Source: Pseudomonadota bacterium
GTDB lineage: Bacteria; Pseudomonadota; Gammaproteobacteria; Burkholderiales; Burkholderiaceae_C
Length of the DNA: 64,000 bases
Direction of reading: 5' to 3'
NCBI GenBank assembly: GCA_019351955.1
Contig: JABBOE010000001.1
Coordinates: 8,234-72,233 of the forward strand
In this document: piece by piece, positions 1-64,000 of the stretch
How the letters are laid out: each line of letters begins with the position of its first letter
Numbering within the stretch: the first letter of the stretch is position 1
The notes under the pieces: generated by a model
Told to the model about the DNA's origin: nothing
What the model saw: the letters and a program-made list of their open reading frames with translations, nothing else
The model's database searches: none
Made by a program: the position numbers and the translations under genes

Positions 1-119
1 GTCAGCTAAGCGCCTATCGCCATGAAGGCTTCTGGCAGCCCATGGATACGCTTCGCGACAAGACCCATCTCGAAACCTTGTGGCAAGCCGGCAAGGCTCC
101 GTGGAAGGCATGGGCATGA
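1..119 (+). CDS. rfbF: glucose-1-phosphate cytidylyltransferase, C-terminal fragment (5' end lies outside the window)
   Basis: Frame 3 reads ...[35 protein letters not shown], which is the conserved RfbF/DdhA C-terminus. The TGA at 117-119 overlaps the ATG of the next gene (ATGA). Confidence 0.8.
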
Positions 120-1180
120 AGGCTGATTTCTGGTCCGGCAGGCGGGTGTTTGTGACCGGGCACACTGGCTTCAAGGGCAGTTGGCTGAGCCTGTGGCTTC
201 AGGGTCTAGGGGCGAAGGTCACCGGTTTCGCGCTGGAGCCTCCCACCACGCCCAGCCTATTCGTCGAGGCGCGCGTGGCCGATGGCATGTGCTCCATCAT
301 CGGCGACATCCGCGAGCCTGCCGTGCTGGCGACATCTCTGCGAGATGCGCAGCCCGAGATCGTTTTCCACTTGGCAGCGCAGTCTTTGGTGCGTTACTCC
401 TACGACGCCCCCGTGGAAACGTACATGACCAATGTGATGGGTACCGCGCACCTGCTCGACGCCGTCCGCAGAACGCCGTCGGTTCGTGCCTTGGTCAACG
501 TGACGAGCGACAAGTGCTACGACAATCGCGAGTGGGTGTGGGGCTACCGTGAGAATGAGGCCATGGGAGGGTTCGACCCCTACAGCAGCAGCAAGGGCTG
601 CGCCGAACTGGTAACCCAGGCATTCCGGAATTCATACTTTCCGCCGAACGACTTCGATCGACACCGTGTCGCCTTGGCTAGCGCCCGAGCGGGCAACGTC
701 ATAGGTGGAGGGGACTGGGCCGCCGATCGGTTGATACCCGACATTGTCCGCTCCATCGTGGCGGGCCAGACGGTGGACATCCGGAATCCCGGTGCGATTC
801 GCCCGTGGCAGCATGTGCTGGAACCGCTGAGCGGATACCTCACGCTGGCCTGGCATCTGTTCGAACAAGGCCCCGTGTATTCCGAAGCCTGGAATTTCGG
901 CCCTGAAGACCGCGACGCAAGGCCCGTGCAATGGATCGTCGAAAAGATGCTCGCCCTTTGGGGGCAAGGAGGCTGGTCGCACGATACGCAACCCCAACCC
1001 CACGAGGCGACGTATCTGAAGTTGGACTGCTCCAAGGCGGCGGCGAGGTTGGGATGGGTGCCCAGATGGGGCTTGGAGCGCGCATTACGCGAGATTGTCG
1101 CTTGGCACCGTGCGCATGCCGCCGGTGCCGACATGCGTTCAGAGACAATGAAGCAAATTGAAGCCTATATCGCCGTCTGA
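116..1180 (+). CDS. rfbG: CDP-glucose 4,6-dehydratase
   Basis: ORF 80..1180 trimmed to the ATG at 116 (ATGA overlap with rfbF); ATG 110 is also possible. Rossmann motif [14 protein letters not shown] and catalytic [10 protein letters not shown]. Length about 355 aa, typical of RfbG/DdhB. Confidence 0.9.
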
Positions 1181-1201
1181 AAAGAAAATCAGGAAAGAAC
1201 A

Positions 1202-2515
1202 ATGGATTTGAATCAACTTCGTCAAGACATCCTTCGACTCGTCGACCAGTTCGGCGAACTGGCGTCGCAGCCCAAGCGGTTCGAAGCAGACAAGACGCCT
1301 GTGCCGCCCTCCGGCAAGGTCGTGGGCGCACCCGAAATGCGCCTGATGGTCGAGGCCTCGCTCGATGGCTGGCTGACCACCGGACGCTTCAACGATCAGT
1401 TCGAAGCGGCACTGGCCCGGTTTCTCGGTGTTGGCCATGTGTCCACCACAAATTCAGGTTCGTCTGCGAACCTACTGGCCTTCTCTGCGCTGACCTCGCC
1501 CAAGCTGGGCGCGCGCGCCATCGTTCCGGGAGACGAGGTTATCGGTGTCGCAGCGGGTTTCCCGACCACAGTCAACCCCATCCTTCAGTTCGGCGCCGTG
1601 CCCGTTTTCGTCGATGTCGACATCCCGACCTACAACGTCGACCCTACCAAGCTCGAAGCCGCAATCTCGCCCAAGACCAAGGCCATCATGCTGGCGCATA
1701 CCCTGGGCAATCCGTACAACCTAGACGTCGTCACCGACATCGCGCGTAGGAATGGCCTGTGGCTGATCGAGGATTGCTGCGACGCTCTCGGCTCGACCTA
1801 CGACGGACGGCTCGCCGGAACGTTTGGCGATATCGGGACGCTGAGCTTCTATCCTGCCCACCACATCACGATGGGAGAAGGCGGCGCCGTGTTCACCAAT
1901 AACCCGGAGCTGAAGTCCATCATCGAATCTTTCCGCGATTGGGGGCGGGACTGTTACTGTGCCCCCGGAAAAGACAATACCTGCGGCAAGCGCTTCTGTT
2001 GGAAGCTGGGCGATCTTCCCTACGGCTACGACCATAAATACACCTATTCGCATCTGGGCTACAACCTCAAGATCACCGACATGCAGGCTGCCTGCGCCTT
2101 GGCGCAGATGGATCGCCTGCCCGGTTTCATCGATGCGCGCCGCAAGAACTTTGCTTTTCTCCATGGGAGACTGCAAACCTGCGCAGATCAGTTAATTCTT
2201 CCTGAGGCCACGCCCAAGTCCTCTCCGTCGTGGTTTGGCTTCCCGATTACCTTGCGCGACTCGGTGGATTTCAGCCGCGTCGATCTACTAACCTATCTGG
2301 ACCAGCACCGCGTTGGCACGCGTTTGCTGTTCGCAGGCAACCTGACGCGCCAGCCATACATGGTCGGACGGAACTTCCGTGTTTCGGGGGATCTGCGCAA
2401 CACCGACATCATCATGAACCGAACCTTCTGGATTGGCGTCTATCCGGGGCTGACGGAAGAGATGCTCGAACACGCAGTGTCGACCATTGAGACGTTCCTA
2501 GGCGTGAATTTCTGA
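1202..2515 (+). CDS. rfbH: CDP-4-keto-6-deoxy-D-glucose 3-dehydrase (E1, PMP-dependent, DegT/DnrJ/EryC1 fold)
   Basis: 437 aa. [14 protein letters not shown] carries His where aminotransferases carry the PLP lysine. A Cys cluster ([17 protein letters not shown]) fits the E1 [2Fe-2S] site. Position directly after rfbF-rfbG. Confidence 0.9.
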
Positions 2516-2530
2516 CATTTTCAGCGCCCA

Positions 2531-3553
2531 ATGGACAAGCCATACGGCGTCGGCCATGTTCTGGCGCATACCACCGAAATCTGGGATGAGTTCAGGCAGG
2601 CGCGACTGTTCGTTACGGGCGGAACCGGTTTCATTGGCAAGTGGTTGCTGGAGTCGTTTCTAGCAGCGAACGATGCTTTCGACCTGCGAGCGAGGGTCTG
2701 TGTGCTCAGTCGCGACCCAGCCCGCTTCGGTGCGGAAATGCCAAGCATCTCCACGCATGCGGCCATCGAATTTGTCGTTGGCGATGTGCGCTCCTTCGAC
2801 TTCCCTCGCGGGCCATTTACCCACATCGTTCATGGTGCGACCGACATCGCCAATCCAGCCTTGCCGCTCGACACTTTCGACGTGACGGTCCGTGGCACTC
2901 GGCGTGTGCTCGACTTTGCCCAGGTGTGCGGGGTGACAAACCTGTTGCTCATCAGTTCTGGCGCAGTCTACGGAAGACAGCCACCGGACATTGACCAAGT
3001 TGCCGAAGACTATGTCGGAGCGCCTAGCGTGCTGTCCACAGCGTCCGCTTATGGCCAGGGCAAGCGCGTATCGGAGTGGCTGAGCATCGTTTATGGCCAG
3101 TCAGGCATGCAGGTACGAATCGCGCGCTGCTTCGCCCTTGTCGGCCCGTATCTCCCGTTGGACAAGCACTTCGCCATCGGCAATTTCATGCGAGACGCCC
3201 TAGCCCGTCAAGACATTGCCATATGCGGCGACGGCACGCCGTTGCGGTCCTATCTCCATGCCGCAGACCTGGCCGCATGGTTGTGGACCATCATGGCCCG
3301 AGGAGCGCCGTCGAGCGTGTTCAACGTTGGCTCTGACCAAGCGATCTCCATCGCGGGGATTGCCGAACTTGTAGCCCGACTTGCCGGATCGGGAAGTCGG
3401 ATCAACATTGCAAAAGCGTTCCAGCCTGGCGCGACACCGGAGCGCTATGTTCCGTCCATCGACAAGGCTAGACGGGAGTTGGGCCTGAATGTATGGATCC
3501 CCCTCGAAGCAGCCATTCTCGATACCATTTTTGCGTACCGGAGCAAGCTGTGA
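2531..3553 (+). CDS. NAD(P)-dependent sugar epimerase/reductase (extended SDR), probable CDP-ketosugar reductase
   Basis: 340 aa. Glycine-rich motif VTGGTGFIGKWL and a YGQGK (YxxxK) catalytic motif. Sits between rfbH and the transketolase pair. Exact substrate cannot be deduced from sequence. Confidence 0.7.
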   Translation: MDKPYGVGHVLAHTTEIWDEFRQARLFVTGGTGFIGKWLLESFLAANDAFDLRARVCVLSRDPARFGAEMPSISTHAAIEFVVGDVRSFDFPRGPFTHIVHGATDIANPALPLDTFDVTVRGTRRVLDFAQVCGVTNLLLISSGAVYGRQPPDIDQVAEDYVGAPSVLSTASAYGQGKRVSEWLSIVYGQSGMQVRIARCFALVGPYLPLDKHFAIGNFMRDALARQDIAICGDGTPLRSYLHAADLAAWLWTIMARGAPSSVFNVGSDQAISIAGIAELVARLAGSGSRINIAKAFQPGATPERYVPSIDKARRELGLNVWIPLEAAILDTIFAYRSKL

Positions 3554-3594
3554 CAATTTCGAAACCCATCGCAGTCACGGGTAGCGGAGGTGAT

Positions 3595-4401
3595 ATGGAA
3601 AGATTTGATCCAACGCGGATTCGCAGAGCCATTCTGGACATGGCTTACTCAGGCGGAACAGTGCACATCGGCTGCGCGTTCTCCATCGTGGAGCTACTTG
3701 CCGTCCTATATCGCAATCACTTGCGATTGGCCGGCCCTGATCAGGCTACCGAGGGGCGCGACTATATGGTCTTAAGCAAAGGGCATGGCGTCATGACGCT
3801 GTACGCCTGCCTCAACGAGATCGGCATGTTGTCGGATGAGGACATCAAACAATACTTCAGGGATGGCACCCGCCTCAAGGGGCTTGCCGACGTCCACGTC
3901 GCGGGAGTGGAGGCAACGACCGGATCCCTTGGGCATGGCCTTTCCGTCGGGGCAGGGCTCGCGCTTGCAGCGAAACGGAAGAAAACCGACCAAATCTCTT
4001 ATGTCTTGGTCGGCGACGGTGAACTCAACGAGGGCGCAATTTGGGAAGCGGTACTGTTTGCAGCCCATTTCAAACTCGATAACCTGATCGTCATCGTCGA
4101 CAAGAATGGTTTTCAAGCAATGGGATCCACGCACGAAGTGATCGAACTAGGGAGTATCGAACAGAAATTCTCGGCTTTCGGCTTTGACGCCCTGACAGTG
4201 GATGGCCACGACGAAGCCGCCGTGGACGCTGCATATCAATCGTTGAAGACAAATAAAAACGGACGCCCGAAGGTCATAGTTGCGAATACCGTGAAGGGAA
4301 AGGGCGTCTCATTCATGGAGCACGACAACACATGGCATTACACCAGATTGACGCCTGAGACCTATCGGGCCGCAATTGCAGAATTGGAGGTCATTGTATG
4401 A
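3595..4401 (+). CDS. transketolase, N-terminal (ThDP/PP-binding) subunit
   Basis: ORF 3493..4401 trimmed to ATG 3595, preceded by GGAGG. Motifs SKGHG and the ThDP motif GDGELNEGAIWEA. About 268 aa, typical of split transketolase subunit A. Confidence 0.85.
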   Translation: MERFDPTRIRRAILDMAYSGGTVHIGCAFSIVELLAVLYRNHLRLAGPDQATEGRDYMVLSKGHGVMTLYACLNEIGMLSDEDIKQYFRDGTRLKGLADVHVAGVEATTGSLGHGLSVGAGLALAAKRKKTDQISYVLVGDGELNEGAIWEAVLFAAHFKLDNLIVIVDKNGFQAMGSTHEVIELGSIEQKFSAFGFDALTVDGHDEAAVDAAYQSLKTNKNGRPKVIVANTVKGKGVSFMEHDNTWHYTRLTPETYRAAIAELEVIV

Positions 4402-5330
4402 GAAGCGCCTTTTCCGATGCAATAACGGCCGAAGCGAAGCGCGATCCAAGAGTGCTTCTCTTGACGGGGGATCACGGCTATGCGTTATTTGATTCATTCC
4501 GAAAGAGGTGTCCTGAGCAGTATATTAATTGTGGCATCGCTGAACAGAATATGGTTGGTGTTGCAGCAGGGCTGGCAAGAGCGGGTTTTCGCCCGATCGT
4601 TTACGGCCTGGCAGCATTCGTTCCGGTTCGTGTGCTTGAGCAAATCAAAATCGATGTGTGCTACGAACGGCTCCCGGTGATCTTCATCGGGGACGGCGCA
4701 GGCCTCGTCTACAGCCACCTCGGCACCAGCCATCAGTCCACCGAAGACATTGCCTGTACCCGATCCATTCCGGATCTGACCGTTCTTTCCCCGGCGGACC
4801 GCTTTGAAATGGCAGCCGCCCTTGCTCAGGCCTTCGATGCTGCGTCGCCGGTGTATTTGCGCATGGGAAAATCCGACCGCGGCGATGTGCATCGGGGGCC
4901 GGTGGACTTCTCAGCGGGACAAATGATCTTTGTAAAGGGGGGACGCAGCGAAGTCGTCATGCTGGCAACCGGGTCTATGGTGAAAACCGCGCTCGAACTG
5001 ACGGTCCGTGGGGTTGATGCGCAAGTGTGGAGCGTGCCATCAATCAAGCCGCTCGATAGCGCGAGTCTCGGCGAGATCTGCCGCCACGCAAAAGTATTGA
5101 TCACGTTGGAAGAGCATTCCGTCTTTGGGGGCTTGGGTTCTTGTATTGCCGAGGAGGTCGCAAAAATAAATCCAGTTCCGATATGCCGCATCGGTATCGA
5201 AGACCGCTTTTCGGCGCTCTGTGGCAGTTATGATTATTTGCTCAAAGAACATGGGATTGACCTTGCGTCCGTTAAGCAACGAGTTGATGGATTTTTGCAA
5301 GTTCAGTTGGCAGCTTCGCTTCGAATTTAA
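4398..5330 (+). CDS. transketolase, C-terminal (pyrimidine-binding) subunit
   Basis: 310 aa. NCGIAEQNMVGVAAGLA motif. ATGA start/stop overlap with the N-terminal subunit and GGAGG at 4386-4390. Confidence 0.85.
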   Translation: MRSAFSDAITAEAKRDPRVLLLTGDHGYALFDSFRKRCPEQYINCGIAEQNMVGVAAGLARAGFRPIVYGLAAFVPVRVLEQIKIDVCYERLPVIFIGDGAGLVYSHLGTSHQSTEDIACTRSIPDLTVLSPADRFEMAAALAQAFDAASPVYLRMGKSDRGDVHRGPVDFSAGQMIFVKGGRSEVVMLATGSMVKTALELTVRGVDAQVWSVPSIKPLDSASLGEICRHAKVLITLEEHSVFGGLGSCIAEEVAKINPVPICRIGIEDRFSALCGSYDYLLKEHGIDLASVKQRVDGFLQVQLAASLRI

Positions 5331-5406
5331 TGAAACCCCTTCGTATGCATTCCACCACCCTCAAAAAATTGCATGAGACAGGCATTAAAGCTGGAAATTG
5401 GGGAAT

Positions 5407-5793
5407 ATGCACGCGCTGACAGTTTTGAGAAAGAAGCGCTTCGTTCGATTCCTCCTTGTAGGGGCGCTTAATACCTTTTTTGGCTATGCCTGCTTCGCAG
5501 CATTTTTGTACGCGGGCTTGCATTACATCCTGGCTTTGCTTGCCGCTACCGTCATCGGCGTGGCTTTCAACTTCAAGACCATTGGAGCCTTGGTTTTCGA
5601 TTCGCGGGCCAATCATCTGATCTTTCGATTTGTGGCCTGTTACGGCGTGGTCTATGCAGTCAATGCTTTGTTGCTGACGGCTTTTCAAGCGGGTGGTCTC
5701 CACTCCCCTCTCGTCGGCCAAGCAGTCCTTGTGCTCCCGATGGCAATTTTTTCCTACACACTCAACCGACGTTACGTGTTCCTACATGGCTAA
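5407..5793 (+). CDS. GtrA-family small membrane protein (putative polyprenyl-phosphate-sugar flippase)
   Basis: About 128 aa with four predicted hydrophobic helices. N-terminus KRFVRFLLVGALNTFFGYACF is typical of the GtrA family. Overlaps the next gene by 8 nt. Confidence 0.75.
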   Translation: MHALTVLRKKRFVRFLLVGALNTFFGYACFAAFLYAGLHYILALLAATVIGVAFNFKTIGALVFDSRANHLIFRFVACYGVVYAVNALLLTAFQAGGLHSPLVGQAVLVLPMAIFSYTLNRRYVFLHG

Positions 5794-6760
5794 GCTCATC
5801 AGTATCGTCACTCCCTGCTACAACGAAGAAGACAACGTTGACGAGCTCTGCGAGCGCATCGCCAAGGTGATGCGCTCGCAGCCTTATGAGTACGAGCACA
5901 TTCTGATTGACAACCACTCGACAGACGGTACGGTGGCGCGCGTCAAGGCAATCGCCGCCAATGACCCGCGCGTCAAGCTCATCGTCAATGCACGCAATTT
6001 CGGCCACATTCGCTCGCCCTACTACGGAATCCTCCAGTCCAGCGGCGATGCTTGCGTCCTGATTGCATCGGACTTGCAGGATCCGCCAGAGATCATTGCG
6101 GAATTCATCCAGCGCTGGGAGGAGGGGTACAAGACGGTGCTCGCCGTCAAGCCGGAAAGCGAAGAATCGCCCGTCGTGTTCATGCTGCGCAAGCTATATT
6201 ACCGCTTCGTCACGGCCATCTCCGAAGTTCCCTTGGTGAAGAACGCCACCGGCGCCGGGATGTTCGACCGCGAGGTTGTCCAGATCCTCAGGAAAATCCA
6301 GGACCCGTATCCGTATTTTCGCGGACTGGTTTGTGAAATCGGTTTTCCAATTGCCACCGTGCCGTTCAAGCAGCCGCGAAGAAAGCGCGGGATCACGAAG
6401 AACAATTTCTACACGCTTTACGACAATGCCATCCTCGGCATAACCAATCACTCAAAGCTTCCCCTCAGGCTGATGACCATCGGCGGGTTTGCTTTGTCAA
6501 TTCTCAGCTTCGTCACTGCAATGTGCTTCCTGCTTGCGAAATTGCTGTTCTGGAATTCATTCCAGCTCGGCATTGCGCCAATCCTGATCGGGATGTTCTT
6601 CTTCTTCGCAATTCAGATGTTTTTCCTCGGTCTGCTTGGCGAATATATCGGAGCGATCTATACACACGTCAGGCGCGTACCTCTAGTAGTAGAAATGGAG
6701 AGGGTGAATTTTGACCTAACGTCCGCTGATGCCGCGATCGAGGCAAAAAATGAGCAGTGA
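5786..6760 (+). CDS. family-2 glycosyltransferase, polyprenyl-phosphate sugar synthase type (GtrB/ArnC/DPM1-like)
   Basis: ORF 5693..6760 trimmed to ATG 5786. ISIVTPCYNEEDNV GT-A start and a DxD-like ASDLQD. Two C-terminal TM helices (LRLMTIGGFALSILSF..., ILIGMFFFFAIQMFFLGLLGEYIG) as in GtrB/ArnC. Confidence 0.8.
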   Translation: MAKLISIVTPCYNEEDNVDELCERIAKVMRSQPYEYEHILIDNHSTDGTVARVKAIAANDPRVKLIVNARNFGHIRSPYYGILQSSGDACVLIASDLQDPPEIIAEFIQRWEEGYKTVLAVKPESEESPVVFMLRKLYYRFVTAISEVPLVKNATGAGMFDREVVQILRKIQDPYPYFRGLVCEIGFPIATVPFKQPRRKRGITKNNFYTLYDNAILGITNHSKLPLRLMTIGGFALSILSFVTAMCFLLAKLLFWNSFQLGIAPILIGMFFFFAIQMFFLGLLGEYIGAIYTHVRRVPLVVEMERVNFDLTSADAAIEAKNEQ

Positions 6761-8813
6761 AGTTTTATCGAAAAGCGCCAAAAGAATCTGCTTGGCATTT
6801 TTGGCGCTCACGCTATATTCTGCGATCACCTATCTTGCTTTTGTGCCGCATGGCATCTCCTGGACGCATGACATATTTTCGCCGAACGGGGATGCGTACA
6901 TCGGAATTTGGTCAATGAATTGGTGGCCATTTTCCATAAAGAATGGAATAAATTCATTTTTGACGAAATATATTTGGTATCCAAGTGGATTTAACCTTGC
7001 TTGGGCTGGCGTCATGCCAACATTGGCATTTATTGGTTATCCACTTACTAATTGGCTGGGGCCCATAGCGTCATACAATATATTGGCGTTATCCGTCTAT
7101 CCTTTAGGGGCATTCGGCGTTTACTTGCTTTCCAAATATTTGACAGATAACTATCCCGCGGCGCTCTTCTCGGGTTTTTTATTCGGATTTTCATCATACA
7201 TTGTCGGCCAATCGCTGGGGCATATTGTATTGTCATTTGTTTGCCTGATTCCCCTTGCCGTTCTTGTGGCAGTCAAGCGGTTTAGGGGTGAAATAGGAAG
7301 GACGATATTTATCGTCGTCGTGGCCTTATTCGTGGCACTTGAGTTTGGTATATATATAGAAGTTGTGGCCACCGCCACATTTTTTTCCAGCTCTTATTTG
7401 TTATTATATTATTATTTCAATGAAAAATTGCGGCAACGCCTCAGAGCGTTGATGTTCGAGCTTGGAGCCGGGTTCGTCCTTGCTATTGTTATATTGAGCC
7501 CTTATCTATTTTATATTATCGATGGCTTGAGTTTTGTTCCGAATGTCATAAACTCTCCATTTTCGTTTTCCGCTGATTTATTAAATTACATTATACCGAC
7601 GCCACTTGCGTGGGTCGGTGGGGTTATTTTTACTCCAATATCGTCACGATTTACTGGTAACTTCAGTGAGACTGGTGCATATCTGGGTGTAATTTTCGTC
7701 GGTGTGATGGTATTGTCGCTTCGTGCGAATTTGAAAATGTCGTGGGGGATGCCATTATTATATTGGCTGATATTTGTCGCCATATGTAGCCTTGGTCCAT
7801 ATTTGCAAATTGGTGGTGTCAATACAAAAATTCCATTGCCGTGGGCGCTATTCGAGAGAACGCCATTGCTCGGACATGCGCTGCCAACCCGATTTACGCT
7901 TTATATTGATCTCGGGGCATCTGTATTAGCCGCGTTTTGGTTGAGCGAACGCGCCCTGGGTCGCTGGGAAAAGATATTAAGATATTTGATCGTGCTTTGT
8001 GCGTTGGTTATGATATTTCCCGCCACGCGGCCGTGGCCTTTTGGTGAGAATGGGATTCCTTGGGCGGCCGCCGGTACGCCGCAATTATTTCTTGATCAAG
8101 CAATCCTGAAAAAATACATTAAAGCAAACGATGTTGTTGTCATATTGCCATACGGAAGTCAGGGAGGGTCGATGCTCTGGCAGGTCCAGTCCGGCATGTA
8201 CTTCAGGATGGCGGGCGGGTATGTCGGTTTTACACCGAAGCAATTTGGTGGGTTGCCAGCGGTGAATATTTTTTACAATAGTAATATACCGTCGGATGCT
8301 GAAACGGTGAAGAATGCGGTGGCGAGTTTCTGTGCTACTCATGACGTCAAGGCGATCATTCTTGCGCCGGGAACTAGCCCGGCGCTTTCGGCTGCTATGC
8401 AGAAGTTGGATTGGAAATCGGAGCAAGCGGGTGGGGTCGAACTGATTCGGGTGCCACCAACTGCTGAATTGAAATATAGCGATATACGTGGCGATTACTG
8501 GCAAAGCGTGGCAGACTGGGCTTGGATGGGGAAAACTATCGCGATTTCCAACCATGGCATCGGGTCGACGTTTTACGTGAAGGCTGAAGGGTTGCCGCCG
8601 GCTGTCGGACCAATCAGCTTGACGGTTCGGCGAGACGGCAAAGTTGAGTACGTGCTTTTAACCCCCGGGAAAGGCGGCGTTTTTTCTTTCAAGGTCGGGC
8701 CGTTTGCCGCCGCAACGATAACTGCCGACAGGACGTGGAGACCAAATAAGGTCATTTATAACGGCGACGAGCGACAATTATCAGTATTATTTAAAGTTGA
8801 GGATTCGCATTGA
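6750..8813 (+). CDS. large polytopic membrane protein, putative GT-C-type periplasmic glycosyltransferase (ArnT/YfhO/GtrC-like role)
   Basis: ORF 6729..8813 trimmed to ATG 6750, which overlaps the GT2 stop. The first ~440 aa are hydrophobic multi-TM, followed by a ~250-aa soluble C-terminal domain. Strongly AT-rich codon usage. Function is inferred from context with the GtrA/GtrB-like genes; I recognised no diagnostic family motif. Confidence 0.5.
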   Translation: MSSEVLSKSAKRICLAFLALTLYSAITYLAFVPHGISWTHDIFSPNGDAYIGIWSMNWWPFSIKNGINSFLTKYIWYPSGFNLAWAGVMPTLAFIGYPLTNWLGPIASYNILALSVYPLGAFGVYLLSKYLTDNYPAALFSGFLFGFSSYIVGQSLGHIVLSFVCLIPLAVLVAVKRFRGEIGRTIFIVVVALFVALEFGIYIEVVATATFFSSSYLLLYYYFNEKLRQRLRALMFELGAGFVLAIVILSPYLFYIIDGLSFVPNVINSPFSFSADLLNYIIPTPLAWVGGVIFTPISSRFTGNFSETGAYLGVIFVGVMVLSLRANLKMSWGMPLLYWLIFVAICSLGPYLQIGGVNTKIPLPWALFERTPLLGHALPTRFTLYIDLGASVLAAFWLSERALGRWEKILRYLIVLCALVMIFPATRPWPFGENGIPWAAAGTPQLFLDQAILKKYIKANDVVVILPYGSQGGSMLWQVQSGMYFRMAGGYVGFTPKQFGGLPAVNIFYNSNIPSDAETVKNAVASFCATHDVKAIILAPGTSPALSAAMQKLDWKSEQAGGVELIRVPPTAELKYSDIRGDYWQSVADWAWMGKTIAISNHGIGSTFYVKAEGLPPAVGPISLTVRRDGKVEYVLLTPGKGGVFSFKVGPFAAATITADRTWRPNKVIYNGDERQLSVLFKVEDSH

Positions 8814-8868
8814 AGCGTCATTTCATGCGACTTTGTGTTTATGGGTTAACTAAATATTTGTCGAGAAA

Positions 8869-9906
8869 ATGGATAGGTCTGCAATCATTACTGGTATCAC
8901 CGGCCAAGACGGAGCCTATCTTTCTGGGCTATTGCTAGAGAAGGGATACACCGTCTACGGCACCTATCGCCGCAGCAGTTCGGTGAACTTCTGGCGCCTT
9001 GAGGAACTGGGCGTTGCCCAGCATCCAAAATTGCGTCTGGTCGAGTTCGACCTGACCGACCTAGGTTCAGCCATCCGCCTGCTGCAGACCAGCGGCGCGA
9101 CTGAGGTGTACAACCTAGCCGCCCAAAGTTTTGTCGGTGTGTCGTTCGACCAACCGCAGACGACGGCGCAGATCACCGGGATTGGCGCTTTGAACCTGCT
9201 GGAGGCCCTTCGCATCGTCAACTCGAAGATCCGCTTCTACCAGGCCAGTACCTCGGAGATGTTCGGCAAGGTGCAGGCGGTGCCGCAGGTGGAAGACACG
9301 CCGTTCTATCCGCGCAGCCCGTACGGGGTCGCCAAGCTGTATGCGCATTGGATGACGGTGAACTACCGCGAAAGCTACGGCATCTTCGGCAGCAGCGGCA
9401 TTCTGTTCAACCACGAAAGTCCGTTGCGCGGGCGCGAGTTCGTCACCCGCAAGATCACCGACAGCCTGGCCAAGATCAGACTGGGCAAGCTGGATGTGCT
9501 GGAGTTGGGCAATATGGACGCCAAGCGTGACTGGGGCTATGCGAAGGACTACGTGGAGGGTATGTGGCGCATCCTGCAAGCCGACGAGCCTGACACCTTT
9601 GTGCTGGCCACCAACCGTGCGGAAACCGTGCGCGACTTTGTTTCCATGGCGGCCAAGGCTGCGGGCTTCAACCTCGAATGGCAAGGCAAGGCCGAGCAGG
9701 AGCGGGGGATCGACGCCGCAACCGGCAAGGCCATTGTGATCATCAACCCCAAGTTCTACCGTCCCGCAGAGGTGGAGTTGCTGATCGGCAATCCGGCCAA
9801 GGTCAAGGCCAAGCTGGCTTGGGCGCCCACCACGACGCTGGAGCAGCTTTGCGCCATGATGGTCGAGGCGGATTTGCGCCGTAACGAAGCGGGGTTCTCG
9901 TTCTGA
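8869..9906 (+). CDS. gmd: GDP-mannose 4,6-dehydratase
   Basis: 345 aa. N-terminus [23 protein letters not shown] and high overall similarity to Gmd proteins. Confidence 0.95.
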
Positions 9907-10808
9907 TGCAGGCGCCAACTGCATTGGTGACCGGCGCTGGCGGATTTACCGGCCGCTATCTCGTGCCGGCGCTGCGCGACAAGGAATTTCGCGTGGTCGG
10001 CCTGGGGGAGGGGGCATCCTCCGCTGATGTCGACATCTCCTGCAATCTGACGAACACTGCGGCCGTACGCTCCGCCGTGGAGCAAGCGCAGCCGACGCAT
10101 GTGGTGCATCTGGCCGCGCTCGCCTTCGTGGGACATGGAGATGCGCGGGCGTTTTATGACGTCAACCTCTTCGGTACGCTCAACCTGCTGGAAGCGCTGG
10201 CGGCACTGGACGTGCCGCCGCAAAAGGTGCTCATCGCGAGTTCGGCCAATGTGTACGGTACCCCGGGAGTCGAGGTGATTGACGAAACGGTTTGCCCGGC
10301 ACCGGTGAACCACTATGCCTGCAGCAAACTGGCCATGGAGCACATGGTGCGCACCTGGTTTGAGCGGTTGCCAATCGTGATGACGCGACCGTTCAATTAC
10401 ACCGGGGTGGGGCAGGACGAGAAGTTTCTCATCCCCAAGATCGTGAGTCATTTCCAGCGCAACGCCGCGCACATCGAACTGGGGAATCTCGACGTTGCAC
10501 GAGATTTTTCCGACGTGCGGGACGTGGCGGCGGCTTATATGGCCCTGCTCGATTCGGATGCGCATTCCGACGTGTTCAACGTCTGCACTGGCGAAGCCGT
10601 TGCCTTGCGAGAAGTGCTACGCATGATGGCCGAGATCAGCGCCCACGACTTGGAGGTGCGCGTGAACCCGGCGTTCGTGCGCTCGAATGAAATTCCCGTC
10701 TTACGGGGCGACCCGCGTAAGCTCCAGGGACAAACCGGGCATACCTCCAGCATTCCGCTGCGCGACACGCTGCACTGGATGTACACGGCCGCGTCGCCAG
10801 CAGCGTAG
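9906..10808 (+). CDS. rmd: GDP-4-dehydro-6-deoxy-D-mannose reductase (GDP-D-rhamnose synthase)
   Basis: 300 aa. Blocks shared with Pseudomonas Rmd as I recall it: NLFGTLNLLEAL, YACSKLA, RPFNYTGVGQ, LGNLDVARDFSDVRDV, VFNVCTG. TGATG overlap with gmd. Confidence 0.8.
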   Translation: MQAPTALVTGAGGFTGRYLVPALRDKEFRVVGLGEGASSADVDISCNLTNTAAVRSAVEQAQPTHVVHLAALAFVGHGDARAFYDVNLFGTLNLLEALAALDVPPQKVLIASSANVYGTPGVEVIDETVCPAPVNHYACSKLAMEHMVRTWFERLPIVMTRPFNYTGVGQDEKFLIPKIVSHFQRNAAHIELGNLDVARDFSDVRDVAAAYMALLDSDAHSDVFNVCTGEAVALREVLRMMAEISAHDLEVRVNPAFVRSNEIPVLRGDPRKLQGQTGHTSSIPLRDTLHWMYTAASPAA

Positions 10809-10837
10809 ACCGGTACTGAAACTGAGCTTCTCTCTTT

Positions 10838-13216
10838 ATGCACTTACCACGAGCGGAACAAGCAACACCGGTTTTTTTCACCATCGTGTCGGCCAATTAC
10901 ATGGCCTATGCGAAGACCCTCATGGCGTCGATCCGCGAGAACCATCCGGATTCGCTGCGCTATGTGTTCCTGGCCGACGAAACCCTCAGCGAATTGAACA
11001 TCGAGGCAGGCTTGTTCAAGCTTCGCTTAGGCAAAGATTTGCCGGTGCCCCATTTTGAGCACCTGGCGTTTCGCTACAACATTCTGGAATTCAACACCGC
11101 GCTCAAGCCGTTCGCCATCAGCCAGTTGATGCTCGAAAACCCGGCGGCACCAGTGCTCTACATCGACCCCGATATTCTTCTTCTCTCCCCGTTGACGGAG
11201 GTTTTCAGCCGCCTGTCGGCTGGAGCGATGGCGGTGCTTACGCCCCACTTCACCGCGCCGCTGGAAGATGGGAAATCGCCGGACGAGCTCGCCATCTCGC
11301 GCGTGGGAAGCTTCAACCTGGGGTTTCTCGCAACGGGCCCACAGCCATCACGCCAGGCTTTCGTTGACTGGTGGTGCCGCAAGCTGGAGTTCGGCGCCTT
11401 CGTTGATCTGGAGTCGGGCTTGTTCACCGACCAGAAGTGGATGGATCTAGTGCCGGGCATGTTCCCGGGCGTGCAGATCCTGCGGCACCCCGGTTACAAC
11501 CTGGCGTACTGGAACCTACCGCACCGCCCGGTGGCCCTGGCAAACGATGGCGCGCTGCTGGCGGGTGGCGAACCGGTGGCCTTCATCCATTTCTCGGGGG
11601 TGGACGTACACCACCCGGAAATGTTCTCGAAACATCAGAACCGCTTTGACATCACGAACATTGGCTCGCTGCGGCCCACCTACGAGCGCTACGTGGCACT
11701 GCTACAGACCAACGGCTATGACGATTACCTCAAGATCGGCTACCGGTATGGCAAGCTGCGCGACGGCACGCGCATCACGCAGGACATGCGCGAGATCTTC
11801 CGACAAAAGTTTGACATCGGCTGCGCGGATCCCACCCAGGATCCGTTTGGTCTGCCTGGCACGGCTTTCGTGGAACCTCTCCCCGTGTCCATACGCGTCA
11901 TGCGCTTGGCGCGGCAGCAGCTCACGCGGATACGCAACTTCTGGCCAGTGCGTGTTCTGTTCAACCGACTCAGCCCGGAAGCGCGGTGGGCGCTGCGCCG
12001 CTTTGTCATGCGTGGAGTGCAGTCGCCCGAAGCACGTGCACTTCGGCAACAGAAAGCACAACGAGCGCTGGGCTTTGAAACTCAACGGGAAGAAGGCGGC
12101 CAGGGCACGGCGGCCAACTTCATTGGCTACCTCACCGGAGAATTCGGTGTTGCAGAGAACGCCAGGCTGTTCATTGCCGCAGCGCAGCGAGCAGGTGTGA
12201 AGCTGGCTCTAACTAGCATCGACGCGACCAATACTGCCCGGCAGAGTGACGCGAGGTATGAGCACGCCGTCACCAACAAGGCCACGTTTCCGATCAGTGT
12301 GATTTTCGCCAATGCGGATCAAGCGCCGCTCGTGCAGGCTGCGCTGGGGCCGGACTATCGCACTTCTTACACGGTGGGATATTGGTATTGGGAGCTTGGC
12401 CTGTTTCCGGAAGAATGGGTAGGCAGCTTTGACTACGTGGACGAGGTCTGGACAGCCACAGAATTCGTGCGCGACGCGGTGCAGGCACGCACGCATAAGC
12501 CCGTGTACAAACTGCGACCTCCGGTCGATGTTCGCCTCGACCGGGCCTACCGGCGCTTGGAGTTCGGCATCCCGGACGATCGTTATGTCTTTCTCTTCAG
12601 CTTTGATTTCCAGTCCTTCATCGAACGCAAGAATCCTTTCGGCGCGATTGACGCATTCAAACTGGCGTTTCCGGAGCCAGATGACCGCGCCATTCTTGTC
12701 CTGAAGGCCACGAACGGCGACAAGAAGCCGGATGAGCGCAAACGTTTGCTGGACTCGATTGGCACGGATACTCGCATCGTGCTTCAAGACCAGTTTCTGA
12801 GCCGCGAGGCCATGTTCGGTCTTGAAAGCGTGGTTGATTGCTATGTCTCGCTGCATCGCGCCGAGGGATTTGGTTTGGGCCTAGCCGAATCGATGGCACT
12901 GGGCAAGCCTGTGATCGGCACAGCCTACTCTGGAAATATGGAGTTCATGAACGCCGCGAACAGCTGTCTGGTGGGCTACCGGCTTATTGACATCGAGAGG
13001 AACCAGTACCCCTTCGGCTTGGGCAAACAATGGGCCGACCCCGACTTGGCGCAGGCAGCATTCCACATGCGCCGCTTGGTGGACAACCCCGCCTACGCCC
13101 AAGCCATGGGCCAAGCCGGCGCGGCACATATGCGCGACGAATTCGGTCTTGAGCCCTGCGGCAATGCGGTAGCAAACCGGCTTGCGACGCTCACACAGCG
13201 CGGCACGCCGCGCTAA
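10838..13216 (+). CDS. two-domain glycosyltransferase (N-terminal GT-A-like domain plus C-terminal GT4/GT-B domain), probable D-rhamnosyltransferase
   Basis: 792 aa. The N-terminus FFTIVSANYMAYAKTLMASI is typical of nucleotide-sugar transferase domains. The C-terminus SLHRAEGFGLGLAESMALGKPVIGTAYSGNMEF is a GT4 signature. Placed directly after gmd-rmd. Confidence 0.7.
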   Translation: MHLPRAEQATPVFFTIVSANYMAYAKTLMASIRENHPDSLRYVFLADETLSELNIEAGLFKLRLGKDLPVPHFEHLAFRYNILEFNTALKPFAISQLMLENPAAPVLYIDPDILLLSPLTEVFSRLSAGAMAVLTPHFTAPLEDGKSPDELAISRVGSFNLGFLATGPQPSRQAFVDWWCRKLEFGAFVDLESGLFTDQKWMDLVPGMFPGVQILRHPGYNLAYWNLPHRPVALANDGALLAGGEPVAFIHFSGVDVHHPEMFSKHQNRFDITNIGSLRPTYERYVALLQTNGYDDYLKIGYRYGKLRDGTRITQDMREIFRQKFDIGCADPTQDPFGLPGTAFVEPLPVSIRVMRLARQQLTRIRNFWPVRVLFNRLSPEARWALRRFVMRGVQSPEARALRQQKAQRALGFETQREEGGQGTAANFIGYLTGEFGVAENARLFIAAAQRAGVKLALTSIDATNTARQSDARYEHAVTNKATFPISVIFANADQAPLVQAALGPDYRTSYTVGYWYWELGLFPEEWVGSFDYVDEVWTATEFVRDAVQARTHKPVYKLRPPVDVRLDRAYRRLEFGIPDDRYVFLFSFDFQSFIERKNPFGAIDAFKLAFPEPDDRAILVLKATNGDKKPDERKRLLDSIGTDTRIVLQDQFLSREAMFGLESVVDCYVSLHRAEGFGLGLAESMALGKPVIGTAYSGNMEFMNAANSCLVGYRLIDIERNQYPFGLGKQWADPDLAQAAFHMRRLVDNPAYAQAMGQAGAAHMRDEFGLEPCGNAVANRLATLTQRGTPR

Positions 13217-13235
13217 CGGGCATCGGCCATCTCCT

Positions 13236-14378
13236 GTGCGAGTTCTGCACTTCGGCAAATACGCGTTCGAGCGCGCTGGCGGCATGGAGCGCCATGTCGA
13301 GGTTCTCACCCGTGGCTTGGCAGCCGCCGGCGTTGATGTGTCGGTTCTGGTTTATGACCCCTCGGGGCTCGCCCGATCACGCGCCGTCGATGGCGTCCTT
13401 GTCGAGCCGGTGAGGCCTTGGTTCCATCTGGGAAGCCAAGCCATTGCGCCAGGCATGCTGGGCAGAGCCTACGCCCAAGCACGAAAGAAGCGCTTCGACT
13501 TGGTGCACCAGCACTGGCCTGACCCCTTTGGCCATGTCGTCGCTAGCCTCGTGCCGGGGCACCCAGCACACGTCGTGAGTTGGCATAGTGACATCGTGCG
13601 CCAGCGCGTGATAGGGCCGCTATACCTCGGACTGGCGCCCCATTTGCTGCGGCGCCCAGACGCGGTGGTGGGCGCGACTGCCGCGCATCTTCAATCTCGG
13701 CAGCTTGACGGTTTCGTCACGAGGGAACTCCGCCACGTCATTCCCTATGGCATCGACGTGCGCCCTCTGGAGCCTACGGCTGAGGTCTTGCGGCAAGCAG
13801 AGGCTCTACGCGCAAAGTACAAACACCAGCCTCTCGTGTTCGCATTAGGCCGGCATGTTTACTACAAAGGCTTCGATGTACTTATCAAAGCGATGGCCCA
13901 AGTACAGGCCGTGCTAATCTTGGGCGGCGAGGGGCCGCTAACAACCCAATTGCGCGGTTTGGCTTTGAGCAACGGCGCACGCGTGGAGTTTGCTGGCGCC
14001 ATTCCCGAAGAAGAACTGCCTGCCTACTTCCACGCTTGCGACGTGTACTGCCTCTCATATATCGCACAGGCTGAAGCCTTCGGCATCGTTCAGGCGGAGG
14101 CCATGGCTTGCGGCAAACCGGTGGTCAACACCTGGCTTCACAACGGCGTAAATGAGCTTGCAGCAAACAATGTATCCGCACTTACCGTAGACCCTGGTGA
14201 TCCCAACGCCTTGGCGAACGCTTTGAACCGCGTGTTGTGCAACTCAGAGCTAGCACGGCGCTTAGGTCGAGGTGGGTACCTACGTGTGCGGCAGGACTTT
14301 ACTGTAGAGGCCATGGTGCGGAAGACTATTGACCTCTACGCGGCGTTGCTGCAGTGGCGCGCCAAGCAACGCGTTTGA
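13236..14378 (+). CDS. GT4-family glycosyltransferase (WbpY/WbpZ-like)
   Basis: ORF 13182..14378. A GTG at 13236 gives N-terminus VRVLHFGKYAFERAGGMERHV, typical of GT4, without overlapping the upstream gene. C-terminal QAEAFGIVQAEAMACGKPVV motif. Confidence 0.75.
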   Translation: MRVLHFGKYAFERAGGMERHVEVLTRGLAAAGVDVSVLVYDPSGLARSRAVDGVLVEPVRPWFHLGSQAIAPGMLGRAYAQARKKRFDLVHQHWPDPFGHVVASLVPGHPAHVVSWHSDIVRQRVIGPLYLGLAPHLLRRPDAVVGATAAHLQSRQLDGFVTRELRHVIPYGIDVRPLEPTAEVLRQAEALRAKYKHQPLVFALGRHVYYKGFDVLIKAMAQVQAVLILGGEGPLTTQLRGLALSNGARVEFAGAIPEEELPAYFHACDVYCLSYIAQAEAFGIVQAEAMACGKPVVNTWLHNGVNELAANNVSALTVDPGDPNALANALNRVLCNSELARRLGRGGYLRVRQDFTVEAMVRKTIDLYAALLQWRAKQRV

Positions 14379-14653
14379 TTGGCCCGAAGGTATACAACAA
14401 CGCCCCGCAAAGCTGCCGCCTACCAAAACGGCACTGGTCCCTCCCCAACGTCCAAAATGTCGCTGCCGCCACCGAAGGTCATCACCACCAAGACCATCAC
14501 CGGCAGGTGACCTCTGAGCGTCTATCCAACAAGGCCCAAATAATCACTTCGCAGCTTGGCTCACCCAGCGCTGGTCTCGACCTTTAGCCGCCACCTGCAT
14601 CCGGTCGCCCATCCGCCCCAAATTAATATATCCGGATTGCACTAGGCAATATA

Positions 14654-16117
14654 TCAATAGCCTGAATGAAGAGAACGCACGCCTTCATGAAGGTGCATCA
14701 CAGGAGGTATTTCTGATCGCCCCTCGAAAGCCACCTCTTCGCCACTTCCAATTCGCGCAAAGACAGCATCAATGCGCCGCCGAGCGGCGATATCAATTGC
14801 CTCCTCAAACATCGAACGGGAATAATTCCAAAGCTCCTTTCGCATGGCGCCACCCAAAGGTGACTCAAACTCTCTTATACACAAGCGATGAACCCACACC
14901 CCATCCTCAAAATCGACTCGGTCATGCCCCTGCCCGGCAGTGAGAACATGCACCTGATGCCCGTCCGTTGCTGCGCTAGCAGCAAACTGATAGGCGTCCG
15001 CTCCGGCGCTGTCAGCGCCCTTCTGGTCGTACTCGCGGCATAAAACCACAAAGCATCGCTGGCAGCTCGCATCAAGCAATGGCTTAAACGTCAATATATC
15101 ACCCATCCCTCTCAGTTGTTCGGCCCTCCAGATCCTTCGCACTCCCGCCAGACCGCGGTTGAGACCATCGCGAAGCGCCCGATTTACATCCGATTCGAAT
15201 CGTTTCATGTATACAGGGTCAAGCCCTTTGACCTCAACGGCCCAGCGCGCGTCATGCCTGTATCTCTCAATCGCTGCACCTATGTCTAGCAAGATCTGGT
15301 AAAGGCCTGCATGCTCACCCGCATTGAGAATCGAGAAGTAAACCTTATTTTTGACCAGTGAATACCAATTAGTTAAAACACCGCCATCATCTCTTATATC
15401 ACTTGCCAAATATTTGTGATGAACAAAGCCAACACTCACTTGTGCCACCTTGAACCCAGCATCTACAAGACGTAATATGAGATCACTTTCATCCAAAAAA
15501 TATTCATATTCCTCATCAAACCCACCAAGCTCGGCGATTGCTGATCGCCGAAAAACGCTATTTGCCATTACATGCGGATAATTGAAACTACCAGGGAAAT
15601 TAAATTCCGGCGTCGCGCGACCCCAAGATTGATCTGGCGTACCAAAGCGGTTGAGGGTCCCATACATCCATTGATAACCCTTCCCGGTGTGATCATGTAA
15701 AAAGCCGCCTGCGACAGCAACATCGCCGTCTATAAACATCGGGATCAAATCGCTCAGCCACTCCGGCTCGGGAACCGAATCATCGTCTAGAAATGCGATA
15801 AACTCACCCGCTGAATTCGCAATGCCAATATTTCTCGAAAGAGACAAATTTCTTATCGGGCATTGCGCATATCGAATAACAGACCCATAAGAGTCGCAGA
15901 GTTCGTGTGTGCCATCCCGCGTGGGCCCCGCGACAACCACGACCTCAAAGTTTGGATACCGAAGGTAACGCAGACTTTCAAGGCAAGTTGTCAAACTTTT
16001 AACCCGTGCATCGGTATTTATAACAACCGAAACAGGGGGATAGAACTCGCGATGAATCATTATTTTCAAAAAATCCTCAGAGATAACTCCATCATCGTGA
16101 AATAGCCCACTTCGCAT
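14654..16117 (-). CDS. GT2-family glycosyltransferase with a C-terminal extension resembling half of a GT-B domain
   Basis: 487 aa. GT-A start VSVVINTDARVKSL...NFEVVVVAGP and FLDDDSVPEPEWL (DxD). The last ~130 aa (DGHQVHVLTAGQGHDRVDFEDGVWVHRL) look like the N-terminal Rossmann half of a GT4, without the catalytic half. AT-rich. Confidence 0.7.
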   Translation of the reverse strand: MRSGLFHDDGVISEDFLKIMIHREFYPPVSVVINTDARVKSLTTCLESLRYLRYPNFEVVVVAGPTRDGTHELCDSYGSVIRYAQCPIRNLSLSRNIGIANSAGEFIAFLDDDSVPEPEWLSDLIPMFIDGDVAVAGGFLHDHTGKGYQWMYGTLNRFGTPDQSWGRATPEFNFPGSFNYPHVMANSVFRRSAIAELGGFDEEYEYFLDESDLILRLVDAGFKVAQVSVGFVHHKYLASDIRDDGGVLTNWYSLVKNKVYFSILNAGEHAGLYQILLDIGAAIERYRHDARWAVEVKGLDPVYMKRFESDVNRALRDGLNRGLAGVRRIWRAEQLRGMGDILTFKPLLDASCQRCFVVLCREYDQKGADSAGADAYQFAASAATDGHQVHVLTAGQGHDRVDFEDGVWVHRLCIREFESPLGGAMRKELWNYSRSMFEEAIDIAARRRIDAVFARIGSGEEVAFEGRSEIPPVMHLHEGVRSLHSGY

Positions 16118-16200
16118 TGCGGAAGTGACATTCAGCCTTCTCGATTGGCGTGCGCCGAGTTAGCTTGCGCCAAGGGTTCTGCGGCTGGAAAGTCCGCCGA

Positions 16201-16755
16201 TTAAACCCGAGGCGAGACGGAGCGTGGATGCAGCATACTTTCGCCCGTCGCACCCGGTTCCGATTCCTCTTGACCGGACGTTTTTAAAGCACCGCCACTC
16301 ATTCCAGCCGGATCGCTAGGTCTATTACCGGAATTCCCCGAAAGGCTCGACAAATCCCTGCGCAAAGCAATCACGTCACGGGTAATTTTGCGCAATGAAA
16401 CCGGAACCGAACCGACAATGTTTTCCCAGTCCTTTTCGGCTGCGGTTTGACGGTCCTGAAGATCGGATATGGTCTGCAACACGCTCTGCAACCGGGTTTC
16501 TTCCAAAGTCACCAGGCGTTGTTCCAGAACGGATAGCCTATTCATGATTTCAGGCAACTGCCGCACTTCAAAATCATGCTGGCTTCGAATATAATTGGGA
16601 CACCGAATTACGCCGATCATTACCTGCAACGAGCGCCCTAAAATCGGCCATTTTGCAGCCTTGCGAACCAATCGCTTGAGCATTTTTTTCAATTTGATTC
16701 CGCCGTTATCGCGCGGTGACACCGCGGTCAACTTCGCCTTAAATTTCGCTGACAT
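16201..16755 (-). CDS. hypothetical coiled-coil protein
   Basis: 184 aa. Basic N-terminus and one hydrophobic segment (WPILGRSLQVMIGVI). Heptad-like stretch LSVLEQRLVTLEETRLQSVLQTISDLQDRQTAAEKDWENI. Low-complexity Ser/Gly tail. Overlaps the upstream GT2 stop by 17 nt. No family recognised. Confidence 0.5.
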   Translation of the reverse strand: MSAKFKAKLTAVSPRDNGGIKLKKMLKRLVRKAAKWPILGRSLQVMIGVIRCPNYIRSQHDFEVRQLPEIMNRLSVLEQRLVTLEETRLQSVLQTISDLQDRQTAAEKDWENIVGSVPVSLRKITRDVIALRRDLSSLSGNSGNRPSDPAGMSGGALKTSGQEESEPGATGESMLHPRSVSPRV

Positions 16756-17722
16756 ACCTTCGGCGCAGAGACGATATGAATTCGTCTATTTTTATGTCCG
16801 AAACCACAGAAGCTTTCTGCTCTAGGTGCTTTAACGCACCGTTGACTTCACGATCGACAAAAATCCGTAGATCATTTTGGTCGGCATGGAGAAGAAGTGG
16901 CATTTTTATTTTTTCGAGGACGCTTTCTAGGCTATACGCGGATTGCGCGATCCTGGTGGGCGCCGTCGAGTTTGTCGTGCTACTTGAGCGGTACATGTAA
17001 TGGTAAAAAACACCCTCAATGGAACGATAGGATTTGGCTTTGATGTAGATATACACAATGCATAGCATATCCTCTGCAAAAATTATACTTTCGTCAGTCG
17101 TTACGGCGATAGACGCCATCGCTGCATTCCATAGTTGGCGATTTATAATTTTATTCGCAAGACTGTTATTAGAACCACCTCTTAAGTAAGATTTTAAAAT
17201 GTCTTTCTCCTGCCAGCTTATCGCGCCGCTGAATCTTTTATGAACCCATGGTTCACCTGCTTCCGGAATCATAAGAAACGGGCATTCAACGACTTCGGCG
17301 GGCGCTGTCTCGGCCGCGGACGTCATTATCTCGATAAACTGCTCACTTGCGGCATCGTCATGGTCTAAGAACCAGAGATATTTTCCCTTTGCATGGGCAG
17401 CTCCTCGCTTTCGCGATTGGAATGTTCCAACGTGTCTTTTGTTGCGAATAATTTTAACCGGTATACTCTTCTGGCCAAACTTCTTCTTGATTGATTCAGA
17501 TAGTTTGGAGTGATCCGCAACGATAATGACCTCGAAGTCTTTAGATGTCTGCCTCAACAATGTATCAATACTGCATGCCAACTCGTTCTCCTCACCATGA
17601 AAAGGTATAATGACTGAAACTTTCTTAACCTTAAAAAAGTTTCTAGCGAAGCTCCGAATTTGACGCGAGAGATATTTGATCATAGTGAAACATGTGGCTT
17701 CAATTAGGCTGAAGTAACGCAA
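16739..17722 (-). CDS. GT2-family glycosyltransferase
   Basis: 327 aa. VSVIIPFHGEENELACSIDTLLRQT...FEVIIVADHS and FLDHDD (DxD). AT-rich. Confidence 0.75.
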   Translation of the reverse strand: MRYFSLIEATCFTMIKYLSRQIRSFARNFFKVKKVSVIIPFHGEENELACSIDTLLRQTSKDFEVIIVADHSKLSESIKKKFGQKSIPVKIIRNKRHVGTFQSRKRGAAHAKGKYLWFLDHDDAASEQFIEIMTSAAETAPAEVVECPFLMIPEAGEPWVHKRFSGAISWQEKDILKSYLRGGSNNSLANKIINRQLWNAAMASIAVTTDESIIFAEDMLCIVYIYIKAKSYRSIEGVFYHYMYRSSSTTNSTAPTRIAQSAYSLESVLEKIKMPLLLHADQNDLRIFVDREVNGALKHLEQKASVVSDIKIDEFISSLRRRYVSEI

Positions 17723-18189
17723 AATCTAAAGCTGCTGTACGCCCTGAAATTCCCCTTCGTCTACCTGCACCGCTGTCCGGATCGAGCACCAACTGAGGTT
17801 TCGCTTTCGCTTCGACGTTTGGAAAAACCGGTGCTAGCATCGCGCTTTTAGGCGGGTCGCTCCCAAGCTTGAAGGGTGATGCGCCTCTCCGTCGCGAGGA
17901 TAGGCTAATTGATGCCGTCTCGACAACTTCGGCAGGTGAAGTCGTCACTGTGATGACCGATATTTGGTGTCCAATGTGGGCCACACAGGTTCGTGACGAT
18001 GCGTGTGGGCCCTCATGCCGCACGCGGGCATCCAAGAATGGCAGGAAGCGGCAGCTAAGGCGTCCTTATGGATTCCTGTAGTTCGCATAAACACGGAGTT
18101 TTCGCGAGACTGGGAATGGTTGGCCGCCACTTTCAGTTTCCATTCCAGTGGCGTGGAGTGTCTGGGAGTTTTGCCGTTATGTTTGCATG

Positions 18190-19060
18190 CGCTGCCACCG
18201 ACCATTTCTTCGGAGCGCCTCGATCACATGGACGATTTGCGCCACCTGCTGGTCTTGCACATGCCAGGGGAGGAGATCGAGGCACGGGTGGAATACATGT
18301 TGTTTTCCCTCAAGGGGCGCAGCGGTGCGACCAAGGCCGACCTTGGTCGTTTTGGTAAACAAACGCAGCGCGCTGCTGCACCTAAAGCAGACATTCAACG
18401 AGTCCGACGACGGCGCCGTTCAACGCTCGGGCCAGACACCAGCATGGTGGCCATTCTCGGGTCAGGCGTCTGTGAACAACACCAACCTTGACACGCCAGC
18501 ACTCTGATCAAGCTCCACGAAATCCCAGGCGAGGGGGCGTGGACGAGTCCTTCTGGCGCAGATCCTCAACGTGTCCGTGGATTTCAATCTGATCAAACTC
18601 CGGGAAATCGCGCGGGTGATTTTGTGTTGATAGCACGGCGGAGCACAAGCCGATCGCTCACGCCACCGACGTCCGCCTGCGGGAGACAGTGCGCACCAAG
18701 CTGGTGAAGGCGGCCAAGGATGCGGGCGTCGATCGGAAGCAGACTGGTGCCATCGCGTGCAAGGATCTCGGCCACAAGCCCGGGCGCGAGGCCAACGCAG
18801 CCCCAAGCCAAGCGGATGCGCCGCGCCATCAAACGACGCCGGCGCATCATCGTGGGCTGCTTGCAGCATGAGATCGTACTCAAGGCCAATGTCCTAGGGC
18901 AGTGGTGCGAAAGGTGCTCGGTGAGACCTTGGGAAAGACTACGCGCACCGAGTCCCAGTGTGGCAAGCGCATGCAGAGACGGCCAAGCCAACTCTAGGCC
19001 TAGCAAGCCCGCGAATGCCGCTGGTGGTGGAGGCTTTCGCATTCAGGGAGCAGAACTGGC
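18190..19060 (+). pseudogene. IS5-family (DUF772 + DDE_Tnp_1 type) transposase relic, multiply frameshifted with internal stops
   Basis: Transposase-like peptides are scattered over all three + frames: SERLDHMDDLRH, RSALLHLKQTFNESDD, LIKLREIARVI, STAEHKPIAHATDVRLRETVRTKLVKAAKDAGV, KRMRRAIKRRRRI. They appear in the order expected for IS5-type transposases. No intact ORF. Boundaries are approximate. Confidence 0.6.
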
Positions 19061-19679
19061 AACGCGATTTGATTCTGCACAGTCGTCGTTCATACTCGGG
19101 CAGCGGCCCCAAGTTGAACAGAGAATTATTGAAGACGCATTCCGAACGAGGCGCATGGGATTAGCGAATCGCGCTACCGCTAATGATAAGTTATGCAACA
19201 GCGCCATTATTAATGGTAATTCGTCCGGCGAAGTTTCTGAACTGAACCTGGGTGTCGTGAACTATGATCATAGTTTTGCTCTGCCATCGCACCTTATTAT
19301 TGGTATCGTCGGCCCGAACAACGCTTTGGACGCATCATGCTTGCTCATTTGCGAACCGCAAACCCTTCACGCTCCTTCCCACCCATATGATGACAATTGG
19401 CTTGCCCGCTCAAATAAGTCAAACAGGAGGTCGGCAATGCGCACGAAGCCAAACAATCAGCAGGGGATTTTCCTATCCTTCTCGGTGAAGGCTGCGACAG
19501 CATCATCTGATTAATATCGAAGCGACCGACGGCTTTTGATGGATGAAGTGACGGTGTGCTTTAATCTAACATGCGAATGACAAAGCCACATTCGGGAACC
19601 GTCGCGTTACCCATCGAAACCCGACACTGATGACCACGAACCCGTTGTGTGGCACCTTATCACCCACCAGGAGACCCTG

Positions 19680-20705
19680 TTGACTGCGACCGTTCCCATC
19701 CTCGTCACTGGCGGGGCCGGCTATATCGGCTCGCATACCTGCGTGGCCCTCATCCAGGCCGGCTACACGCCTGTGGTGTATGACAACCTGTGCAATAGCA
19801 GCGCCGAATCGCTGGCGCGTGTCGAGCGCATCACGGGGGTCAGACCCGTATTCATCCGCGCCGATGTTCGCGATGGCACAGCGCTGGACGCCGCATTCAC
19901 GCAGCACAGCGTGAATGCGGTCATTCACTTCGCCGGGCTCAAGGCTGTCGGTGAGTCGGTCGAGAAGCCTCTCGCGTATTACGACAACAACGTGGGCGGC
20001 ACGCTCACGCTCCTGCAAGCCATGCAGCGGGCAAAGGTGCACAACATCATTTTTTCCTCGTCGGCCACGGTGTATGGTGATCCAGCCTCAGTGCCCATTC
20101 GGGAGGACTTCCCCCTGAGCGCCACCAACGCCTATGGCCGCAGCAAGCTCATGATCGAGGAAATCCTGGGTGACCTGTACCGCGCCGAGCCGCAATGGCG
20201 CATTGCCCGGTTGCGTTACTTCAACCCGGTGGGAGCGCACGAGAGCGGGCTTATCGGCGAGGACCCGCGCGGCATTCCCAACAATCTGATGCCCTATGTC
20301 ACGCAAGTGGCCATTGGTCGACTTGAAAAATTGCGCATTTTTGGGGGCGACTGGCCCACGCCGGATGGCACTGGCGTGCGTGATTACATCCACGTGATGG
20401 ACCTTGCCGAAGGCCACGTGGCTGCCCTTCGGTATCTGCTGGACAATCGGGGCATGTTTACCGTCAACCTGGGCACCGGGCAAGGCTATTCCGTGCTGCA
20501 AATGGTGCAGAGCTTCGGCCGCAGCATCGGGCGCGCGTTGCCCTATGAAATCGTGGCGCGCCGGCCTGGCGACATCGCCGAATGCTGGGCGGATCCAACA
20601 GCGGCGCAACAGCTGCTGGGGTGGAAAGCCAGCCGCGGACTCGATGCGATCTGCGCCGACGCTTGGCGCTGGCAGCAGGGCAATCCACAAGGGTACGGAG
20701 ACTAA
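19680..20705 (+). CDS. galE: UDP-glucose 4-epimerase
   Basis: ORF 19647..20705. The probable start is TTG 19680, 7 nt after AGGAG. ILVTGGAGYIGSHT motif and SSSATVYG. About 340 aa with GalE-like sequence throughout. Confidence 0.9.
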   Translation: MTATVPILVTGGAGYIGSHTCVALIQAGYTPVVYDNLCNSSAESLARVERITGVRPVFIRADVRDGTALDAAFTQHSVNAVIHFAGLKAVGESVEKPLAYYDNNVGGTLTLLQAMQRAKVHNIIFSSSATVYGDPASVPIREDFPLSATNAYGRSKLMIEEILGDLYRAEPQWRIARLRYFNPVGAHESGLIGEDPRGIPNNLMPYVTQVAIGRLEKLRIFGGDWPTPDGTGVRDYIHVMDLAEGHVAALRYLLDNRGMFTVNLGTGQGYSVLQMVQSFGRSIGRALPYEIVARRPGDIAECWADPTAAQQLLGWKASRGLDAICADAWRWQQGNPQGYGD

Positions 20706-20968
20706 TTGGTAGTGCTCCACTTTGTGTGCAGATTCCGCTTGCAAGCAACGCGGCGGGTTGACCTTGCAACGGCCACCACGATATCCGATGCCTTTGCCCC
20801 GCCTTGAGCGGCGCGCCTCGGGGGTAACGCAGCCGGCACGACACCGCCTGGCGATGACCACCTGTCGTCTTTGAGGACTCCAAGGCTTCTGCGCGAAGGT
20901 GAAGGCTCGGCAAGCGGCGGCCTCCACCTCACAATGCGCACGTAACCGTTCAGGGTCGGGCGACGGCC

Positions 20969-22225
20969 TCAGGCTTTCTCGCCCGAGTACACCGGATGCG
21001 TGTCTGCCAGGACCTTGACCGCTGCTTGCACGCGTGTCAGAACGGCCGCTTCTTGCGGGGCATCGAGCATGTCGGCGATCAGGTTGGCGGTCTGCACCAC
21101 CTGCGCTTGCTTGAAGCCGCGGGTCGTCATTGCCGGCGTGCCCACGCGAATGCCCGAGGTGACCATCGGTTTTTGCGGGTCGTTCGGGATCGCGTTCTTG
21201 TTCACCGTGATGTGGGCCTGCCCAAGCAACGCTTCGGCCTCCTTGCCAGTGATGCCCTTGGCCCTGAGGTCGACCAGCATCAGATGGCTTTCCGTGCGAC
21301 CCGAAACGATCCGCAACCCGCGCTGTTGCAGCGCCTGCGCCATGGTTTGGGCGTTGGTCAGGACCTGTTGCTGGTAGACCTTGAACTCGGGCTCCAGGGC
21401 CTCCTTGAAGGCCACGGCCTTCGCGGCAATGACGTGCATCAGCGGCCCGCCTTGAAGTCCTGGAAAGATGGCCGAGTTGATGGCCTTCTCGTGCTCGGCG
21501 CGTGTGAGGATGATGCCGCCGCGCGGTCCGCGAAGGGTCTTGTGGGTGGTCGAGGTGACGACGTCGGCGTGCGGCACCGGGTTCGGGTACACGCCTGCGG
21601 CGATGAGCCCGGCGTAATGCGCCATGTCCACCATGAAGATGGCGCCCACGTCCTTGGCAACCTTGGCGAATCGGCCGAAATCGATGCGCAGGCTGTACGC
21701 CGAGGCGCCGGCGATGATCAGCTTGGGCTTGTGCTGGTGGGCCAGCACTTCCATGCGGTCATAATCGATCTCTTCCTTATCGTTGAGACCGTAAGGCACG
21801 ATGTTGAACCACTTGCCACTCATGTTCAACGCCATGCCGTGGGTGAGGTGGCCGCCTTCGGCCAGACTCATGCCCATGATGGTGTCGCCGGGCTTGAGAA
21901 AGGCGAGGAACACGGCCTCGTTGGCCTGCGCCCCGGAATGCGGCTGCACGTTAGCGGCCTCGGCGCCAAACAGCTGCTTGACGCGCTCGATGGCCAGGGT
22001 TTCGGCCACATCCACATACTCGCAGCCGCCGTAATAGCGCTTGCCCGGGTAGCCTTCGGCGTACTTGTTGGTGAGCTGGGTGCCTTGCGCCTGCATCACG
22101 GCCGGTGACGCGTAGTTCTCGGAAGCGATGAGCTCCAGGTGGTCGTGCTGGCGACGGTTTTCGTGCCGGATGGCGTCCCAGAGTTCCGGATCGGTCTGGG
22201 CGATGGAGATAGTGCGGTCGAACAT
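20969..22225 (-). CDS. glyA: serine hydroxymethyltransferase
   Basis: 418 aa. PLP-lysine motif [12 protein letters not shown] and canonical SHMT sequence throughout. Confidence 0.97.
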
Positions 22226-22287
22226 GCGAAAGAGTCCTTGCAGGCTGCTATGGGATGCATACCCGCTTGAGCGGGTATGGCGTGCTG

Positions 22288-22398
22288 AGAGCCCAGGCGA
22301 ACGGCAGCAAACACTGCGCTTCCCGGTGGTTGCTCCACCTCGACGGGCTGCAGGCGGAACCTTCCGCCGTGCCGTCTTATCGCCAGTCGCGCAGACGG
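22288..22398 (-). promoter_or_regulatory. ZTP (pfl-motif) riboswitch in the glyA leader
   Basis: The minus-strand RNA reads ...CUGCGCGACUGGCGAU...GGUGGAGCAACCACCGGGAAGCGCAG...GCUGCCGUUCGCCUGGGCUC. This contains the conserved GACUGGCG, CCACCGGG-A-GC and CGCCUGGGC blocks. CUGCGC/GCGCAG forms P1 and GGUGG/CCACC forms P2. It lies about 60 nt upstream of the glyA ATG. Confidence 0.7.
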
Positions 22399-22490
22399 TG
22401 AATGGTACAGCAGCAAGTCACTGTCGCGAGGAGCCGCTCAGGCAATCCCCAGCCGGCCGCAAGCCTGTTTGGAGGCTGAGACGGCGGCGA

Positions 22491-23363
22491 TCAAACGCTG
22501 TGCTTGATCGTCTGGGGGGCTTCAGGCTGGCTGCTGGCGGTTTGCTCGGCCTTCGGTGCCGGCAGTTGGGGCTTGGCCGCAGGACCCGCAGCCGCCATGG
22601 CTGCGCCGACAGGAGCCTTGGCACCAGCCACCACCTGTTGAAGGCGCGCTTGCTCAGCGAGCACCTTGGCGGCGTACCCGCCTTCGGTGGCGTTCGACGT
22701 GGCGCCCACATACATCCGTAAACCAGCCTGCAGCGATCCGCCGCGGGCAATGGCGTCTTTGAGCACCACGGCCCCCACCTTTACGTTGGCCATGGGGTCG
22801 ATGCTGGCACGAGGCCCCCCGTATGGCGCGAATTTGTCTCGGTGCACGCTTGCCATGACCTGCATGAGGCCGGTGGCGCCCACAGGACTTTGCGCATATG
22901 GGTTGAAGGACGACTCAACGGCCATGACGGCCAGAATCAATGTGGGATCGAGATGCTCCTGCTTGCCCACCTGCCATGCGCGGCTCACCAGCTCTTGCAT
23001 GGCCAAGGGCGCAATGCTGTAACGGTGCGACAGCCAGTTGGCCACGACCATCTGCGGACGCGTCAATTGCGGACCGGACGGAGCTGCAACGGGCTGCGGC
23101 GCAGTCTGCGCGGCCCGCAAAGTGGCCGAGGCTTGCTGGCCCAGGGCCTGCAGTTCCTCCACTGCGGCCTTGCGTGCCGCCATCCACTGCGTGACGCCCT
23201 TTTCAAGCGACACCACGGTTTGCGGGTGCATATACAGGTAGGCCCCTGCGGCAACAACGAAAAATCCCACCATCATCAGTGTGTGATGGGTCCACTCCAG
23301 GACTTCGGCGCCAACGGTGCGCCAGCTCAATGGCTGGGGTTGGGCCTGCGAGGCATTCGACAT
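22491..23363 (-). CDS. lytic transglycosylase domain protein (SLT family), membrane-anchored
   Basis: ORF 22491..23612 trimmed to ATG 23363, preceded by AGGAGAA. N-terminal TM helix MMVGFFVVAAGAYLY. SLT motifs AVESSFNPYAQSPVGATGLMQV. Confidence 0.85.
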   Translation of the reverse strand: MSNASQAQPQPLSWRTVGAEVLEWTHHTLMMVGFFVVAAGAYLYMHPQTVVSLEKGVTQWMAARKAAVEELQALGQQASATLRAAQTAPQPVAAPSGPQLTRPQMVVANWLSHRYSIAPLAMQELVSRAWQVGKQEHLDPTLILAVMAVESSFNPYAQSPVGATGLMQVMASVHRDKFAPYGGPRASIDPMANVKVGAVVLKDAIARGGSLQAGLRMYVGATSNATEGGYAAKVLAEQARLQQVVAGAKAPVGAAMAAAGPAAKPQLPAPKAEQTASSQPEAPQTIKHSV

Positions 23364-23647
23364 ACGGTTCTCCTGTGTCAAAAAGCGCCTGCACTGCACG
23401 CTGCACAATGGTGCACAGCGAGTAGGCACGGAGCCGGGCACAGATCCGAAATGGGCTCGGGTGCGAGCCTCGCGCCTAAGATGCGTTGCATCGGGGCCGG
23501 CTTGTCTCGGGCCGGAGGCTGTTTCGGGGCGATTTGTTGGCACGCCGCACTGTGCTGGCGGTCTTTCGTGCTCAAGCAGGATGGATTTTAAGGTTTGCTT
23601 ATATCCTGTCAATCTACACGGCCAATCAAAACCAAACTTTTAGATCT

Positions 23648-25183
23648 ATGCAATATCAAGATCTCCGGGATTTCATGGGGTCCTTGCAAGCCCAGGGTGA
23701 ACTGATCGAGGTGCACGAGAGCGTGTCGCCACAGCTGGAAATGACAGCTGTATGCGACGCCATGCTGCAGCGCGCAGGGCCCGCCTTGCTCTTTCGCAAG
23801 CCTTCAGGCTATGCCATGCCGGTGCTCGGGAATTTGTTCGGCACCCCCAAACGGGTGGCCCTTGGCATGGGCGCCAGCGACGTGAGCGAGTTGCGTCGCA
23901 TCGGCCAGGTGCTCGCCCGCCTGAAACAACCGGAGCCGCCCAAAGGCCTCAAGGATGCGGGCGAGTTGCTCCACCTGGTGCGCGCCGTATGGGACATGCG
24001 CCCCGCGGAAATCCGCAGGCCGCCCTGCCAGCACATCGTGCGCCAAGGCAGCGACGTGGACCTGAACAGTCTTCCCTTGCAGACCTGCTGGCCGGGGGAC
24101 GTCGCGCCTTTGCTCACCTGGGGTCTGGTGGTCACACGCGGCCCCCTCAAGGCGCGGCAGAACCTGGGCATCTACCGCCAACAACGCATCGGCCGCAACC
24201 AATTGATCATGCGCTGGCTGGCGCACCGCGGAGGCGCGCTGGATTTTCGAGAGCACGCCGCAGCGCACCCCGGCCAACCCTTTCCCATCGCCGTGGCTTT
24301 AGGCGCGGATCCAGCCACGATCCTCGGCGCGGTCACACCAGTGCCGGACAGCTTGTCGGAATACCAGTTCGCGGGGCTTTTGCGTGGTGGGCGCACGGAG
24401 CTTGCCCGTTGCATGGGTCTGGATCTGCAGGTGCCGGCTCGCGCGGAAATTGTGCTCGAGGGCCATATCCCGCCAGCTGTGCAAGGATTCACGGGCGAAA
24501 GCGAAACCGGGGTACGGCTCAAGGAGATCGGCGGCTATCTGCATGCGCTGGAGGGCCCCTTTGGCGACCACACGGGCTACTACAACGAGCAGGACTGGTT
24601 TCCAGTCTTCGAGGTGCAGCGCATCACGCAGCGCGAAGATGCCATCTACCACTCCACCTACACGGGCAAGCCGCCCGACGAGCCCGCGGTGCTGGGCGTG
24701 GCCCTCAACGAGGTGTTCGTGCCGCTGTTGCAGCAGCAGTTTCCCGAAGTCACCGATTTCTATCTTCCGCCCGAAGGCTGCTCATATCGCCTTGCCGTCG
24801 TGGCTATGCGCAAGCAATATCCCGGGCATGCCAAGCGCGTGATGTTCGGCGTGTGGAGTTTCCTGCGCCAGTTCATGTACACCAAGTTCATCATCGTGAC
24901 GGACGACGACGTGGACATCCGCAACTGGCGCGACGTCATCTGGGCTGTCACGACGCGCATGGATCCAGTGCGCGACACGCTGCTGATCGACCACACCCCG
25001 ATCGATTACCTGGACTTCGCCTCGCCCGAGTCGGGCCTCGGAGGCAAGATGGGGCTGGACGCCACCCACAAATGGCCAGGCGAAACGCACCGCGAGTGGG
25101 GTCGCGTGATCGTGCCCGACGCGCAGGCTACGCAGCGCGCGCAGGCCCTGGTGGACAGGCTGCTGGAAAGTACGCGCACTTGA
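23648..25183 (+). CDS. ubiD: UbiD-family decarboxylase (4-hydroxy-3-polyprenylbenzoate decarboxylase)
   Basis: ORF 23486..25183 trimmed to ATG 23648, giving [22 protein letters not shown], the canonical UbiD N-terminus. About 511 aa. Confidence 0.9.
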
Positions 25184-25216
25184 TTTTCTTGTTGGGGGCA
25201 AGGCCGAGGCGGCATA

Positions 25217-28200
25217 ATGCTTGGCATGCCCCACACTGCCTCCCTTTGGCTGCGACGCCTGGCTTGGGTTTTGCTGGGTTTGCTGCTGTTGCTTGTGCTG
25301 GCGTTCGCCACCTCGCCCTGGAGCGTGCCTGCGCTGTTGCGGGACAAAACGCCCCAATGGATTGCGCAAAGCCTGGGGCGCCAGGCCAGCGTCGGGCCAG
25401 TGGCCTTCAACCCGCTGAAGCTGCGCCTGCAGGTGGACGACCTGCGCGTGCGCAACGCTGCAAACACCGCTGACGCGCTGCGCGTGCAGCGCGCCGATGT
25501 GCAATTGAGCTGGCGCACCCTGTGGGGCGGCAAGCCGCAAATCACCGCGCTGCTACTTCAGCAGCCGCAGTTGCGCATCGTGCGTGAGCCGTCGGGCGCG
25601 ATGGACTTCGACGACATCCTGCGACGCCTGACCCGCCAGCCGGCCCAACCAGCGTCGGCCCCCCAAACCTTTGCCTTGCGGGATGCCCGCATCACGGACG
25701 GCAGCGTGGTGTTCGACGACCAGGCCGCGCAGGTGGCAACGCGCCTCACAGGCCTGAACGTGAACCTGCCCGAGCTCTCCACACTGGCCGGATCCAATGG
25801 GCAGATGCGCGCGCAGGCCAGCGCCATGCTTAATGGTGCGCCTCTAAAGCTCACGGTCAATGGCGCACCCTTTGCAACCACCTCGCCGGTGACCATCGTG
25901 GTGCAGCTGCAGGGTCTGCAGCTTGCCACCTTTGCCCCCTATCAGCCCGCCACCCTGCCCATCCGCCTGGAAGGGGCGATGCTTTCCATACGCCTGCAGA
26001 CCCGGGTGATGCGCGCGCACCCTGACACCTTGACCATTGCCGGCTCCGTGCAAGTGCAAGACGGCCAGGTGCAGGTCGGCAACGCCAGGCTGGCAGGCTG
26101 GAAAAACCTGGACATTCAGCTCGCAAGCTTGCAACCTTTGACGCATGTGCTGAACGTGGGCGCGGTGCGCATCACGGGACTGTCGGCGCAGCTTGCGCGT
26201 ACCGCCCATGGACTGCAGGGGTTGAGCACCCACGCCTCACCACCCCAGTCCGGCACGGCGCCGAAGAGGCAGTCCGCCTCGGCCCCACAGGACCGGGCAG
26301 GCGCCACGAACGTGTCCGTGCCTGCCGCTGCCCCGCCGCAGGCGCCATCCGTGCCGAATTGGACGGTGCATGTGGGTGCGGTCGTGCTGACCGACAGCCA
26401 CCTTCAATGGCACGACACGGCGGTCCGCCCCGCTGTCGACTGGACTTTTGCAGCCCCCATGCTGCGCGCCGGCCCCCTGACCTGGCCCCTTACACAGCCC
26501 GTACCCTTCAAGGCCGACATCACCGGCCCGCAGGGGCTTCAAGTCCAGATCCAGGGCGACGGCAACCTCCAGCGTGCCCGAGCGCAACTCAGCGCCTCTC
26601 ACCTCGATCCACAACTGGCCGCGCCCTATGCGGCACCCGCGCTTGGCACGATGACCTTGCCGCGCGGGCTTCTTGGTGCGCAGGCCACGCTCGCCTGGCA
26701 AGCAGATACCCAGAGCGTGCTGGCCGACGTGAGCAAAGCGCAATGGACAGGCTTCAGCTTTGGCCCCGCCGGAGGCCTCAAGGCACCTGACATCACAGTG
26801 CGCAACGCTAGCCTGCGCTGGGCCGCCCATCCGCAGACCCTGTTGCTCAACCTGGGTGAAGCGCAGATCCATGCGCTTGCGGCCGGCCGCAATGCGGCAT
26901 TGCACGCCAGCCTGCTTGCTGTGAGCAACGCCCGCATCGATCTGCACGCGCATACCGCGCAGGTTGCCAGCGTGCGCCTGCTGCAGCCCCAGGCCAGCAT
27001 CGCGCGCGACTCCAACGGACAATGGTCCTTCACGCAATGGCTGCCACCCGATCTGCTGCCCAAGGGCAAAGCGGGGAGCTCCACGGCCAAACCCTCGCCG
27101 CCGTGGCGCGTGCAGGTGCGACAGGCACAGCTGGAGGGTGGGCGCTTTTACCTGGCCGACACGATGCCCCGGCAGCCGGTGGTCGTCGCGATCACCCGGC
27201 TCGACCTGAGCCTGCATAACGCCACCTGGCCGCAGACCCACCCCACTGACGTCAGTCTGGCTGCCCAAATCAGCGACGAATTGCAGGCCCCACTTGACAG
27301 GACGCCAGCGCAACCCGCCTCCGCCCCTGCGGCGGCCACCTCCGCGCCGGCCAATGCGTCCCACGTCAGACCCCCGCTGCCGCTCGGCGTGTCCACGGCG
27401 CCGCTGGACGCCGGCGCGGGTCCTGCGGAAGACATTCCGAGCATGGGCACGCTTGCGTTCACAGGGCAAGTCTCGATCAATCCCTTGCACGTGCATGGCA
27501 AACTCGACGCGCGCGATCTGCCGGCGCAGATCGCCGACAACTACATGCCGCCGCGCGTGAATGCCGAAGTGCTGCGTGCGCCGACCAGCGCGGCCGGGGA
27601 GATTGATCTGAGCATGGACCCGCAGGGCCCCAGCTTGCGCTTTGACGGCCAGGCCGGCATCAAGCATTTCGCAGCCGACACCCTGGAGCCGCATGAGCCC
27701 CTGTTGGGCTGGAACAGCCTGCTCCTCGACAAACTGCAGATCACGCACAACCCCAATGTGCACCCCACCACCGACATCAATATCGGGCAGGTCGCGCTGC
27801 GCAACTTTTACGCCCGCGTAGTGCTCAGCGCGGATGCCAAACTCAATCTCACGCAGGTCTTCAAGCCGCTTCCCGAGCAAGGCGCATCGGCTGCGGCCCC
27901 CTCTGGCGGAACACCTGCCGTCGTGACGCACACTGCACCTGCGGTAATCAGCCTGTCCGGCACCGGCGCCGCGGGGCACAACGCGAACGAATGGGGCTCG
28001 GGCATCGGACAGACGAACCTGCAGGCGCGTCCCGCAGCGCCCCTCAACCCGGATCTGGTCGTGAACGTTGGCGGCATCAGCCTGTCAAGCGGACGGGTGG
28101 ACTACACCGACCATTTCATCCGCCCGAACTACTCCACAAGCCTGTCTGCGGTGGAAGGGGCCATCGGTCCTTTTGGCACGGCCAACCCCAAGCCGGCCAC

Positions 28201-29257
28201 AGTCGCGTTGCGTGGCATAGCCCAGGACACGGCGCCGGTGGCGCTGTCGGGCACGGTCAACCCCTTGGTGAGCCCACCGCAGCTCGATCTTCAGGCCAAG
28301 ATGACCGATCTGCAACTGGCGCCACTGTCGCCTTACTCGGGGCGCTATGCAGGCTACAACATCAAGCGTGGCCTGCTTTCGATGAACGTGCATTACGCCA
28401 TCGACTCCGGGGGGCACCTGAAGGCCGACAACCAGCTCATCCTCAACCAACTCACCTTCGGCAGCCGCGTGAACAGCCCCGATGCCACCAAGCTGCCGGT
28501 GCTGCTGGCGGTGGAACTGCTGAAAGACCGCAACGGCAACATCGACCTCAACATCCCCATCTCCGGCTCGCTCAATGATCCCGAGTTCAGCCTGGGCGCA
28601 GTCATAGCCAAGGCGGTGGTCCATCTCCTGGCGCGCGCGATCACCGCGCCGTTCACCCTGCTCGGCCACCTGCTCGGCGGCGGCGTGTCGGCCGAGCAAC
28701 TCAGCCACCTGGCCTTCCTGCCCGGCACCACCACGCTCAAGCCGGCCGACGAACCCAAGCTGGCCGACATTGCCCGTGCACTCAAGGCCAAGCCCGAGCT
28801 CATCCTCACCATCACCGGCGAGGTGGACCCCGCAGCTGAACGCGATGCCTATCGCGAGGCGAGGCTGAATGCCCAGATGGTCAACTTGTGGAAGCGTGAC
28901 CTGCCGCGCGCCGAGGCCTACGCAGCCGCAAAAGCCCAGACCGTCTCGCAGGCGGACTATGCCCGCGTGCTGGCGGCCGTCTACCGCGCCACCCCCCTGC
29001 CTGCCAAGCCTCGAGACGTGCTGGGCCTGCCCAAGACCATTCCCGAGGCCGAGATGCAAAAGCTGCTGCTGCAGAATATCCCCGCAGGCGAGGATCGTAT
29101 GCAGGCACTGGCCATGGAGCGTGCCGTGACCCTGCGCACAGCGCTCGACGCCCTGGGCGTGCCCGGCTCGCGCCAGTTCATCGCCGCACCCGTCCTGGTA
29201 ACCAAGCCCGACGCCAGTTGGACACCACAAGCCAGCCTATCCCTTACCCTGCCCTGA
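25217..29257 (+). CDS. very large DUF748/AsmA-like envelope protein
   Basis: 1346 aa. N-terminal signal-anchor LWLRRLAWVLLGLLLLLVLAF, followed by long beta-rich repetitive sequence. C-terminal block YSGRYAGYNIKRGLLSMNVHY...LLKDRNGNIDLNIPISGSLNDPEF is typical of DUF748 proteins. The family call is from memory only. Confidence 0.65.
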   Translation: MLGMPHTASLWLRRLAWVLLGLLLLLVLAFATSPWSVPALLRDKTPQWIAQSLGRQASVGPVAFNPLKLRLQVDDLRVRNAANTADALRVQRADVQLSWRTLWGGKPQITALLLQQPQLRIVREPSGAMDFDDILRRLTRQPAQPASAPQTFALRDARITDGSVVFDDQAAQVATRLTGLNVNLPELSTLAGSNGQMRAQASAMLNGAPLKLTVNGAPFATTSPVTIVVQLQGLQLATFAPYQPATLPIRLEGAMLSIRLQTRVMRAHPDTLTIAGSVQVQDGQVQVGNARLAGWKNLDIQLASLQPLTHVLNVGAVRITGLSAQLARTAHGLQGLSTHASPPQSGTAPKRQSASAPQDRAGATNVSVPAAAPPQAPSVPNWTVHVGAVVLTDSHLQWHDTAVRPAVDWTFAAPMLRAGPLTWPLTQPVPFKADITGPQGLQVQIQGDGNLQRARAQLSASHLDPQLAAPYAAPALGTMTLPRGLLGAQATLAWQADTQSVLADVSKAQWTGFSFGPAGGLKAPDITVRNASLRWAAHPQTLLLNLGEAQIHALAAGRNAALHASLLAVSNARIDLHAHTAQVASVRLLQPQASIARDSNGQWSFTQWLPPDLLPKGKAGSSTAKPSPPWRVQVRQAQLEGGRFYLADTMPRQPVVVAITRLDLSLHNATWPQTHPTDVSLAAQISDELQAPLDRTPAQPASAPAAATSAPANASHVRPPLPLGVSTAPLDAGAGPAEDIPSMGTLAFTGQVSINPLHVHGKLDARDLPAQIADNYMPPRVNAEVLRAPTSAAGEIDLSMDPQGPSLRFDGQAGIKHFAADTLEPHEPLLGWNSLLLDKLQITHNPNVHPTTDINIGQVALRNFYARVVLSADAKLNLTQVFKPLPEQGASAAAPSGGTPAVVTHTAPAVISLSGTGAAGHNANEWGSGIGQTNLQARPAAPLNPDLVVNVGGISLSSGRVDYTDHFIRPNYSTSLSAVEGAIGPFGTANPKPATVALRGIAQDTAPVALSGTVNPLVSPPQLDLQAKMTDLQLAPLSPYSGRYAGYNIKRGLLSMNVHYAIDSGGHLKADNQLILNQLTFGSRVNSPDATKLPVLLAVELLKDRNGNIDLNIPISGSLNDPEFSLGAVIAKAVVHLLARAITAPFTLLGHLLGGGVSAEQLSHLAFLPGTTTLKPADEPKLADIARALKAKPELILTITGEVDPAAERDAYREARLNAQMVNLWKRDLPRAEAYAAAKAQTVSQADYARVLAAVYRATPLPAKPRDVLGLPKTIPEAEMQKLLLQNIPAGEDRMQALAMERAVTLRTALDALGVPGSRQFIAAPVLVTKPDASWTPQASLSLTLP

Positions 29258-30072
29258 ACGCCAGGCTGTGTGACCCGCAGCCTCCGCGGTCAAGCATGCA
29301 AGCGCCGGCCCTGCGCCTCCCCCTTCCAGGGGCCTGCTCGCCTGTCCAAACAAGGCCACCATTTCAAGCAGTTGCGCGACCCGCGTGAGGCCATTTCTGC
29401 CATATCCGACTTTGCAACATCGGATTGCTTGACGCTCCTGCCCTGCGGGCCTACATTGATCTGACTGCCGCGGTTCAGCCGCGGTGGTGGCCGGACCGGG
29501 TGGAGCCCGGGCCGGAGACCCCCAGAATCCCTGCATCCATGCGGGGTGTGGCATGTGGCAGCAAACCCATGTGCCTCGCTGAACAAGGCCGCGATGCCAC
29601 AGTGCACGCGGCCTTCTTTCTTGATGGGGCTTCGCACGGCCGGCTCACGCTGCCTCGCATCCGGCGTTGGCGTGCCTGCCTCGGTCCATCTGCGCATCAG
29701 CTTGCCGGGCTGCCCGGTTCATGGCATACGCGCGTCGGCGCTGGCAGGCTGGTTGCGTCACTCCGCCAAGCGCCCAAAGCGAACGAGTTTTACGCCTCGC
29801 CCATGTCCATGAAGCGGCTGGGCTCCAGCTGCTCGGCGCGCTCGTCCTGTAAGGACAAAAGCGTCGCAAGCGCGTCGCTGCCAACGCATGCGACGCCACC
29901 GCTCGAGCCGCCTGGTGCACGAGTTGGCCGTTGGTCGCATGGGGCGTGAGACCGTGCCGCACTGCAAAACCCATGCTCGACCCGCGCGTGTTGGCATTGA
30001 CCGCAAGGCCCCCACGGCTGGGCAAAACTGCCGACAATCGCACCTGTTCGCCAGTGCAACCGGAGATTCACG

Positions 30073-30657
30073 ATGCAAGATCCAAACCCCGCCCCGCCGG
30101 CCGCAACTGCCGACAGTGCGCCGCCCGAGACGGTTACCCTCGCGGGAGGCTGTTTCTGGTGTGTCGAGGCCGCATTCAATGCGGTCGACGGCGTGTTCGA
30201 AGCCACGAGTGGCTATGCCCAAGGTGAGGTGCCCCAACCGAGCTACGAGCAGGTGTGCGGTGGGCGCACCGGGCATGCTGAAGCCGTGCGTATTCGCTTT
30301 GAGCCTTCCCTGCTCAGCCTGGAGGACGTGCTTGCCATATTTTTCACCATCCACGATCCCACCACGCCCAATCGCCAAGGCGCTGACGTCGGACCGCAAT
30401 ACCGGTCGGGCATCTACTTCGAAAAGCCCGAGCATGAAGCCACCGTGCGCGCCTACATTGCACGCTTGGCAGCGAGCGGCGCCTATGGCGGCGCCCCCAT
30501 CACCACGGAGATCGAGCCGCTTCGCGTGTTCTGGCCGGCTGAGGGGTACCACCAGCGCTATTTCGAGCGCCACCCCGACCAGGGGTACTGCCAGGCAGTG
30601 ATTGCGCCGAAAATGGTCAAGTTGCGTCAACGTTACGCTGAAAAACTGCGCGTCTGA
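30073..30657 (+). CDS. msrA: peptide-methionine (S)-S-oxide reductase
   Basis: 194 aa. Active-site LAGGCFWCVEAAF, GHAEAVRIRF and HDPTTPNRQG motifs. Confidence 0.95.
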   Translation: MQDPNPAPPAATADSAPPETVTLAGGCFWCVEAAFNAVDGVFEATSGYAQGEVPQPSYEQVCGGRTGHAEAVRIRFEPSLLSLEDVLAIFFTIHDPTTPNRQGADVGPQYRSGIYFEKPEHEATVRAYIARLAASGAYGGAPITTEIEPLRVFWPAEGYHQRYFERHPDQGYCQAVIAPKMVKLRQRYAEKLRV

Positions 30658-30680
30658 GCCCACGAACCCGCTTCGTGGGC
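30658..30680. terminator. stem-loop between convergent msrA and the dsbG-like gene
   Basis: GCCCACGAA-CCCGC-TTCGTGGGC forms a perfect 9-bp stem immediately after the msrA stop. There is no strong U-tract. Confidence 0.45.
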
Positions 30681-30750
30681 TTCGCGTGATGGGAAGCCGC
30701 GCGGGCTCCGCGTGGCATCACGGGGGTTGCGCTATGCGCGCACGGCCTCC

Positions 30751-31350
30751 TCAACGGCACGACTCGATGATGCTCGTCAACTCGGCATCCGACGGCACCC
30801 CGGCCAGCAATGCCGCACGGCCCCTGGCGGTTCGCCACAACAGCACCGGGACCCCGAACAGCTTGTGGCCCCTGTAAATGGCAAGGTTTCGCGCCAGTTC
30901 CTCGCGCGCCTTGGGTGTGATCGTGGTCGCAGGGGTGATGCCGCCTCCGGGCTGGCCATTCGCAGCAAAATCGTAATCGGCTTCATTGGTGTGGAATGCT
31001 TGCTGGGGATTCACCGCCTGCAAGATGGCTGCCGCCTTGGGCAGGCTGCTTGGGGTGAGCATGCCGAGCACAATCCACCGCAACTGCACATCAGCTTTCC
31101 CAACGAAGGCCCGAAGCATTCCATAGAGCTGGTGGCAATAGGGGCAGTTGGGGTCAAAGAATATGTAGAGCACGCGCGTGCCCCGGCCTTCGGCGATCCA
31201 TGTGGCCTGGTGAATCTGTGACCATACGGCGTCCGCCTGGCCTGTGCTTTGCGCAGCATGGGCGTGCGGCAGCCGCCCCACGAGCGGCAATAGGGCCAGA
31301 GTGCGTAGAACGTGCCTGCGCATTGAGCGGGCGCCATGGCTGTTTTGCAT
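30751..31350 (-). CDS. periplasmic thiol:disulfide interchange protein, DsbG/DsbC-like
   Basis: ORF 30751..31428 trimmed to ATG 31350, preceded by AGGAG. Signal peptide LRTLALLPLVGRLPHAHA. Thioredoxin-fold FFDPNCPYCHQLY (CPYC). Confidence 0.8.
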   Translation of the reverse strand: MQNSHGARSMRRHVLRTLALLPLVGRLPHAHAAQSTGQADAVWSQIHQATWIAEGRGTRVLYIFFDPNCPYCHQLYGMLRAFVGKADVQLRWIVLGMLTPSSLPKAAAILQAVNPQQAFHTNEADYDFAANGQPGGGITPATTITPKAREELARNLAIYRGHKLFGVPVLLWRTARGRAALLAGVPSDAELTSIIESCR

Positions 31351-31400
31351 TGCCGTCTCCTGAATTGAGGGGGCTGACTTGCGCCGCTTCGGCTGAGACA

Positions 31401-32039
31401 TCAAGGGGCCAGGCGCTGCAGCTGCCACATGCCGTCCGAGCGCAGCTGGTAAACCAGTCGGTCGTGCAGACGCGACGGACGACCCTGCCAGAATTCCCAG
31501 GCGTCCGGCGTCAGACGATAGCCACCCCAGTGTGGCGGGCGCGGCGGGTTGAGGCCGAATTTCAAGCCAAACTCGGCAGCGCGCTTGATGAGCACGCTGC
31601 GCCCTTCAATCGGCTGGCTCTGCTCGGACGCCCAGGCACCAATGCGCGAGGCCAGCGGCCGGCTTGCAAAATAGGCGTCGGACTCCTCGGCGCTCACCTG
31701 CTCCACGCGGCCCTCGATGCGCACGACGCGCTCAAGCTCTACCCAATGGAATTGCAGGGCGGCAAAGGGATCGGCAGCGATCTCGCGTCCCTTGCGGCTC
31801 TTGTAGTTGCTGTACCAGACGATGCCGCGTGCATCAAAACCTTTGATCAACACCACACGCGTGGATGGCCTTCCCCCCTCGCCCACCGTGGCCACCGTCA
31901 TCGCGTTCGGCTCCGGCACCTGCGCCTGCACGGCTTCGTGCATCCAGCGCTCAAACAACGCCATTGGGTCGGCCTGCGCGTGCGTCTCGTCGAGCTCGGC
32001 GCGGGTGTAGTCTTTGCGTAAATGGGCCAGTGTGTGCAT
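31401..32039 (-). CDS. pdxH: pyridoxamine 5'-phosphate oxidase
   Basis: About 212 aa from ATG 32039. C-terminal [16 protein letters not shown] signature and RVVLIKGFD block. Confidence 0.92.
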
Positions 32040-32113
32040 GGTGCGAGTATAGAAACTCACACAACGAGCGGGTCGGCGCGCCGGGATCGCCTCGACCGCA
32101 CCGGCCTATCACG

Positions 32114-32743
32114 TCAAAGCCCGTGACGCTTGGCCAGGGCAACGACGCGCTCGACCGCACGATCGCGGATACCCGCCTGGCGCAGCGCATGGGCGGTGCG
32201 CACCACGTACTCGAGCGTGGTGCCAAAGCGTCCCCGGCGGTGGCGAAGGATGTGCAGCAACTGGCTCTCGTCCAGTGCGCCCGTGTAGCTCGGGCTGGTG
32301 CGCGGCAGCGTGAACGCCAGCGCCTGCACCACGCCGTGCGGGGTGTGGCAGCGCAGCCAGCGCGGCTCGTAGACGGCGCGCGGCATTTCGCGCTTCCACA
32401 GCAGCCGCAGTTCATGCTCAGCCTGCGGGCGCGGCACCCGCAGCACGATGCCTTGGCAGGATCCCCCGCCCATCAGCGCGAACACCAGACCCGGTTCGTG
32501 TTCGGTACCCCGGTTGATGCGCGACCACATGCACAGGCAGCGTTTGTGGCCCCACACCCGCGCGGGCAAGACCTCGCAGTGGGCAATCTCCGGATTCCAC
32601 AGCAGCGAGCCGTAACCAAACACCCAAAGGTCGCCGGCAGGCATGCTCGCCAGAATGGCCTCGAGCATGGCTTGAGGATCCCGGCCAGGGATTTGCAGCA
32701 GCCCCGGATGTTCGCCAGCCATGGATGCGTCGCACTCGCTCAT
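32114..32743 (-). CDS. chaC: ChaC-family gamma-glutamylcyclotransferase
   Basis: ORF 32114..32818 trimmed to ATG 32743 (GGAG 6 nt upstream). LWVFGYGSLLWNPE signature. Confidence 0.8.
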   Translation of the reverse strand: MSECDASMAGEHPGLLQIPGRDPQAMLEAILASMPAGDLWVFGYGSLLWNPEIAHCEVLPARVWGHKRCLCMWSRINRGTEHEPGLVFALMGGGSCQGIVLRVPRPQAEHELRLLWKREMPRAVYEPRWLRCHTPHGVVQALAFTLPRTSPSYTGALDESQLLHILRHRRGRFGTTLEYVVRTAHALRQAGIRDRAVERVVALAKRHGL

Positions 32744-32759
32744 CCGTCGCTCCGAGAAA

Positions 32760-32779
32760 CCTCCCCGTTCAGGGGGAGG
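32760..32779 (+). repeat. left-end subterminal hairpin of the tnpB element
   Basis: CCTCCCC-GTTCAG-GGGGAGG, a perfect 7-bp stem. It shares the core CC.TTCAGGG.AGG with the right-end hairpin. A second small hairpin, GCCGAC-CAACC-GTCGGC, follows. Confidence 0.55.
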
Positions 32780-32847
32780 AGGAAAGGAGTGCCGACCAAC
32801 CGTCGGCAGGGGTTGCATGGATGGCTGTTGTTTTGTACAGTCTTGGC

Positions 32848-34011
32848 ATGCAGGTTAAGCGCACCTATCGCTTTCGCTTCGACCCAACGCCCGAGCAGGC
32901 ACACATCCTGGCTCGCACGTTTGGATGCGCGCGGTTTGCGTACAACCACATGCTGCGGCTGCGCAGCAATGCCTGGATGCAGCGCCAGGAACGTGTCGGC
33001 TATCACGAGACCTCCGCGGCGCTGACGGCGCTCAAGAAGACGCCCGAGCACGCCTGGCTGAACGAGGTGAGCAGCGTGCCCGTGCAGCAAGCGGTGCGGC
33101 ACCTGAACACCGCATTCCTGAACTTCTTCGCCAAGCGGGCCCGGTACCCGTCCTTCAAGCGCAAGGACGGGCCGCAATCGGCCGAGTACACCACCAGCGC
33201 ATTCAGATGGGACGCGGGCCGGCGCGAGTTGCGCCTGGCCAAGATGGATGCCCCCCTGGACATGCGCTGGTCGCGCACCTTGCCCAAAGCGGCCAGGATC
33301 ACGACCGTCACCATCTCCAGGGACGCGGCGGGGCGGTATTTCGCCTCACTGCTGTGTGACGATGTGGTCACACCCAAGCCGCAGGCCAGCGGCCAGGTTG
33401 GCATCGACCTGGGGCTGACCCATTTCGCGATCCTCTCCAGTGGCGAGAAGGTCGCATCCCCCAAGGCGTTTCGCCGCTGCGAAGCGCGACTGGCGGTTCG
33501 CCAGCGCCGCTTGGCGCGGGCCAAGCTCGGATCGAAGAACCGGGCGAAGTTGAAGGCATCGGTTGCGCGGTTGCATGCGCACATCGCGGACGCCCGCAGT
33601 GACTTCCTGCACAAGCTCTCGACTCGGCTGATCAGCGAGAACCAAGTGATCGCCATCGAGACACTGTCCGTGAGCAACATGCAGCGCAACCGCAGTCTGG
33701 CGAAATCCATCAGCGACGCCAGCTGGTCGGCATTCGTCAGGCAGCTGGAGTACAAGGCGCAGTGGTACGGGCGCACATTGATCGGCATCGATCGCTGGTA
33801 TCCGTCCAGCAAGCGATGCTCGGTGTGCGGGCACACGAAGGCGTCGATGCTGCTGTCGGTGCGCACCTGGGATTGTCCCGAATGCGGCGCGCACCACGAC
33901 CGCGACATCAACGCTGCGCGCAACATCTTGGCCGCAGGACTTGCGGTGTCAGCCCATCGAGAGTCTGTAAGTCCTGTGTTGCTGCAAAGCAGCATGGGCG
34001 GGTCTCAGTGA
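32848..34011 (+). CDS. tnpB: TnpB (IS605 OrfB-family RNA-guided endonuclease / transposase accessory protein)
   Basis: ORF 32725..34011 trimmed to ATG 32848. N-terminus MQVKRTYRFRFDPTPEQAHILARTFGCARFAYN. RuvC-like blocks GIDLGL and VIAIETLSV. Zinc finger CSVCGH...CPECGAHHDRDINAARNI. 387 aa. Confidence 0.9.
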   Translation: MQVKRTYRFRFDPTPEQAHILARTFGCARFAYNHMLRLRSNAWMQRQERVGYHETSAALTALKKTPEHAWLNEVSSVPVQQAVRHLNTAFLNFFAKRARYPSFKRKDGPQSAEYTTSAFRWDAGRRELRLAKMDAPLDMRWSRTLPKAARITTVTISRDAAGRYFASLLCDDVVTPKPQASGQVGIDLGLTHFAILSSGEKVASPKAFRRCEARLAVRQRRLARAKLGSKNRAKLKASVARLHAHIADARSDFLHKLSTRLISENQVIAIETLSVSNMQRNRSLAKSISDASWSAFVRQLEYKAQWYGRTLIGIDRWYPSSKRCSVCGHTKASMLLSVRTWDCPECGAHHDRDINAARNILAAGLAVSAHRESVSPVLLQSSMGGSQ

Positions 34012-34020
34012 AGTGGGAAT

Positions 34021-34040
34021 CACCTTCCTTCAGGGAGGTG
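34021..34040 (+). repeat. right-end hairpin of the tnpB element (probable 3' stem of the omega/reRNA scaffold)
   Basis: CACCTTCC-TTCA-GGGAGGTG, an 8-bp stem with one G:T(U) pair. It lies 10 nt after the tnpB stop and is followed by AGCAGTCAA. Confidence 0.5.
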
Positions 34041-34201
34041 AGCAGTCAAGGATGAAGCCTGTTTAGCCTTCGATCATGCAGTGCGCTGCGGACGATGGCC
34101 TCAACCGGCCATGGTGTCCCCGGATGGATGCGACCGGGCCTGAATCGGCGCTCATCTCGGTTCGCCCCCGCGCCCTCACGCACGACTCGGCTTGTCGCCT
34201 C

Positions 34202-35689
34202 TCACCGCGGCAACTCCGAGTGCCCCATCAGAAACTGGTCGATCGCGCGCGCCGCCTGGCGGCCCTCGCGGATGGCCCACACCACCAGGCTTTGCCCACG
34301 CCGCATGTCACCGGCAGCAAACACCTTGGCCACGTTGGTGGCGTAGCCGCCGTCCTCTTCGGTGACAGCCTTGGCGTTGCCCCGTGCATCGTGCTCCACG
34401 CCGAAGGCATCAAGCACGGGAGCCAGCGGATGCACGAAACCCATGGCCAGCAACACCAGGTCGGCCTGCATCGTGAACTCGCTACCCGGAACTTCCTGCA
34501 TGCGACCGTCCTTCCACTCGACGCGGCAGGCCTGAATCGCTTTGACCTTGTTTTTGTCCTTACCGGTTCCGGGCAAAAACGCCTTCGTCGCCACCGACCA
34601 GTCGCGCCCGCAACCTTCTTCGTGGCTGCTGGAGGTGCGCAGCTTGATCGGCCAGTAGGGCCACACGAGGGGCTTGTTCTCGGTTTCAGGCGGCTGGGGC
34701 AGCAGTTCGAACTGCGCCACGCTGGCCGCGCCGTGGCGGTTGCTGGTGCCCACGCAATCAGACCCCGTATCGCCGCCACCAATCACCACGACCTGTTTGC
34801 CGGCCGCCGAGATCTGGCCCCTGAGCTTGTCGCCGGCGTTGATCTTGTTCTGCTGTGGCAGGAACTCCATGGCGAAATGGATGCCTTCGAGTTCGCGCCC
34901 AGGCACCGGCAGGTCCCGCGGATGCTCCGACCCGCCAGCCAGCAGCACGGCATCAAACTCAGCCAGCAGCGCCTCCGGGCTCCGGTGCTCCCGGGCCCAG
35001 TTGGCGACCGTCGCACCGGGGCCATCCTTGGGCATGTCCCCCACCAGCACGCCAGGTACGAAGCGCACCCCCTCGGCCTGCATCTGCTCGATGCGGCGGT
35101 CGATGTGGTGCTTCTCCATCTTGAAGTCAGGGATGCCGTAACGCAGCAAGCCGCCGATGCGGTCATTCTTCTCGAACACCGTCACGTCATGCCCGGCGCG
35201 CGCAAGTTGCTGCGCGGCTGCCAGGCCGGTCGGGCCTGAGCCGACCACGGCGACGCGCCTGCCCGTCTTGTGCGCAGGCGGCTGCGGCGCCACCCAGCCC
35301 ATCTGCCAGCCCTTGTCGATGATGGCGTGCTCAATGGACTTGATCCCCACCGGCGCCTCGTTGATGCCCAGTGTGCAAGCCGCCTCGCAGGGCGCGGGGC
35401 AGATACGCCCGGTGAATTCGGGGAAGTTGTTGGTGGAGTGCAGCACATCCAGGGCATGCTTCCAGTCGCCCTGCCACACCAGATCGTTGAAGTCGGGGAT
35501 GATGTTGTTGACCGGGCAGCCGCTGTTGCAAAACGGAATGCCGCAGTCCATGCAGCGCGCGGCCTGCACCTTGGCCTTGTCGTCCGACAACTCGTGGACA
35601 AACTCCTTCCAGTGCTTGAGGCGTGCGACAGGAGGCTCGTAGCTTTCTTCCTGGCGTTCGAATTCCATGAATCCGGTGACTTTTCCCAT
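34202..35689 (-). CDS. gltD: glutamate synthase (NADPH) small subunit
   Basis: ORF trimmed to ATG 35689, preceded by AGGAAGGA. N-terminus [13 protein letters not shown]. Fe-S motif CMDCGIPFC and dinucleotide motif [14 protein letters not shown]. Confidence 0.95.
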
Positions 35690-35818
35690 GGTCCTTCCTT
35701 GGTCTGCGATAGCCGGCACGTGCGGGCTTATCGTCTCAATCCTGATTGGCAGTCATCGACGCGCGCACCCGAAGCGCGCACGCGCGGGTCAGCCTTCGGG
35801 TGCGCGCGGCGTCGTTCG

Positions 35819-40564
<4,746 letters not shown>

Positions 40565-40783
40565 CGCAGGCTCCGCGCAGAAGAACAGAACAATGCGTCA
40601 ATTTACTGCATCGCAACACGACGAGCAAGAAAAATTGTGATACGTGTCCCTCTTTTCAAAGACGGGTAAGGCTCTCGAAATTAAAATAGGGACAGTTTAC
40701 AATCGCGGCCCGTGCGTTCGCGGGTCCGCATGCGTCTTCCCGCAGTTGTAGTGCCCAGCACGCGGGCGTGTCGCCGGTCTCGA

Positions 40784-41575
40784 TCATTTTCTCGGTCGCC
40801 CCCGCACTCCCGGCTGCAGCCGATGCCCCACGGCCTGCTCGAGTTCGGCGACGAACCCCGCATCACCCAGCGCCAACCCTGCGCGCAAGGCACGCTCCAG
40901 GGCCACGCCCTCGGAGCCACCCAATCCGGCCTGCACCATCCGCGCATAGGCTGCTTCGCGTTCGAACGGCGTGTTGCCCAGCGCCCAATACGCGGCGAGA
41001 AGGTGCAGCGCCGGCGTGCCGCCCCTTGGCCCGGCCTGCCCGCAATGCGCGCCCGCGCTGCTCCAGGCCCAGCTCGGTGCCGCCGCGTCCAGCCCCGCGC
41101 GCCGCGCCGCCGTGTCGACCCAGACCATGGCCGGCAACGCCCACAGCTGCGGCGCCAGGACGGCGCTGCGATACCGCCCCGCCCACACCGTCGAGCGCCC
41201 ACTCCCGCGTCCTTCATCGCGCGTCCCAGGGGCCTCGCTCGCCCATTCGCCATGCGGGAGCTCAGCTCTCGAGGCCGGCCCCGCGGCCATCGCGACTCGC
41301 GCATCCTGCGCCAATCCCCGGCTTGCCCGGCGTGCGAGCATCTGCATGAGGCCGGACAGCGCAGGCGCATCCTCGGGAGTCGCCAGCAGGTACACCGCGT
41401 CAGGCAGCAAGCAATAGGCGTGCAACCGCACCGCAAAGCGCTGCCGCGCCTGGACAAGCGTTGCCAGCAACTGCTCGCGTGCCTCGTCGGAAGCTAACGG
41501 GCGCGCGCCCGGCACGGCCACGAGTTTGAGCAGGTGGGGCAGGTGTGGGATGCAAAGACGTGCCCTGCGGGCCAT
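40784..41575 (-). CDS. IS200/RAYT-like (Y1 transposase fold) protein with a degenerate HUH motif, probable inactivated derivative
   Basis: ORF 40784..41629 trimmed to ATG 41575. MARRARLCIPHLPHL...VRLHAYCLLPDAVYLLATPEDAPALSGLMQMLARR aligns to the COG1943 pattern ...HAYVLMxNHVHLLxTP.... The HVH (HUH) triad is replaced by AVY. The Tyr region VWAGRYRS is retained. Confidence 0.6.
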   Translation of the reverse strand: MARRARLCIPHLPHLLKLVAVPGARPLASDEAREQLLATLVQARQRFAVRLHAYCLLPDAVYLLATPEDAPALSGLMQMLARRASRGLAQDARVAMAAGPASRAELPHGEWASEAPGTRDEGRGSGRSTVWAGRYRSAVLAPQLWALPAMVWVDTAARRAGLDAAAPSWAWSSAGAHCGQAGPRGGTPALHLLAAYWALGNTPFEREAAYARMVQAGLGGSEGVALERALRAGLALGDAGFVAELEQAVGHRLQPGVRGRPRK

Positions 41576-41652
41576 GGAGGAACGGGCATCTGTTTGTCGA
41601 ATTGGCCAACTGCGCGCAGATCCGATCACGGCATTGGAACGAGGTGTCGATC

Positions 41653-43596
41653 CTAACGTGCGCCTGCGACCATCCCCGGATGGACAAGGCGCGCCCGCAG
41701 CGCCCCGTGCAGCGCGTTGGTCACCAGCAAGTCTTCGGCACCCAGGAGATCAGCGCGCGACAGCGCGCGCTCGCGTACGGCAAGACCACGGTCGGCCAGG
41801 ACCGCCGCGCGCGCAACCCCGGGCAGCAGGCCGCAGCGCAAGGGTGGTGTGAACCAGCACCCGGCGAACTTGACGAACACGCTGGATCGACCGCCCTCGC
41901 ACAGGTGGCCGCGTGTGTTGAAAAACAGTGCGTCGAACGCCCCGCAGCCTTCCGCAGCGCGCCATGTAGCGTCGTAGCGGGCGCGATGCGTGGTCTTGTG
42001 CCGCAGGAAGATGTCATCCGGGTCGAGCGCGGCGTCGTCGATCAGTGCTTCTGCCAGCAACACGTCCACCCGCCCATCATCCGACGTTGCCAGCGGTGTC
42101 ATGGGCGCCATCGTGAGATCGAACACCCCGTCATGCCGCAACACGACACGGGTACGCTGCCGCCCTTCCGGCAATGCCGCGTGGGCACGGCAGATGGCAT
42201 CGAGCAGCGCGCTGCGGTCGCAGCGAAAGCCAAAATAGCTTGCAGAGCGCACCAGCCGGCGCAGATGCGCAGCAATGCTTGTCGCATCCTGGGGCCACCG
42301 CGAGGCGAAGGTTTCAATCAGGCCAAAGCCGGGGTCGAGCGCCGTTGCAAACCGCGCCTTGAGCAGGCATTCGTCCCATTCAGCCGACGCCTTCGAATCG
42401 GCCACCACCCCACTGCCAACGCCCAGTCGCACGGCCCGCGTGCCGCGGCGTATGCGCGCATCGATTTCCAGGGTGCGGATGGCCACGCTGAAACAAGCCT
42501 GCACGGCGTGCGGCGAGCCCGCTGCCGCGCCGCCGTCCGGCTTCTCCGGGGCAATCCACCCGATCGCTCCGGTGTAAAGCCCGCGCGCGCTCGGCTCCAA
42601 CTCGCCGATGATCGCCATGCTCCGCCGCTTGGGCGCACCCACGACCGATCCACATGGGAAAAGTGCCTCCCAGAACGCAGGCCAGGTCGCACCGGCAGCG
42701 AGCTCGGCCTGGACCGTGGACGTCATTTGCCAGAGCTGTGCGTATGGCTCGACGCTGAAGCGCCGGGGGACCCGCACGCTGCCGGCCGTCGCGATTCGCC
42801 CAAGGTCGTTGCGCAGCAAATCCAAGATCATCAGATTTTCTGCGCGATTCTTGGGATCGGCGGCAAGGGCGCTTGCCGCCTCGGCATCGATCACCGCATC
42901 GGCGTGACGCGGTGCGGTGCCCTTCATCGGGCGGGCCGTGATGCGCCCGCCCGGCTCCAGAGTAAAGAACAACTCCGGCGAAAGGCTCAGCACCCACCGT
43001 TGGCTTGCGGCATCATCCTCGTGGCCCAGGCGCGCCAGGCACCGGTATGCCGTGGGCTGACGCTGGCGCAATGCGCGGTACAAAGCCAGTGGCGTGCCGT
43101 AGGCGCGGCCCTGGAGAGGAAACGTGTAGTCGATCTGGTAGCTGTCGCCTGCAGCCAGGAATTGGGCGATCTGATGCAGTGCCTGGGTGTAGGCGGCCTT
43201 GTCGATGCCGCCCCTCCACGCAGCAAGGCCCGTGGGAGCATCGCCTGCACGCGCATCGAGCGTGGCCGATTGCCCGGCCAGCCAGGCATCCACCGCCCCA
43301 TGCTCCATGCACTCCACGCGCGCGAAACTCAAGCCCTCCGCCAACGGCGTCGCAGGCGCATGAACGACGGGTAAACCGGCAAGCGCCTGCGCCGCCTCAA
43401 ACGCGAGAAACAGGACGACCTCGCGAGCTTGCGCAAGCTCGCCCTCAGCCCACTCAAGAAGAGCTTGCACCTCGGGTGCCGTGCGCGCGATGCGTTGAGC
43501 CAGCGGATCACGGTACAAACGCGCCGGCGCATTGACTGGGTCAAACAAGACGAATGCGGTCCGTGCGCTCCCGTCACGTTCCTGATCCGATTGCAT
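41653..43596 (-). CDS. pabB: aminodeoxychorismate synthase component I fused to aminodeoxychorismate lyase (PabB-PabC)
   Basis: ORF 41653..43662. The start is probably ATG 43596 (GAGG upstream), alternatively 43626. Chorismate-binding motif FPCGSVVGAPKRRSMAIIGELEPSARGLYTGAIGW. The C-terminal ~250 aa are class-IV aminotransferase/PabC-like (FFNTRGHLCEGGRSSVFV...GLLPGVARAAVL). Confidence 0.8.
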   Translation of the reverse strand: MQSDQERDGSARTAFVLFDPVNAPARLYRDPLAQRIARTAPEVQALLEWAEGELAQAREVVLFLAFEAAQALAGLPVVHAPATPLAEGLSFARVECMEHGAVDAWLAGQSATLDARAGDAPTGLAAWRGGIDKAAYTQALHQIAQFLAAGDSYQIDYTFPLQGRAYGTPLALYRALRQRQPTAYRCLARLGHEDDAASQRWVLSLSPELFFTLEPGGRITARPMKGTAPRHADAVIDAEAASALAADPKNRAENLMILDLLRNDLGRIATAGSVRVPRRFSVEPYAQLWQMTSTVQAELAAGATWPAFWEALFPCGSVVGAPKRRSMAIIGELEPSARGLYTGAIGWIAPEKPDGGAAAGSPHAVQACFSVAIRTLEIDARIRRGTRAVRLGVGSGVVADSKASAEWDECLLKARFATALDPGFGLIETFASRWPQDATSIAAHLRRLVRSASYFGFRCDRSALLDAICRAHAALPEGRQRTRVVLRHDGVFDLTMAPMTPLATSDDGRVDVLLAEALIDDAALDPDDIFLRHKTTHRARYDATWRAAEGCGAFDALFFNTRGHLCEGGRSSVFVKFAGCWFTPPLRCGLLPGVARAAVLADRGLAVRERALSRADLLGAEDLLVTNALHGALRARLVHPGMVAGAR

Positions 43597-43637
43597 GGGA
43601 AATGGCACCTCGCCGGGTGGAGCCATGGCGATGAACG

Positions 43638-45212
43638 CTAGGGCCGCGCCGCGTTGCGACACTCCAGTGCCTGGCTGGCGATGGCCAGCCCCCGGCGCAC
43701 GGCGGCTTGAGGATCAGCGGCCTGGGTGACGGCGCTGACCACCGCGAAACCGTCTGCGCCGCATGCCATCACCGCCACCGCCTGGTCCAGTCCAATGCCG
43801 CCGATGGCCACCACGGGATAGCGCGGTTTGCAGCGGGCCGCCCAGTCACGCAGCCGCTCAAGTCCCAGTGGCCGATAGGGCATGACCTTGAGCGTGGTCG
43901 GAAACACGGGCCCGAGCGCGACATAGCTTGGCTGCAGGGCGTGCGCGCGCGCTAGCTCGCCCGGCGTGTGGGTACTCACGCCCAGGCGCAAACCAGCCGC
44001 GCGCAGGCCCGCCAAGTCGGCGCCAAACAGGTCTTCCTGACCGAGATGCACGCCGTACGCGCCCACGGCCATTGCCTGGCGCCAGTGGTCGTTGACGAAG
44101 AGTTGTGCGCCGGCTTGGTGCGCAGCGCCACTGACGCGCGCGATGGCAGCTTCCAGCGCTGCGCCGTGCAGGTCCTTGATGCGCAGCTGCAGGGTGCGCA
44201 CACCCCAGTCCAACAGACGCAACGCCCAGTCGACGTCAGGCACGATGGGGTAAAACCCGACCACGGCTGCCAGCGGGACGAACGACTCAGTAGCCGGGCC
44301 GGGGCTCACGTCCGACGCGACAAGCGTCGCTGCAGCGTCATCCGCCGGCACCCCTCCCGTTGCGCCCCCGAAAGGACGTGCCGGGAAACTGGTGCTGTCG
44401 AGCGACGCACTGGCATTGACCATGGGCCGTCCGCCGGTGCATGTCCACGCCTGCGCAATGCCAGCATGGGTACGCCATTGCGCCTCCACGGCCGCATCCA
44501 CCACACTCCACCCCGCAGCCAGCATGGCCGCCATGGTTGCGGCGTGCAGACAACCCGTGCCATGCGAGCCGCGGATCAGGCGCGGCACCACAAGGGGTTG
44601 GGCACTGTCCCGCGTCACGAGCCAATCCACGCTGAGCGCGCCAAGCGCATGCCCGCCCTTCAGCACGATCGCCTGTGTGCGGCCCTCGCGCAGCCACTGC
44701 TCGCGCATCGCCCGCAACCACGCCGCGGGGACCGGCCCGAGGTCACCCCACGCGGGCAGGCCGAGCAAGGCTGCGGCCTCCTCGCGGTTGGGCGTGATCA
44801 CGGTTGCCGTGCGCGCCATGCGGCGCAGCGCGTTCGCGTCTGCCGCGGTCAGCGGCGCGCCTCCCGCACTGGCGCCAAGCACCGGGTCCCACACCACCGG
44901 GCCGCCCTCAAACTTGCCGCAGAAGCCAGCCACCTCGGCGGCCACCGCCACGTCGCCAAGCATGCCGACTTTCACCGCCACCGGCTCGACCTCCGCGCAC
45001 AGCGCCGCAAGGGCCGCGCGCACCACCGCCGGGTCGGTAGGTGCCACCTGCTGCACGCCCTGTGCGTTTTGCACCGTCAACGCCGTACAGACGCTCGCGC
45101 CCTTGCGGCCCATGGCCTGCCACACAGCCATGTCGGTGGTCAGGCCCGCCCCTCCCGTGGGATCGTGGCCGGCAATGGTCAGAAGCAATCCGATGTCATC
45201 AAGGCTGGGCAT
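43638..45212 (-). CDS. thiD: bifunctional hydroxymethylpyrimidine/phosphomethylpyrimidine kinase and thiamine-phosphate synthase (ThiD-ThiE fusion)
   Basis: ORF 43638..45233 (TTG) trimmed to ATG 45212. N-terminal ThiD motif LLTIAGHDPTGGAGLTTD. The C-terminal ThiE half begins FYPIVPDVDWALRLLDWGVRTLQLRIKD. Confidence 0.85.
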   Translation of the reverse strand: MPSLDDIGLLLTIAGHDPTGGAGLTTDMAVWQAMGRKGASVCTALTVQNAQGVQQVAPTDPAVVRAALAALCAEVEPVAVKVGMLGDVAVAAEVAGFCGKFEGGPVVWDPVLGASAGGAPLTAADANALRRMARTATVITPNREEAAALLGLPAWGDLGPVPAAWLRAMREQWLREGRTQAIVLKGGHALGALSVDWLVTRDSAQPLVVPRLIRGSHGTGCLHAATMAAMLAAGWSVVDAAVEAQWRTHAGIAQAWTCTGGRPMVNASASLDSTSFPARPFGGATGGVPADDAAATLVASDVSPGPATESFVPLAAVVGFYPIVPDVDWALRLLDWGVRTLQLRIKDLHGAALEAAIARVSGAAHQAGAQLFVNDHWRQAMAVGAYGVHLGQEDLFGADLAGLRAAGLRLGVSTHTPGELARAHALQPSYVALGPVFPTTLKVMPYRPLGLERLRDWAARCKPRYPVVAIGGIGLDQAVAVMACGADGFAVVSAVTQAADPQAAVRRGLAIASQALECRNAARP

Positions 45213-45367
45213 GGTCAAAGGCGGGGGCGCCAAAGGGAGAGATTACAAGGCGTCGGTCAATGCGCGCAAGCCTAGCCAAGGCCTGGGAGCGCGCGTCGCA
45301 ACACGTCATGGCCACCACGTTGAGGTATGCATGCAGGACTGCATTGGCGCGCGCGCCCACCGGACGC

Positions 45368-46312
45368 TCAGCTCGCGCCGACTTCGTGCCAGAACGGCAT
45401 GCCCACCGTGGGCGTGGACGCCTGTGCCGTATCACGCTCTGGCATCGCACCGGCCTGGTAGCCCAGGCGCCCGGCATGCACCGCATGCGCAAACGCGCGC
45501 GCCATCGCCACCGGATCCGCAGCCTGGGCCACAGCCGTGTTCAGCAGCACCGCGTCGAAACCGAGTTCCATCACCTGGGCAGCATGCGAGGGCTTGCCCA
45601 GGCCGGCATCGACGATCAGCACGGCCTCCGGGAGACGCGCGCGCAGCGTGCGCAGCGCCTGCAGGTTCTGCGGGCCCCGACCCGAGCCGATCGGGGCCGC
45701 CCACGGCATCACGGCAGCCACGCCAGCCTCGAGCAGGCGACGCGCAAGCACCAGGTCGTCGGTTGTGTAGGCGAACACGGCAAAGCCCTCGCGCACCAGT
45801 CGCTGCGCGGCTTGCAGCGTGCCAAACGGGTCGGGTTGCAAGGTGTAGTCGTCGCCCACGACTTCAAGCTTGATCCAGTTGGTACCGAACAATTCGCGAG
45901 CCATCAGCGCAAGGCTGACGGCCTGCTCGGCATCGTGGCACCCGGCGGTGTTCGGCAGCAGACGGCAGCCCAGCTGGCTGATGCGCTGCCAGAACGCCTG
46001 CCCGCCTCCGGTTTCGGGCTGCAAACGGCGCAGCCCGACCGTGAGGACCTGCGCGCTGCTCGCTGTCACCGCCTGCTCCAGGATCTGTGGACTCGGGTAA
46101 TGCGCCGTGCCCAGCAGCAGGCGCGACTGCAGCTGGGCATCGCCGACACTCCAAGCGCTGCCCGAGCACACTCCCGGATCGCCGGGTTGCCCGCTCAATG
46201 CGCCCTGCCCCCGGGAAACGCCCCGCGTCGACCGGGGCGCCATGGCTGTGGAGTGTTCATCCGGGGTCAGCGCAGCCCCGCCCGATGGGACGGCCGTGAT
46301 TTCAGTTTCCAT
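45368..46312 (-). CDS. thiG: thiazole synthase
   Basis: The start is taken as ATG 46312, 18 nt after the thiS stop. This leaves an N-terminal extension of about 50 aa before the conserved [10 protein letters not shown]. Other motifs: [13 protein letters not shown] and [16 protein letters not shown]. Confidence 0.85.
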
Positions 46313-46329
46313 CGCCCATCGCTCCCGGA

Positions 46330-46579
46330 TCACCCGCCCACCACTGGGGCGACAATGTCAACGCGGTCGTTGCCACGCAAGGATTGCGCGGCCCAGCGCG
46401 CCCGTGGCACGAACACACCGTTGAGGGCGCAGGCAAAGGCACGTTGCGTCGGGTCCAGACCGCGCTCGAGCAGCAGGGCCTGCAACGTGAGCGCGGCACT
46501 GTGCACCTCCGTGCCATTGAGCTCAAGCCTGCGCACCGCAGTCGTGGCGGCACCCGCGGTCGGGCCTTGAAGATCGGTG

Positions 46580-46590
<11 letters not shown>
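46330..46590 (-). CDS. thiS: sulfur-carrier protein ThiS
   Basis: Ends ...[11 protein letters not shown], the diagnostic C-terminal GG. ATG 46590 overlaps the thiO stop. An internal GTG giving a 68-aa protein ([11 protein letters not shown]...) is equally plausible. Confidence 0.75.
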
Positions 46591-49782
<3,192 letters not shown>

Positions 49783-49877
49783 GTGAAGTATAGGCCGCGC
49801 GCGATGGGCCGTCACCGACGACCGTGTTGGGCACAGGGGCTTCCACGCCTTGAAGGCTCGGCGCCCAAGACATCTGT

Positions 49878-50513
49878 TCAGAATCCGGATCCGGGCTGCT
49901 GCAAAAAAGCCACCTCCTGCGGCGTACTAGGGCGCCCGAGTGCGGCGTTGCGGTGGGGAAATCGCCCGAAAGACGCAATGACATCGTGGTGGCGCACGGC
50001 GTAGCCGAGAAAGTTGTCGAACAGGGAGCGCTCGCTCTCAGGCACCGCGTTGCGTAGGGCCGTGAACAGCGACACGCTGCGCTGCTGAGCAGCGCCGTCC
50101 TCCGCGTGCTCGAAGGGCAGGTACACGAATACGCGCTCGATGGCATGAAGGCGCAGGTCGTCTGCGGTGTCGACCATTGCCTGGGCCTCCTTCAGCGCGA
50201 GGCAATCGGCTGCAAAGGCTTGCCGAGTCGCGCGGAACATATTGCGAGGACACTGATCAAGCAGCACGATCAGTGCAAGCCGTCCTTGCGGCGTACGCTC
50301 CCAGTCAGTCAACGCCCGCCCTGCCGCCCGATCGCACAGACTCTTGAAGCGGTTGCGGATCTCGGCGTCCAGTGCTGCATCCTTGCCGAACCAGCGCTGC
50401 CGCTGCATGACCCAGGTAGCCCGGGCATCGTGCGGAGCATCGCCGAACCAGAATTGCAGCAGGCCTGAGGCCTCCAAGGGCGGCGTCACGATGGCATCAC
50501 GCCACCCGGGCAT
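49878..50513 (-). CDS. DUF924-family protein
   Basis: 211 aa. LLQFWFGD...WFGKDAALDAEIRNRF is the DUF924 N-terminal signature. The start overlaps the nhaA stop by 17 nt. Confidence 0.7.
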   Translation of the reverse strand: MPGWRDAIVTPPLEASGLLQFWFGDAPHDARATWVMQRQRWFGKDAALDAEIRNRFKSLCDRAAGRALTDWERTPQGRLALIVLLDQCPRNMFRATRQAFAADCLALKEAQAMVDTADDLRLHAIERVFVYLPFEHAEDGAAQQRSVSLFTALRNAVPESERSLFDNFLGYAVRHHDVIASFGRFPHRNAALGRPSTPQEVAFLQQPGSGF

Positions 50514-51660
50514 TGGGGTAGAGCCTGCGCGTGATCAGGGTGCCAGCGGTCAAAGCCAGCACCGTGCCGAGCAGAACCCCGATTTTGGCGGCGTTGAACT
50601 CCTGCACATCGCCGGCAAAAGCCAGGCCGGCAATGAACAAGGACATGGTGAACCCCACGCCACAAAATGCGGCGATCGGAATTATCAGTCGCCACGAGTA
50701 GCCCGGGGGCAGACCGCCCATAGCCATGGCGGTCACCGCCACCCCGGCAAGGATGCCCACGGGCTTGCCCAGCACAAGGCCAAGCGCTACACCCCAGGTC
50801 ACCCCATGGCCGAGCAGGGCAAGGCCCGACCCACCCAGCTGCACGCCCGCATTGGCAAGCGCAAACAGTGGCAGGATCAGCCAGGACACGAAGGGTGCCA
50901 GCGCGTGCTCGACGCTGACACCGGCTCCGCCCTCACGGGTTTGCGGCAGAAGGAGCCCGGCGAGTACGCCGGCCACCGTCGCGTGCACACCCGACTTGAG
51001 CACGAACCCCCACAGCACAACCCCCAGAAACAGGTAAGGCCAGGCGCGACGCACACCAAAGCCCTGCAGCAGCACCATGAGCAGCACGATCGCAACCGAC
51101 GCCCCCAGCATGGGTCCGGAAACTTGCGCGGTGTAGAAGGCGGCGATGATCAGGACCGCACCCAGGTCGTCGAGCACGGCCACCGCCGTAAGAAAGACCC
51201 GGGCTCGCGGAGGTAAGCCACGCGCCAGCAATGCCATGAAACCCAGTGCGAACGCGATATCGGTTGCAGCGGGCACGGCCCAGCCCGCAAGCGCCTTGGC
51301 GTGTCCCGCATTGATGGCGACAAAGACCATCGCCGGGACCGCCATGCCGCCCAGGGCGGCCGCCACGGGCAGGGCGCGCGCACGCGCATTGGCCAAGGCG
51401 CCGAAGAGCCACTCACGCTTAATCTCGATTCCAATCTGCAGGAAAAAGAGCGCCATCAGCGCATCGTTGATCCACAGCAAATTGCTTTCCACCAGGTGCA
51501 GTGGCCCCAGATGCACGCCCCAAACGGCCTGCAGCAAGCTCTCCCAGCCGGGAGCCAACGGGCTGTTCATCAACAACAGTCCGGCCCCCGCGCTGCACGC
51601 GAGCACAAGGCCCGCCCGGCCAGCCGTCGAGTCGATTTTCGAGGGGGCCGGGCCGCTCAT
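50497..51660 (-). CDS. nhaA: Na+/H+ antiporter NhaA
   Basis: 387 aa polytopic membrane protein with the WINDALMALFFLQIGIEIKRE signature. Confidence 0.9.
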   Translation of the reverse strand: MSGPAPSKIDSTAGRAGLVLACSAGAGLLLMNSPLAPGWESLLQAVWGVHLGPLHLVESNLLWINDALMALFFLQIGIEIKREWLFGALANARARALPVAAALGGMAVPAMVFVAINAGHAKALAGWAVPAATDIAFALGFMALLARGLPPRARVFLTAVAVLDDLGAVLIIAAFYTAQVSGPMLGASVAIVLLMVLLQGFGVRRAWPYLFLGVVLWGFVLKSGVHATVAGVLAGLLLPQTREGGAGVSVEHALAPFVSWLILPLFALANAGVQLGGSGLALLGHGVTWGVALGLVLGKPVGILAGVAVTAMAMGGLPPGYSWRLIIPIAAFCGVGFTMSLFIAGLAFAGDVQEFNAAKIGVLLGTVLALTAGTLITRRLYPNARVA

Positions 51661-51883
51661 CGGGACCTCATCGCGTTGGGGCTCACCCTAGCCACAGCCC
51701 TGCCCTCCTTGCCAGTCTTCGATGCATGTCTCGTGGCATTCCTGCACGCGTTCACCTTCAGACGCTGGAGCGCCCAAACCGGCTGGCACGATCGGACCGT
51801 GCCACGGGCGCGGCGTACGCCGTTCAAACACCCGCAACCGCCAAGGTCAACGTGAACATGGCAGGGCTGAGAAACGCCCCGCC

Positions 51884-52417
51884 TTACTCGATCGAGGCAT
51901 AACGCTTGCTGCTTGCCGTGATCTCGGCACGCGCTGCGTCCACCCCAGCCCAGCCATTGGTCTTGACCCACTTGCCAGCTTCCAGCGCTTTGTATTGCTG
52001 AAAGAAATGCTCGATCTGCTTGAGTAGCGTTTCGCCGAGATCTTCGGGCTTCTGGATATGCTTGTAGCCCGGCCAGAGCTTGTCCACCGGCACGCCGATG
52101 AGCTTGGCGTCGGGACCCGCCTCGTCCGTCATCTGCAGCACGCCAACGGGACGGCAGCGGATGGCGCAGCCATGGACCAGCGCCACTGGAGTGACAACCA
52201 GCATGTCCACCGGGTCGCCGTCCTCCGACAACGTTTGCGGGATATACCCGTAGTTGCACGGGTAGTGCATCGCAGTGGACAAGAAACGGTCGACGAAAAG
52301 CGCACCCGACACCTTGTCCACTTCGTATTTCACCGGTGCAGCACCAGCCGGGATCTCAATGATCACATTGACGTCGTCGGGCAGGCCTTTGCCTGCGGGA
52401 ACTTGGAGCAAACTCAT
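51884..52417 (-). CDS. ppa: inorganic pyrophosphatase
   Basis: 177 aa. [37 protein letters not shown] and KLIGVP motifs. Confidence 0.95.
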
Positions 52418-52491
52418 GGAAGACTCACCTTGGTTGGGATAGAAAACGGGACGAATTCACCAGCGCGCAGTCCGGGGGCCGTGACCAAACT

Positions 52492-53205
52492 TCAAGGCTT
52501 GGCAGGGGTTGTCGGCGCAGAACCCGCAGGCGTGACGGGGGTCTGCGAGGTGTTGCTGTAGATGCCTTGCAATTGGTCGGGCGTGATGATGTCGAACAGG
52601 GTGACGACCTTCTGCACGCCAGACACGGCGCTTGCCACCGCGGCGGCCTGGTCGGCCTCGTCCTGGGTGACGATGCCCTGCAGGTACACGATGCCCGCTG
52701 AGGTGGTGATCTTGAACGCCTGCGAGTACAACTGCTTATCGTCGATGAAGGACGCCCGCACCTTGGAGGTGATGTAGGTGTCGTTGGCCTCCTCGCCCAA
52801 AGTCGAATTGGGGCCAACGACCACCTCGTTGGCGACGGCCTTGACGTTCGCGATGCTGGAGACAATCTGCTGGATCTGCTGCTTGTAGGCTTCAGTCGGG
52901 ACCTGGCCAGTAATCAGAACCTGTTGGTTATAGCTGTTGACGCTGACATTGCCGTTGCCGCGCAGGGCATTGCTGATCTGCGTGGCCGCCTTGACTTGAA
53001 TGGTCTGGTCTTCGAGTTGGGCTCCCGCCGTGCGGCGGTCGGTGGCAACCATCGCCGTACCGCCCACGGCAGCCGCGCCGAGCACAAAGCAGCCCTGCAG
53101 TTGCGTGGCGGCAATCGCCGCCATCAGCACCAAGCCGGCGCGTGGGAGGGAAAAACGGGATTTGGCCCCCACATGCGTGCGGAGAGTTTCGGTACGGTGT
53201 GTCAT
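52492..53205 (-). CDS. BON-domain outer-membrane lipoprotein (YraP/DolP-like)
   Basis: ORF trimmed to ATG 53205. Lipobox LQGC. Two BON-like repeats (VSVNSYNQQVLITGQVPT and ITTSAGIVYLQGIVTQDE). Sits directly after the DiaA-like gene, as in the yraN-diaA-yraP cluster. Confidence 0.75.
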   Translation of the reverse strand: MTHRTETLRTHVGAKSRFSLPRAGLVLMAAIAATQLQGCFVLGAAAVGGTAMVATDRRTAGAQLEDQTIQVKAATQISNALRGNGNVSVNSYNQQVLITGQVPTEAYKQQIQQIVSSIANVKAVANEVVVGPNSTLGEEANDTYITSKVRASFIDDKQLYSQAFKITTSAGIVYLQGIVTQDEADQAAAVASAVSGVQKVVTLFDIITPDQLQGIYSNTSQTPVTPAGSAPTTPAKP

Positions 53206-53801
53206 GCTGTGTCCTCTTGGTCGCCCATCAGTGTCCAGTCTACCCCGTCGCAAATGCAGTGCAGCATGAGCAGGTGCACCTCCTGAATGCGTGCCGTACG
53301 GTCATGCGGGACGCAGAGGTGGACGTCAACGTCGCGCAGCAGCGCCGTCATTTGCCCACCACCCTTGCCGGTCATGCCCACGACCAGCATGTCGCGCTCC
53401 TGCGCCGCGCGCACGGCCTCCACCACGCTGGGCGAATTCCCGCTGGTGGAGATAGCCACCAACACGTCGCCCGACTGACCGAGCGCACGAACTTGCCGCG
53501 CAAAGACCTGCTCGAAGCCGTAGTCGTTGGCGATCGCGGTGAGGATGGATGTGTCCGTGGTGAGCGCGATGGCGGCAAGCTCCGGGCGCTCACGCTCGAA
53601 ACGGCCCACCAGTTCCGCTGCAAGATGCTGCGCGTCCGCGGCCGAGCCGCCATTGCCACATGCGAGGATTTTGCCGCCGTTGCTCACCGCATTGGCCATG
53701 CAGGCGACGGCCTGAGCAAGAGGCTCAGCCAGCAACGCACCAGCTTGCTGTTTGAGCTGGGCGCTTTCTTGAAACTGCCGTTGGATGCGTTGTTCGAGCA
53801 T
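53202..53801 (-). CDS. SIS-domain protein, DiaA/GmhA (phosphoheptose isomerase) family
   Basis: ORF trimmed to ATG 53801. KILACGNGGSAADAQHLAAELVGRF and VLVAISTSGNSPSV motifs. ATGA overlap with the BON gene. Confidence 0.85.
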   Translation of the reverse strand: MLEQRIQRQFQESAQLKQQAGALLAEPLAQAVACMANAVSNGGKILACGNGGSAADAQHLAAELVGRFERERPELAAIALTTDTSILTAIANDYGFEQVFARQVRALGQSGDVLVAISTSGNSPSVVEAVRAAQERDMLVVGMTGKGGGQMTALLRDVDVHLCVPHDRTARIQEVHLLMLHCICDGVDWTLMGDQEDTA

Positions 53802-54228
53802 GGTGGTGGACCCTGCAAAAACCTCCATTATTCCGCGGCTTGCCATCGCCGTGCCGAGCGCCACTGTGCGCCGCACCGGCGCAGTCGGCATCAGGCGGGG
53901 GTACGCCGTGTCAAAGTCGTGCGTTGCTTGGGTGGTGAGAACATGACCGCGAACGGCCCGCTTCCATCACCTGCGAGGCGCACCGAGCACGGCTCCGGGG
54001 CCAGACTCGATCCGGGTCGCCATCGCGCGAGATACGAATTACGGCCCCAACAGGCGCAATCGCTCCAACCGATGTCCGGCGTGGCAAAGAAGGCCGTCTC
54101 GCGGCTCGTTGGATAATGGCGCACTCCTCCGCTTGCAGCCCCTGCTGCAGATGGATTTAGCTCGCGCCATCCGGCGGCGCCCCATGCGCGGTGACGGACG
54201 CACCGCGGGCTTTGCCAGGTGTCATCCC

Positions 54229-55179
54229 ATGCCATCTTCTGCCTCCACTGCTCCGCCCGTCCCGACCTGTGACCCGCTGGCTGCGGCGCGCTCCTTTTGT
54301 CTGGGACAGCACCTGCCGCCGGGCTGCCTTTTGGTGGTCGCCACGCCCATCGGCAATCTGGCCGACATCACCCTGCGGGCCCTCGCCATGCTGGAGCGCT
54401 GCGATGTGGTCGCGGCCGAAGATACGCGCATGGCGCAGCGCTTGCTGCAGGCCTATGGAATCTCCAAGCCACTGCTGCGCGCCGACCGCCACCGCGAACA
54501 AGCCGCCGCGGACGAGATGCTTGACCTGCTAGCAACCGGGCGACGCGTGGCCTTTGTGAGCGATGCCGGTACACCTGGTGTCAATGATCCGGGTGCGGTG
54601 CTGGTGCGCAGCGCGCGCGCCGCCGGCCATCCGGTCTTCGCCTTACCCGGCGCCAGCAGCGTGACAGCTTCTCTTAGCACTTGCGGGCTTGAGCTTGAGT
54701 TCGGCTACACGTTTGCGGGGTACGTGCCTGCAACGCAGCAGCAGCGCATCGCGTTCTGGCGTGAGCAACTCTCGAGCCCGCGCGCCGTCGTGTGCTTCGA
54801 AACCCCTCACCGCATTGACGCCAGTTTGCAGGATTTGCAGCATCTCGCATCGGCACTTGCAGCGGCCCCGCGCATCGTGCTGGCGAAGGAACTGACCAAG
54901 CAGTTTGAAACGTACATTGCCGGCACCCCGAGCGTCTTGCTCGATTGGCTTCACGCCGATCCGAAGCACGCCCAAGGGGAGTTCGTGCTCGTGCTCCAGC
55001 CGGCGACCACACCGGAGGAGGTCAACGCGCAGGCCCAGCGTTGGCTGCTGCGCCTGGCACGTGAACTGCCCGCATCGCGTGCAGCAGCCGTAGTGGCTGA
55101 GATGCTCGACGCTGACCGCAAGACGCTGTATCGCTGGCTGCTCGCACAAGATACGGACACGGCCGATCGACGCCGCTGA
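54229..55179 (+). CDS. rsmI: 16S rRNA (cytidine1402-2'-O)-methyltransferase
   Basis: ORF 54109..55179 trimmed to ATG 54229. LLVVATPIGNLADITLRALAMLERCDVVAAEDTR and VSDAGTPGVNDPG motifs. Confidence 0.85.
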   Translation: MPSSASTAPPVPTCDPLAAARSFCLGQHLPPGCLLVVATPIGNLADITLRALAMLERCDVVAAEDTRMAQRLLQAYGISKPLLRADRHREQAAADEMLDLLATGRRVAFVSDAGTPGVNDPGAVLVRSARAAGHPVFALPGASSVTASLSTCGLELEFGYTFAGYVPATQQQRIAFWREQLSSPRAVVCFETPHRIDASLQDLQHLASALAAAPRIVLAKELTKQFETYIAGTPSVLLDWLHADPKHAQGEFVLVLQPATTPEEVNAQAQRWLLRLARELPASRAAAVVAEMLDADRKTLYRWLLAQDTDTADRRR

Positions 55180-55192
55180 AGTCCGGGCGCGC

Positions 55193-57706
55193 TCAGCGCA
55201 TGGCGATCACTCGGTTGCGGCCCTGGCGCTTGGCTTCGTAGAGGCTGTCGTCAGCCTCGGTCAGGACACGCACAATTTCGTCCTGGGGACCTTGCAACGT
55301 GCCGATGCCGATGCTGAGCGTGATATGCAGGCTGCGTTCGGAGACCAGGAATGGACGCTGGCCCACGCGGCTGCGCAGGACATCCATCGCCGCTGCCGCA
55401 GCGGCCGTGTTCATCCCGGGCAGCATGATGAGAAATTCCTCGCCGCCCCAACGCGCCACCCAACCGCCACGCGGCGCGCCCTGCCGCAGGGTCGTCGCCA
55501 TCTGGCGCAGCACGGCGTCGCCGGCGGAATGGCCGCATTCATCATTCACGAGCTTGAAATGGTCCAGATCGCACAGCGCCACGCTGAACGAGGCACCCCC
55601 ACGCCGCATGGCTTGGAGTGCCTCATCCATGCGCAGCTGCGCGGCGCGGCGGTTGAGCAGCCCTGTGAGACCGTCCGTGTAGGCCTGGCTGAGCAGGCTG
55701 TCGCGCTGGTTGCGGTCATAGAGCACTCGTGCAAACCAGGCAGCCAGCAGTTCCGCGTACTGGCAATCGGCAGGGTCGAAGTCATCGCCTTGTGGTGCAT
55801 CGCCCAGCAGCAGCAGACAGCCGAGGGTCTGGTGCGCCTGGGTCAAGGGCAACCGGATCACCGAGCCGACGCCCGAGGCGTCAGCCAGCCCCGGGTACCG
55901 GCTTGTGTCGGCGATCCACAGCGAGCCATCGGATTGATCGTCGCAGGCGCACAACGGGTGGTTGGCCGATAGCGTCTGGCCCTGCTTGAAGCGGCTATGC
56001 ACGTCCTGCACGTACAACATGTGGCATTGCTCATCCAAGCGCAGGCATATGATTGCTGCTTGAAGGCCAAGGGCGTCGCGGCCTTGCGCCAGCATGCGGG
56101 CAATGGGATCGGTGAGATTGGTATGGTGTGGATCCTCGCTCGCACCCGCGGCCAGCTCCCACAAGGTCTGCAGGCGTTGCGACTGTCGTTCCACGGCGCG
56201 CAGCAGGTTCTCGCGCTCGCTCACGTCGATGGCCAGACCGTGGATCACCTTTTCGCCCTGAGGCGTCATTTCGGCATGTTCGGCCAGCGAAAGCCAGACC
56301 GTGCCGCCATCCCGGCCACGGGTCCACACCAAGCGCCGCCCGCTGTCCGTTGCATTTGCATCGCCGGTGAGCGGCCCCTCCGCGGTGTTGAAGAGTTCAT
56401 CCCATTCGCGCCCGATCAGCCTGCGCGTGGGACGATGCAGCATGCGTGCAAAGCTCGAGTCGACCGCCACGAGCACGCCGTTGTGCGCCATGCGGGTGTA
56501 GGTGCCGGCCTGCGCGGCCTTGAGCAAGGTCTTTTCGCGGTTCCGGGCGAAGCGGCGCATCTGTTCACGTGAGCGCACCAATTTGCGCAGCAGCGCGTCA
56601 ATCTCGGCCACGCCGCTGCTGTGCAGCTCCTCGGCACGCACAAAATCCATCTGCTTGCGAATGCGCACCATGCGCCGCATGAAGTGGCGCATCAGCCAGT
56701 TGTAGAGCGCGAGCAGGAGAACCAATACGCCGGTGAGAAGAAAAAAGGGTAGCCTGACCTGGCGCCACCACATGGCGACGATGGCCGAGCGCGGGTATGA
56801 AAGAAAAGCCACCACCGGAAAGTTCTGCAGCCTCGCCCATGCTCCCTCGCGCTGCTGGCCGTCCACCGTCAACCCCTTGTACACGCCCGAGCTCGTCGTG
56901 CCGCCGCGCGCGAGCTCTTGCATCAGTGCGCCCGTGGTCCGGGTGCGGTAGACCGAGCCATCTCCCCCGGGGTCCGGATCGCGGCTGATCAGCCAGCCGT
57001 CATCGCGCAGCAGGCCCATGGCCACGTTACGCTTGAGCGACAAGCCACGCCACAGTGCCTGTTGATGCTCCAGAAGCAAACTGGTCTGCACCACGAACCG
57101 CACATCCCCGCCTGCAGTGCGTACTGCGTAGCGCAACGGGATGAACCACTGTCCAAGCAGCATTCCGTATTGCGGCCGGCCAATGCTCAAGCCCTGCCTG
57201 CCGAGGGCTAGTGCGAAATCCTGGCGATAGTCCGCATAGGCAGGATTGACCATCACGTTGGGAAGCGCGCCAACCTTGGAGCCCGCCGTGCTGATCACAA
57301 TCTGCCCGTTGGGCAGGATGACGCTGGCGCCACCAAGTCCGGGGTGGTGCTCCTTGAAGCTTTGCAGGGCGGCCGCCATGCCCACGGAATCATTCGGCGC
57401 GCCGAGACTTTGCAGCACATCGCCGAGCTGTTGCAAATTGTCCTGGAGCCGTAAAAATGTGGTGTCCGCGTTCAGGGCGAGCAAGGTGGCCGTGAGCTGG
57501 GTGCGGTCTTCCTGGGCGCGTCGCATGTTCTCCCACGAGGACCATAACCACAAGCTGACCAGCACAGCAAACAGTGCCGCAGCGCCCCCGAGCAGGCGCC
57601 AGCCCAGGTGCGCCAATGTTGGCGCCCTCGGGCGTGACGGCTTGCGAGTCCGAGGCGCCGCTGAGGGCGCAGTCGGTACAAGCGGAAGGGTGGCTGGCTC
57701 GTCCAT
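55193..57706 (-). CDS. multi-sensor diguanylate cyclase (periplasmic sensor, PAS-like, GAF-like, GGDEF)
   Basis: ORF trimmed to ATG 57706. Two TM segments flank a region of about 250 aa that is probably periplasmic. C-terminal GGDEF domain with active-site RWGGEEF. The usual RxxD inhibitory site five residues upstream is absent (PRGGW). Confidence 0.8.
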   Translation of the reverse strand: MDEPATLPLVPTAPSAAPRTRKPSRPRAPTLAHLGWRLLGGAAALFAVLVSLWLWSSWENMRRAQEDRTQLTATLLALNADTTFLRLQDNLQQLGDVLQSLGAPNDSVGMAAALQSFKEHHPGLGGASVILPNGQIVISTAGSKVGALPNVMVNPAYADYRQDFALALGRQGLSIGRPQYGMLLGQWFIPLRYAVRTAGGDVRFVVQTSLLLEHQQALWRGLSLKRNVAMGLLRDDGWLISRDPDPGGDGSVYRTRTTGALMQELARGGTTSSGVYKGLTVDGQQREGAWARLQNFPVVAFLSYPRSAIVAMWWRQVRLPFFLLTGVLVLLLALYNWLMRHFMRRMVRIRKQMDFVRAEELHSSGVAEIDALLRKLVRSREQMRRFARNREKTLLKAAQAGTYTRMAHNGVLVAVDSSFARMLHRPTRRLIGREWDELFNTAEGPLTGDANATDSGRRLVWTRGRDGGTVWLSLAEHAEMTPQGEKVIHGLAIDVSERENLLRAVERQSQRLQTLWELAAGASEDPHHTNLTDPIARMLAQGRDALGLQAAIICLRLDEQCHMLYVQDVHSRFKQGQTLSANHPLCACDDQSDGSLWIADTSRYPGLADASGVGSVIRLPLTQAHQTLGCLLLLGDAPQGDDFDPADCQYAELLAAWFARVLYDRNQRDSLLSQAYTDGLTGLLNRRAAQLRMDEALQAMRRGGASFSVALCDLDHFKLVNDECGHSAGDAVLRQMATTLRQGAPRGGWVARWGGEEFLIMLPGMNTAAAAAAMDVLRSRVGQRPFLVSERSLHITLSIGIGTLQGPQDEIVRVLTEADDSLYEAKRQGRNRVIAMR

Positions 57707-57939
57707 AGGGGTCTGCAGGCCCCGCGCACCGGACACATCCGGGATGGATGGACGGCGATGTACAGGCTTGCGGCCATTATTGGGAAAGAAAATCCCGAAG
57801 AGGCGCGCAAAGCGCAAAGAAATCGCACGGTTCGTGAACAGGTTCACGAAAGAAGCGTTTTCTGATCCCCACCGGCAGGCTTGTTCTCGGACATCCTGAG
57901 CCGCCACGCACGGGGCGGCCCCTTGGTCCCCAATCCGGT

Positions 57940-59055
57940 TCAGCGCTGCCCGATGCTGGTATCGGCAAAAACGCCGCGCGCCTCGCGCGGCTCGCTGCGC
58001 CAGTATTGCGGGGGCACCTTGACCGAGGCCCCGAGCGCGGCCGCTGCGTGCCAGGGCCAGCGCGGATCCCAAAGCATCGCGCGGGCAAGGGCAACCATGT
58101 CGGCATGGCCCTCTTGCACGATGGCCTCTGCCTGATGCGGCTCAGTGATCAGGCCAACGGCCATTGTCGGCAAACCGGTAGCGCCGCGTATGGCTTGCGC
58201 CAGCGGAACCTGGTAGCCGGGGCCGATCGGAATGCTCTGCAAGGGCGAAATGCCGCCCGAAGACACGTCGATCCATGCGCAGCCGCGCTGCTTGAGTTGT
58301 TCGGCAAAGCCGGTCGTCTGCTCCAGATCCCATCCGCCATCGACCCAGTCCGTCGCGGATACCCGCACGCCAACGGGAATCGACGCTGGCAGCGCTGCGC
58401 GCACGGCGTCAAACACTTCCAGTGGATAGCGCATGCGGTTGGCGACATTGCCTCCATAGGCGTCAATGCGGCGGTTCGCGATTGGCGACAGAAACTGGTG
58501 CAACAGATAGCCATGTGCGCAATGCAACTCCACCGCCTGCAAGCCCAGGCGCGCCGCGCGCGTGGCCGCGTCGACGAAGGCCTGGCGGATACGCACCAGC
58601 CCATCGGCGTCCAGCGCCAGTGGCGGCGCCTCGTGCTGCCCATGCGGGATCGCCGAGGGTGCCACGCTTGGCCACCCGCCTTGCTCCGGCGCAAGCAATT
58701 GCCCACCGTCCCAGGGCCTTGCGCTCGATGCCTTGCGCCCAGCATGCGAAAGCTGGATGCCGATGGGCAAGTCGCTGAAGTTGCGCACATCATCCAGCAC
58801 GGCGTGCAGCGCACGTTCGTTTGCGTCGGAATACAACCCGAGGCAGCCCGGTGTGATCCGCCCGACCGCCTCAACGGCCGTGGCCTCAATGATCAGCAAC
58901 CCGGCACCACTTTGCGCCATTTGCCCCAGGTGCACCCGATGCCAAGCCGTTGCCCCGCCATGTTCGGCGCTGTACTGACACATCGGACTGACGATGATTC
59001 GATTGGCCAGCGATAGCGGGCCGAGTTGAAATGCGGAAAACAGGTGTGAACTCAT
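57940..59055 (-). CDS. NADH:flavin oxidoreductase, Old Yellow Enzyme family
   Basis: ORF trimmed to ATG 59055. LANRIIVSPMCQYS and VELHCAHGYLLHQFLSP motifs. 371 aa. Confidence 0.85.
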   Translation of the reverse strand: MSSHLFSAFQLGPLSLANRIIVSPMCQYSAEHGGATAWHRVHLGQMAQSGAGLLIIEATAVEAVGRITPGCLGLYSDANERALHAVLDDVRNFSDLPIGIQLSHAGRKASSARPWDGGQLLAPEQGGWPSVAPSAIPHGQHEAPPLALDADGLVRIRQAFVDAATRAARLGLQAVELHCAHGYLLHQFLSPIANRRIDAYGGNVANRMRYPLEVFDAVRAALPASIPVGVRVSATDWVDGGWDLEQTTGFAEQLKQRGCAWIDVSSGGISPLQSIPIGPGYQVPLAQAIRGATGLPTMAVGLITEPHQAEAIVQEGHADMVALARAMLWDPRWPWHAAAALGASVKVPPQYWRSEPREARGVFADTSIGQR

Positions 59056-59555
59056 AGAACGCTTCGTGGACTGCGGGAAAAGGCCCCCTGATGTTGAGCC
59101 ATCGGATATCGCACCGCAACATTCTCGGCGTCTTGCGCCAAAATTGCACGGCACCCTGCCTCCGGAGATCCGGATCCCGACCGCGGGCGAAGCCGGAAGC
59201 TCGCCCGCCAATGTAATTGAACGCAAGGATCGTAACGATGCAGTATCCACGTCGACCCATCCGCACCGCGACCCGCGATCCGCGATCCGTCCGGAGCCTG
59301 TGTCCACGATGCCGGCGCAATCGCATTGGCGGTGCCGACCCCCCGCCCAAGGCAAAGATTCAGCTTTCAGAAGGCCTTAAGGCCCGGCGCCCACAATCGG
59401 GCTGTCCACGTTATCGCAGAGCCGTTCCCAAGGTTGGGTTGCTGGCCTTTGCATAAATGGTGCTCTGCACAAAAGCGCGCGTATGCTGCGTATGCTTTGA
59501 TTCGCGTGCAAGAACAAGATCGCCGAACTCGAACCATTCCAACCAGGAGATTCCC

Positions 59556-60353
59556 ATGCAAATCACCCAGACCAGTTTGCAAGGCAAGACTGCCCTCATC
59601 ACTGGCGCCGCCAGCGGCATCGGCAAGAACATGGCACTTGTGTTCGCCAAGGCGGGCTGCGCGGTCGCGGTGGCCGACCTGAACCAAACCGGTGCCGATG
59701 CCACAGCCAAGGAGATTGTGGACGCCGGCGGACGGGCGGTGGGCGTTGCCATGGATGTCACCAACGAAGACCAGGTGAATGCCGGCTTCGACAAAGCCGT
59801 GGCTGCGCTTGGACCGATCGACATTTTGGTGTCCAACGCCGGCATTCAGATCGTCAACCCGATCGAGGACTACGCCTTCGCCGACTGGAAAAAGATGCTG
59901 GCCATTCATCTCGACGGGGGCTTCCTCACAACCAAGGCGGCGCTGAAAAGCATGTATCGGGATCAACGCGGGGGCGTGGTCATCTACATGGGCTCGGTGC
60001 ACTCGCATGAGGCCTCCAAGCTCAAGAGCGCTTACGTCGCGGCCAAACATGGTCTTTTGGGCCTGGCGAGGGTTCTGGCCAAGGAGGGCGGACCGAAAGG
60101 CGTACGCTCCCACGTGATTTGCCCCGGCTTCGTGCGCACGCCGTTGGTCGACAAGCAGATCCCGGAGCAAGCCAAGGAGCTTGGCATCACGGAGGACCAG
60201 GTGATCAAAAACGTGATGCTCAAGGACACTGTGGACGGCGAGTTCACCACGGTGGACGATGTGGCGCAAACCGCGCTGTTCCTGGCCGCCTTCCCCACAG
60301 CGGCGCTTACGGGCCAGTCCATCATCGTCAGCCACGGTTGGTGCATGCAGTGA
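59556..60353 (+). CDS. bdhA: 3-hydroxybutyrate dehydrogenase (classical SDR)
   Basis: ORF trimmed to ATG 59556, preceded by [21 protein letters not shown] and YVAAKHG (YxxxK) motifs. BdhA-type C-terminus [19 protein letters not shown]...SHGWCMQ. Confidence 0.85.
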
Positions 60354-61636
60354 GTACGCCCACAGCGCGCAAACGCACGGCGGCAGCAGCCAAAACTGCC
60401 GCGCCTGTCAAAGCATCAGGTCACGGCTCCACGCGCCCTGATGCCACCAAGACCCATGGCGGTGGCAACGGCCCGACGGCTGTGGCATCCGGGGACTTGC
60501 GCTCCAATGTGGCCGCCTATGAGGAAATCGCCTTGGTTTTGCAAGGTGGTGGCGCCCTCGGCGCCTACCAGGCCGGCGTCGTGCAAGGTCTGACGGACGC
60601 GGGCATCCACCCAACTTGGGTAGCCGGCATTTCCATTGGCTCGATTCACTGCGCCATCATCGCCGGCAATCCACCGCACCGCCGCGCCGAGCGCCTGCGC
60701 GAGTTCTGGCACAGAGTGACGCAGCCCCCCCTGCTGCCCCCCACGCTGTGGGAGCAGGAACCTTGGGTGTCGATGCTGCCCGAGGAGGCCTTGCCCTGGA
60801 TGGCCCCGCTGCAAAGCCTGCGTGCACTGGCGGAGGGCCAACGGGGCTTTTTCGTCCCGCGCGCGGTGCCCGGCATCGGGCCGGACCAAGCCAGCGTCTA
60901 TGACACAGGGCCCTTGCGGGCAACCCTTGAGGAATTGGTGGATTTCGATCTGCTCAACAGTGGCGCCGTGCGTGTTTCGGTTGGCGCGGTCAATCTGCGC
61001 ACGGGCAACCTCGAGTACTTCGACACCACCGAGCAGCGCCTGGGTCCCGAGCACTTCATGGCATCCGGAGCACTGCCGCCGGGCTTTCCTGCCGTGCGCA
61101 TCGGTGACGATTTGTACTGGGATGGCGGCCTCGTTTCCAACACACCGCTGTCGCAGATCTTGGGTGGACACCCATGCGCGCATACCCTCGTGTTTCAGGT
61201 GGACCTGTGGAGCGCTGCCGGCGAGCCCCCACGAAGCTTGGCTGACGTGGCGAGCCGTGTGAAGGACATCCAGTACTCCAGCCGCACCCGCGCCGTCACC
61301 GACGTGTTGCATCGTGCGCATGAACAGCGCAACGTGCTGCGCAGCCTTCTGGAGCGCATCCCAGCCGAGGTTCGCAAACAGGATGCGCTGTGCGCCGAAG
61401 TGGAAGAGATGGCGCGTGACAAGCGCTATACCGTCATTCACTTGATCTACGGTGACAAGCCTTTTGACGGCCAGGACAAGGATTTTCAATTCGGCCGCGG
61501 CAGCATGCGAGCGCATTGGAACTGCGGCTTGCGCATCGTGGAAGGTACCTTGGCCCACCCAAAGTGGTTCGCCCTACCGGACGCCGACCACCCCTTCGTG
61601 ACGCACGACGTACACCAGGAACGCACGAAAGCTTGA
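60350..61636 (+). CDS. patatin-like phospholipase family protein (with a DUF3734-like C-terminal region)
   Basis: GTG 60350 overlaps the bdhA stop (GTGA); GTG 60341 is an alternative. Oxyanion motif [14 protein letters not shown], nucleophile elbow GISIGS and DGG motif (YWDGGLVSN). Confidence 0.8.
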
Positions 61637-61720
61637 GCGCACTGGCCTGGCGCTCGGTCTTCCGGACGGAGAAGCACAAGGTCCGGGACCGAACATTGGA
61701 AGCGCGGGCTGCTGCGTGAC

Positions 61721-61749
61721 GACGCCAGGGGTTCGCAGCCCTTGGCGTC
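61721..61749. terminator. stem-loop between the convergent patatin-like gene and rep
   Basis: GACGCCAGGGG-TTCGCAG-CCCTTGGCGTC forms a 10-bp stem with one mismatch. There is no clear U-tract on either strand. Confidence 0.35.
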
Positions 61750-61763
61750 CTGGATGCGCGCGA

Positions 61764-63746
61764 TCAGTTGGCTTCCGCCGGCACGTCTGTTTTGCGCGCC
61801 TTCAGTGCGGCGATACGCGCAAGCGCTGCCGCGCGGCCATCAGTCTTCGGCAGTTCGGCTCGCAAGTCGGCAAGAAAACGGCTGGGTTCGGGGCTGCGGC
61901 TGCTGCGGCCGGCCGCACGGCGCTTGCGGCAGTGGGACAGAACCAAGGTTTGGCGTGCACGGGTCACCCCGACGTACATCAGGCGACGCTCCTCCTCCAG
62001 AGCGCTGTCCGTCAGGGGTCGATCTTCTGTAAAGAAGGGCAGCAGGCCTTCCTCGCAGCCCGCCAGAATGACATGCTGCCATTCCAAGCCCTTGGCTGCG
62101 TGCAGCGTGGACAGCGCAACGGCATCCTGCTGATCGCCACGCTCGGCCAGCTGTGTGATGAGTGCCACCGTCTGCGCCATGCGCTTCAAACTGGCCCCGT
62201 CTTCCTCGGCTTTGCGCGTGATCCAGTCACAAAAGTCGCCCACATTGCTCCAGCGCTGGCTTGCCTCGCGCTCGTTGTCGGCTGTCTCGCGCAGGTGCGC
62301 CTCAAAACCGATGCTGGCCAGGAGCTCGCGCAGCAAGGGACCCGCCGGCTCCGTGCGTTCGCGCCATTCGATATCGTGCATCAGGCGCGCGAACTCGCGA
62401 AGGCCCTCGGCATGACGTGGCCCCACGACTGTCGGCAACGCCTCACGAAACAAAGCCTCGAATAGCGACACCTTCCACTGGGATGCGAAAGCCCCCAGGC
62501 TCTTGAGCGTGGCGGCACCGATGCCGCGCTTGGGCGTGGTGACGGCTCGCAAAAAAGCCGGATCATCGTCGGGATTCGCCAGCAGGCGCAGATAGGCGCA
62601 GACATCCTTGATCTCGGCCCGGTCAAAAAAGCTCTGCCCGCCGCTGACCACATATGGGATGTTGGCGCGCCGCAGCGCCTGCTCGATCGGGCGTGACTGG
62701 TGATTGGCACGATAGAGCACGGCAATATCGGAGAGCTTGGCACCGCGTCCGCCACGCAGCGCCTGGATGCGCGCGACGATGCGCTCCGCCTCGTCGTCGT
62801 CGCTGTCGGCCTCGCGCACCTCCACCGCATCACCCTCGCCGTGGTCGCTCCATAACTGCTTCGGGTAGAGCTTCGGATTGGCAGCGATCACCGCATTGGC
62901 CGCGCGCAGAATGGCGTTGGTCGAACGATAGTTCTGCTCAAGCTTGATCACCTCAAGCTTGGGGTAATCCAAAGGCAACTGGCGCAGGTTATCGAGCGTG
63001 GCGCCGCGCCAGCCATAGATACTCTGATCGTCGTCGCCAACCGCGGTGAACCGCCCCTGCTCACCAGCCAGCAGCTTGAGCAGCTTGTACTGCGCTTCGC
63101 TCGTGTCCTGGTATTCATCCACCAGCAAATAACGCAGGCGCGCATTCCAGCGTGCCCGCACGTCAGGATGCTCCTGCAACAGGCGCAGCGGCAGCACCAT
63201 CAGATCGTCGAAATCCACGGCCTGGTAAGCCGCCAGTTGCTCCGCGTAGCGCAACCACACTTTGGCCGCCTGCGCGTCTTCGGGCGTCTGAGCCTGGCTT
63301 GCGGCGGATTGCGGGTCGAGAAGGGCGCTCTTCCATTGGCTGATCCGCCATTGCCAGGCCCGGGCGAGCTTGGCGTCTGTGGTGCCCCCGGCTTCGCGAA
63401 TGAGGCTGGCCACGTCGTCCATGTCCAGAATGGAAAACTGGGGCTTGAGCCCGAGCGCCTGGCCATCCTCGCGCAGCATGCGTACGCCCAAGGCGTGAAA
63501 GGTGGCAATCACCAGGTCCTTGGCCGCCTTGCGGTCGTCGAGCAGGGTCCTGGCGCGCTCGCGCATCTCCGCTGCGGCTTTGTTGGTGAACGTGATCGCG
63601 GCGATCTCACCCGGCGCATAGCCGGCCTTGAGCAAGCGAGCGATCTTGTGAGTGATCACCCGCGTCTTGCCACTGCCGGCGCCGGCGATCACCAGACAGG
63701 GGCCGCTCAACTGCGAAACAGCACGGTCCTGGGCGGCATTGAGCAT
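61764..63746 (-). CDS. rep: ATP-dependent DNA helicase Rep (UvrD/Rep superfamily 1)
   Basis: 660 aa. Walker A AGAGSGKT, then LLVDEYQDT, and the remaining UvrD/Rep helicase motifs. The length fits Rep rather than UvrD. Confidence 0.88.
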   Translation of the reverse strand: MLNAAQDRAVSQLSGPCLVIAGAGSGKTRVITHKIARLLKAGYAPGEIAAITFTNKAAAEMRERARTLLDDRKAAKDLVIATFHALGVRMLREDGQALGLKPQFSILDMDDVASLIREAGGTTDAKLARAWQWRISQWKSALLDPQSAASQAQTPEDAQAAKVWLRYAEQLAAYQAVDFDDLMVLPLRLLQEHPDVRARWNARLRYLLVDEYQDTSEAQYKLLKLLAGEQGRFTAVGDDDQSIYGWRGATLDNLRQLPLDYPKLEVIKLEQNYRSTNAILRAANAVIAANPKLYPKQLWSDHGEGDAVEVREADSDDDEAERIVARIQALRGGRGAKLSDIAVLYRANHQSRPIEQALRRANIPYVVSGGQSFFDRAEIKDVCAYLRLLANPDDDPAFLRAVTTPKRGIGAATLKSLGAFASQWKVSLFEALFREALPTVVGPRHAEGLREFARLMHDIEWRERTEPAGPLLRELLASIGFEAHLRETADNEREASQRWSNVGDFCDWITRKAEEDGASLKRMAQTVALITQLAERGDQQDAVALSTLHAAKGLEWQHVILAGCEEGLLPFFTEDRPLTDSALEEERRLMYVGVTRARQTLVLSHCRKRRAAGRSSRSPEPSRFLADLRAELPKTDGRAAALARIAALKARKTDVPAEAN

Positions 63747-63790
63747 GGGGTCAGGTCAGAGGGGCTAAACAAGCGTCAGAAACAGGTCTT

Positions 63791-63817
63791 CCTGCGTGGC
63801 ATATCCGGCCACGCAGG
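63791..63817 (-). terminator. probable intrinsic terminator of the GST-like gene
   Basis: CCTGCGTGGC-ATATCCG-GCCACGCAGG forms a perfect 10-bp stem 24 nt after the stop. On the minus strand it is followed by a moderately U-rich stretch (AAGACCUGUUUCUGACGCUUGUUU). Confidence 0.45.
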
Positions 63818-63840
63818 GCGTCGATTGCAAGGAAGACAGG

Positions 63841-64000
63841 CTAGGTCCAGTCGGGCCGCAACCGATACGGCTCGTCGGCCACGATGAAATCATGTTCGGC
63901 GCGCGCTTCGTCGCACCACTGGCGTACGGCCGGCAGGTCAAGCACGCGTTGCGCGTAGGCCGCTGCCGCGTCCGGAAGCCTGGGAGCATACGTACGAAAC
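63841..64000 (-). CDS. glutathione S-transferase-like protein, C-terminal fragment (5' end lies outside the window)
   Basis: The minus-strand frame reads FRTYAPRLPDAAAAYAQRVLDLPAVRQWCDEARAEHDFIVADEPYRLRPDWT*. It resembles the C-termini of YfcF-type GSTs. The family call is weak because only 52 aa are visible. Confidence 0.4.
   Translation of the reverse strand, partial: FRTYAPRLPDAAAAYAQRVLDLPAVRQWCDEARAEHDFIVADEPYRLRPDWT

Follow-up and report, generated by a model that had tools for sequence, protein, structure and literature searches.

The locus raises one question: what is a split transketolase doing at the end of a set of genes for a CDP-3,6-dideoxyhexose? The window, meaning the whole 64-kb stretch of DNA that was analysed, opens on the plus strand (positions 3-5330) with the 3' end of rfbF, followed by rfbG, rfbH, an extended SDR and a split transketolase whose two genes are translationally coupled. 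A sequence-only reading had named these genes, and each was recovered in its place with TIGR02623, TIGR02622, NF011936 and Pfam. The functional unit runs past 5330, as the same operon goes on to GtrA, GT2 and GT-C genes and then to gmd/rmd. We hold, at slightly better than even confidence, that positions 1-8813 are a single operon module, which would make the CDP form of a 3,6-dideoxyhexose with a two-carbon branch at C-4 and install it through a lipid carrier on a surface polysaccharide. The features are as follows.

3-119, plus strand: 3' end of rfbF, glucose-1-phosphate cytidylyltransferase (frame 3 translation; the last 37 positions, 219-255 of 255, of TIGR02623, E 7.8e-18)
116-1180, plus strand: rfbG, CDP-glucose 4,6-dehydratase (TIGR02622, 497 bits against a cut-off of 278)
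1202-2515, plus strand: rfbH/ddhC, E1 CDP-6-deoxy-4-hexulose 3-dehydrase of the PMP and [2Fe-2S] type (NF011936 RfbH, 739 bits against a cut-off of 423)
2531-3553, plus strand: extended SDR, proposed NAD(P)H-dependent branch-carbonyl reductase with a YerF-like role (PF01370 Epimerase, E 1.7e-33)
3595-4401, plus strand: TK-N subunit of the transketolase, with the PP domain and the ThDP/Mg site GDGELNEG...N (PF00456 Transketolase_N, E 8e-39; 6YAK chain A, E 1.4e-54)
4398-5330, plus strand: TK-C subunit, with the Pyr and C-terminal domains (PF02779 Transket_pyr, PF02780 Transketolase_C; 6YAJ, E 7e-51)
5398-5793, plus strand: GtrA-like small membrane protein with four hydrophobic segments (PF04138, E 6e-16; hydropathy)
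5786-6760, plus strand: GT2 polyprenyl-phosphate glycosyltransferase, GtrB/ArnC/PgfS-like, with two C-terminal hydrophobic segments (PF00535; hydropathy)
6750-8813, plus strand: GT-C fold membrane glycosyltransferase, DUF6311-related, proposed periplasmic transferase (AF2 model, Foldseek)
8869-9906 and 9906-10808, plus strand: gmd and rmd-like reductase, GDP-D-rhamnose route (PF16363, E 1e-132 and 2e-47)
10838-13216 and 13182-14378, plus strand: two GT4-type glycosyltransferases, polymer assembly context (PF00534, PF13439)

Alternative starts exist for rfbG (110 and 80) and for the GT-C gene (an ATG at 6729), and the gene caller's start for the GtrA-like gene is 5407 (gene call in L003).

The Cassette and Its Precursor

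The genes are tightly packed. The rfbF stop TGA (117-119) overlaps the rfbG ATG at 116, a GGAGG ribosome-binding site lies 6 nt ahead of the TK-N ATG, and another GGAGG precedes TK-C, whose start overlaps the TK-N stop in the ATGA at 4398-4401. This coupling and the intact GDGELNEG motif, both described in the sequence-only reading, were confirmed. A consensus scan found no promoter- or terminator-like sites in the intergenic gaps; the few sites it returned were near shuffled expectation and all intragenic.

By strong homology, RfbF would supply CDP-glucose and RfbG would convert it to CDP-4-keto-6-deoxyglucose, from which RfbH would strip the 3-OH to give CDP-4-keto-3,6-dideoxy-D-glucose, a step that requires an electron-donating E3. 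To judge from its cysteines (the motif C251-x-C253-x7-C261 together with C193) and His220 within 'FYPAHH', RfbH is a true E1. Synthases or epimerases of the paratose, abequose or tyvelose type, the usual tailoring set, are absent throughout the 64-kb window, as had been noted from its first genes.

The E3 gene (ddhD) is likewise not encoded anywhere in the 64 kb. It had been presumed to lie upstream, and this part is uncertain. In 22 of 46 related loci E3 stands immediately upstream of rfbF, which connects the cassette with a 3,6-dideoxy-4-keto intermediate. Among the closest relatives whose genes are ordered as in the window (Burkholderia, Paraburkholderia, Polaromonas, Pandoraea) no E3 gene lies within 10 kb on either side, so 3-deoxygenation there would need an unlinked or unknown reductase.

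The related loci come from beta-, alpha- and gamma-proteobacteria and from Cyanobium/Synechococcus, and cultured carriers of the cassette include B. ambifaria MC40-6 and P. phenoliruptrix BR3459a. TK-N and TK-C lie directly downstream of rfbF-G-H, on the same strand, in 37 of the 38 loci whose upstream flank reaches 4.5 kb or more, so the arrangement in the window is not a product of chance. The SDR gene stands either ahead of the transketolase genes or behind them; the existence of two gene orders implies that it is the set of genes, and not a single ancestral layout, that selection maintains. In 34 of 45 loci an SDR homologue is found no more than 3.5 kb from TK-N, and in L036, L041 and L045 a different Rossmann reductase sits beside the cassette. 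With E. coli IlvI as the query, tblastn returned no AHAS- or YerE-like open reading frame in the 46 loci or the window, leaving the transketolase pair as the only ThDP enzyme found in either. The cassette recurs in many bacteria, where it would probably branch sugars by an enzyme type so far unstudied.

The Active Site of the Split Transketolase

The pair is closer to transketolases than to 2-oxoacid dehydrogenases, as TK-N matches Transketolase_N better than E1_dh (1.4e-14). TK-C scores nearly equally against transketolase (161 bits) and Dxs (144 bits), and Dxs is also among its PDB matches. In an alignment of 45 members of the rfb-linked family, numbered as in E. coli TktA, all 45 keep His26, His66, the GDG...N Mg site, Arg358, Glu411 and His473; the WH matching His261 is kept as well, read by eye where MAFFT gapped that column. 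All 45 also carry the same replacements: His100 to Leu, His461 to Gly, Asp469 to Leu, Phe434 to Leu and Arg520 to Lys. By established enzymology, His461, Arg520 and Ser385 of transketolase bind the substrate phosphate, Asp469 binds the acceptor 2-OH, and His100 hydrogen-bonds the donor C1-OH. The invariant loss of canonical substrate residues, with the cofactor and catalytic ones kept, argues that the family is not a pentose-phosphate transketolase, and loss of Asp469 fits the proposed acceptor, which has a CH2 beside its carbonyl. Judged from its distribution, Leu at position 100 is the derived state, with His in 123 of the 150 best 50%-cluster representatives and Leu in all the top-scoring clusters.

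The exchange of His for Leu at position 100 is also an engineered change that aids pyruvate acceptance by transketolase, and its invariance here favours an acetyl/1-hydroxyethyl branch over a glycolyl one. Between the two branch types that had been offered, the hydroxyethyl is thus preferred. The case for a pyruvate-type donor, giving the non-hydroxylated branch, is suggestive only, because His473, which is also altered in engineered pyruvate-using variants, is kept, and because pyruvate-using Dxs apparently has a His at the equivalent of His100 ('GGLHPFP' in E. coli, placed by spacing to the VGH anchor where the alignment is unreliable). Dxs otherwise resembles the family in its transketolase-like fold, in using pyruvate, the donor proposed for the family, and in its 'IDRAG', similar to the 'GDGAG' found here; it differs in being a single chain that keeps Asp427 and uses glyceraldehyde-3-phosphate as the acceptor.

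A Proposed Route and Its Alternatives

In the route we propose, TK-N and TK-C would form a heterotetramer, a neofunctionalised transketolase fold, in which a ThDP-bound two-carbon carbanion adds to the C-4 ketone and leaves a tertiary alcohol. The carbanion would most likely be hydroxyethyl-ThDP, formed by decarboxylation of pyruvate, and the product CDP-4-C-acetyl-3,6-dideoxyhexose. The SDR may then reduce the side-chain carbonyl to a 1-hydroxyethyl group, giving a yersiniose-type sugar, so that the transketolase pair and the SDR would act as a non-homologous replacement of YerE/YerF. The earlier proposal of a two-carbon branch built on CDP-4-keto-3,6-dideoxyglucose gains, by inference, from the conserved cassette, the lack of a YerE-like gene and the altered active site. 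Against the route, transketolases normally take aldehydes, not ketones, as acceptors. The SDR carries the motifs GGTGFIG and YGQGK, and its best solved relative is UDP-glucuronate decarboxylase (UXS, E 1e-29), a decarboxylase and not a ketoreductase.

With a hydroxylated donor, either a ketose phosphate or hydroxypyruvate, the enzyme would instead leave a 4-C-glycolyl branch, which the SDR would reduce to 1,2-dihydroxyethyl. We consider this unlikely, given the Leu in place of the donor-binding His100 throughout the family. The family is abundant, with at least 7,991 proteins (90% clustering, E ≤ 1e-20), yet we know of no report of a 4-C-glycolyl or dihydroxyethyl 3,6-dideoxyhexose, nor of such a sugar in LPS. 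What speaks for it is the fold with His26, His66, His261 and His473 as in true transketolases, the use of hydroxypyruvate with aldehydes by the closest solved relative, a real transketolase (PMC7661550), and the hydroxyacetyl transfer thought to be performed by the miharamycin/amipurimycin split transketolases (PMC12247030).

The pair could also attach a longer or other acyl unit (2-oxobutyrate, or a hydroxylated longer 2-oxoacid), or act on another keto-sugar, such as CDP-4-keto-6-deoxyglucose in lineages lacking E3, yielding a branched sugar outside the yersiniose type. The exchanges at 434, 461 and 100 make the pocket residues smaller or more hydrophobic, units of the longer or hydroxylated 2-oxoacid type are used in erwiniose and caryophyllose biosynthesis, with YerE relatives such as ErwE accepting longer donors (PMC9306805), and E3 is unlinked in the closest relatives. 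This is distinctly doubtful all the same, as the cassette lacks the aldolase and dehydrogenase genes for a longer 2-oxoacid, unlike the erwiniose cluster (PMC9306805), and RfbH bears all the E1 hallmarks, with rfbF-G-H upstream in nearly every locus. A reading in which the pair carries out ordinary pentose-phosphate chemistry or supplies a precursor, and the SDR alone finishes a plain paratose/abequose-type 3,6-dideoxyhexose, is very improbable: Pfam and NCBIfam do name both subunits transketolase and a 4-ketoreductase role for the SDR is conceivable, but the phosphate- and 2-OH-binding residues are invariantly replaced along with His100, the rfbF-G-H linkage is near-obligate across phyla, and the subunits score 246 and 161 bits against an equivalog cut-off of 488, although split halves score low anyway.

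Delivery to the Surface Polysaccharide

Should the acetyl-derived sugar be made, the rest of the operon would deliver it. GtrA, GT2 and GT-C genes in the same operon point to lipid-carrier delivery as a side-branch decoration, and a tail of the same three parts stands behind the cassette in Burkholderia ubonensis and Paraburkholderia. From homology and fold, the GT2 would move the sugar onto undecaprenyl phosphate, and the GtrA-like protein would aid membrane crossing of the lipid-linked sugar. The GT2 matches NF047588 PgfS (167 bits) and NF007986 ArnC (109 bits), both under their cut-offs. Enzymes of the GtrB/ArnC type are, as we understand them, known with UDP-sugar donors, and the use of a CDP-sugar here is our assumption.

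The GT-C protein has no Pfam match, and its homologues carry PF19830. Its AF2 model (pLDDT 91.3, pTM 0.88) has AftD, AglB, STT3, DPY19, ArnT, PglB and AftA as its top Foldseek matches. It would attach the sugar in the periplasm, probably as a side branch on a D-rhamnose-containing O-polysaccharide for which the gmd/rmd and GT4 genes downstream would be responsible, D-rhamnose being the probable backbone sugar. The gmd/rmd pair is also present in L001, which is Burkholderia ubonensis, and in L018 and L046. The yersiniose A polysaccharide of Burkholderia brasiliensis reportedly has a D-rhamnan backbone.

Comparison with Known Systems

The closest solved relative of the pair is the split transketolase of Carboxydothermus hydrogenoformans (6YAK/6YAJ, PMC7661550), which shares the implied α2β2 organization, the ThDP/Mg motif and the cofactor-activating Glu. 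It keeps His100, His461, Asp469 and Arg520, positions that are Leu, Gly, Leu and Lys in the rfb-linked family. The miharamycin/amipurimycin enzymes and 13 further split transketolases linked to Streptomyces biosynthetic gene clusters also have split genes and a keto-sugar acceptor, which is proposed only, none having been characterised in vitro (PMC12247030). All known examples belong to Streptomyces secondary metabolism and are proposed for hydroxyacetyl, in contrast to the present family, which is widely distributed among proteobacteria and picocyanobacteria in linkage with the CDP-3,6-dideoxyhexose core and carries Leu for the donor-hydroxyl His. AviB1/AviB2 and Pau11/Pau12 of avilamycin and paulomycin are two-subunit ThDP enzymes as well, proposed to add a C-4 acetyl from pyruvate to an NDP-4-ketosugar before ketoreduction to hydroxyethyl (PMC4753412); they are of the 2-oxoacid dehydrogenase E1 family and from Gram-positive antibiotic clusters, unlike the type described here, which is found in Gram-negative and cyanobacterial polysaccharide loci.

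The delivery genes resemble the Gtr (GtrA/GtrB/GtrC) and Arn (ArnC/ArnT) systems, with a GtrA family protein, a GT2 that has membrane helices at its C-terminus and a GT-C encoded together. They differ in the presumed donor, a CDP-sugar from the same operon, and in a GT-C that is DUF6311-related in the window and DUF7024-related in Burkholderia.

The nearest pathway overall is that of yersiniose (DdhA-D, YerE, YerF), which is present in Yersinia pseudotuberculosis O:6, with homologues in Pseudomonas simiae WCS417. It shares the RfbF/G/H (DdhA/B/C) route to CDP-4-keto-3,6-dideoxy-D-glucose, and in it C-4 receives two carbons from a ThDP enzyme before the branch passes to an NAD(P)H reductase (PMC9306805, PMC12247030, PMC4509608). 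In favour of a yersiniose-type product, yersiniose A has been reported as a component of the Burkholderia brasiliensis O-polysaccharide (Mattos 2005, via PMC4153317 and PMC4753412), although the cassette could not be placed in the producing strain. YerE, a flavoprotein from the decarboxylase/AHAS family, consists of one chain, and the enzyme of the window is a two-subunit transketolase fold; the yersiniose system uses a cytoplasmic O-unit transferase, and the window presumably a Gtr-like lipid-carrier delivery. In the literature searched, only YerE-type enzymes are documented for branched sugars of LPS, in line with the sequence-only reading, and ketone-accepting split transketolases are so far only proposals, for Streptomyces (PMC12247030). 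If our reading is correct, this locus would provide a two-carbon-branched LPS sugar made by a transketolase-type enzyme, non-homologous to YerE.

The core genes and the split transketolase

The first 5.3 kb of the window hold a CDP-dideoxyhexose gene set followed by an SDR gene and a split transketolase pair, and profile matches, motifs and coordinates all bear out the gene content proposed for this stretch from the sequence alone.

Genes of the cassette
3-119 (frame 3): 3' end of rfbF, the C-terminus of glucose-1-phosphate cytidylyltransferase; TIGR02623 positions 219-255, E 7.8e-18, covering only the C-terminal 37 residues because the gene is cut by the window edge
116-1180: rfbG, CDP-glucose 4,6-dehydratase; TIGR02622, 497 bits (cut-off 278)
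1202-2515: rfbH; NF011936, 739 bits (cut-off 423)
2531-3553: extended SDR; motifs GGTGFIG and YGQGK
3595-4401: TK-N, N subunit of the split transketolase; Transketolase_N, E 8e-39; motif GDGELNEG
4398-5330: TK-C, C subunit; Transket_pyr and Transketolase_C

The rfbF stop overlaps the ATG at 116, and rfbF is full-length in the relatives. RfbH possesses Cys193, Cys251, Cys253 and Cys261 (C-x-C-x7-C) as [2Fe-2S] ligands, and His220 at the site of the aminotransferase PLP lysine. By these residues the predicted protein is a genuine E1 dehydrase, the positions compared being those of the Yersinia E1. The two transketolase genes overlap in ATGA at 4398-4401, GGAGG precedes both starts, and the ThDP motif GDGELNEG is present in TK-N, so that the translational coupling and the intact cofactor motif read from the sequence both stand.

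Distribution and gene order

Relatives of TK-N are abundant, with at least 7,991 at E ≤ 1e-20 in a collection clustered at 90%, the best of them being 72-90% identical. At the level of 50% clusters the best representatives score 415, 278 and 250 bits, and generic split transketolases plateau at about 229 bits and lower. The exhaustive search of representatives shows the rfb-linked enzymes as a tight family at the sequence level. Among the cultured carriers of the family are Burkholderia ambifaria MC40-6, whose TK-N is ACB64767.1, and Paraburkholderia phenoliruptrix BR3459a.

The window proteins were mapped onto 46 loci, taken from one genome per species, which span beta-, alpha- and gamma-proteobacteria as well as Cyanobium/Synechococcus. 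The genes rfbF, rfbG and rfbH lie upstream and co-directional in 37 of the 38 loci having at least 4.5 kb upstream of TK-N, and an SDR homologue is found within 3.5 kb in 34 of 45. Two gene orders occur, F-G-H-SDR-TKN-TKC, as in the window, and E3-F-G-H-TKN-TKC-SDR, where E3 is the DdhD/AscD reductase partner of RfbH; the gene set is thus conserved through rearrangement. Burkholderia ubonensis and Paraburkholderia sp. GAS448 share the nine-gene module of the window, rfbF-rfbG-rfbH-SDR-TK-N-TK-C-GtrA-GT2-large membrane protein, the last being DUF7024 in these two. It is headed by rfbF in both, and the adjoining genes are divergent or unrelated. No AHAS/YerE-like ORF turned up in the window or in any locus by tblastn with E. 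coli IlvI standing in as query (E ≤ 1e-3), and the transketolase pair is the only ThDP enzyme found in either.

The E3 reductase had been described as missing from the window and presumably upstream. Its absence from the 64 kb holds, both by motif screen and by tblastn with the E3 proteins of the Cellvibrio (L037) and Sphingosinicella (L012) loci; the upstream position is possible, and is not favoured by the nearest relatives. By the same two methods, E3 was placed immediately before rfbF in 22 of the 46 loci, comprising nearly all loci of the second gene order together with those of Sphingosinicella and Cellvibrio, and was not detected within ±10 kb in the window's nearest relatives. A linked E3 connects the cassette with the 3,6-dideoxy-4-keto intermediate, and for loci lacking it an unlinked reductase has to be postulated. 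The NCBI tag of the GT-C gene downstream, HIU89_00070, suggests that rfbF is preceded on the MAG contig by about five genes (HIU89_00005-00025). An exact-match look-up of TK-N returned a single 7.3-kb Logan contig (L003), which begins inside rfbH, and one of RfbH gave no match.

Several loci vary beyond the two orders. Three of them (L036 11727-12674, L041 11740-12675 and L045 11700-12662) carry another Rossmann reductase of about 315 aa (ILGATSQIAKDL...) after TK-C instead of the extended SDR. The Ramlibacter locus (L047) has no reductase nearby, and its GtrA gene sits between rfbH and TK-N. In such loci reduction may rely on non-homologous enzymes or not take place. Eight others (L005, L006, L008, L009, L011, L013, L014 and L030) have Gmd-like and RfbH-like genes about 1-3 kb upstream of rfbF, with 51-54% identity to the window Gmd and 32-36% identity for the RfbH-like genes. 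The RfbH-like gene may encode a 3-dehydratase of the ColD type, which would hint at a second, GDP-based route of 3-deoxygenation beside the CDP-based one.

Active site of the transketolase pair

Among solved structures the nearest are 6YAK and 6YAJ (E 1.4e-54 and 7e-51), the two chains of the Carboxydothermus hydrogenoformans split transketolase (ChTK), and ChTK is a working transketolase (PMC7661550). Forty-five family members were aligned with ChTK, E. coli TktA and E. coli Dxs using MAFFT, and residues are numbered as in TktA. The ThDP/Mg2+ site (GDGELNEG...DKNG) and IAEQ, bearing the cofactor-activating Glu411, are kept in all 45, as are His26, His66, His473 and Arg358. The counterpart of His261 is kept as the WH of 'TWH' at the end of TK-N, a by-eye reading where the MAFFT column is gapped.

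The residues that contact substrate are different. In transketolases, the donor C1-hydroxyl is bound by His100 (yeast His103), the acceptor 2-hydroxyl by Asp469, and the substrate phosphate by His461, Arg520, Ser385 and Arg358. His100 is Leu in 45 of 45 members, with 'GL[AS]D' replacing 'GHP[ED]'. The changes His461 to Gly, Asp469 to Leu, Phe434 to Leu and Arg520 to Lys are also invariant; the Glu468 position is mostly His, and the stretch around Ser385 reads TGDHGYAL. Catalytic residues that are kept and substrate residues that are replaced point to a family which would retain catalysis with both its donor and acceptor sites altered. The loss of Asp469 fits an acceptor with a CH2 beside the carbonyl, such as CDP-4-keto-3,6-dideoxyglucose.

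An ordinary pentose-phosphate transketolase (EC 2.2.1.1) had been named as the alternative. It is rejected on the alignment with TktA, since His100, His461, Asp469 and Arg520 are invariantly replaced. The transketolase equivalog model NF004559 scores 246 bits with TK-N and 161 with TK-C against a cut-off of 488, low values to be expected of subunits that each span just one half of it. Membership of the PDH-E1 group is rejected as well, Transketolase_N matching at 8e-39 vs 1.4e-14 for E1_dh.

Across the 150 best 50%-cluster representatives, His stands at the His100 position in 123, and the top-scoring clusters all have Leu. Thirteen further split TK-N clusters at 50% identity (P0290, P0326, P0334, P0338, P0340, P0344, P0351, P0357, P0394, P0403, P0408, P0413 and P0415) have Thr, Gln, Tyr, Phe, Ser or Glu there, and may represent further neofunctionalised transketolases.

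Probable donor, reductase and product

The nature of the two-carbon donor decides which branched sugar would be made. In the Geobacillus transketolase, the engineered change H102L (with H474S/G and L118I) promotes the use of pyruvate, and the invariant natural Leu at His100 corresponds to it, which points to a non-hydroxylated donor. Such a donor would give an acetyl branch, reduced by the SDR to a 1-hydroxyethyl group and yielding a yersiniose-type sugar; we hold this outcome to be nearly an even call, leaning slightly against. A hydroxylated donor represents the rival reading and would leave a 4-C-glycolyl branch instead of the acetyl. Two observations count as caveats on pyruvate. The family keeps His473, at a site that was also changed in the engineered variants (H474S/G). 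Additionally, E. coli Dxs seems to keep His ('GGLHPFP') at the His100 equivalent, judged by spacing to the VGH anchor, in an N-domain where the MAFFT alignment is unreliable around His100 and blastp aligned only from the 'GH' anchor on. Leu would then not be required for pyruvate chemistry in this fold, and the pyruvate inference was downgraded for that reason.

We know of no 4-C-glycolyl 3,6-dideoxyhexose. Yersiniose, 3,6-dideoxy-4-C-(1-hydroxyethyl)-D-xylo-hexose, is an established LPS sugar, with reports from Yersinia, Budvicia, Pseudomonas mandelii and Burkholderia brasiliensis (PMC4753412, PMC4153317). This occurrence in LPS places the prior on the side of yersiniose. For B. brasiliensis the polymer is reported to be a D-rhamnan that bears yersiniose A as its side branches, which would match the gmd/rmd genes and the Gtr-like side-branch system of the window. 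Paraburkholderia kururiensis/'B. brasiliensis', whose strain M130 produces yersiniose A, was not among the named homologues in the best 120 hits or the members of 10 clusters, which does not argue that it lacks the cassette.

The best solved relative of the SDR is UDP-glucuronate decarboxylase (UXS, E 1e-29), a match that places it only among the extended nucleotide-sugar SDRs. After the Rossmann motif the SDR reads 'LSRD' vs 'VVDN' in UXS, which weakly hints at NADP(H) use. Its proposed part as the ketoreductase of the branch follows from its constant company with the transketolase genes.

Downstream genes and proposed delivery

The proposal of a single operon over 1-5330 is right as to tight co-directional packing. 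Its end at 5330 does not hold, as genes for a GtrA-family protein, a GT2 enzyme and a GT-C enzyme continue the run.

Genes following the transketolase pair
5398/5407-5793: GtrA-family small membrane protein; PF04138, E 6e-16; four hydrophobic segments
5786-6760: GT2 polyprenyl-phosphate glycosyltransferase; PF00535; two C-terminal hydrophobic segments
6750-8813: GT-C fold membrane protein, 687 aa; no Pfam match
8869-10808: gmd and rmd-like reductase, GDP-D-rhamnose route

An internal promoter or terminator splitting the operon was considered and rejected; a consensus scan of the intergenic gaps found no promoter-like or terminator-like site, with counts close to the shuffled expectation. Among NCBIfam models the GT2 protein comes closest to PgfS (167 bits) and ArnC (109 bits), reaching neither cut-off, so that it is related to these enzymes rather than an equivalog. 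Homologues of the 6750-8813 protein often carry DUF6311, and the name 'glycosyltransferase family protein' is attached to a few of them. Its AlphaFold (AF2) model, built from a 45-sequence alignment, reached pLDDT 91.3 and pTM 0.88. In Foldseek all 19 matches with E ≤ 1e-3 were GT-C enzymes, at modest TM-scores of 0.38-0.51; they are AftD, AglB, STT3, DPY19, ArnT, PglB and AftA, users of polyprenyl-phosphate-linked sugars. Asp48, between the first two helices, is invariant.

After gmd/rmd come two GT4 glycosyltransferases on the + strand, followed by a pair of minus-strand GT2 genes and another SDR; glyA, at about 21 kb, lies beyond the end of the LPS region. A 264-aa ORF at 18720-19514 (+) lies in the polysaccharide region between the GT2 genes and the epimerase-type SDR (19647-20705); Pfam gives nothing for it at E ≤ 1e-5 and one sub-threshold match of 14 bits at E ≤ 0.05. 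GC content is 0.47 over the GT-C gene (6001-8000), 0.48-0.52 over the two minus-strand GT2 genes (14001-18000), 0.58-0.61 in the rfb/TK genes and 0.63-0.70 elsewhere in the window. Such values give the polysaccharide region a mosaic look, with the acceptor-specific transferases apparently its latest acquisitions.

Other features of the window
20969-22225 (-): glyA, with a ZMP/ZTP riboswitch upstream at 22284-22400 (-), 54 bits
25217-29257 (+): AsmA/DUF748 protein, 1346 aa, downstream of the LPS region; presumably a member of the AsmA-like outer-membrane lipid-transport family
32725-34011 (+): TnpB-type IS605-family ORF with HTH_OrfB_IS605, OrfB_IS605 and Cas12f1-like TNB domains, in a housekeeping region
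43638-45233 (-): ThiD-ThiE fusion
47761-49635 (-): thiC, with a TPP riboswitch upstream at 49668-49783 (-), 62 bits

Proposed mechanism and comparison with known systems

On strong homology, RfbF, RfbG and RfbH with an E3-type reductase would produce CDP-4-keto-3,6-dideoxy-D-glucose; everything past this core pathway we infer. TK-N/TK-C would attach a ThDP-bound C2 unit at C-4, and the SDR would reduce the carbonyl of the branch. By homology, the GT2 enzyme would then place the sugar on undecaprenyl phosphate, with the GtrA-like protein aiding the flipping, and by homology and fold the GT-C enzyme would carry out the periplasmic transfer. The acceptor is probably a D-rhamnose-containing O-polysaccharide. 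We consider the mechanism as a whole slightly more probable than its failure.

A broader reading is offered tentatively, as possible and somewhat short of probable. These enzymes would be natural alkyl-donor (pyruvate-type) transketolases, the first to convert the ketone of a nucleotide sugar into a tertiary alcohol in primary surface glycan synthesis, and convergent with YerE. Their product would be a yersiniose-type or undescribed branched 3,6-dideoxyhexose, in some lineages with the first Gtr-like carriage of a CDP-derived sugar on undecaprenyl phosphate. With a well-defined substrate that is accessible by enzymatic synthesis, the question lends itself to a direct test. If true, a third enzyme family for sugar C-branching would be added, thousands of 'transketolase' annotations in LPS loci would be corrected, and a natural template would be gained for transketolases taking ketones and non-hydroxylated donors, which are of interest in biocatalysis for chiral tertiary alcohols. 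A branched dideoxyhexose side chain would then be identified as a surface epitope of plant-associated Burkholderiaceae and freshwater cyanobacteria, with a bearing on phage and host recognition.

A 2025 review credits YerE-like enzymes of the decarboxylase family with making the branched sugars of LPS. For transketolases with a ketone acceptor it gives proposals only, namely those for miharamycin and amipurimycin and another 13 candidates, every one a split transketolase from Streptomyces; no member of either group has been characterised (PMC12247030). The sequence-only reading had stated that transketolase-type branching is undemonstrated in LPS loci, and the library searched agrees, yielding no paper that links a transketolase with rfbF/G/H or with yersiniose. 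Papers on Pseudomonas protegens mention rfbG/rfbH and the OBC clusters and no transketolase, and wps-2 of Actinoplanes has a split transketolase beside aminotransferases. ThDP-dependent C-branching of CDP-4-keto-3,6-dideoxyglucose is known, through YerE-type enzymes only; the proposed catalyst family, how widely it occurs in glycan loci of Gram-negative bacteria and cyanobacteria, and its coupling to a Gtr-type route have not been described before.

Follow-up and report, generated by a model that had tools for sequence, protein, structure and literature searches.

Three tightly packed genes in a polysaccharide cluster encode a GtrA-family protein, a polyprenyl-phosphate glycosyltransferase of the GtrB/ArnC type and a large membrane protein predicted to have a GT-C fold. 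We consider it reasonably probable that the trio forms a chromosomal Gtr-type extracytoplasmic system of an LPS/polysaccharide cluster, with a CDP-sugar as donor and a D-rhamnose polymer as acceptor. The analysis covered a window of 64,000 nt, i.e., the whole stretch of DNA studied here, and established the gene structure, the family or fold of the three proteins, a conserved Asp, the base composition and the recurrence of a gene cassette. The module consists of the following features:

5407..5793, plus strand: GtrA-family gene (128 aa)
5786..6760, plus strand: GT2 gene (324 aa)
6750..8813, plus strand: GT-C-fold gene (687 aa)
6750..8039, plus strand: GT-C transmembrane domain (residues 1-430, about 11 TM helices by DSSP of the model)
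6891..6893, plus strand: codon of Asp48, in the first periplasmic loop with the motif G-D-P-x3-I-W-x2-N-W-W-P
8040..8813, plus strand: C-terminal part of the GT-C protein, predicted to be periplasmic (about 257 aa; secondary structure of the model)

All three genes share one orientation with start/stop overlaps at 5786/5793 and 6750/6760. Read from the letters, the ATG at 5786 precedes the TAA of the GtrA gene (5791-5793), and the ATG at 6750 precedes the TGA of the GT2 gene (6758-6760), which implies co-translation. The three plus-strand ORFs and both overlaps had been reported in an initial annotation of this DNA and are present as described, as are all parts of the Gtr/Arn-type three-component architecture proposed there (GtrA, GtrB/ArnC-type GT2, GT-C-fold transferase). 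The 687-aa ORF has the length of the NCBI call for HIU89_00070. An alternative TTG start of the GtrA gene is found at 5398.

The GtrA protein, a small membrane protein with about four hydrophobic segments, matched Pfam GtrA_DPMS_TM (PF04138) with an E-value of 5.7e-16 and 59.2 bits (cut-off 26.1) over profile positions 1-117 of 117, which confirms the earlier family call; it is presumed to be the flippase for a polyprenyl-phosphate-sugar. The GT2 was detected by Pfam Glycos_transf_2 (PF00535; E-value 5.2e-23, above the gathering cut-off) and aligned over its full length with NCBIfam PgfS (E-value 4.7e-49) and ArnC (E-value 2.5e-31), both below the equivalog cut-offs. An assignment as ArnC orthologue was ruled out, with 109 bits against the NCBIfam ArnC cut-off of 529. 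Using phmmer against the PDB, Synechocystis GtrB sll0501 (5EKE; E-value 8.2e-48, residues 5-302) and ArnC (9HWJ; E-value 3.4e-29) were found, and identity to the GtrB proteins of P22 and Shigella phage was about 31%. The alignment to the solved GtrB and ArnC is full length and includes both C-terminal TM helices. Hydrophobic helices at about residues 227-250 and 266-291 of the GT2 agree with this, in accordance with the initial annotation. Judged by these similarities, the GT2 is a GtrB/ArnC-type polyprenyl-phosphate glycosyltransferase, i.e., a GT-A catalytic domain followed by two TM helices.

For the 687-aa protein, neither the Pfam and NCBIfam scans nor a sequence search of the PDB gave a match, and a significant PMT_2/ArnT profile match was not obtained; weak PMT_2 matches occur in 4 of 44 members of its family. 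The absence of a family signature had been remarked upon before, and the family is indeed uncharacterised. The AF2 model (pLDDT 92.6, pTM 0.90) displays an 11-TM GT-C fold. Its best 14 Foldseek matches in the PDB were all GT-C enzymes (probability 1.00), among them AftD, AglB, STT3, AftA, DPY19 and ArnT, with E-values of the top matches from 4e-08 to 3e-04. AftD, AftA, ArnT and DPY19 are users of polyprenyl-phosphate-linked donors, and the remaining top matches are oligosaccharyltransferases; Wzy, WaaL or transporter chains were not among the 50 matches listed. The initial annotation had made its reading depend on a GT-C fold, and such a fold was found using AlphaFold and Foldseek. Based on the model, we conclude that the 687-aa protein is most probably a GT-C-fold membrane glycosyltransferase.

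The TM helices of this protein lie within residues 2-422 and are followed by a soluble part at about 431-687, close to the TM region and tail of about 250 aa described before. The Lys/Arg-rich N-terminal end, together with the 11 TM helices, would give both loop 1 and the C-terminal domain a periplasmic location. In the model, Asp48 is located just N-terminal to the first loop helix (residues 47-64), which comes after TM1. Its alignment column contains Asp in 43 of 44 family members and a gap in the other, and Asp48 is a candidate catalytic acid or base. Two subregions are modeled in the tail: alpha/beta structure at about residues 438-570, then a beta-sandwich at about 576-685. Lower-ranked Foldseek matches to the tail were beta-sandwich or lectin-like, e.g., CBM6 2CDP (probability 0.96) or a SUEL-lectin phage protein, and the tail possibly binds the acceptor glycan.

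The 687-aa gene is compositionally foreign, and its AT-richness is seen at the codon level. Its GC content is 0.465. Its GC3 of 0.49 lies below that of the neighbouring genes of the cluster (0.58-0.79) and of genes beyond the cluster (0.70-0.84); the stretch encoding the TM domain (6750..8039) is its most AT-rich part (GC 0.438, GC3 0.458). Thus, the foreign, AT-rich character attributed to this gene in the initial annotation was reproduced by the GC and codon-position check, but the description of 7381-7440 as almost all A/T was overstated, as this segment contains 72% A+T. The glycosyltransferase genes 14654-16117 and 16739-17722 (minus strand) in the same cluster are equally AT-rich (GC3 0.47).

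The third gene had also been called an orphan, which does not hold. At least 222 homologues were found in a word index, and with a profile, the number of cluster representatives was 16,911 (E<=1e-3) or 3,839 (E<=1e-30). About one third of the homologues are shorter (545-600 aa) and without the C-terminal tail. By sequence, this is a large, uncharacterised family, simply without a name, at the edge of DUF6311 (PF19830). The precomputed PF19830.5 tag is present on about 30% of the listed homologues, whereas a direct scan of the 687-aa protein and its nearest homologues gave no PF19830.4 match (E<=10; E<=0.01 for loci L002 and L049). Proteins with DUF6311 or a DUF7024 tail are polytopic as well and occur beside the same cassette as the GT-C protein; in Cupriavidus locus L086, a DUF6311 protein is encoded upstream of it and a DUF7024 protein downstream. 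The former was missed by the family profile even at E<=10, and it and the 687-aa protein are distant relatives at best. Most members of the GT-C family have no adjoining gtrA or GtrB-type GT2: of 85 family loci, about 7 contain GtrA, and about one third contain a GT2.

The genes flanking the module suggest a donor and an acceptor. An upstream donor-synthesis block (80..5330, plus strand) and a downstream block for GDP-D-rhamnose and backbone glycosyltransferases (8869..14378, plus strand) comprise:

80-1180, plus strand: CDP-glucose 4,6-dehydratase (TIGR02622, 497 bits, cut-off 278)
1202-2515, plus strand: RfbH 3-dehydrase (NF011936, 739 bits, cut-off 423)
2531-3553, plus strand: SDR
3595-4401, plus strand: split transketolase, N part (Pfam Transketolase_N, Transket_pyr and Transketolase_C across both halves)
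4398-5330, plus strand: split transketolase, C part
8869-9906, plus strand: gmd (TIGR01472, 461 bits, cut-off 415)
9906-10808, plus strand: rmd-like SDR
10838-13216, plus strand: 792-aa GT (GT1/GT4 domains in the downstream GT genes)
13182-14378, plus strand: GT4

Both the CDP-sugar/transketolase genes upstream and the rhamnose genes downstream (Gmd, Rmd-like SDR) were therefore correctly placed in the initial annotation. Only 55 bases separate the 687-aa gene from gmd. Other GT2 and GT4 genes are also present, and rfbF, an E3 reductase, wzm/wzt or a ligase (waaL) were not found in the 64,000-nt window. The downstream gmd, rmd and GT genes presumably mark the acceptor polymer. The case for D-rhamnan as this acceptor is circumstantial and builds on gene proximity and on the comparable Xanthomonas and Citrobacter systems.

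A new result of this analysis is that gtrA-GT2 is part of a gene cassette of wide occurrence, rfbF-rfbG-rfbH-(split transketolase)-SDR-gtrA-GT2. We compared 17 loci from metagenomes or genomes with a GT2 at least 67% identical and at least 6.5 kb of upstream sequence. On the same strand upstream, rfbH was found in 13, rfbG in 12, an NTP-transferase in 11 and the split transketolase in 8, the genes frequently overlapping or abutting. The gene order preceding gtrA-GT2 in the window recurs in L002, L086, L093, L094, L099, L100, L109 and L111. The entire cassette occurs in Cupriavidus (L086), Caballeronia (L002) and metagenomes; a marine gammaproteobacterial MAG (L049) has it without rfbH. Downstream gmd and rmd are also found in L100 and L091, and L100 matches the window in layout, with gmd and rmd behind the cassette and a polytopic gene, this third gene being a different one. 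Only in L002 (40% identity) and L049 (32%) is the cassette accompanied by a member of the window's GT-C family; the remaining cassette loci have unrelated polytopic proteins at the third position. By these comparisons, the third gene appears to be exchanged between unrelated polytopic proteins while gtrA-GT2 is kept, a pattern known from Shigella, whose conserved gtrA and gtrB accompany a serotype-specific gtr(type) (PMC3259042).

In the proposed mechanism, the GT2 (5786-6760), acting on the cytoplasmic side of the membrane, would load undecaprenyl phosphate with a single sugar taken from a nucleotide sugar, and GtrA (5407-5793) would flip the Und-P-sugar to the periplasmic leaflet. From this lipid-linked intermediate, the 687-aa GT-C protein (6750-8813) would then add the sugar as a side branch or cap to a previously exported Und-PP-linked glycan; Asp48 of the first periplasmic loop would be the catalytic residue, and the C-terminal periplasmic domain would assist acceptor binding. 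The likeliest donor would be a CDP-activated 3,6-dideoxyhexose from the adjoining upstream operon, whose two-carbon branch probably comes from the split transketolase, followed by reduction by the SDR; the likeliest acceptor would be a polymer with the D-rhamnose encoded immediately downstream. In evolutionary terms, rfbFGH-tkt-SDR-gtrA-GT2 may follow the logic of Shigella gtr as a conserved mobile cassette for donor and lipid loading, with a GT-C protein that sets acceptor and linkage, is swapped among unrelated families and has a foreign, AT-rich composition. If the donor is assigned correctly, a well-known mechanism would be extended to a new sugar and an uncharacterised transferase family.

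As to the donor, it is possible, but clearly less likely than a CDP-sugar, that the GT2 draws on an ordinary UDP-sugar (Glc, GlcNAc or Gal), that a cytoplasmic Leloir glycosyltransferase places the CDP-sugar in the repeat unit, and that the module stands beside the CDP operon because O-antigen clusters are mosaics. To our knowledge, all characterised GtrB/ArnC/CsbB/GacI-type enzymes are UDP-sugar users, including the nearest solved structures (GtrB sll0501, ArnC), and the initial annotation had called a CDP-activated donor atypical on this ground. Other GT genes of the window could handle the CDP-sugar, and the strong conservation of the GT2 across phyla suits a common donor. Further, GT2s with 75-77% identity to that of the window, the same as the CDP-linked ones, occur without sugar-nucleotide genes within 9 kb (L088, L095, L104) or beside an FdtA/DegT/acetyltransferase pathway of the dTDP-3-acetamido-3,6-dideoxyhexose type (L087). 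In a neighbour-joining tree, these are nested among rfbH-linked GT2s, and consequently no “CDP clade” is separable by GT2 sequence. However, an upstream rfbH in tight operons at 13 of 17 loci exceeds by far what would be expected of a rare pathway, Burkholderiales, a marine gammaproteobacterium and numerous metagenomes share the order of the cassette genes, and an identity of only about 31% to the UDP-Glc-using phage GtrB makes a different donor plausible. A non-UDP donor is also less unprecedented than had been assumed, given the dTDP-derived branch in X. campestris (PMC4878081). The recurrence of the cassette thus favours a CDP-derived 3,6-dideoxy (branched) sugar as lipid-linked donor, on circumstantial grounds; for the use of this sugar, as proposed initially, the cassette speaks, and against it stand the equally similar GT2s at non-CDP loci.

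We regard it as unlikely that the GT-C protein acts on a target other than O-antigen/rhamnan (lipid A/core, protein, periplasmic glucan or exopolysaccharide) or is a chain-terminating or capping enzyme. Similar folds do act on lipid A (ArnT) and on proteins (PglB/AglB, PMT, DPY19), most of the family is found outside obvious O-antigen clusters and away from gtrAB, and the window has neither wzm/wzt nor waaL. On the other hand, the gene lies between sugar-nucleotide genes and the gmd/rmd and GT4 genes, close to gmd, the same sandwich recurs in L100, and the C-terminal beta-sandwich resembles glycan-binding modules of polysaccharide-modifying GT-C enzymes (PMC11127046). That the protein is an O-antigen polymerase/ligase or a transporter sharing the polytopic architecture only would fit its lack of a curated signature and of sequence similarity to solved structures, but seems highly improbable considering the exclusive GT-C top matches of a high-confidence model, the conserved first-loop Asp and periplasmic loop motif, the translational coupling to GtrA and GtrB, and the weak PMT_2 matches in the family.

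The proposed Gtr-type system can be compared to several known ones. O-antigen glucosylation by gtrA-gtrB-gtr(type) of Shigella and Salmonella phages is built from three corresponding genes in an identical, tightly packed order, with GtrA/GtrB shared between loci and a locus-specific, compositionally aberrant third gene, as here (PMC3259042). In contrast, the window module lies in a chromosomal polysaccharide cluster and not on a prophage, its GT2 is distant from phage GtrB (see above), it is fused to a CDP-3,6-dideoxyhexose/transketolase operon where phage gtr draws on UDP-Glc, and its GT-C protein is larger (687 aa, of which 257 form the periplasmic tail) and of another family. ArnC/ArnT, which modify lipid A via Und-P-Ara4FN, likewise combine sugar-modifying enzymes and a lipid-loading GT2 in one operon; the window GT2 aligns full length to ArnC structures (E-value about 1e-29), and the GT-C protein matches ArnT (5F15) significantly in structure. 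However, the window system is without ArnA, ArnB, ArnD, ArnE and ArnF genes, and its GT-C protein has a large additional periplasmic domain compared to ArnT.

Periplasmic post-polymerisation decoration is also known from the pentofuranose system of Citrobacter youngae O1/O2 (ORF12 GT-C, GT136 founder) and from Klebsiella gmlABC, the acceptors being D-Rha/Man (or galactan) O antigens of the ABC-transporter type. In C. youngae, a three-component system decorates an ABC-transporter-dependent D-Rha/Man O antigen, and the 11 TM helices of the GT-C are followed by a beta-rich carbohydrate-binding domain at the C-terminus (PMC11127046). The same topology is predicted for the window protein. The latter differs in having no detectable sequence relation to any curated family, and the C. 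youngae donor is made from PRPP via a phosphoribose synthase with a MATE flippase, roles that GT2 and GtrA would have in the window. Finally, wxc region 3 of X. campestris (wxcK-wxcN) adds a 3-acetamido-3,6-dideoxy-sugar branch to an independently made D-rhamnan O antigen. Mutants in wxcK and wxcN lose the dTDP-derived branch while the backbone remains, and the branch needs a small GtrA-like membrane protein and an adjoining non-UDP (dTDP) deoxy-sugar pathway (PMC4878081). The likeness is drawn from the published description, and the lipid-linked intermediate is an inferred one in both systems; the sugar is a dTDP-3-amino sugar there and would be CDP-3,6-dideoxy, with a transketolase, here. 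The wxc-like Bacteroidota locus L087 (FdtA, DegT, acetyltransferase, GtrA, GT2) has a GT2 75% identical to that of the window.

The open reading frames of the trio proposed in the initial annotation were all recovered, each on the plus strand:

5407-5793, + strand, GtrA gene, 128 aa
5786-6760, + strand, GT2 gene, 324 aa
6750-8813, + strand, third gene (GT-C), 687 aa

The ATG of the GT2 gene at 5786 lies 8 bases before the end of the GtrA gene (TAA, 5791-5793), and the ATG of the third gene at 6750 lies 11 bases before the end of the GT2 gene (TGA, 6758-6760). With a common strand and stop/start overlaps of this size, the three genes are predicted to form one transcription and translation unit. 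No convincing terminator was detected within the trio, the pattern scan of 5200-9000 being uninformative: promoter and terminator patterns exceeded shuffled sequences by only about 2 SD, in AT-rich coding sequence. The 687-aa product is identical in the public annotation (MAG ‘Proteobacteria bacterium’, tag HIU89_00070).

Windowed GC drops from 0.56-0.63 to 0.42-0.45 over 6500-8000, and 7381-7440 consists of 72% A+T. The third gene has a GC3 of 0.49 (0.46 in its membrane part) versus 0.58-0.79 in the flanking cluster genes, which bears out the foreign, AT-rich composition initially ascribed to it; genes outside the cluster have a GC3 of 0.70-0.84. Since GC3 is depressed as well, a hydrophobic amino-acid content does not by itself account for the dip, and this explanation was dropped. 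Two further GT2 genes on the minus strand (14654-16117 and 16739-17722; GC3 0.47) are equally AT-rich. Thus, low GC marks several variable genes of the cluster and not only the GT-C gene.

The GtrA product matched Pfam PF04138 (GtrA_DPMS_TM) above the cut-off and over the whole profile (E = 5.7e-16), and its hydrophobic segments agree with the small size and 3-4 TM helices expected of this family. In the GT2 protein, a GT2 domain (Pfam, E = 5.2e-23) is followed by C-terminal TM segments at approximately residues 227-250 and 266-291. Using phmmer, residues 5-302 were aligned with the Synechocystis GtrB structure 5EKE (E = 8e-48), and solved ArnC was matched at E of about 1e-29 (3e-29) with the C-terminal membrane helices included. 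Identity to GtrB of phage P22 and Shigella phage is about 31%. The NCBIfam models for PgfS and ArnC aligned end to end, with scores under their equivalog cut-offs; for ArnC (NF007986), 108.9 bits were obtained versus 529 required. Judged from its sequence, the GT2 is homologous to ArnC without being its ortholog, and the full-length GtrB/ArnC alignments together with the two TM helices argue for a GtrB/ArnC-type polyprenyl-phosphate glycosyltransferase orthologous to neither.

For the 687-aa protein, no match was found in Pfam or NCBIfam, and searches of PDB chains with the sequence and with a 44-sequence profile returned chance matches only (E > 0.3). The window protein had no match to YfhO (PF09586) or PMT_2 (PF13231), and within the family both stayed below their gathering thresholds (PMT_2 in 4 of 44 members, best 9.8e-05; YfhO in one of 44, at 0.058). 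As sequence searches were empty, the fold was resolved by structure prediction alone. The AlphaFold2 model, built with 44 homologs, has a mean pLDDT of 92.6 and a pTM of 0.90. It consists of TM1 (approx. residues 2-31), a structured, helix-containing first loop (32-104), ten more membrane helices up to residue 422 (about 11 TM in all), and a tail with an alpha/beta region (approx. 438-570) and a beta-sandwich (approx. 576-685). All 14 significant Foldseek matches in PDB were GT-C enzymes with a probability of 1.00, including AftD, AglB, human STT3B, AftA, DPY19 and ArnT (E from 4e-08 to 3e-04); TM-scores to solved GT-Cs were modest (0.34-0.47). The GT-C nature suspected in the initial annotation is hence supported by the model, in which the helix number lies within the 7-13 TM of GT-C enzymes, the first extracytoplasmic loop is structured, and structural similarity is present. 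We infer that loop 1 and the C-terminal domain are periplasmic, given that the N-terminus is rich in Lys/Arg and the modeled helices are odd in number. Asp48, present in 43 of the 44 family members at the start of the first loop helix (motif G-D-P-x3-I-W-x2-N-W-W-P), sits where the GT-C catalytic carboxylate is expected and is a candidate for it by sequence position rather than by residue-level superposition. The C-terminal sandwich gave lower-ranked matches to CBM- or lectin-like domains. Among viral predicted structures, Foldseek returned a single match over the full length, to an unnamed protein; the remaining matches were fragments of beta-sandwich tails or lectins, with no link to phage Gtr(type) proteins.

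The description of the third gene as an orphan did not survive the homology searches. A word-index search with the 687-aa protein yielded 222 homologs at E ≤ 1e-3, the nearest being 62% and 46% identical and the others at most 39%. The exhaustive profile search recovered 16,911 cluster representatives at E ≤ 1e-3 and 3,839 at E ≤ 1e-30, and a GTDB scan with one genome per species found 391 loci, with hosts including Acidocella, Binataceae, Saccharimonadales, Actinomycetota and Nitrospirota. The protein belongs to a large, unnamed and uncharacterized GT-C family. The window GT-C itself was found on a single indexed contig, a Logan contig of 7.3 kb with the same sequence as the window, and tblastn against plasmids gave two weak actinomycete matches. 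About 30% of the listed homologs bear a precomputed DUF6311 tag. In our local Pfam-A, PF19830 (DUF6311) had no match at E ≤ 10 in the window protein or in the homologs P0004, P0007 and P0091. The local release contains PF19830.4, and the same model matched an ORF of the Cupriavidus locus L086 at 4.9e-19. P0004, P0007 and P0091 carry the precomputed tag PF19830.5, yet hmmscan with PF19830.4 was silent; the discrepancy stems from a difference in model version or in method. A literature search found no paper naming DUF6311.

Upstream of the trio lie genes for a CDP-glucose 4,6-dehydratase (TIGR02622, above cut-off), RfbH, the 3-dehydrase of 3,6-dideoxyhexose synthesis (NF011936, above cut-off), an SDR, and a transketolase split into N and C subunits within the CDP-3,6-dideoxyhexose operon:

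3595-4401, + strand, transketolase N subunit
4398-5330, + strand, transketolase C subunit

Downstream follow gmd (TIGR01472, above cut-off), an rmd-like SDR, a 792-aa protein with a GT4 domain and a GT4. In the 792-aa protein (10838-13216, +), the GT1/GT4 match covers only residues 577-712 or so, and about 570 N-terminal residues are without Pfam match. Absent within the window are rfbF (glucose-1-phosphate cytidylyltransferase), wzm/wzt and an E3 reductase partner of RfbH. Related cassettes start with an NTP-transferase, unlike the window; the tag number HIU89_00070 suggests approximately six additional genes on the contig upstream of it. A prophage serotype-conversion gtr cluster was rejected as an explanation, as sugar-nucleotide and glycosyltransferase genes occur on both sides and there are no phage genes within 5 kb. 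Further ORFs without Pfam match are located at 18720-19514 (+, 264 aa) and 23752-25473 (+, 573 aa); the latter, which overlaps with further long ORFs, may be spurious. An AsmA/DUF748 protein (25217-29257, +, 1,346 aa, E = 2.5e-247) lies past the polysaccharide cluster, SHMT and a lytic transglycosylase gene, and appears unrelated to the trio.

When loci were anchored on the GT-C family (n = 85), GtrA was present within 8 kb in about 7 and a GT2 in about a third. The iterated GT2 profile shrank to the 204-residue catalytic domain, and the coverage-based count of GtrB-type versus other GT2s was discarded. The combination seen in the window was repeated in two of these loci. Caballeronia sp. dw_19 (L002) has rfbF-rfbG-rfbH-SDR-tktN-tktC-gtrA-GT2 with a convergent 549-aa GT-C family member, and a marine gammaproteobacterial MAG (L049) has this same order without rfbH, followed by a 590-aa family member.

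The GT2 is extraordinarily conserved: all 8,000 of the 8,000 scored candidates fell at E ≤ 1e-30, and nearly all among the 120 matches listed are 74-81% identical, with sources such as Cupriavidus, Uliginosibacterium, Gallionella, Methylococcales, Cellvibrio and Bacteroidota. The GT2-anchored sample comprised three gene-level contexts and 80 metagenomic loci. Genes upstream on the same strand were counted wherever GT2 identity reached 67% or more and the upstream sequence extended over 6.5 kb or longer (17 loci). There, rfbH was present in 13, rfbG and gtrA in 12 each, an NTP-transferase in 11 and the split transketolase in 8 of the 17; at 54-61% GT2 identity, rfbH occurred in 4 of 15 loci. 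Compared with the window, the GT2 is 71-77% and RfbH 70-80% identical; the transketolase reaches about 60% in most loci, and GtrA 35-56%. In nearly every locus the GT2 has at least one polytopic gene as neighbor, but these genes are unrelated to the window GT-C family. The third genes of the 83 GT2-anchored loci were essentially without profile match (best 1e-07, a DUF7024 protein), and the GT-C family was consequently rejected as a regular partner of the cassette. One GT2-anchored locus (L100) has exactly the layout of the window, with the cassette, a polytopic gene, gmd (79%) and rmd (49%), and in the Cupriavidus locus L086 the cassette is flanked by polytopic genes on both sides:

L100, 10008-12320, + strand, 771-aa polytopic protein with DUF7024 tail, replacing the window GT-C type
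L086, 1-1839, - strand, DUF6311 polytopic protein, one flank of the cassette
L086, 10538-12802, + strand, polytopic protein with DUF7024 C-terminal domain, other flank

These DUF6311 and DUF7024 proteins are candidates for alternative GT-Cs. The GC3 of the third gene is lowest or near-lowest in L100, L002 and L049, but not in L086.

Every feature of the initially proposed three-component architecture that sequence or structure could test was found, and the trio is very probably a Gtr-type system. This is the best-supported reading of the mechanism, in which the GT2 would form an Und-P-monosaccharide, GtrA would flip it, and the GT-C would transfer the sugar in the periplasm to an exported glycan. 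Und-P-sugar formation and periplasmic transfer are predictions from sequence and model. The donor would be the product of the CDP-3,6-dideoxyhexose pathway, which in about half of the cassettes would gain a C2 unit through transketolase-type transfer and then undergo reduction by the SDR, and the acceptor would be the D-rhamnose polymer encoded next door.

The recurrence and tight packing of the cassette argue for the CDP-3,6-dideoxyhexose pathway product as donor. However, similar GT2s also occur beside other pathways or none. In a Bacteroidota MAG (L087, GCA_050259955.1), a 75% identical GT2 is found beside an FdtA/DegT/acetyltransferase pathway, which looks like a second deoxy-sugar pathway type coupled to the GtrA/GT2 pair. 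The order at 2015-11474 of this locus is wzm-wzt-GT61-acetyltransferase-FdtA-DegT-448 aa polytopic-GtrA-GT2-495 aa. L088 (Cellvibrio), L095 and L104 have equally similar GT2s (75-77%) and no sugar-nucleotide genes within 9 kb. Either the GT2 accepts several sugar nucleotides of the 6-deoxy or 3,6-dideoxy type, or these genomes encode the pathway at another place, or a common UDP-sugar serves as donor and the GT2 has no functional tie to the CDP operon. The UDP-sugar explanation draws support from the neighbor-joining tree, in which the GT2s of L087, L088, L095 and L104, 75-77% identical, are nested among rfbH-linked sequences; to our knowledge, all characterized relatives of the GT2 use UDP-sugars. 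Nevertheless, given the recurrent cassette, we lean slightly toward the CDP-donor step.

Both the CDP-derived donor and the D-rhamnan acceptor are plausible but unproven. A D-rhamnose polymer is probably the acceptor, by analogy to three precedents (C. youngae, X. campestris and Burkholderia brasiliensis; see below) and from adjacency in the window, in L100 and in the comparison locus L091. Taken as a whole, we propose only tentatively, with doubt still outweighing conviction, that the GT2 represents a widespread unrecognized GtrB-type clade loading a CDP-activated, transketolase-branched 3,6-dideoxyhexose on Und-P. It would then be the first CDP-dependent polyprenyl-phosphate glycosyltransferase, with the first transketolase-made branched sugar of LPS. 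The 687-aa protein would be the founder of a new GT-C (CAZy) family acting periplasmically on D-rhamnan, and the modular cassette, its donor part conserved and its GT-C swappable, would diversify surface glycans across phyla.

If a CDP-derived branched 3,6-dideoxy sugar indeed passes via Und-P, the donor chemistry of GtrB-type enzymes would be widened, and it would become clear how uncommon immunodominant sugars of the dideoxy or branched kind are attached, yersiniose-type side chains of D-rhamnans among them. A genomic rule would follow: rfbH/tkt beside gtrAB and any polytopic gene predicts such side chains, and the same rule would help to name several large unannotated GT-C families. The prediction is directly testable, since strains of Cupriavidus and Caballeronia that can be cultivated carry the cassette. 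A portable donor cassette and exchangeable GT-Cs could also serve as parts for glycoengineering.

Among the main routes by which O antigens diversify and bacteria escape phages or immunity is three-component periplasmic glycosylation. As this kind of system is well known and versatile, the trio is not categorically new. What is new is that it is joined to a CDP-dideoxyhexose/transketolase operon in a cassette conserved across phyla, that a non-UDP donor is implied, and that a large uncharacterized GT-C family supplies one of several third components that can replace each other. The three-component donors known to us are few, namely UDP-hexoses, Ara4N and PRPP-derived pentofuranoses. In Burkholderia brasiliensis, the backbone of the yersiniose A O polysaccharide is reportedly D-rhamnose. 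That the O polysaccharide of this species contains yersiniose A is stated in a paper title cited in PMC4153317. In the literature covered, ThDP-dependent branching of LPS sugars is ascribed to YerE-type enzymes, and transketolases have been proposed only for the nucleoside antibiotics miharamycin and amipurimycin (PMC12247030). The split transketolase at 3595-5330 may represent a hitherto undescribed way of making a dideoxy sugar with a C2 branch. Our literature search found no paper tying gtrA/gtrB to CDP-sugar or transketolase genes. The gene order of L087 resembles Xanthomonas wxc region 3, and wxcK and wxcN mutants of X. campestris lose the dTDP-derived branch but retain the rhamnan backbone, which becomes longer (PMC4878081). 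In C. youngae, a three-component system decorates the D-Rha/Man O antigen, and the GT-C of this system carries a carbohydrate-binding domain behind TM11 (PMC11127046). Shigella serotype conversion relies on conserved, interchangeable gtrA and gtrB genes and on a specific gtr(type) gene (PMC3259042); cassettes of the window type likewise keep GtrA and GT2 and vary the third gene.

What the first reader, a model, noticed from the sequence alone, without database searches (positions are those of the whole stretch)
32744..34075. Solo TnpB (IS605-family, no TnpA) with matching end hairpins, inserted against the chaC start codon
A complete 387-aa TnpB, with RuvC-like blocks and a CxxC...CxxC zinc finger intact, lies between chaC and gltD without any Y1 transposase. 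Both ends carry related hairpins with the shared core CC.TTCAGGG.AGG: left CCTCCCC-GTTCAG-GGGGAGG and right CACCTTCC-TTCA-GGGAGGTG. The right hairpin is followed by AGCAGTCAA, reminiscent of the TCAA right-end cleavage site of IS608-type elements. In characterised TnpB systems the omega/reRNA is transcribed from the 3' end of tnpB through this right end, and its guide is the flanking DNA. On that model the guide here would start around GGATGAAGCCTGTTTAGCC (34050 onward). An intact, possibly still programmable nuclease is therefore plausible. The left end begins only about 10-15 nt upstream of the chaC ATG and its GGAG. The element has thus displaced the native chaC promoter, and chaC must be expressed from within or through the element.
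Basis: partly seen in the sequence, partly recalled or inferred. Interest (0 to 1): 0.6.

Follow-up and report, generated by a model that had tools for sequence, protein, structure and literature searches.

The report
TnpB-only transposon docked on chaC start
A 1.3-kb mobile element that carries only an RNA-guided nuclease gene (tnpB) and its guide-RNA scaffold sits exactly against the start codon of chaC; the element is an ordinary known kind, but its relatives in several phyla also sit on gene start codons and bring a ribosome-binding site with them.

Summary
The element is window 32744-34049 (1306 bp). It is a tnpA-less IS200/IS605 (IS1341-group) insertion sequence in a Thiomonas-like betaproteobacterium. 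Two same-genus genomes keep the empty site ...CTCGCTCAT|GGAYGAAGCC..., so it inserted 3' of TCAT without target duplication and ends in TCAA.

TnpB (32848-34011, 387 aa) matches ISDra2 TnpB at E=7e-75. D187/E271/D353 and the CxxC...CxxC zinc finger are intact. The last ~145 nt (33904-34049) form a structure kept through compensatory changes across 28 relatives, which fits an omega-RNA scaffold. The genome holds diverged paralogues and one intact Y1 TnpA with a near-identical left-end hairpin, a plausible helper in trans.

One correction: TCAT is the reverse complement of chaC's own ATG+A. The element therefore abuts the start codon directly, and the GGAG 6 nt upstream belongs to the element.

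One extension: of 54 non-redundant relatives, about 80% abut a real start codon in the same way, and 51 of 57 left ends carry a Shine-Dalgarno core 4-10 nt before it.

This scan noted the same docking pattern before on other DNA (P1-like phages, Microcystis, Rhodococcus). I found no paper describing it.

The parts
32740..32743 (+). TCAT: host target site and predicted TAM, 5' of the left end. On the minus strand it is the chaC start codon ATG plus A.
   Evidence: It is present in the empty sites of G022 and G003. 56 of 57 left-end copies are preceded by TCAT. The chaC start MSECDAS is conserved in G003, G007 and G022, while the internal Met8 is not conserved in G007.
32744..34049 (+). The whole element: a 1306-bp tnpA-less IS200/IS605 (IS1341-group) insertion sequence.
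   Evidence: The homology boundaries with paralogues on C78, C24 and C11 are sharp. The sequence is precisely absent from the orthologous site in two same-genus genomes, with no target duplication.
32744..32847 (+). Left end. It holds the CTCC block 32750-32753 (GGAG on the minus strand, 6 nt before the chaC ATG), GAAA 32756-32759 directly 5' of the hairpin foot, hairpin 1 at 32760-32779, GGAG 32786-32789 (a possible lower-stem partner of CTCC), hairpin 2 at 32791-32807, and a hand-read tnpB promoter (TTGCAT 32813-32818, 17-nt spacer, TACAGT 32836-32841) that ends 6 nt before the ATG.
   Evidence: Sequence read. The hairpin and a 3-bp lower stem covary in 33 copies. A Shine-Dalgarno core lies 4-10 nt before the ATG in 51 of 57 copies, against 7.4 +/- 2.5 in shuffles. 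The promoter is read by eye only; the consensus scan found none.
32848..34011 (+). tnpB, 387 aa. RuvC residues D187, E271 and D353; zinc finger C324/C327 and C343/C346.
   Evidence: Pfam hits PF12323, PF01385 and PF07282. phmmer to ISDra2 TnpB (8h1j, 8bf8, 8exa) gives E=7e-75 over residues 6-368, with GIDLG, IAIETL and HDRDINAA aligned to the catalytic motifs.
33904..34049 (+). Predicted omega (right-end) RNA scaffold. It overlaps the last ~35 codons of tnpB and the right end. Helices: 33904-06/34045-47, 33931-36/33942-47, 33961-66/34001-06, 33973-75/33996-98, 33979-83/33988-92 and 34020-26/34035-41.
   Evidence: RNAalifold on 28 copies gives 31 pairs, 19 of them with compensatory changes. 95.1% of cells are paired, against 33-55% when the partners are slid, and 0 of 500 shuffles reach the observed values. 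There is no Rfam match.
34017..34049 (+). Right-end transposition signals: GAAT 34017-34020 5' of the hairpin foot, the hairpin 34021-34040, the linker AGCAG, and the cleavage tetranucleotide TCAA 34046-34049.
   Evidence: All copies end in GTCAA (one in GTCAC) exactly where homology stops.
34050..34069 (+). Predicted guide of the omega RNA (GGATGAAGCCTGTTTAGCC...). This is the former 5' flank of chaC, read antisense to chaC.
   Evidence: It is the first bases after the right-end boundary. In empty sites the same sequence follows TCAT directly. A guide length of 16-20 nt is assumed from ISDra2 (established knowledge).
32114..32743 (-). chaC (209 aa, intact). All of its native 5' untranslated region has been replaced by the element's left end.
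   Evidence: Pfam ChaC, profile positions 1-174 of 176. Empty-site comparison.

Best explanation
Window 32744-34049 is a recently inserted, structurally complete, non-autonomous insertion sequence of the IS200/IS605 family (IS1341 group: tnpB only).

Shown:
- It integrated 3' of the tetranucleotide TCAT without duplication.
- It ends in TCAA.
- It carries covarying subterminal hairpins at both ends.
- It encodes a TnpB close to ISDra2 TnpB, with all catalytic and zinc-binding residues.
- Its 3' ~145 nt fold into a conserved structure.

Inferred from the characterised family:
- A Y1 TnpA supplied in trans excises and inserts the top strand as single-stranded DNA. An intact TnpA sits on contig C115 with a near-identical left-end hairpin.
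- TnpB processes its own transcript into an omega RNA whose guide is the flank from 34050.
- The TnpB-RNA complex cuts TCAT + GGATGAAGCC..., that is, the empty chaC site, so the copy is restored by recombination after excision.

Because TCAT is the complement of ATGA, the element landed exactly on the chaC start codon, facing away from chaC.

Inferred, less certain:
- chaC is now transcribed through the element from promoters upstream (gltBD or the old spacer), or from inside the element.
- chaC is translated from the GGAG that the left end places 6 nt before the ATG.
- This built-in ribosome-binding site is a family trait that makes start-codon insertions tolerable.
For: - Ends and empty site.
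- Domains and catalytic residues.
- Hairpin and scaffold covariation.
- Recent mobility: G003 has the empty chaC site but 97-98% identical element fragments on other contigs. A 97% identical copy in MAG REEB268 has a different right flank.
- Helper in trans: an intact TnpA with HVHLL and SPSYF motifs on C115, next to the hairpin CCTCGCC-GTTCAG-GGCGGGG.
- IS608 recognition code (my own knowledge of Barabas 2008): the right end pairs GAAT with TCAA and the left end pairs GAAA with TCAT. They differ only at the Watson-Crick fourth position (read).
- Start-codon docking: 38 of 54 left flanks meet a strict criterion, against a background of 17% (binomial P=8e-18) or 6.5% (P=6e-33). By the simpler criterion of an ORF of at least 100 aa, 43 of 54 do.
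- These are real N-termini: 9 of 10 tested ORFs have a Pfam domain starting at profile position 1-3 within residues 1-9.
- Shine-Dalgarno core: present in 51 of 57 copies.
- Solo left-end remnants are kept as the 5' leader of nrdR in four species, while in other genus members homology starts exactly at the nrdR ATG.
Against: - No expression or activity data exist for TnpB, the omega RNA or chaC.
- There is no Rfam match for the scaffold.
- The consensus scan found no promoter on either strand, so the source of chaC transcription is unknown.
- On the chaC-sense RNA the predicted fold pairs the GGAG with an upstream CUCC. The same CTCC/GGAG pair forms a lower stem of the left-end hairpin, and gammaproteobacterial copies replace it with GCGC/GCGC. 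The motif may therefore be conserved partly for structure and not for translation.
- The C115 TnpA belongs to an element whose left-end guide (CAAG) differs, and cross-mobilisation is untested.
- The copies used for the counts are related, so the statistics overstate independence.
Confidence: 0.85

Rival explanations
1. The start-codon association is a by-product and not an adaptation. The element simply needs TCAT. In GC-rich genomes a large share of ATGA sites that do not interrupt a coding sequence are start codons. The pyrimidine block in the left end is conserved for hairpin structure or TnpA binding, not as a ribosome-binding site.
For: - The window copy's CTCC pairs with GGAG 32786-32789 as a lower stem.
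- Copies L064 and L078 replace it with GCGC/GCGC and keep the pairing.
- A 3-bp lower stem covaries.
- 6.5% of all ATGA sites in this genome are already start-like, and most other sites lie inside genes, where insertions would be purged.
Against: - In actinobacterial, Nitrosospira and Chloroflexi copies the purine-rich block lies outside the lower stem, yet it is kept 5-8 nt from the ATG.
- An insertion that strips a gene of its ribosome-binding site should be purged like an intragenic one, yet about 80% of copies sit there.
- The neighbouring IS605 on C115, with a different target, has no such block.
- Solo left ends persist only next to gene starts.
Confidence: 0.3
2. The copy is an immobile relic or a domesticated TnpB (TldR-like RNA-guided repressor) that now regulates chaC or gltD and is no longer a transposon.
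For: - There is no tnpA in the element.
- The guide region is the former chaC leader.
- The position is tightly linked to a host gene.
Against: - The RuvC D/E/D triad is intact, whereas TldRs are nuclease-dead.
- Both ends are complete.
- The site is empty in the closest species.
- Near-identical copies sit elsewhere in sister genomes.
- With the element in place, the TAM is 1.3 kb from the guide match, so the resident genome holds no target.
Confidence: 0.05
3. The element belongs to the IS607 type (serine-recombinase partner) or another TnpB-bearing family and not to the Y1-dependent IS200/IS605 type.
For: TnpB also occurs in IS607 elements, and no transposase is linked here.
Against: - It has subterminal hairpins with guide tetranucleotides.
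- It inserted 3' of a fixed tetranucleotide without duplication.
- Its right end finishes in TCAA, as in IS608.
- The closest solved relative is ISDra2 TnpB.
- A Y1 TnpA with the same hairpin type is present in the genome.
Confidence: 0.02

Closest known systems
ISDra2 (Deinococcus radiodurans) TnpB with its omega/right-end RNA; structures 8h1j, 8bf8, 8exa
   Same: - The same three-domain TnpB, aligned over residues 6-368 at E=7e-75, with D/E/D and the zinc finger conserved.
- The guide-RNA scaffold overlaps the 3' end of tnpB and the right end.
- The guide is the flank beyond the right end, and the TAM is the left-end target site.
   Different: - ISDra2 carries its own tnpA and targets TTGAT. 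This element has no tnpA and targets TCAT.
- Scaffold sequence homology to the ISDra2 omega RNA was not tested.
IS608 (Helicobacter pylori), the mechanistic model of IS200/IS605 transposition
   Same: - Subterminal hairpins.
- A right end of GAAT ... hairpin ... TCAA.
- Insertion 3' of a tetranucleotide without duplication.
- The left-end guide and target differ from the right-end pair only at the base-pairing fourth position (GAAA/TCAT against GAAT/TCAA).
   Different: - IS608 targets TTAC and encodes tnpA.
- The comparison with IS608 rests on my recollection of the published code, not on an alignment made here.
IS1341 group of IS200/IS605 (tnpB-only elements), including the archaeal and bacterial copies with sense-overlapping 3' transcripts (PMC4615843)
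   Same: - tnpB is the only ORF.
- A non-coding RNA is expected at the 3' end of tnpB.
- Copies are multiple and diverged within one genome.
   Different: No published description found mentions systematic docking on start codons or an outward ribosome-binding site in the left end.
ISGst5 (IscB) with TAM TTCAT (Meers et al., bioRxiv 10.1101/2023.03.14.532601)
   Same: The same TCAT-type target/TAM 5' of the left end.
   Different: It has a different nuclease (IscB) and its guide RNA lies upstream of the gene. The paper does not discuss start codons.

Membership tests
IS200/IS605 family, IS1341 group | TnpB (OrfB) with HTH, RuvC-like and zinc-ribbon domains as the only ORF; no tnpA inside the element | tested here: met
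   Pfam PF12323, PF01385 and PF07282. PF01797 hits occur only on contigs C115 and C104. ORF list.
IS200/IS605 family, IS1341 group | Subterminal imperfect palindromes at both ends instead of terminal inverted repeats | tested here: met
   Hairpins at 32760-32779 and 34021-34040. Compensatory changes.
IS200/IS605 family, IS1341 group | Insertion 3' of a fixed tetra- or pentanucleotide, without target-site duplication | tested here: met
   Empty sites in G022 and G003 read ...TCAT|GGAYGAAG.... TCAT precedes 56 of 57 copies.
IS200/IS605 family, IS1341 group | Repeated in genomes at different sites (mobility) | tested here: met
   Paralogues at 78-84% identity on C78, C24 and C11. Copies 97-98% identical at other sites in G003 and MAG REEB268.
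IS200/IS605 family, IS1341 group | Mobilised by a Y1 HUH TnpA acting on single-stranded DNA | not testable with these tools
   An intact TnpA exists in the genome with a near-identical left-end hairpin. Cross-mobilisation is inferred.
TnpB RNA-guided nucleases (ISDra2-like) | RuvC D/E/D triad and CxxC...CxxC zinc finger intact | tested here: met
   D187, E271 and D353; C324/C327 and C343/C346. Aligned to 8h1j.
TnpB RNA-guided nucleases (ISDra2-like) | Structured guide-RNA scaffold overlapping the tnpB 3' end and the right end | tested here: met
   31 consensus pairs, 19 compensatory, 95% of cells paired against 33-55% in slid controls. Transcription was not tested.
TnpB RNA-guided nucleases (ISDra2-like) | TAM-dependent, guide-dependent DNA cleavage | not testable with these tools
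   Predicted TAM TCAT and guide from 34050. This needs an interference assay.
TldR (nuclease-dead TnpB-derived repressors) | Loss of RuvC catalytic residues, loss of transposon ends, fixed genomic position | tested here: not met
   The triad is intact, the ends are complete, and the site is empty in sister species.

The most novel reading that the evidence does not exclude
TCAT-targeting tnpB-only elements are adapted to dock on start codons. Their target is the complement of ATGA, and their left end carries an outward-facing Shine-Dalgarno sequence at the right spacing. The host gene therefore loses its whole leader but stays translatable, which makes gene starts a safe harbour. When the rest of the element decays, the ~60-nt left end is kept as the gene's new 5' leader, as seen at nrdR here. 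This would be a transposon-borne portable ribosome-binding site conserved from Betaproteobacteria to Actinobacteria and Chloroflexi. I found no published description of it.
Probability: 0.5. Interest if true: 0.65.

Novelty: new member of a known kind. Interest (0 to 1): 0.45.

Why it matters
The element itself adds a well-delimited TnpB/omega-RNA pair to the catalogue. It has a 4-nt TAM (TCAT), a known empty site, a defined guide and a candidate helper TnpA, so it is directly usable for interference or excision assays.

The wider point is the docking pattern. If the left end really substitutes for the host ribosome-binding site, this family rewires the translation signals of many host genes. 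Here these are chaC, nrdR, a DsbB-like gene and a fumarase/aspartase-like gene. In relatives they include regulators, dehydrogenases and lipoproteins. The family also leaves solo left ends behind as permanent 5' leaders. That would explain how a non-autonomous, nuclease-carrying transposon persists at low cost in compact genomes.

Tried and rejected
- Rfam search of 32000-35000 at E<=1 found nothing.
- The consensus promoter/terminator scan of 32650-34250 found nothing on either strand. The tnpB promoter I give is read by eye, and no outward promoter for chaC can be named.
- A crude GC3-based gene caller, meant to count intergenic ATGA sites, covered only 47% of the genome and was discarded. 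The "non-disruptive sites" null is therefore only a rough estimate: about 1,000 start-codon sites against a few thousand intergenic ones, or 20-25%.
- The domesticated TldR reading was rejected because the RuvC triad is intact and the site is empty in relatives.
- The IS607 type was rejected on end architecture.
- Literature searches for start-codon docking of IS1341/TnpB elements found only TTCAT as the TAM of ISGst5 IscB.
- A look-up of the TnpB sequence in earlier scan notes found no look-alike stretch.

Full report
**What is there.** ORF listing and direct reading show a 387-aa ORF at 32848-34011 (+). It lies between chaC (32114-32743, minus) and gltD (34202-35719, minus). Pfam assigns the ORF HTH_OrfB_IS605, OrfB_IS605 and Cas12f1-like_TNB. 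It assigns the neighbours ChaC and the glutamate-synthase small-subunit domains. AGCAGTCAA ends at 34049.

**Exact limits.**
- The window's own genome (3.87 Mb, 282 contigs) holds paralogues at 84% (C78, C24) and 78% (C11). It also holds right-end fragments at contig ends and several left-end-only matches.
- Aligned by their ends, all copies begin with TCAT-CCGT... and end with ...GAGCAGTCAA. The flanks are unrelated.
- A search of 40 relatives found the orthologous chaC-gltD region at 93-95% identity in G022 and G003 with the element precisely missing.
- The junction in those genomes reads ...CGCACTCGCTCAT|GGAYGAAGCCTGCTCA....
- The element is therefore 32744-34049 (1306 bp). TCAT is host sequence and nothing was duplicated.
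- G003 has the empty site but carries 97-98% identical fragments of the element on other contigs. A 97% identical copy in MAG REEB268 has a different right flank. The insertion is recent and the lineage is, or was lately, mobile.
- The gltD protein is 84-85% identical to Thiomonas species, so the host is a Thiomonas-like betaproteobacterium.

**The nuclease.** phmmer against solved structures gives ISDra2 TnpB (8h1j, 8bf8, 8exa) at E=7e-75 over residues 6-368. GIDLG, IAIETL and HDRDINAA align to the RuvC motifs, and both CxxC pairs are present. In this protein these are D187, E271, D353, C324/C327 and C343/C346.

**The guide-RNA scaffold.**
- I aligned the 200 nt up to the right end from 28 copies. 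They come from Betaproteobacteria, Gammaproteobacteria, Chloroflexi and Actinobacteria.
- RNAalifold gives 31 pairs, 19 of them with compensatory changes.
- 95.1% of cells are paired, against 33-55% when the partners are slid by 1-3 columns. None of 500 shuffles reaches the observed values.
- In the window the helices span 33904-34047, overlapping the poorly conserved C-terminal tail of TnpB and the right-end hairpin.
- This is the architecture of a TnpB omega RNA.
- Rfam has no matching family. Transcription is not shown.

**How it moves.**
- No transposase is in the element.
- The genome has one intact Y1 TnpA on C115, with a full-length PF01797 match and the HVHLL and SPSYF motifs. It is divergent from a 36%-identical tnpB.
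- The left-end hairpin of that element, CCTCGCC-GTTCAG-GGCGGGG, is nearly the same as in the paralogues of our element. Its right end also finishes in GTCAA.
- In the window copy the four bases 5' of each hairpin foot are GAAA (left) and GAAT (right). The cleavage tetranucleotides are TCAT and TCAA.
- This is the IS608 guide/target arrangement, with only the Watson-Crick fourth position swapped. That comparison rests on my own knowledge of the published IS608 code.
- Mobilisation in trans by the C115 TnpA is a reasonable inference but is untested.

**Relation to chaC.**
- TCAT (32740-32743) is the complement of ATGA, and that ATG is the chaC start. The N-terminus MSECDAS is conserved in G003, G007 and G022, whereas the next Met is not conserved in G007.
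- The element thus replaced every base upstream of the chaC start codon.
- The old 152-nt gltD-chaC spacer, with whatever promoter it held, now lies beyond the right end.
- On the chaC strand the left end reads ...GGUUUCUCGGAGCGACGG-AUG, with GGAG 6 nt before the ATG.
- No consensus promoter or terminator was found on either strand. chaC must be transcribed through the element (antisense to tnpB) or from an unrecognised internal promoter.
- A fold of the chaC-sense RNA pairs this GGAG with an upstream CUCC, so its accessibility is uncertain.

**A family-wide pattern.**
- Reading the left flanks of the other copies in this genome showed ORFs starting at the same ATG. They are NrdR (MKCPFC...), a DsbB-like protein, a 484-aa fumarase/aspartase-like protein and a 305-aa secreted protein.
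- I fetched 80 relatives of the TnpB from named genomes and located left and right ends with nhmmer models.
- Of 57 non-redundant left ends, 56 are preceded by TCAT.
- Of the 54 with enough flank, 38 pass a strict test: an ORF of at least 100 aa in a coding-type frame starting at that ATG. By ORF length alone, 43 pass.
- The background for all 21,945 ATGA sites in this genome is 17% for the strict test and 6.5% for a start-like test. The binomial P values are 8e-18 and 6e-33. Relatedness of the copies inflates these figures.
- Pfam on the first 150 residues of ten such ORFs shows that nine have their domain starting at profile position 1-3 within residues 1-9. The domains are MerR, LacI, adh_short (twice), Pyr_redox_2, Peptidase_M55, PEP_mutase, BphC_D1 and Semialdhyde_dh. 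These are real N-termini.
- A Shine-Dalgarno core (GGAG, GAGG, AGGA or AAGG) lies 4-10 nt before the ATG in 51 of 57 left ends, against 7.4 +/- 2.5 in shuffles. The spacers peak at 5-7 nt.

**Caveat on the Shine-Dalgarno block.** In betaproteobacterial copies the CTCC block is also one strand of a lower stem of the left-end hairpin. Two gammaproteobacterial copies replace it with GCGC/GCGC. A 3-bp lower stem covaries. In actinobacterial, Nitrosospira and Chloroflexi copies, however, the block lies outside that stem and is still kept.

**Solo left ends.**
- Three sites in this genome (C45 at nrdR, C171, C217) hold only the first ~60 nt of the left end, directly against the gene start.
- The nrdR remnant is shared by G000, G003, G007 and G022.
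- In the other 24 genus members, homology to the nrdR region starts exactly at the ATG.
- This fits long retention of the left end as the gene's leader after the rest of the element was lost.

**Prior knowledge.**
- Full-text searches found no paper describing start-codon docking or an outward ribosome-binding site for IS1341/TnpB elements. TTCAT is known as the TAM of ISGst5 IscB.
- Earlier notes of this scan describe the same pattern on other DNA: P1-like phage-plasmids, Microcystis and Rhodococcus. I reached the reading before seeing them, and they are not independent proof.

**Verdict.** The element is a new member of a known kind. The docking and ribosome-binding-site idea is the only part that could be new biology. 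I put it at about even odds.

Noticed in passing
G022:C2 (L222, L224, L226, L230) and G022:C5 (L225): In the complete same-genus genome G022, an IS110-family transposase gene (388 aa) sits at the same position about 10 nt inside the left end. This is seen in four tnpB copies and in the nrdR solo left end, always with the junction ...CATCAC|ATCTCCGAGAAACC. It looks like an IS110-type element that specifically targets the left end of this TnpB family.
   Followed up: partly
G000:C45:14339-14395 (L135), G000:C171:1259-1317 (L138), G000:C217:3017-3076 (L139): Solo left-end remnants of ~60 nt (both hairpins, no tnpB, no right end) lie directly against the start codons of nrdR, a 305-aa secreted protein and a 59-aa ORF. 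The nrdR remnant is shared by four species of the genus.
   Followed up: partly
G000:C115:8500-10360 (L009, L018): A complete IS605-type element with an intact Y1 tnpA (minus strand) divergent from a tnpB 36% identical to the window's. Its left-end hairpin is nearly identical to that of the window family, but the guide 5' of the hairpin differs (CAAG). The right end finishes in GGATGTCAA.
   Followed up: partly
window 32813-32850: The hand-read tnpB promoter (TTGCAT, 17-nt spacer, TACAGT) ends only 6 nt before the ATG. Relatives show TTGACA-N17-TACGAT at the same distance. The tnpB mRNA may be leaderless or nearly so.
   Followed up: no
whole genome G000: About 20 TnpB-like matches of several divergent clades occur (28-87% identity to the window's), many at contig ends. 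This element class is a main cause of assembly breaks in this genome.
   Followed up: no
It did not appear in my PF01797 search at E<=0.01. I did not examine it.
   Followed up: no
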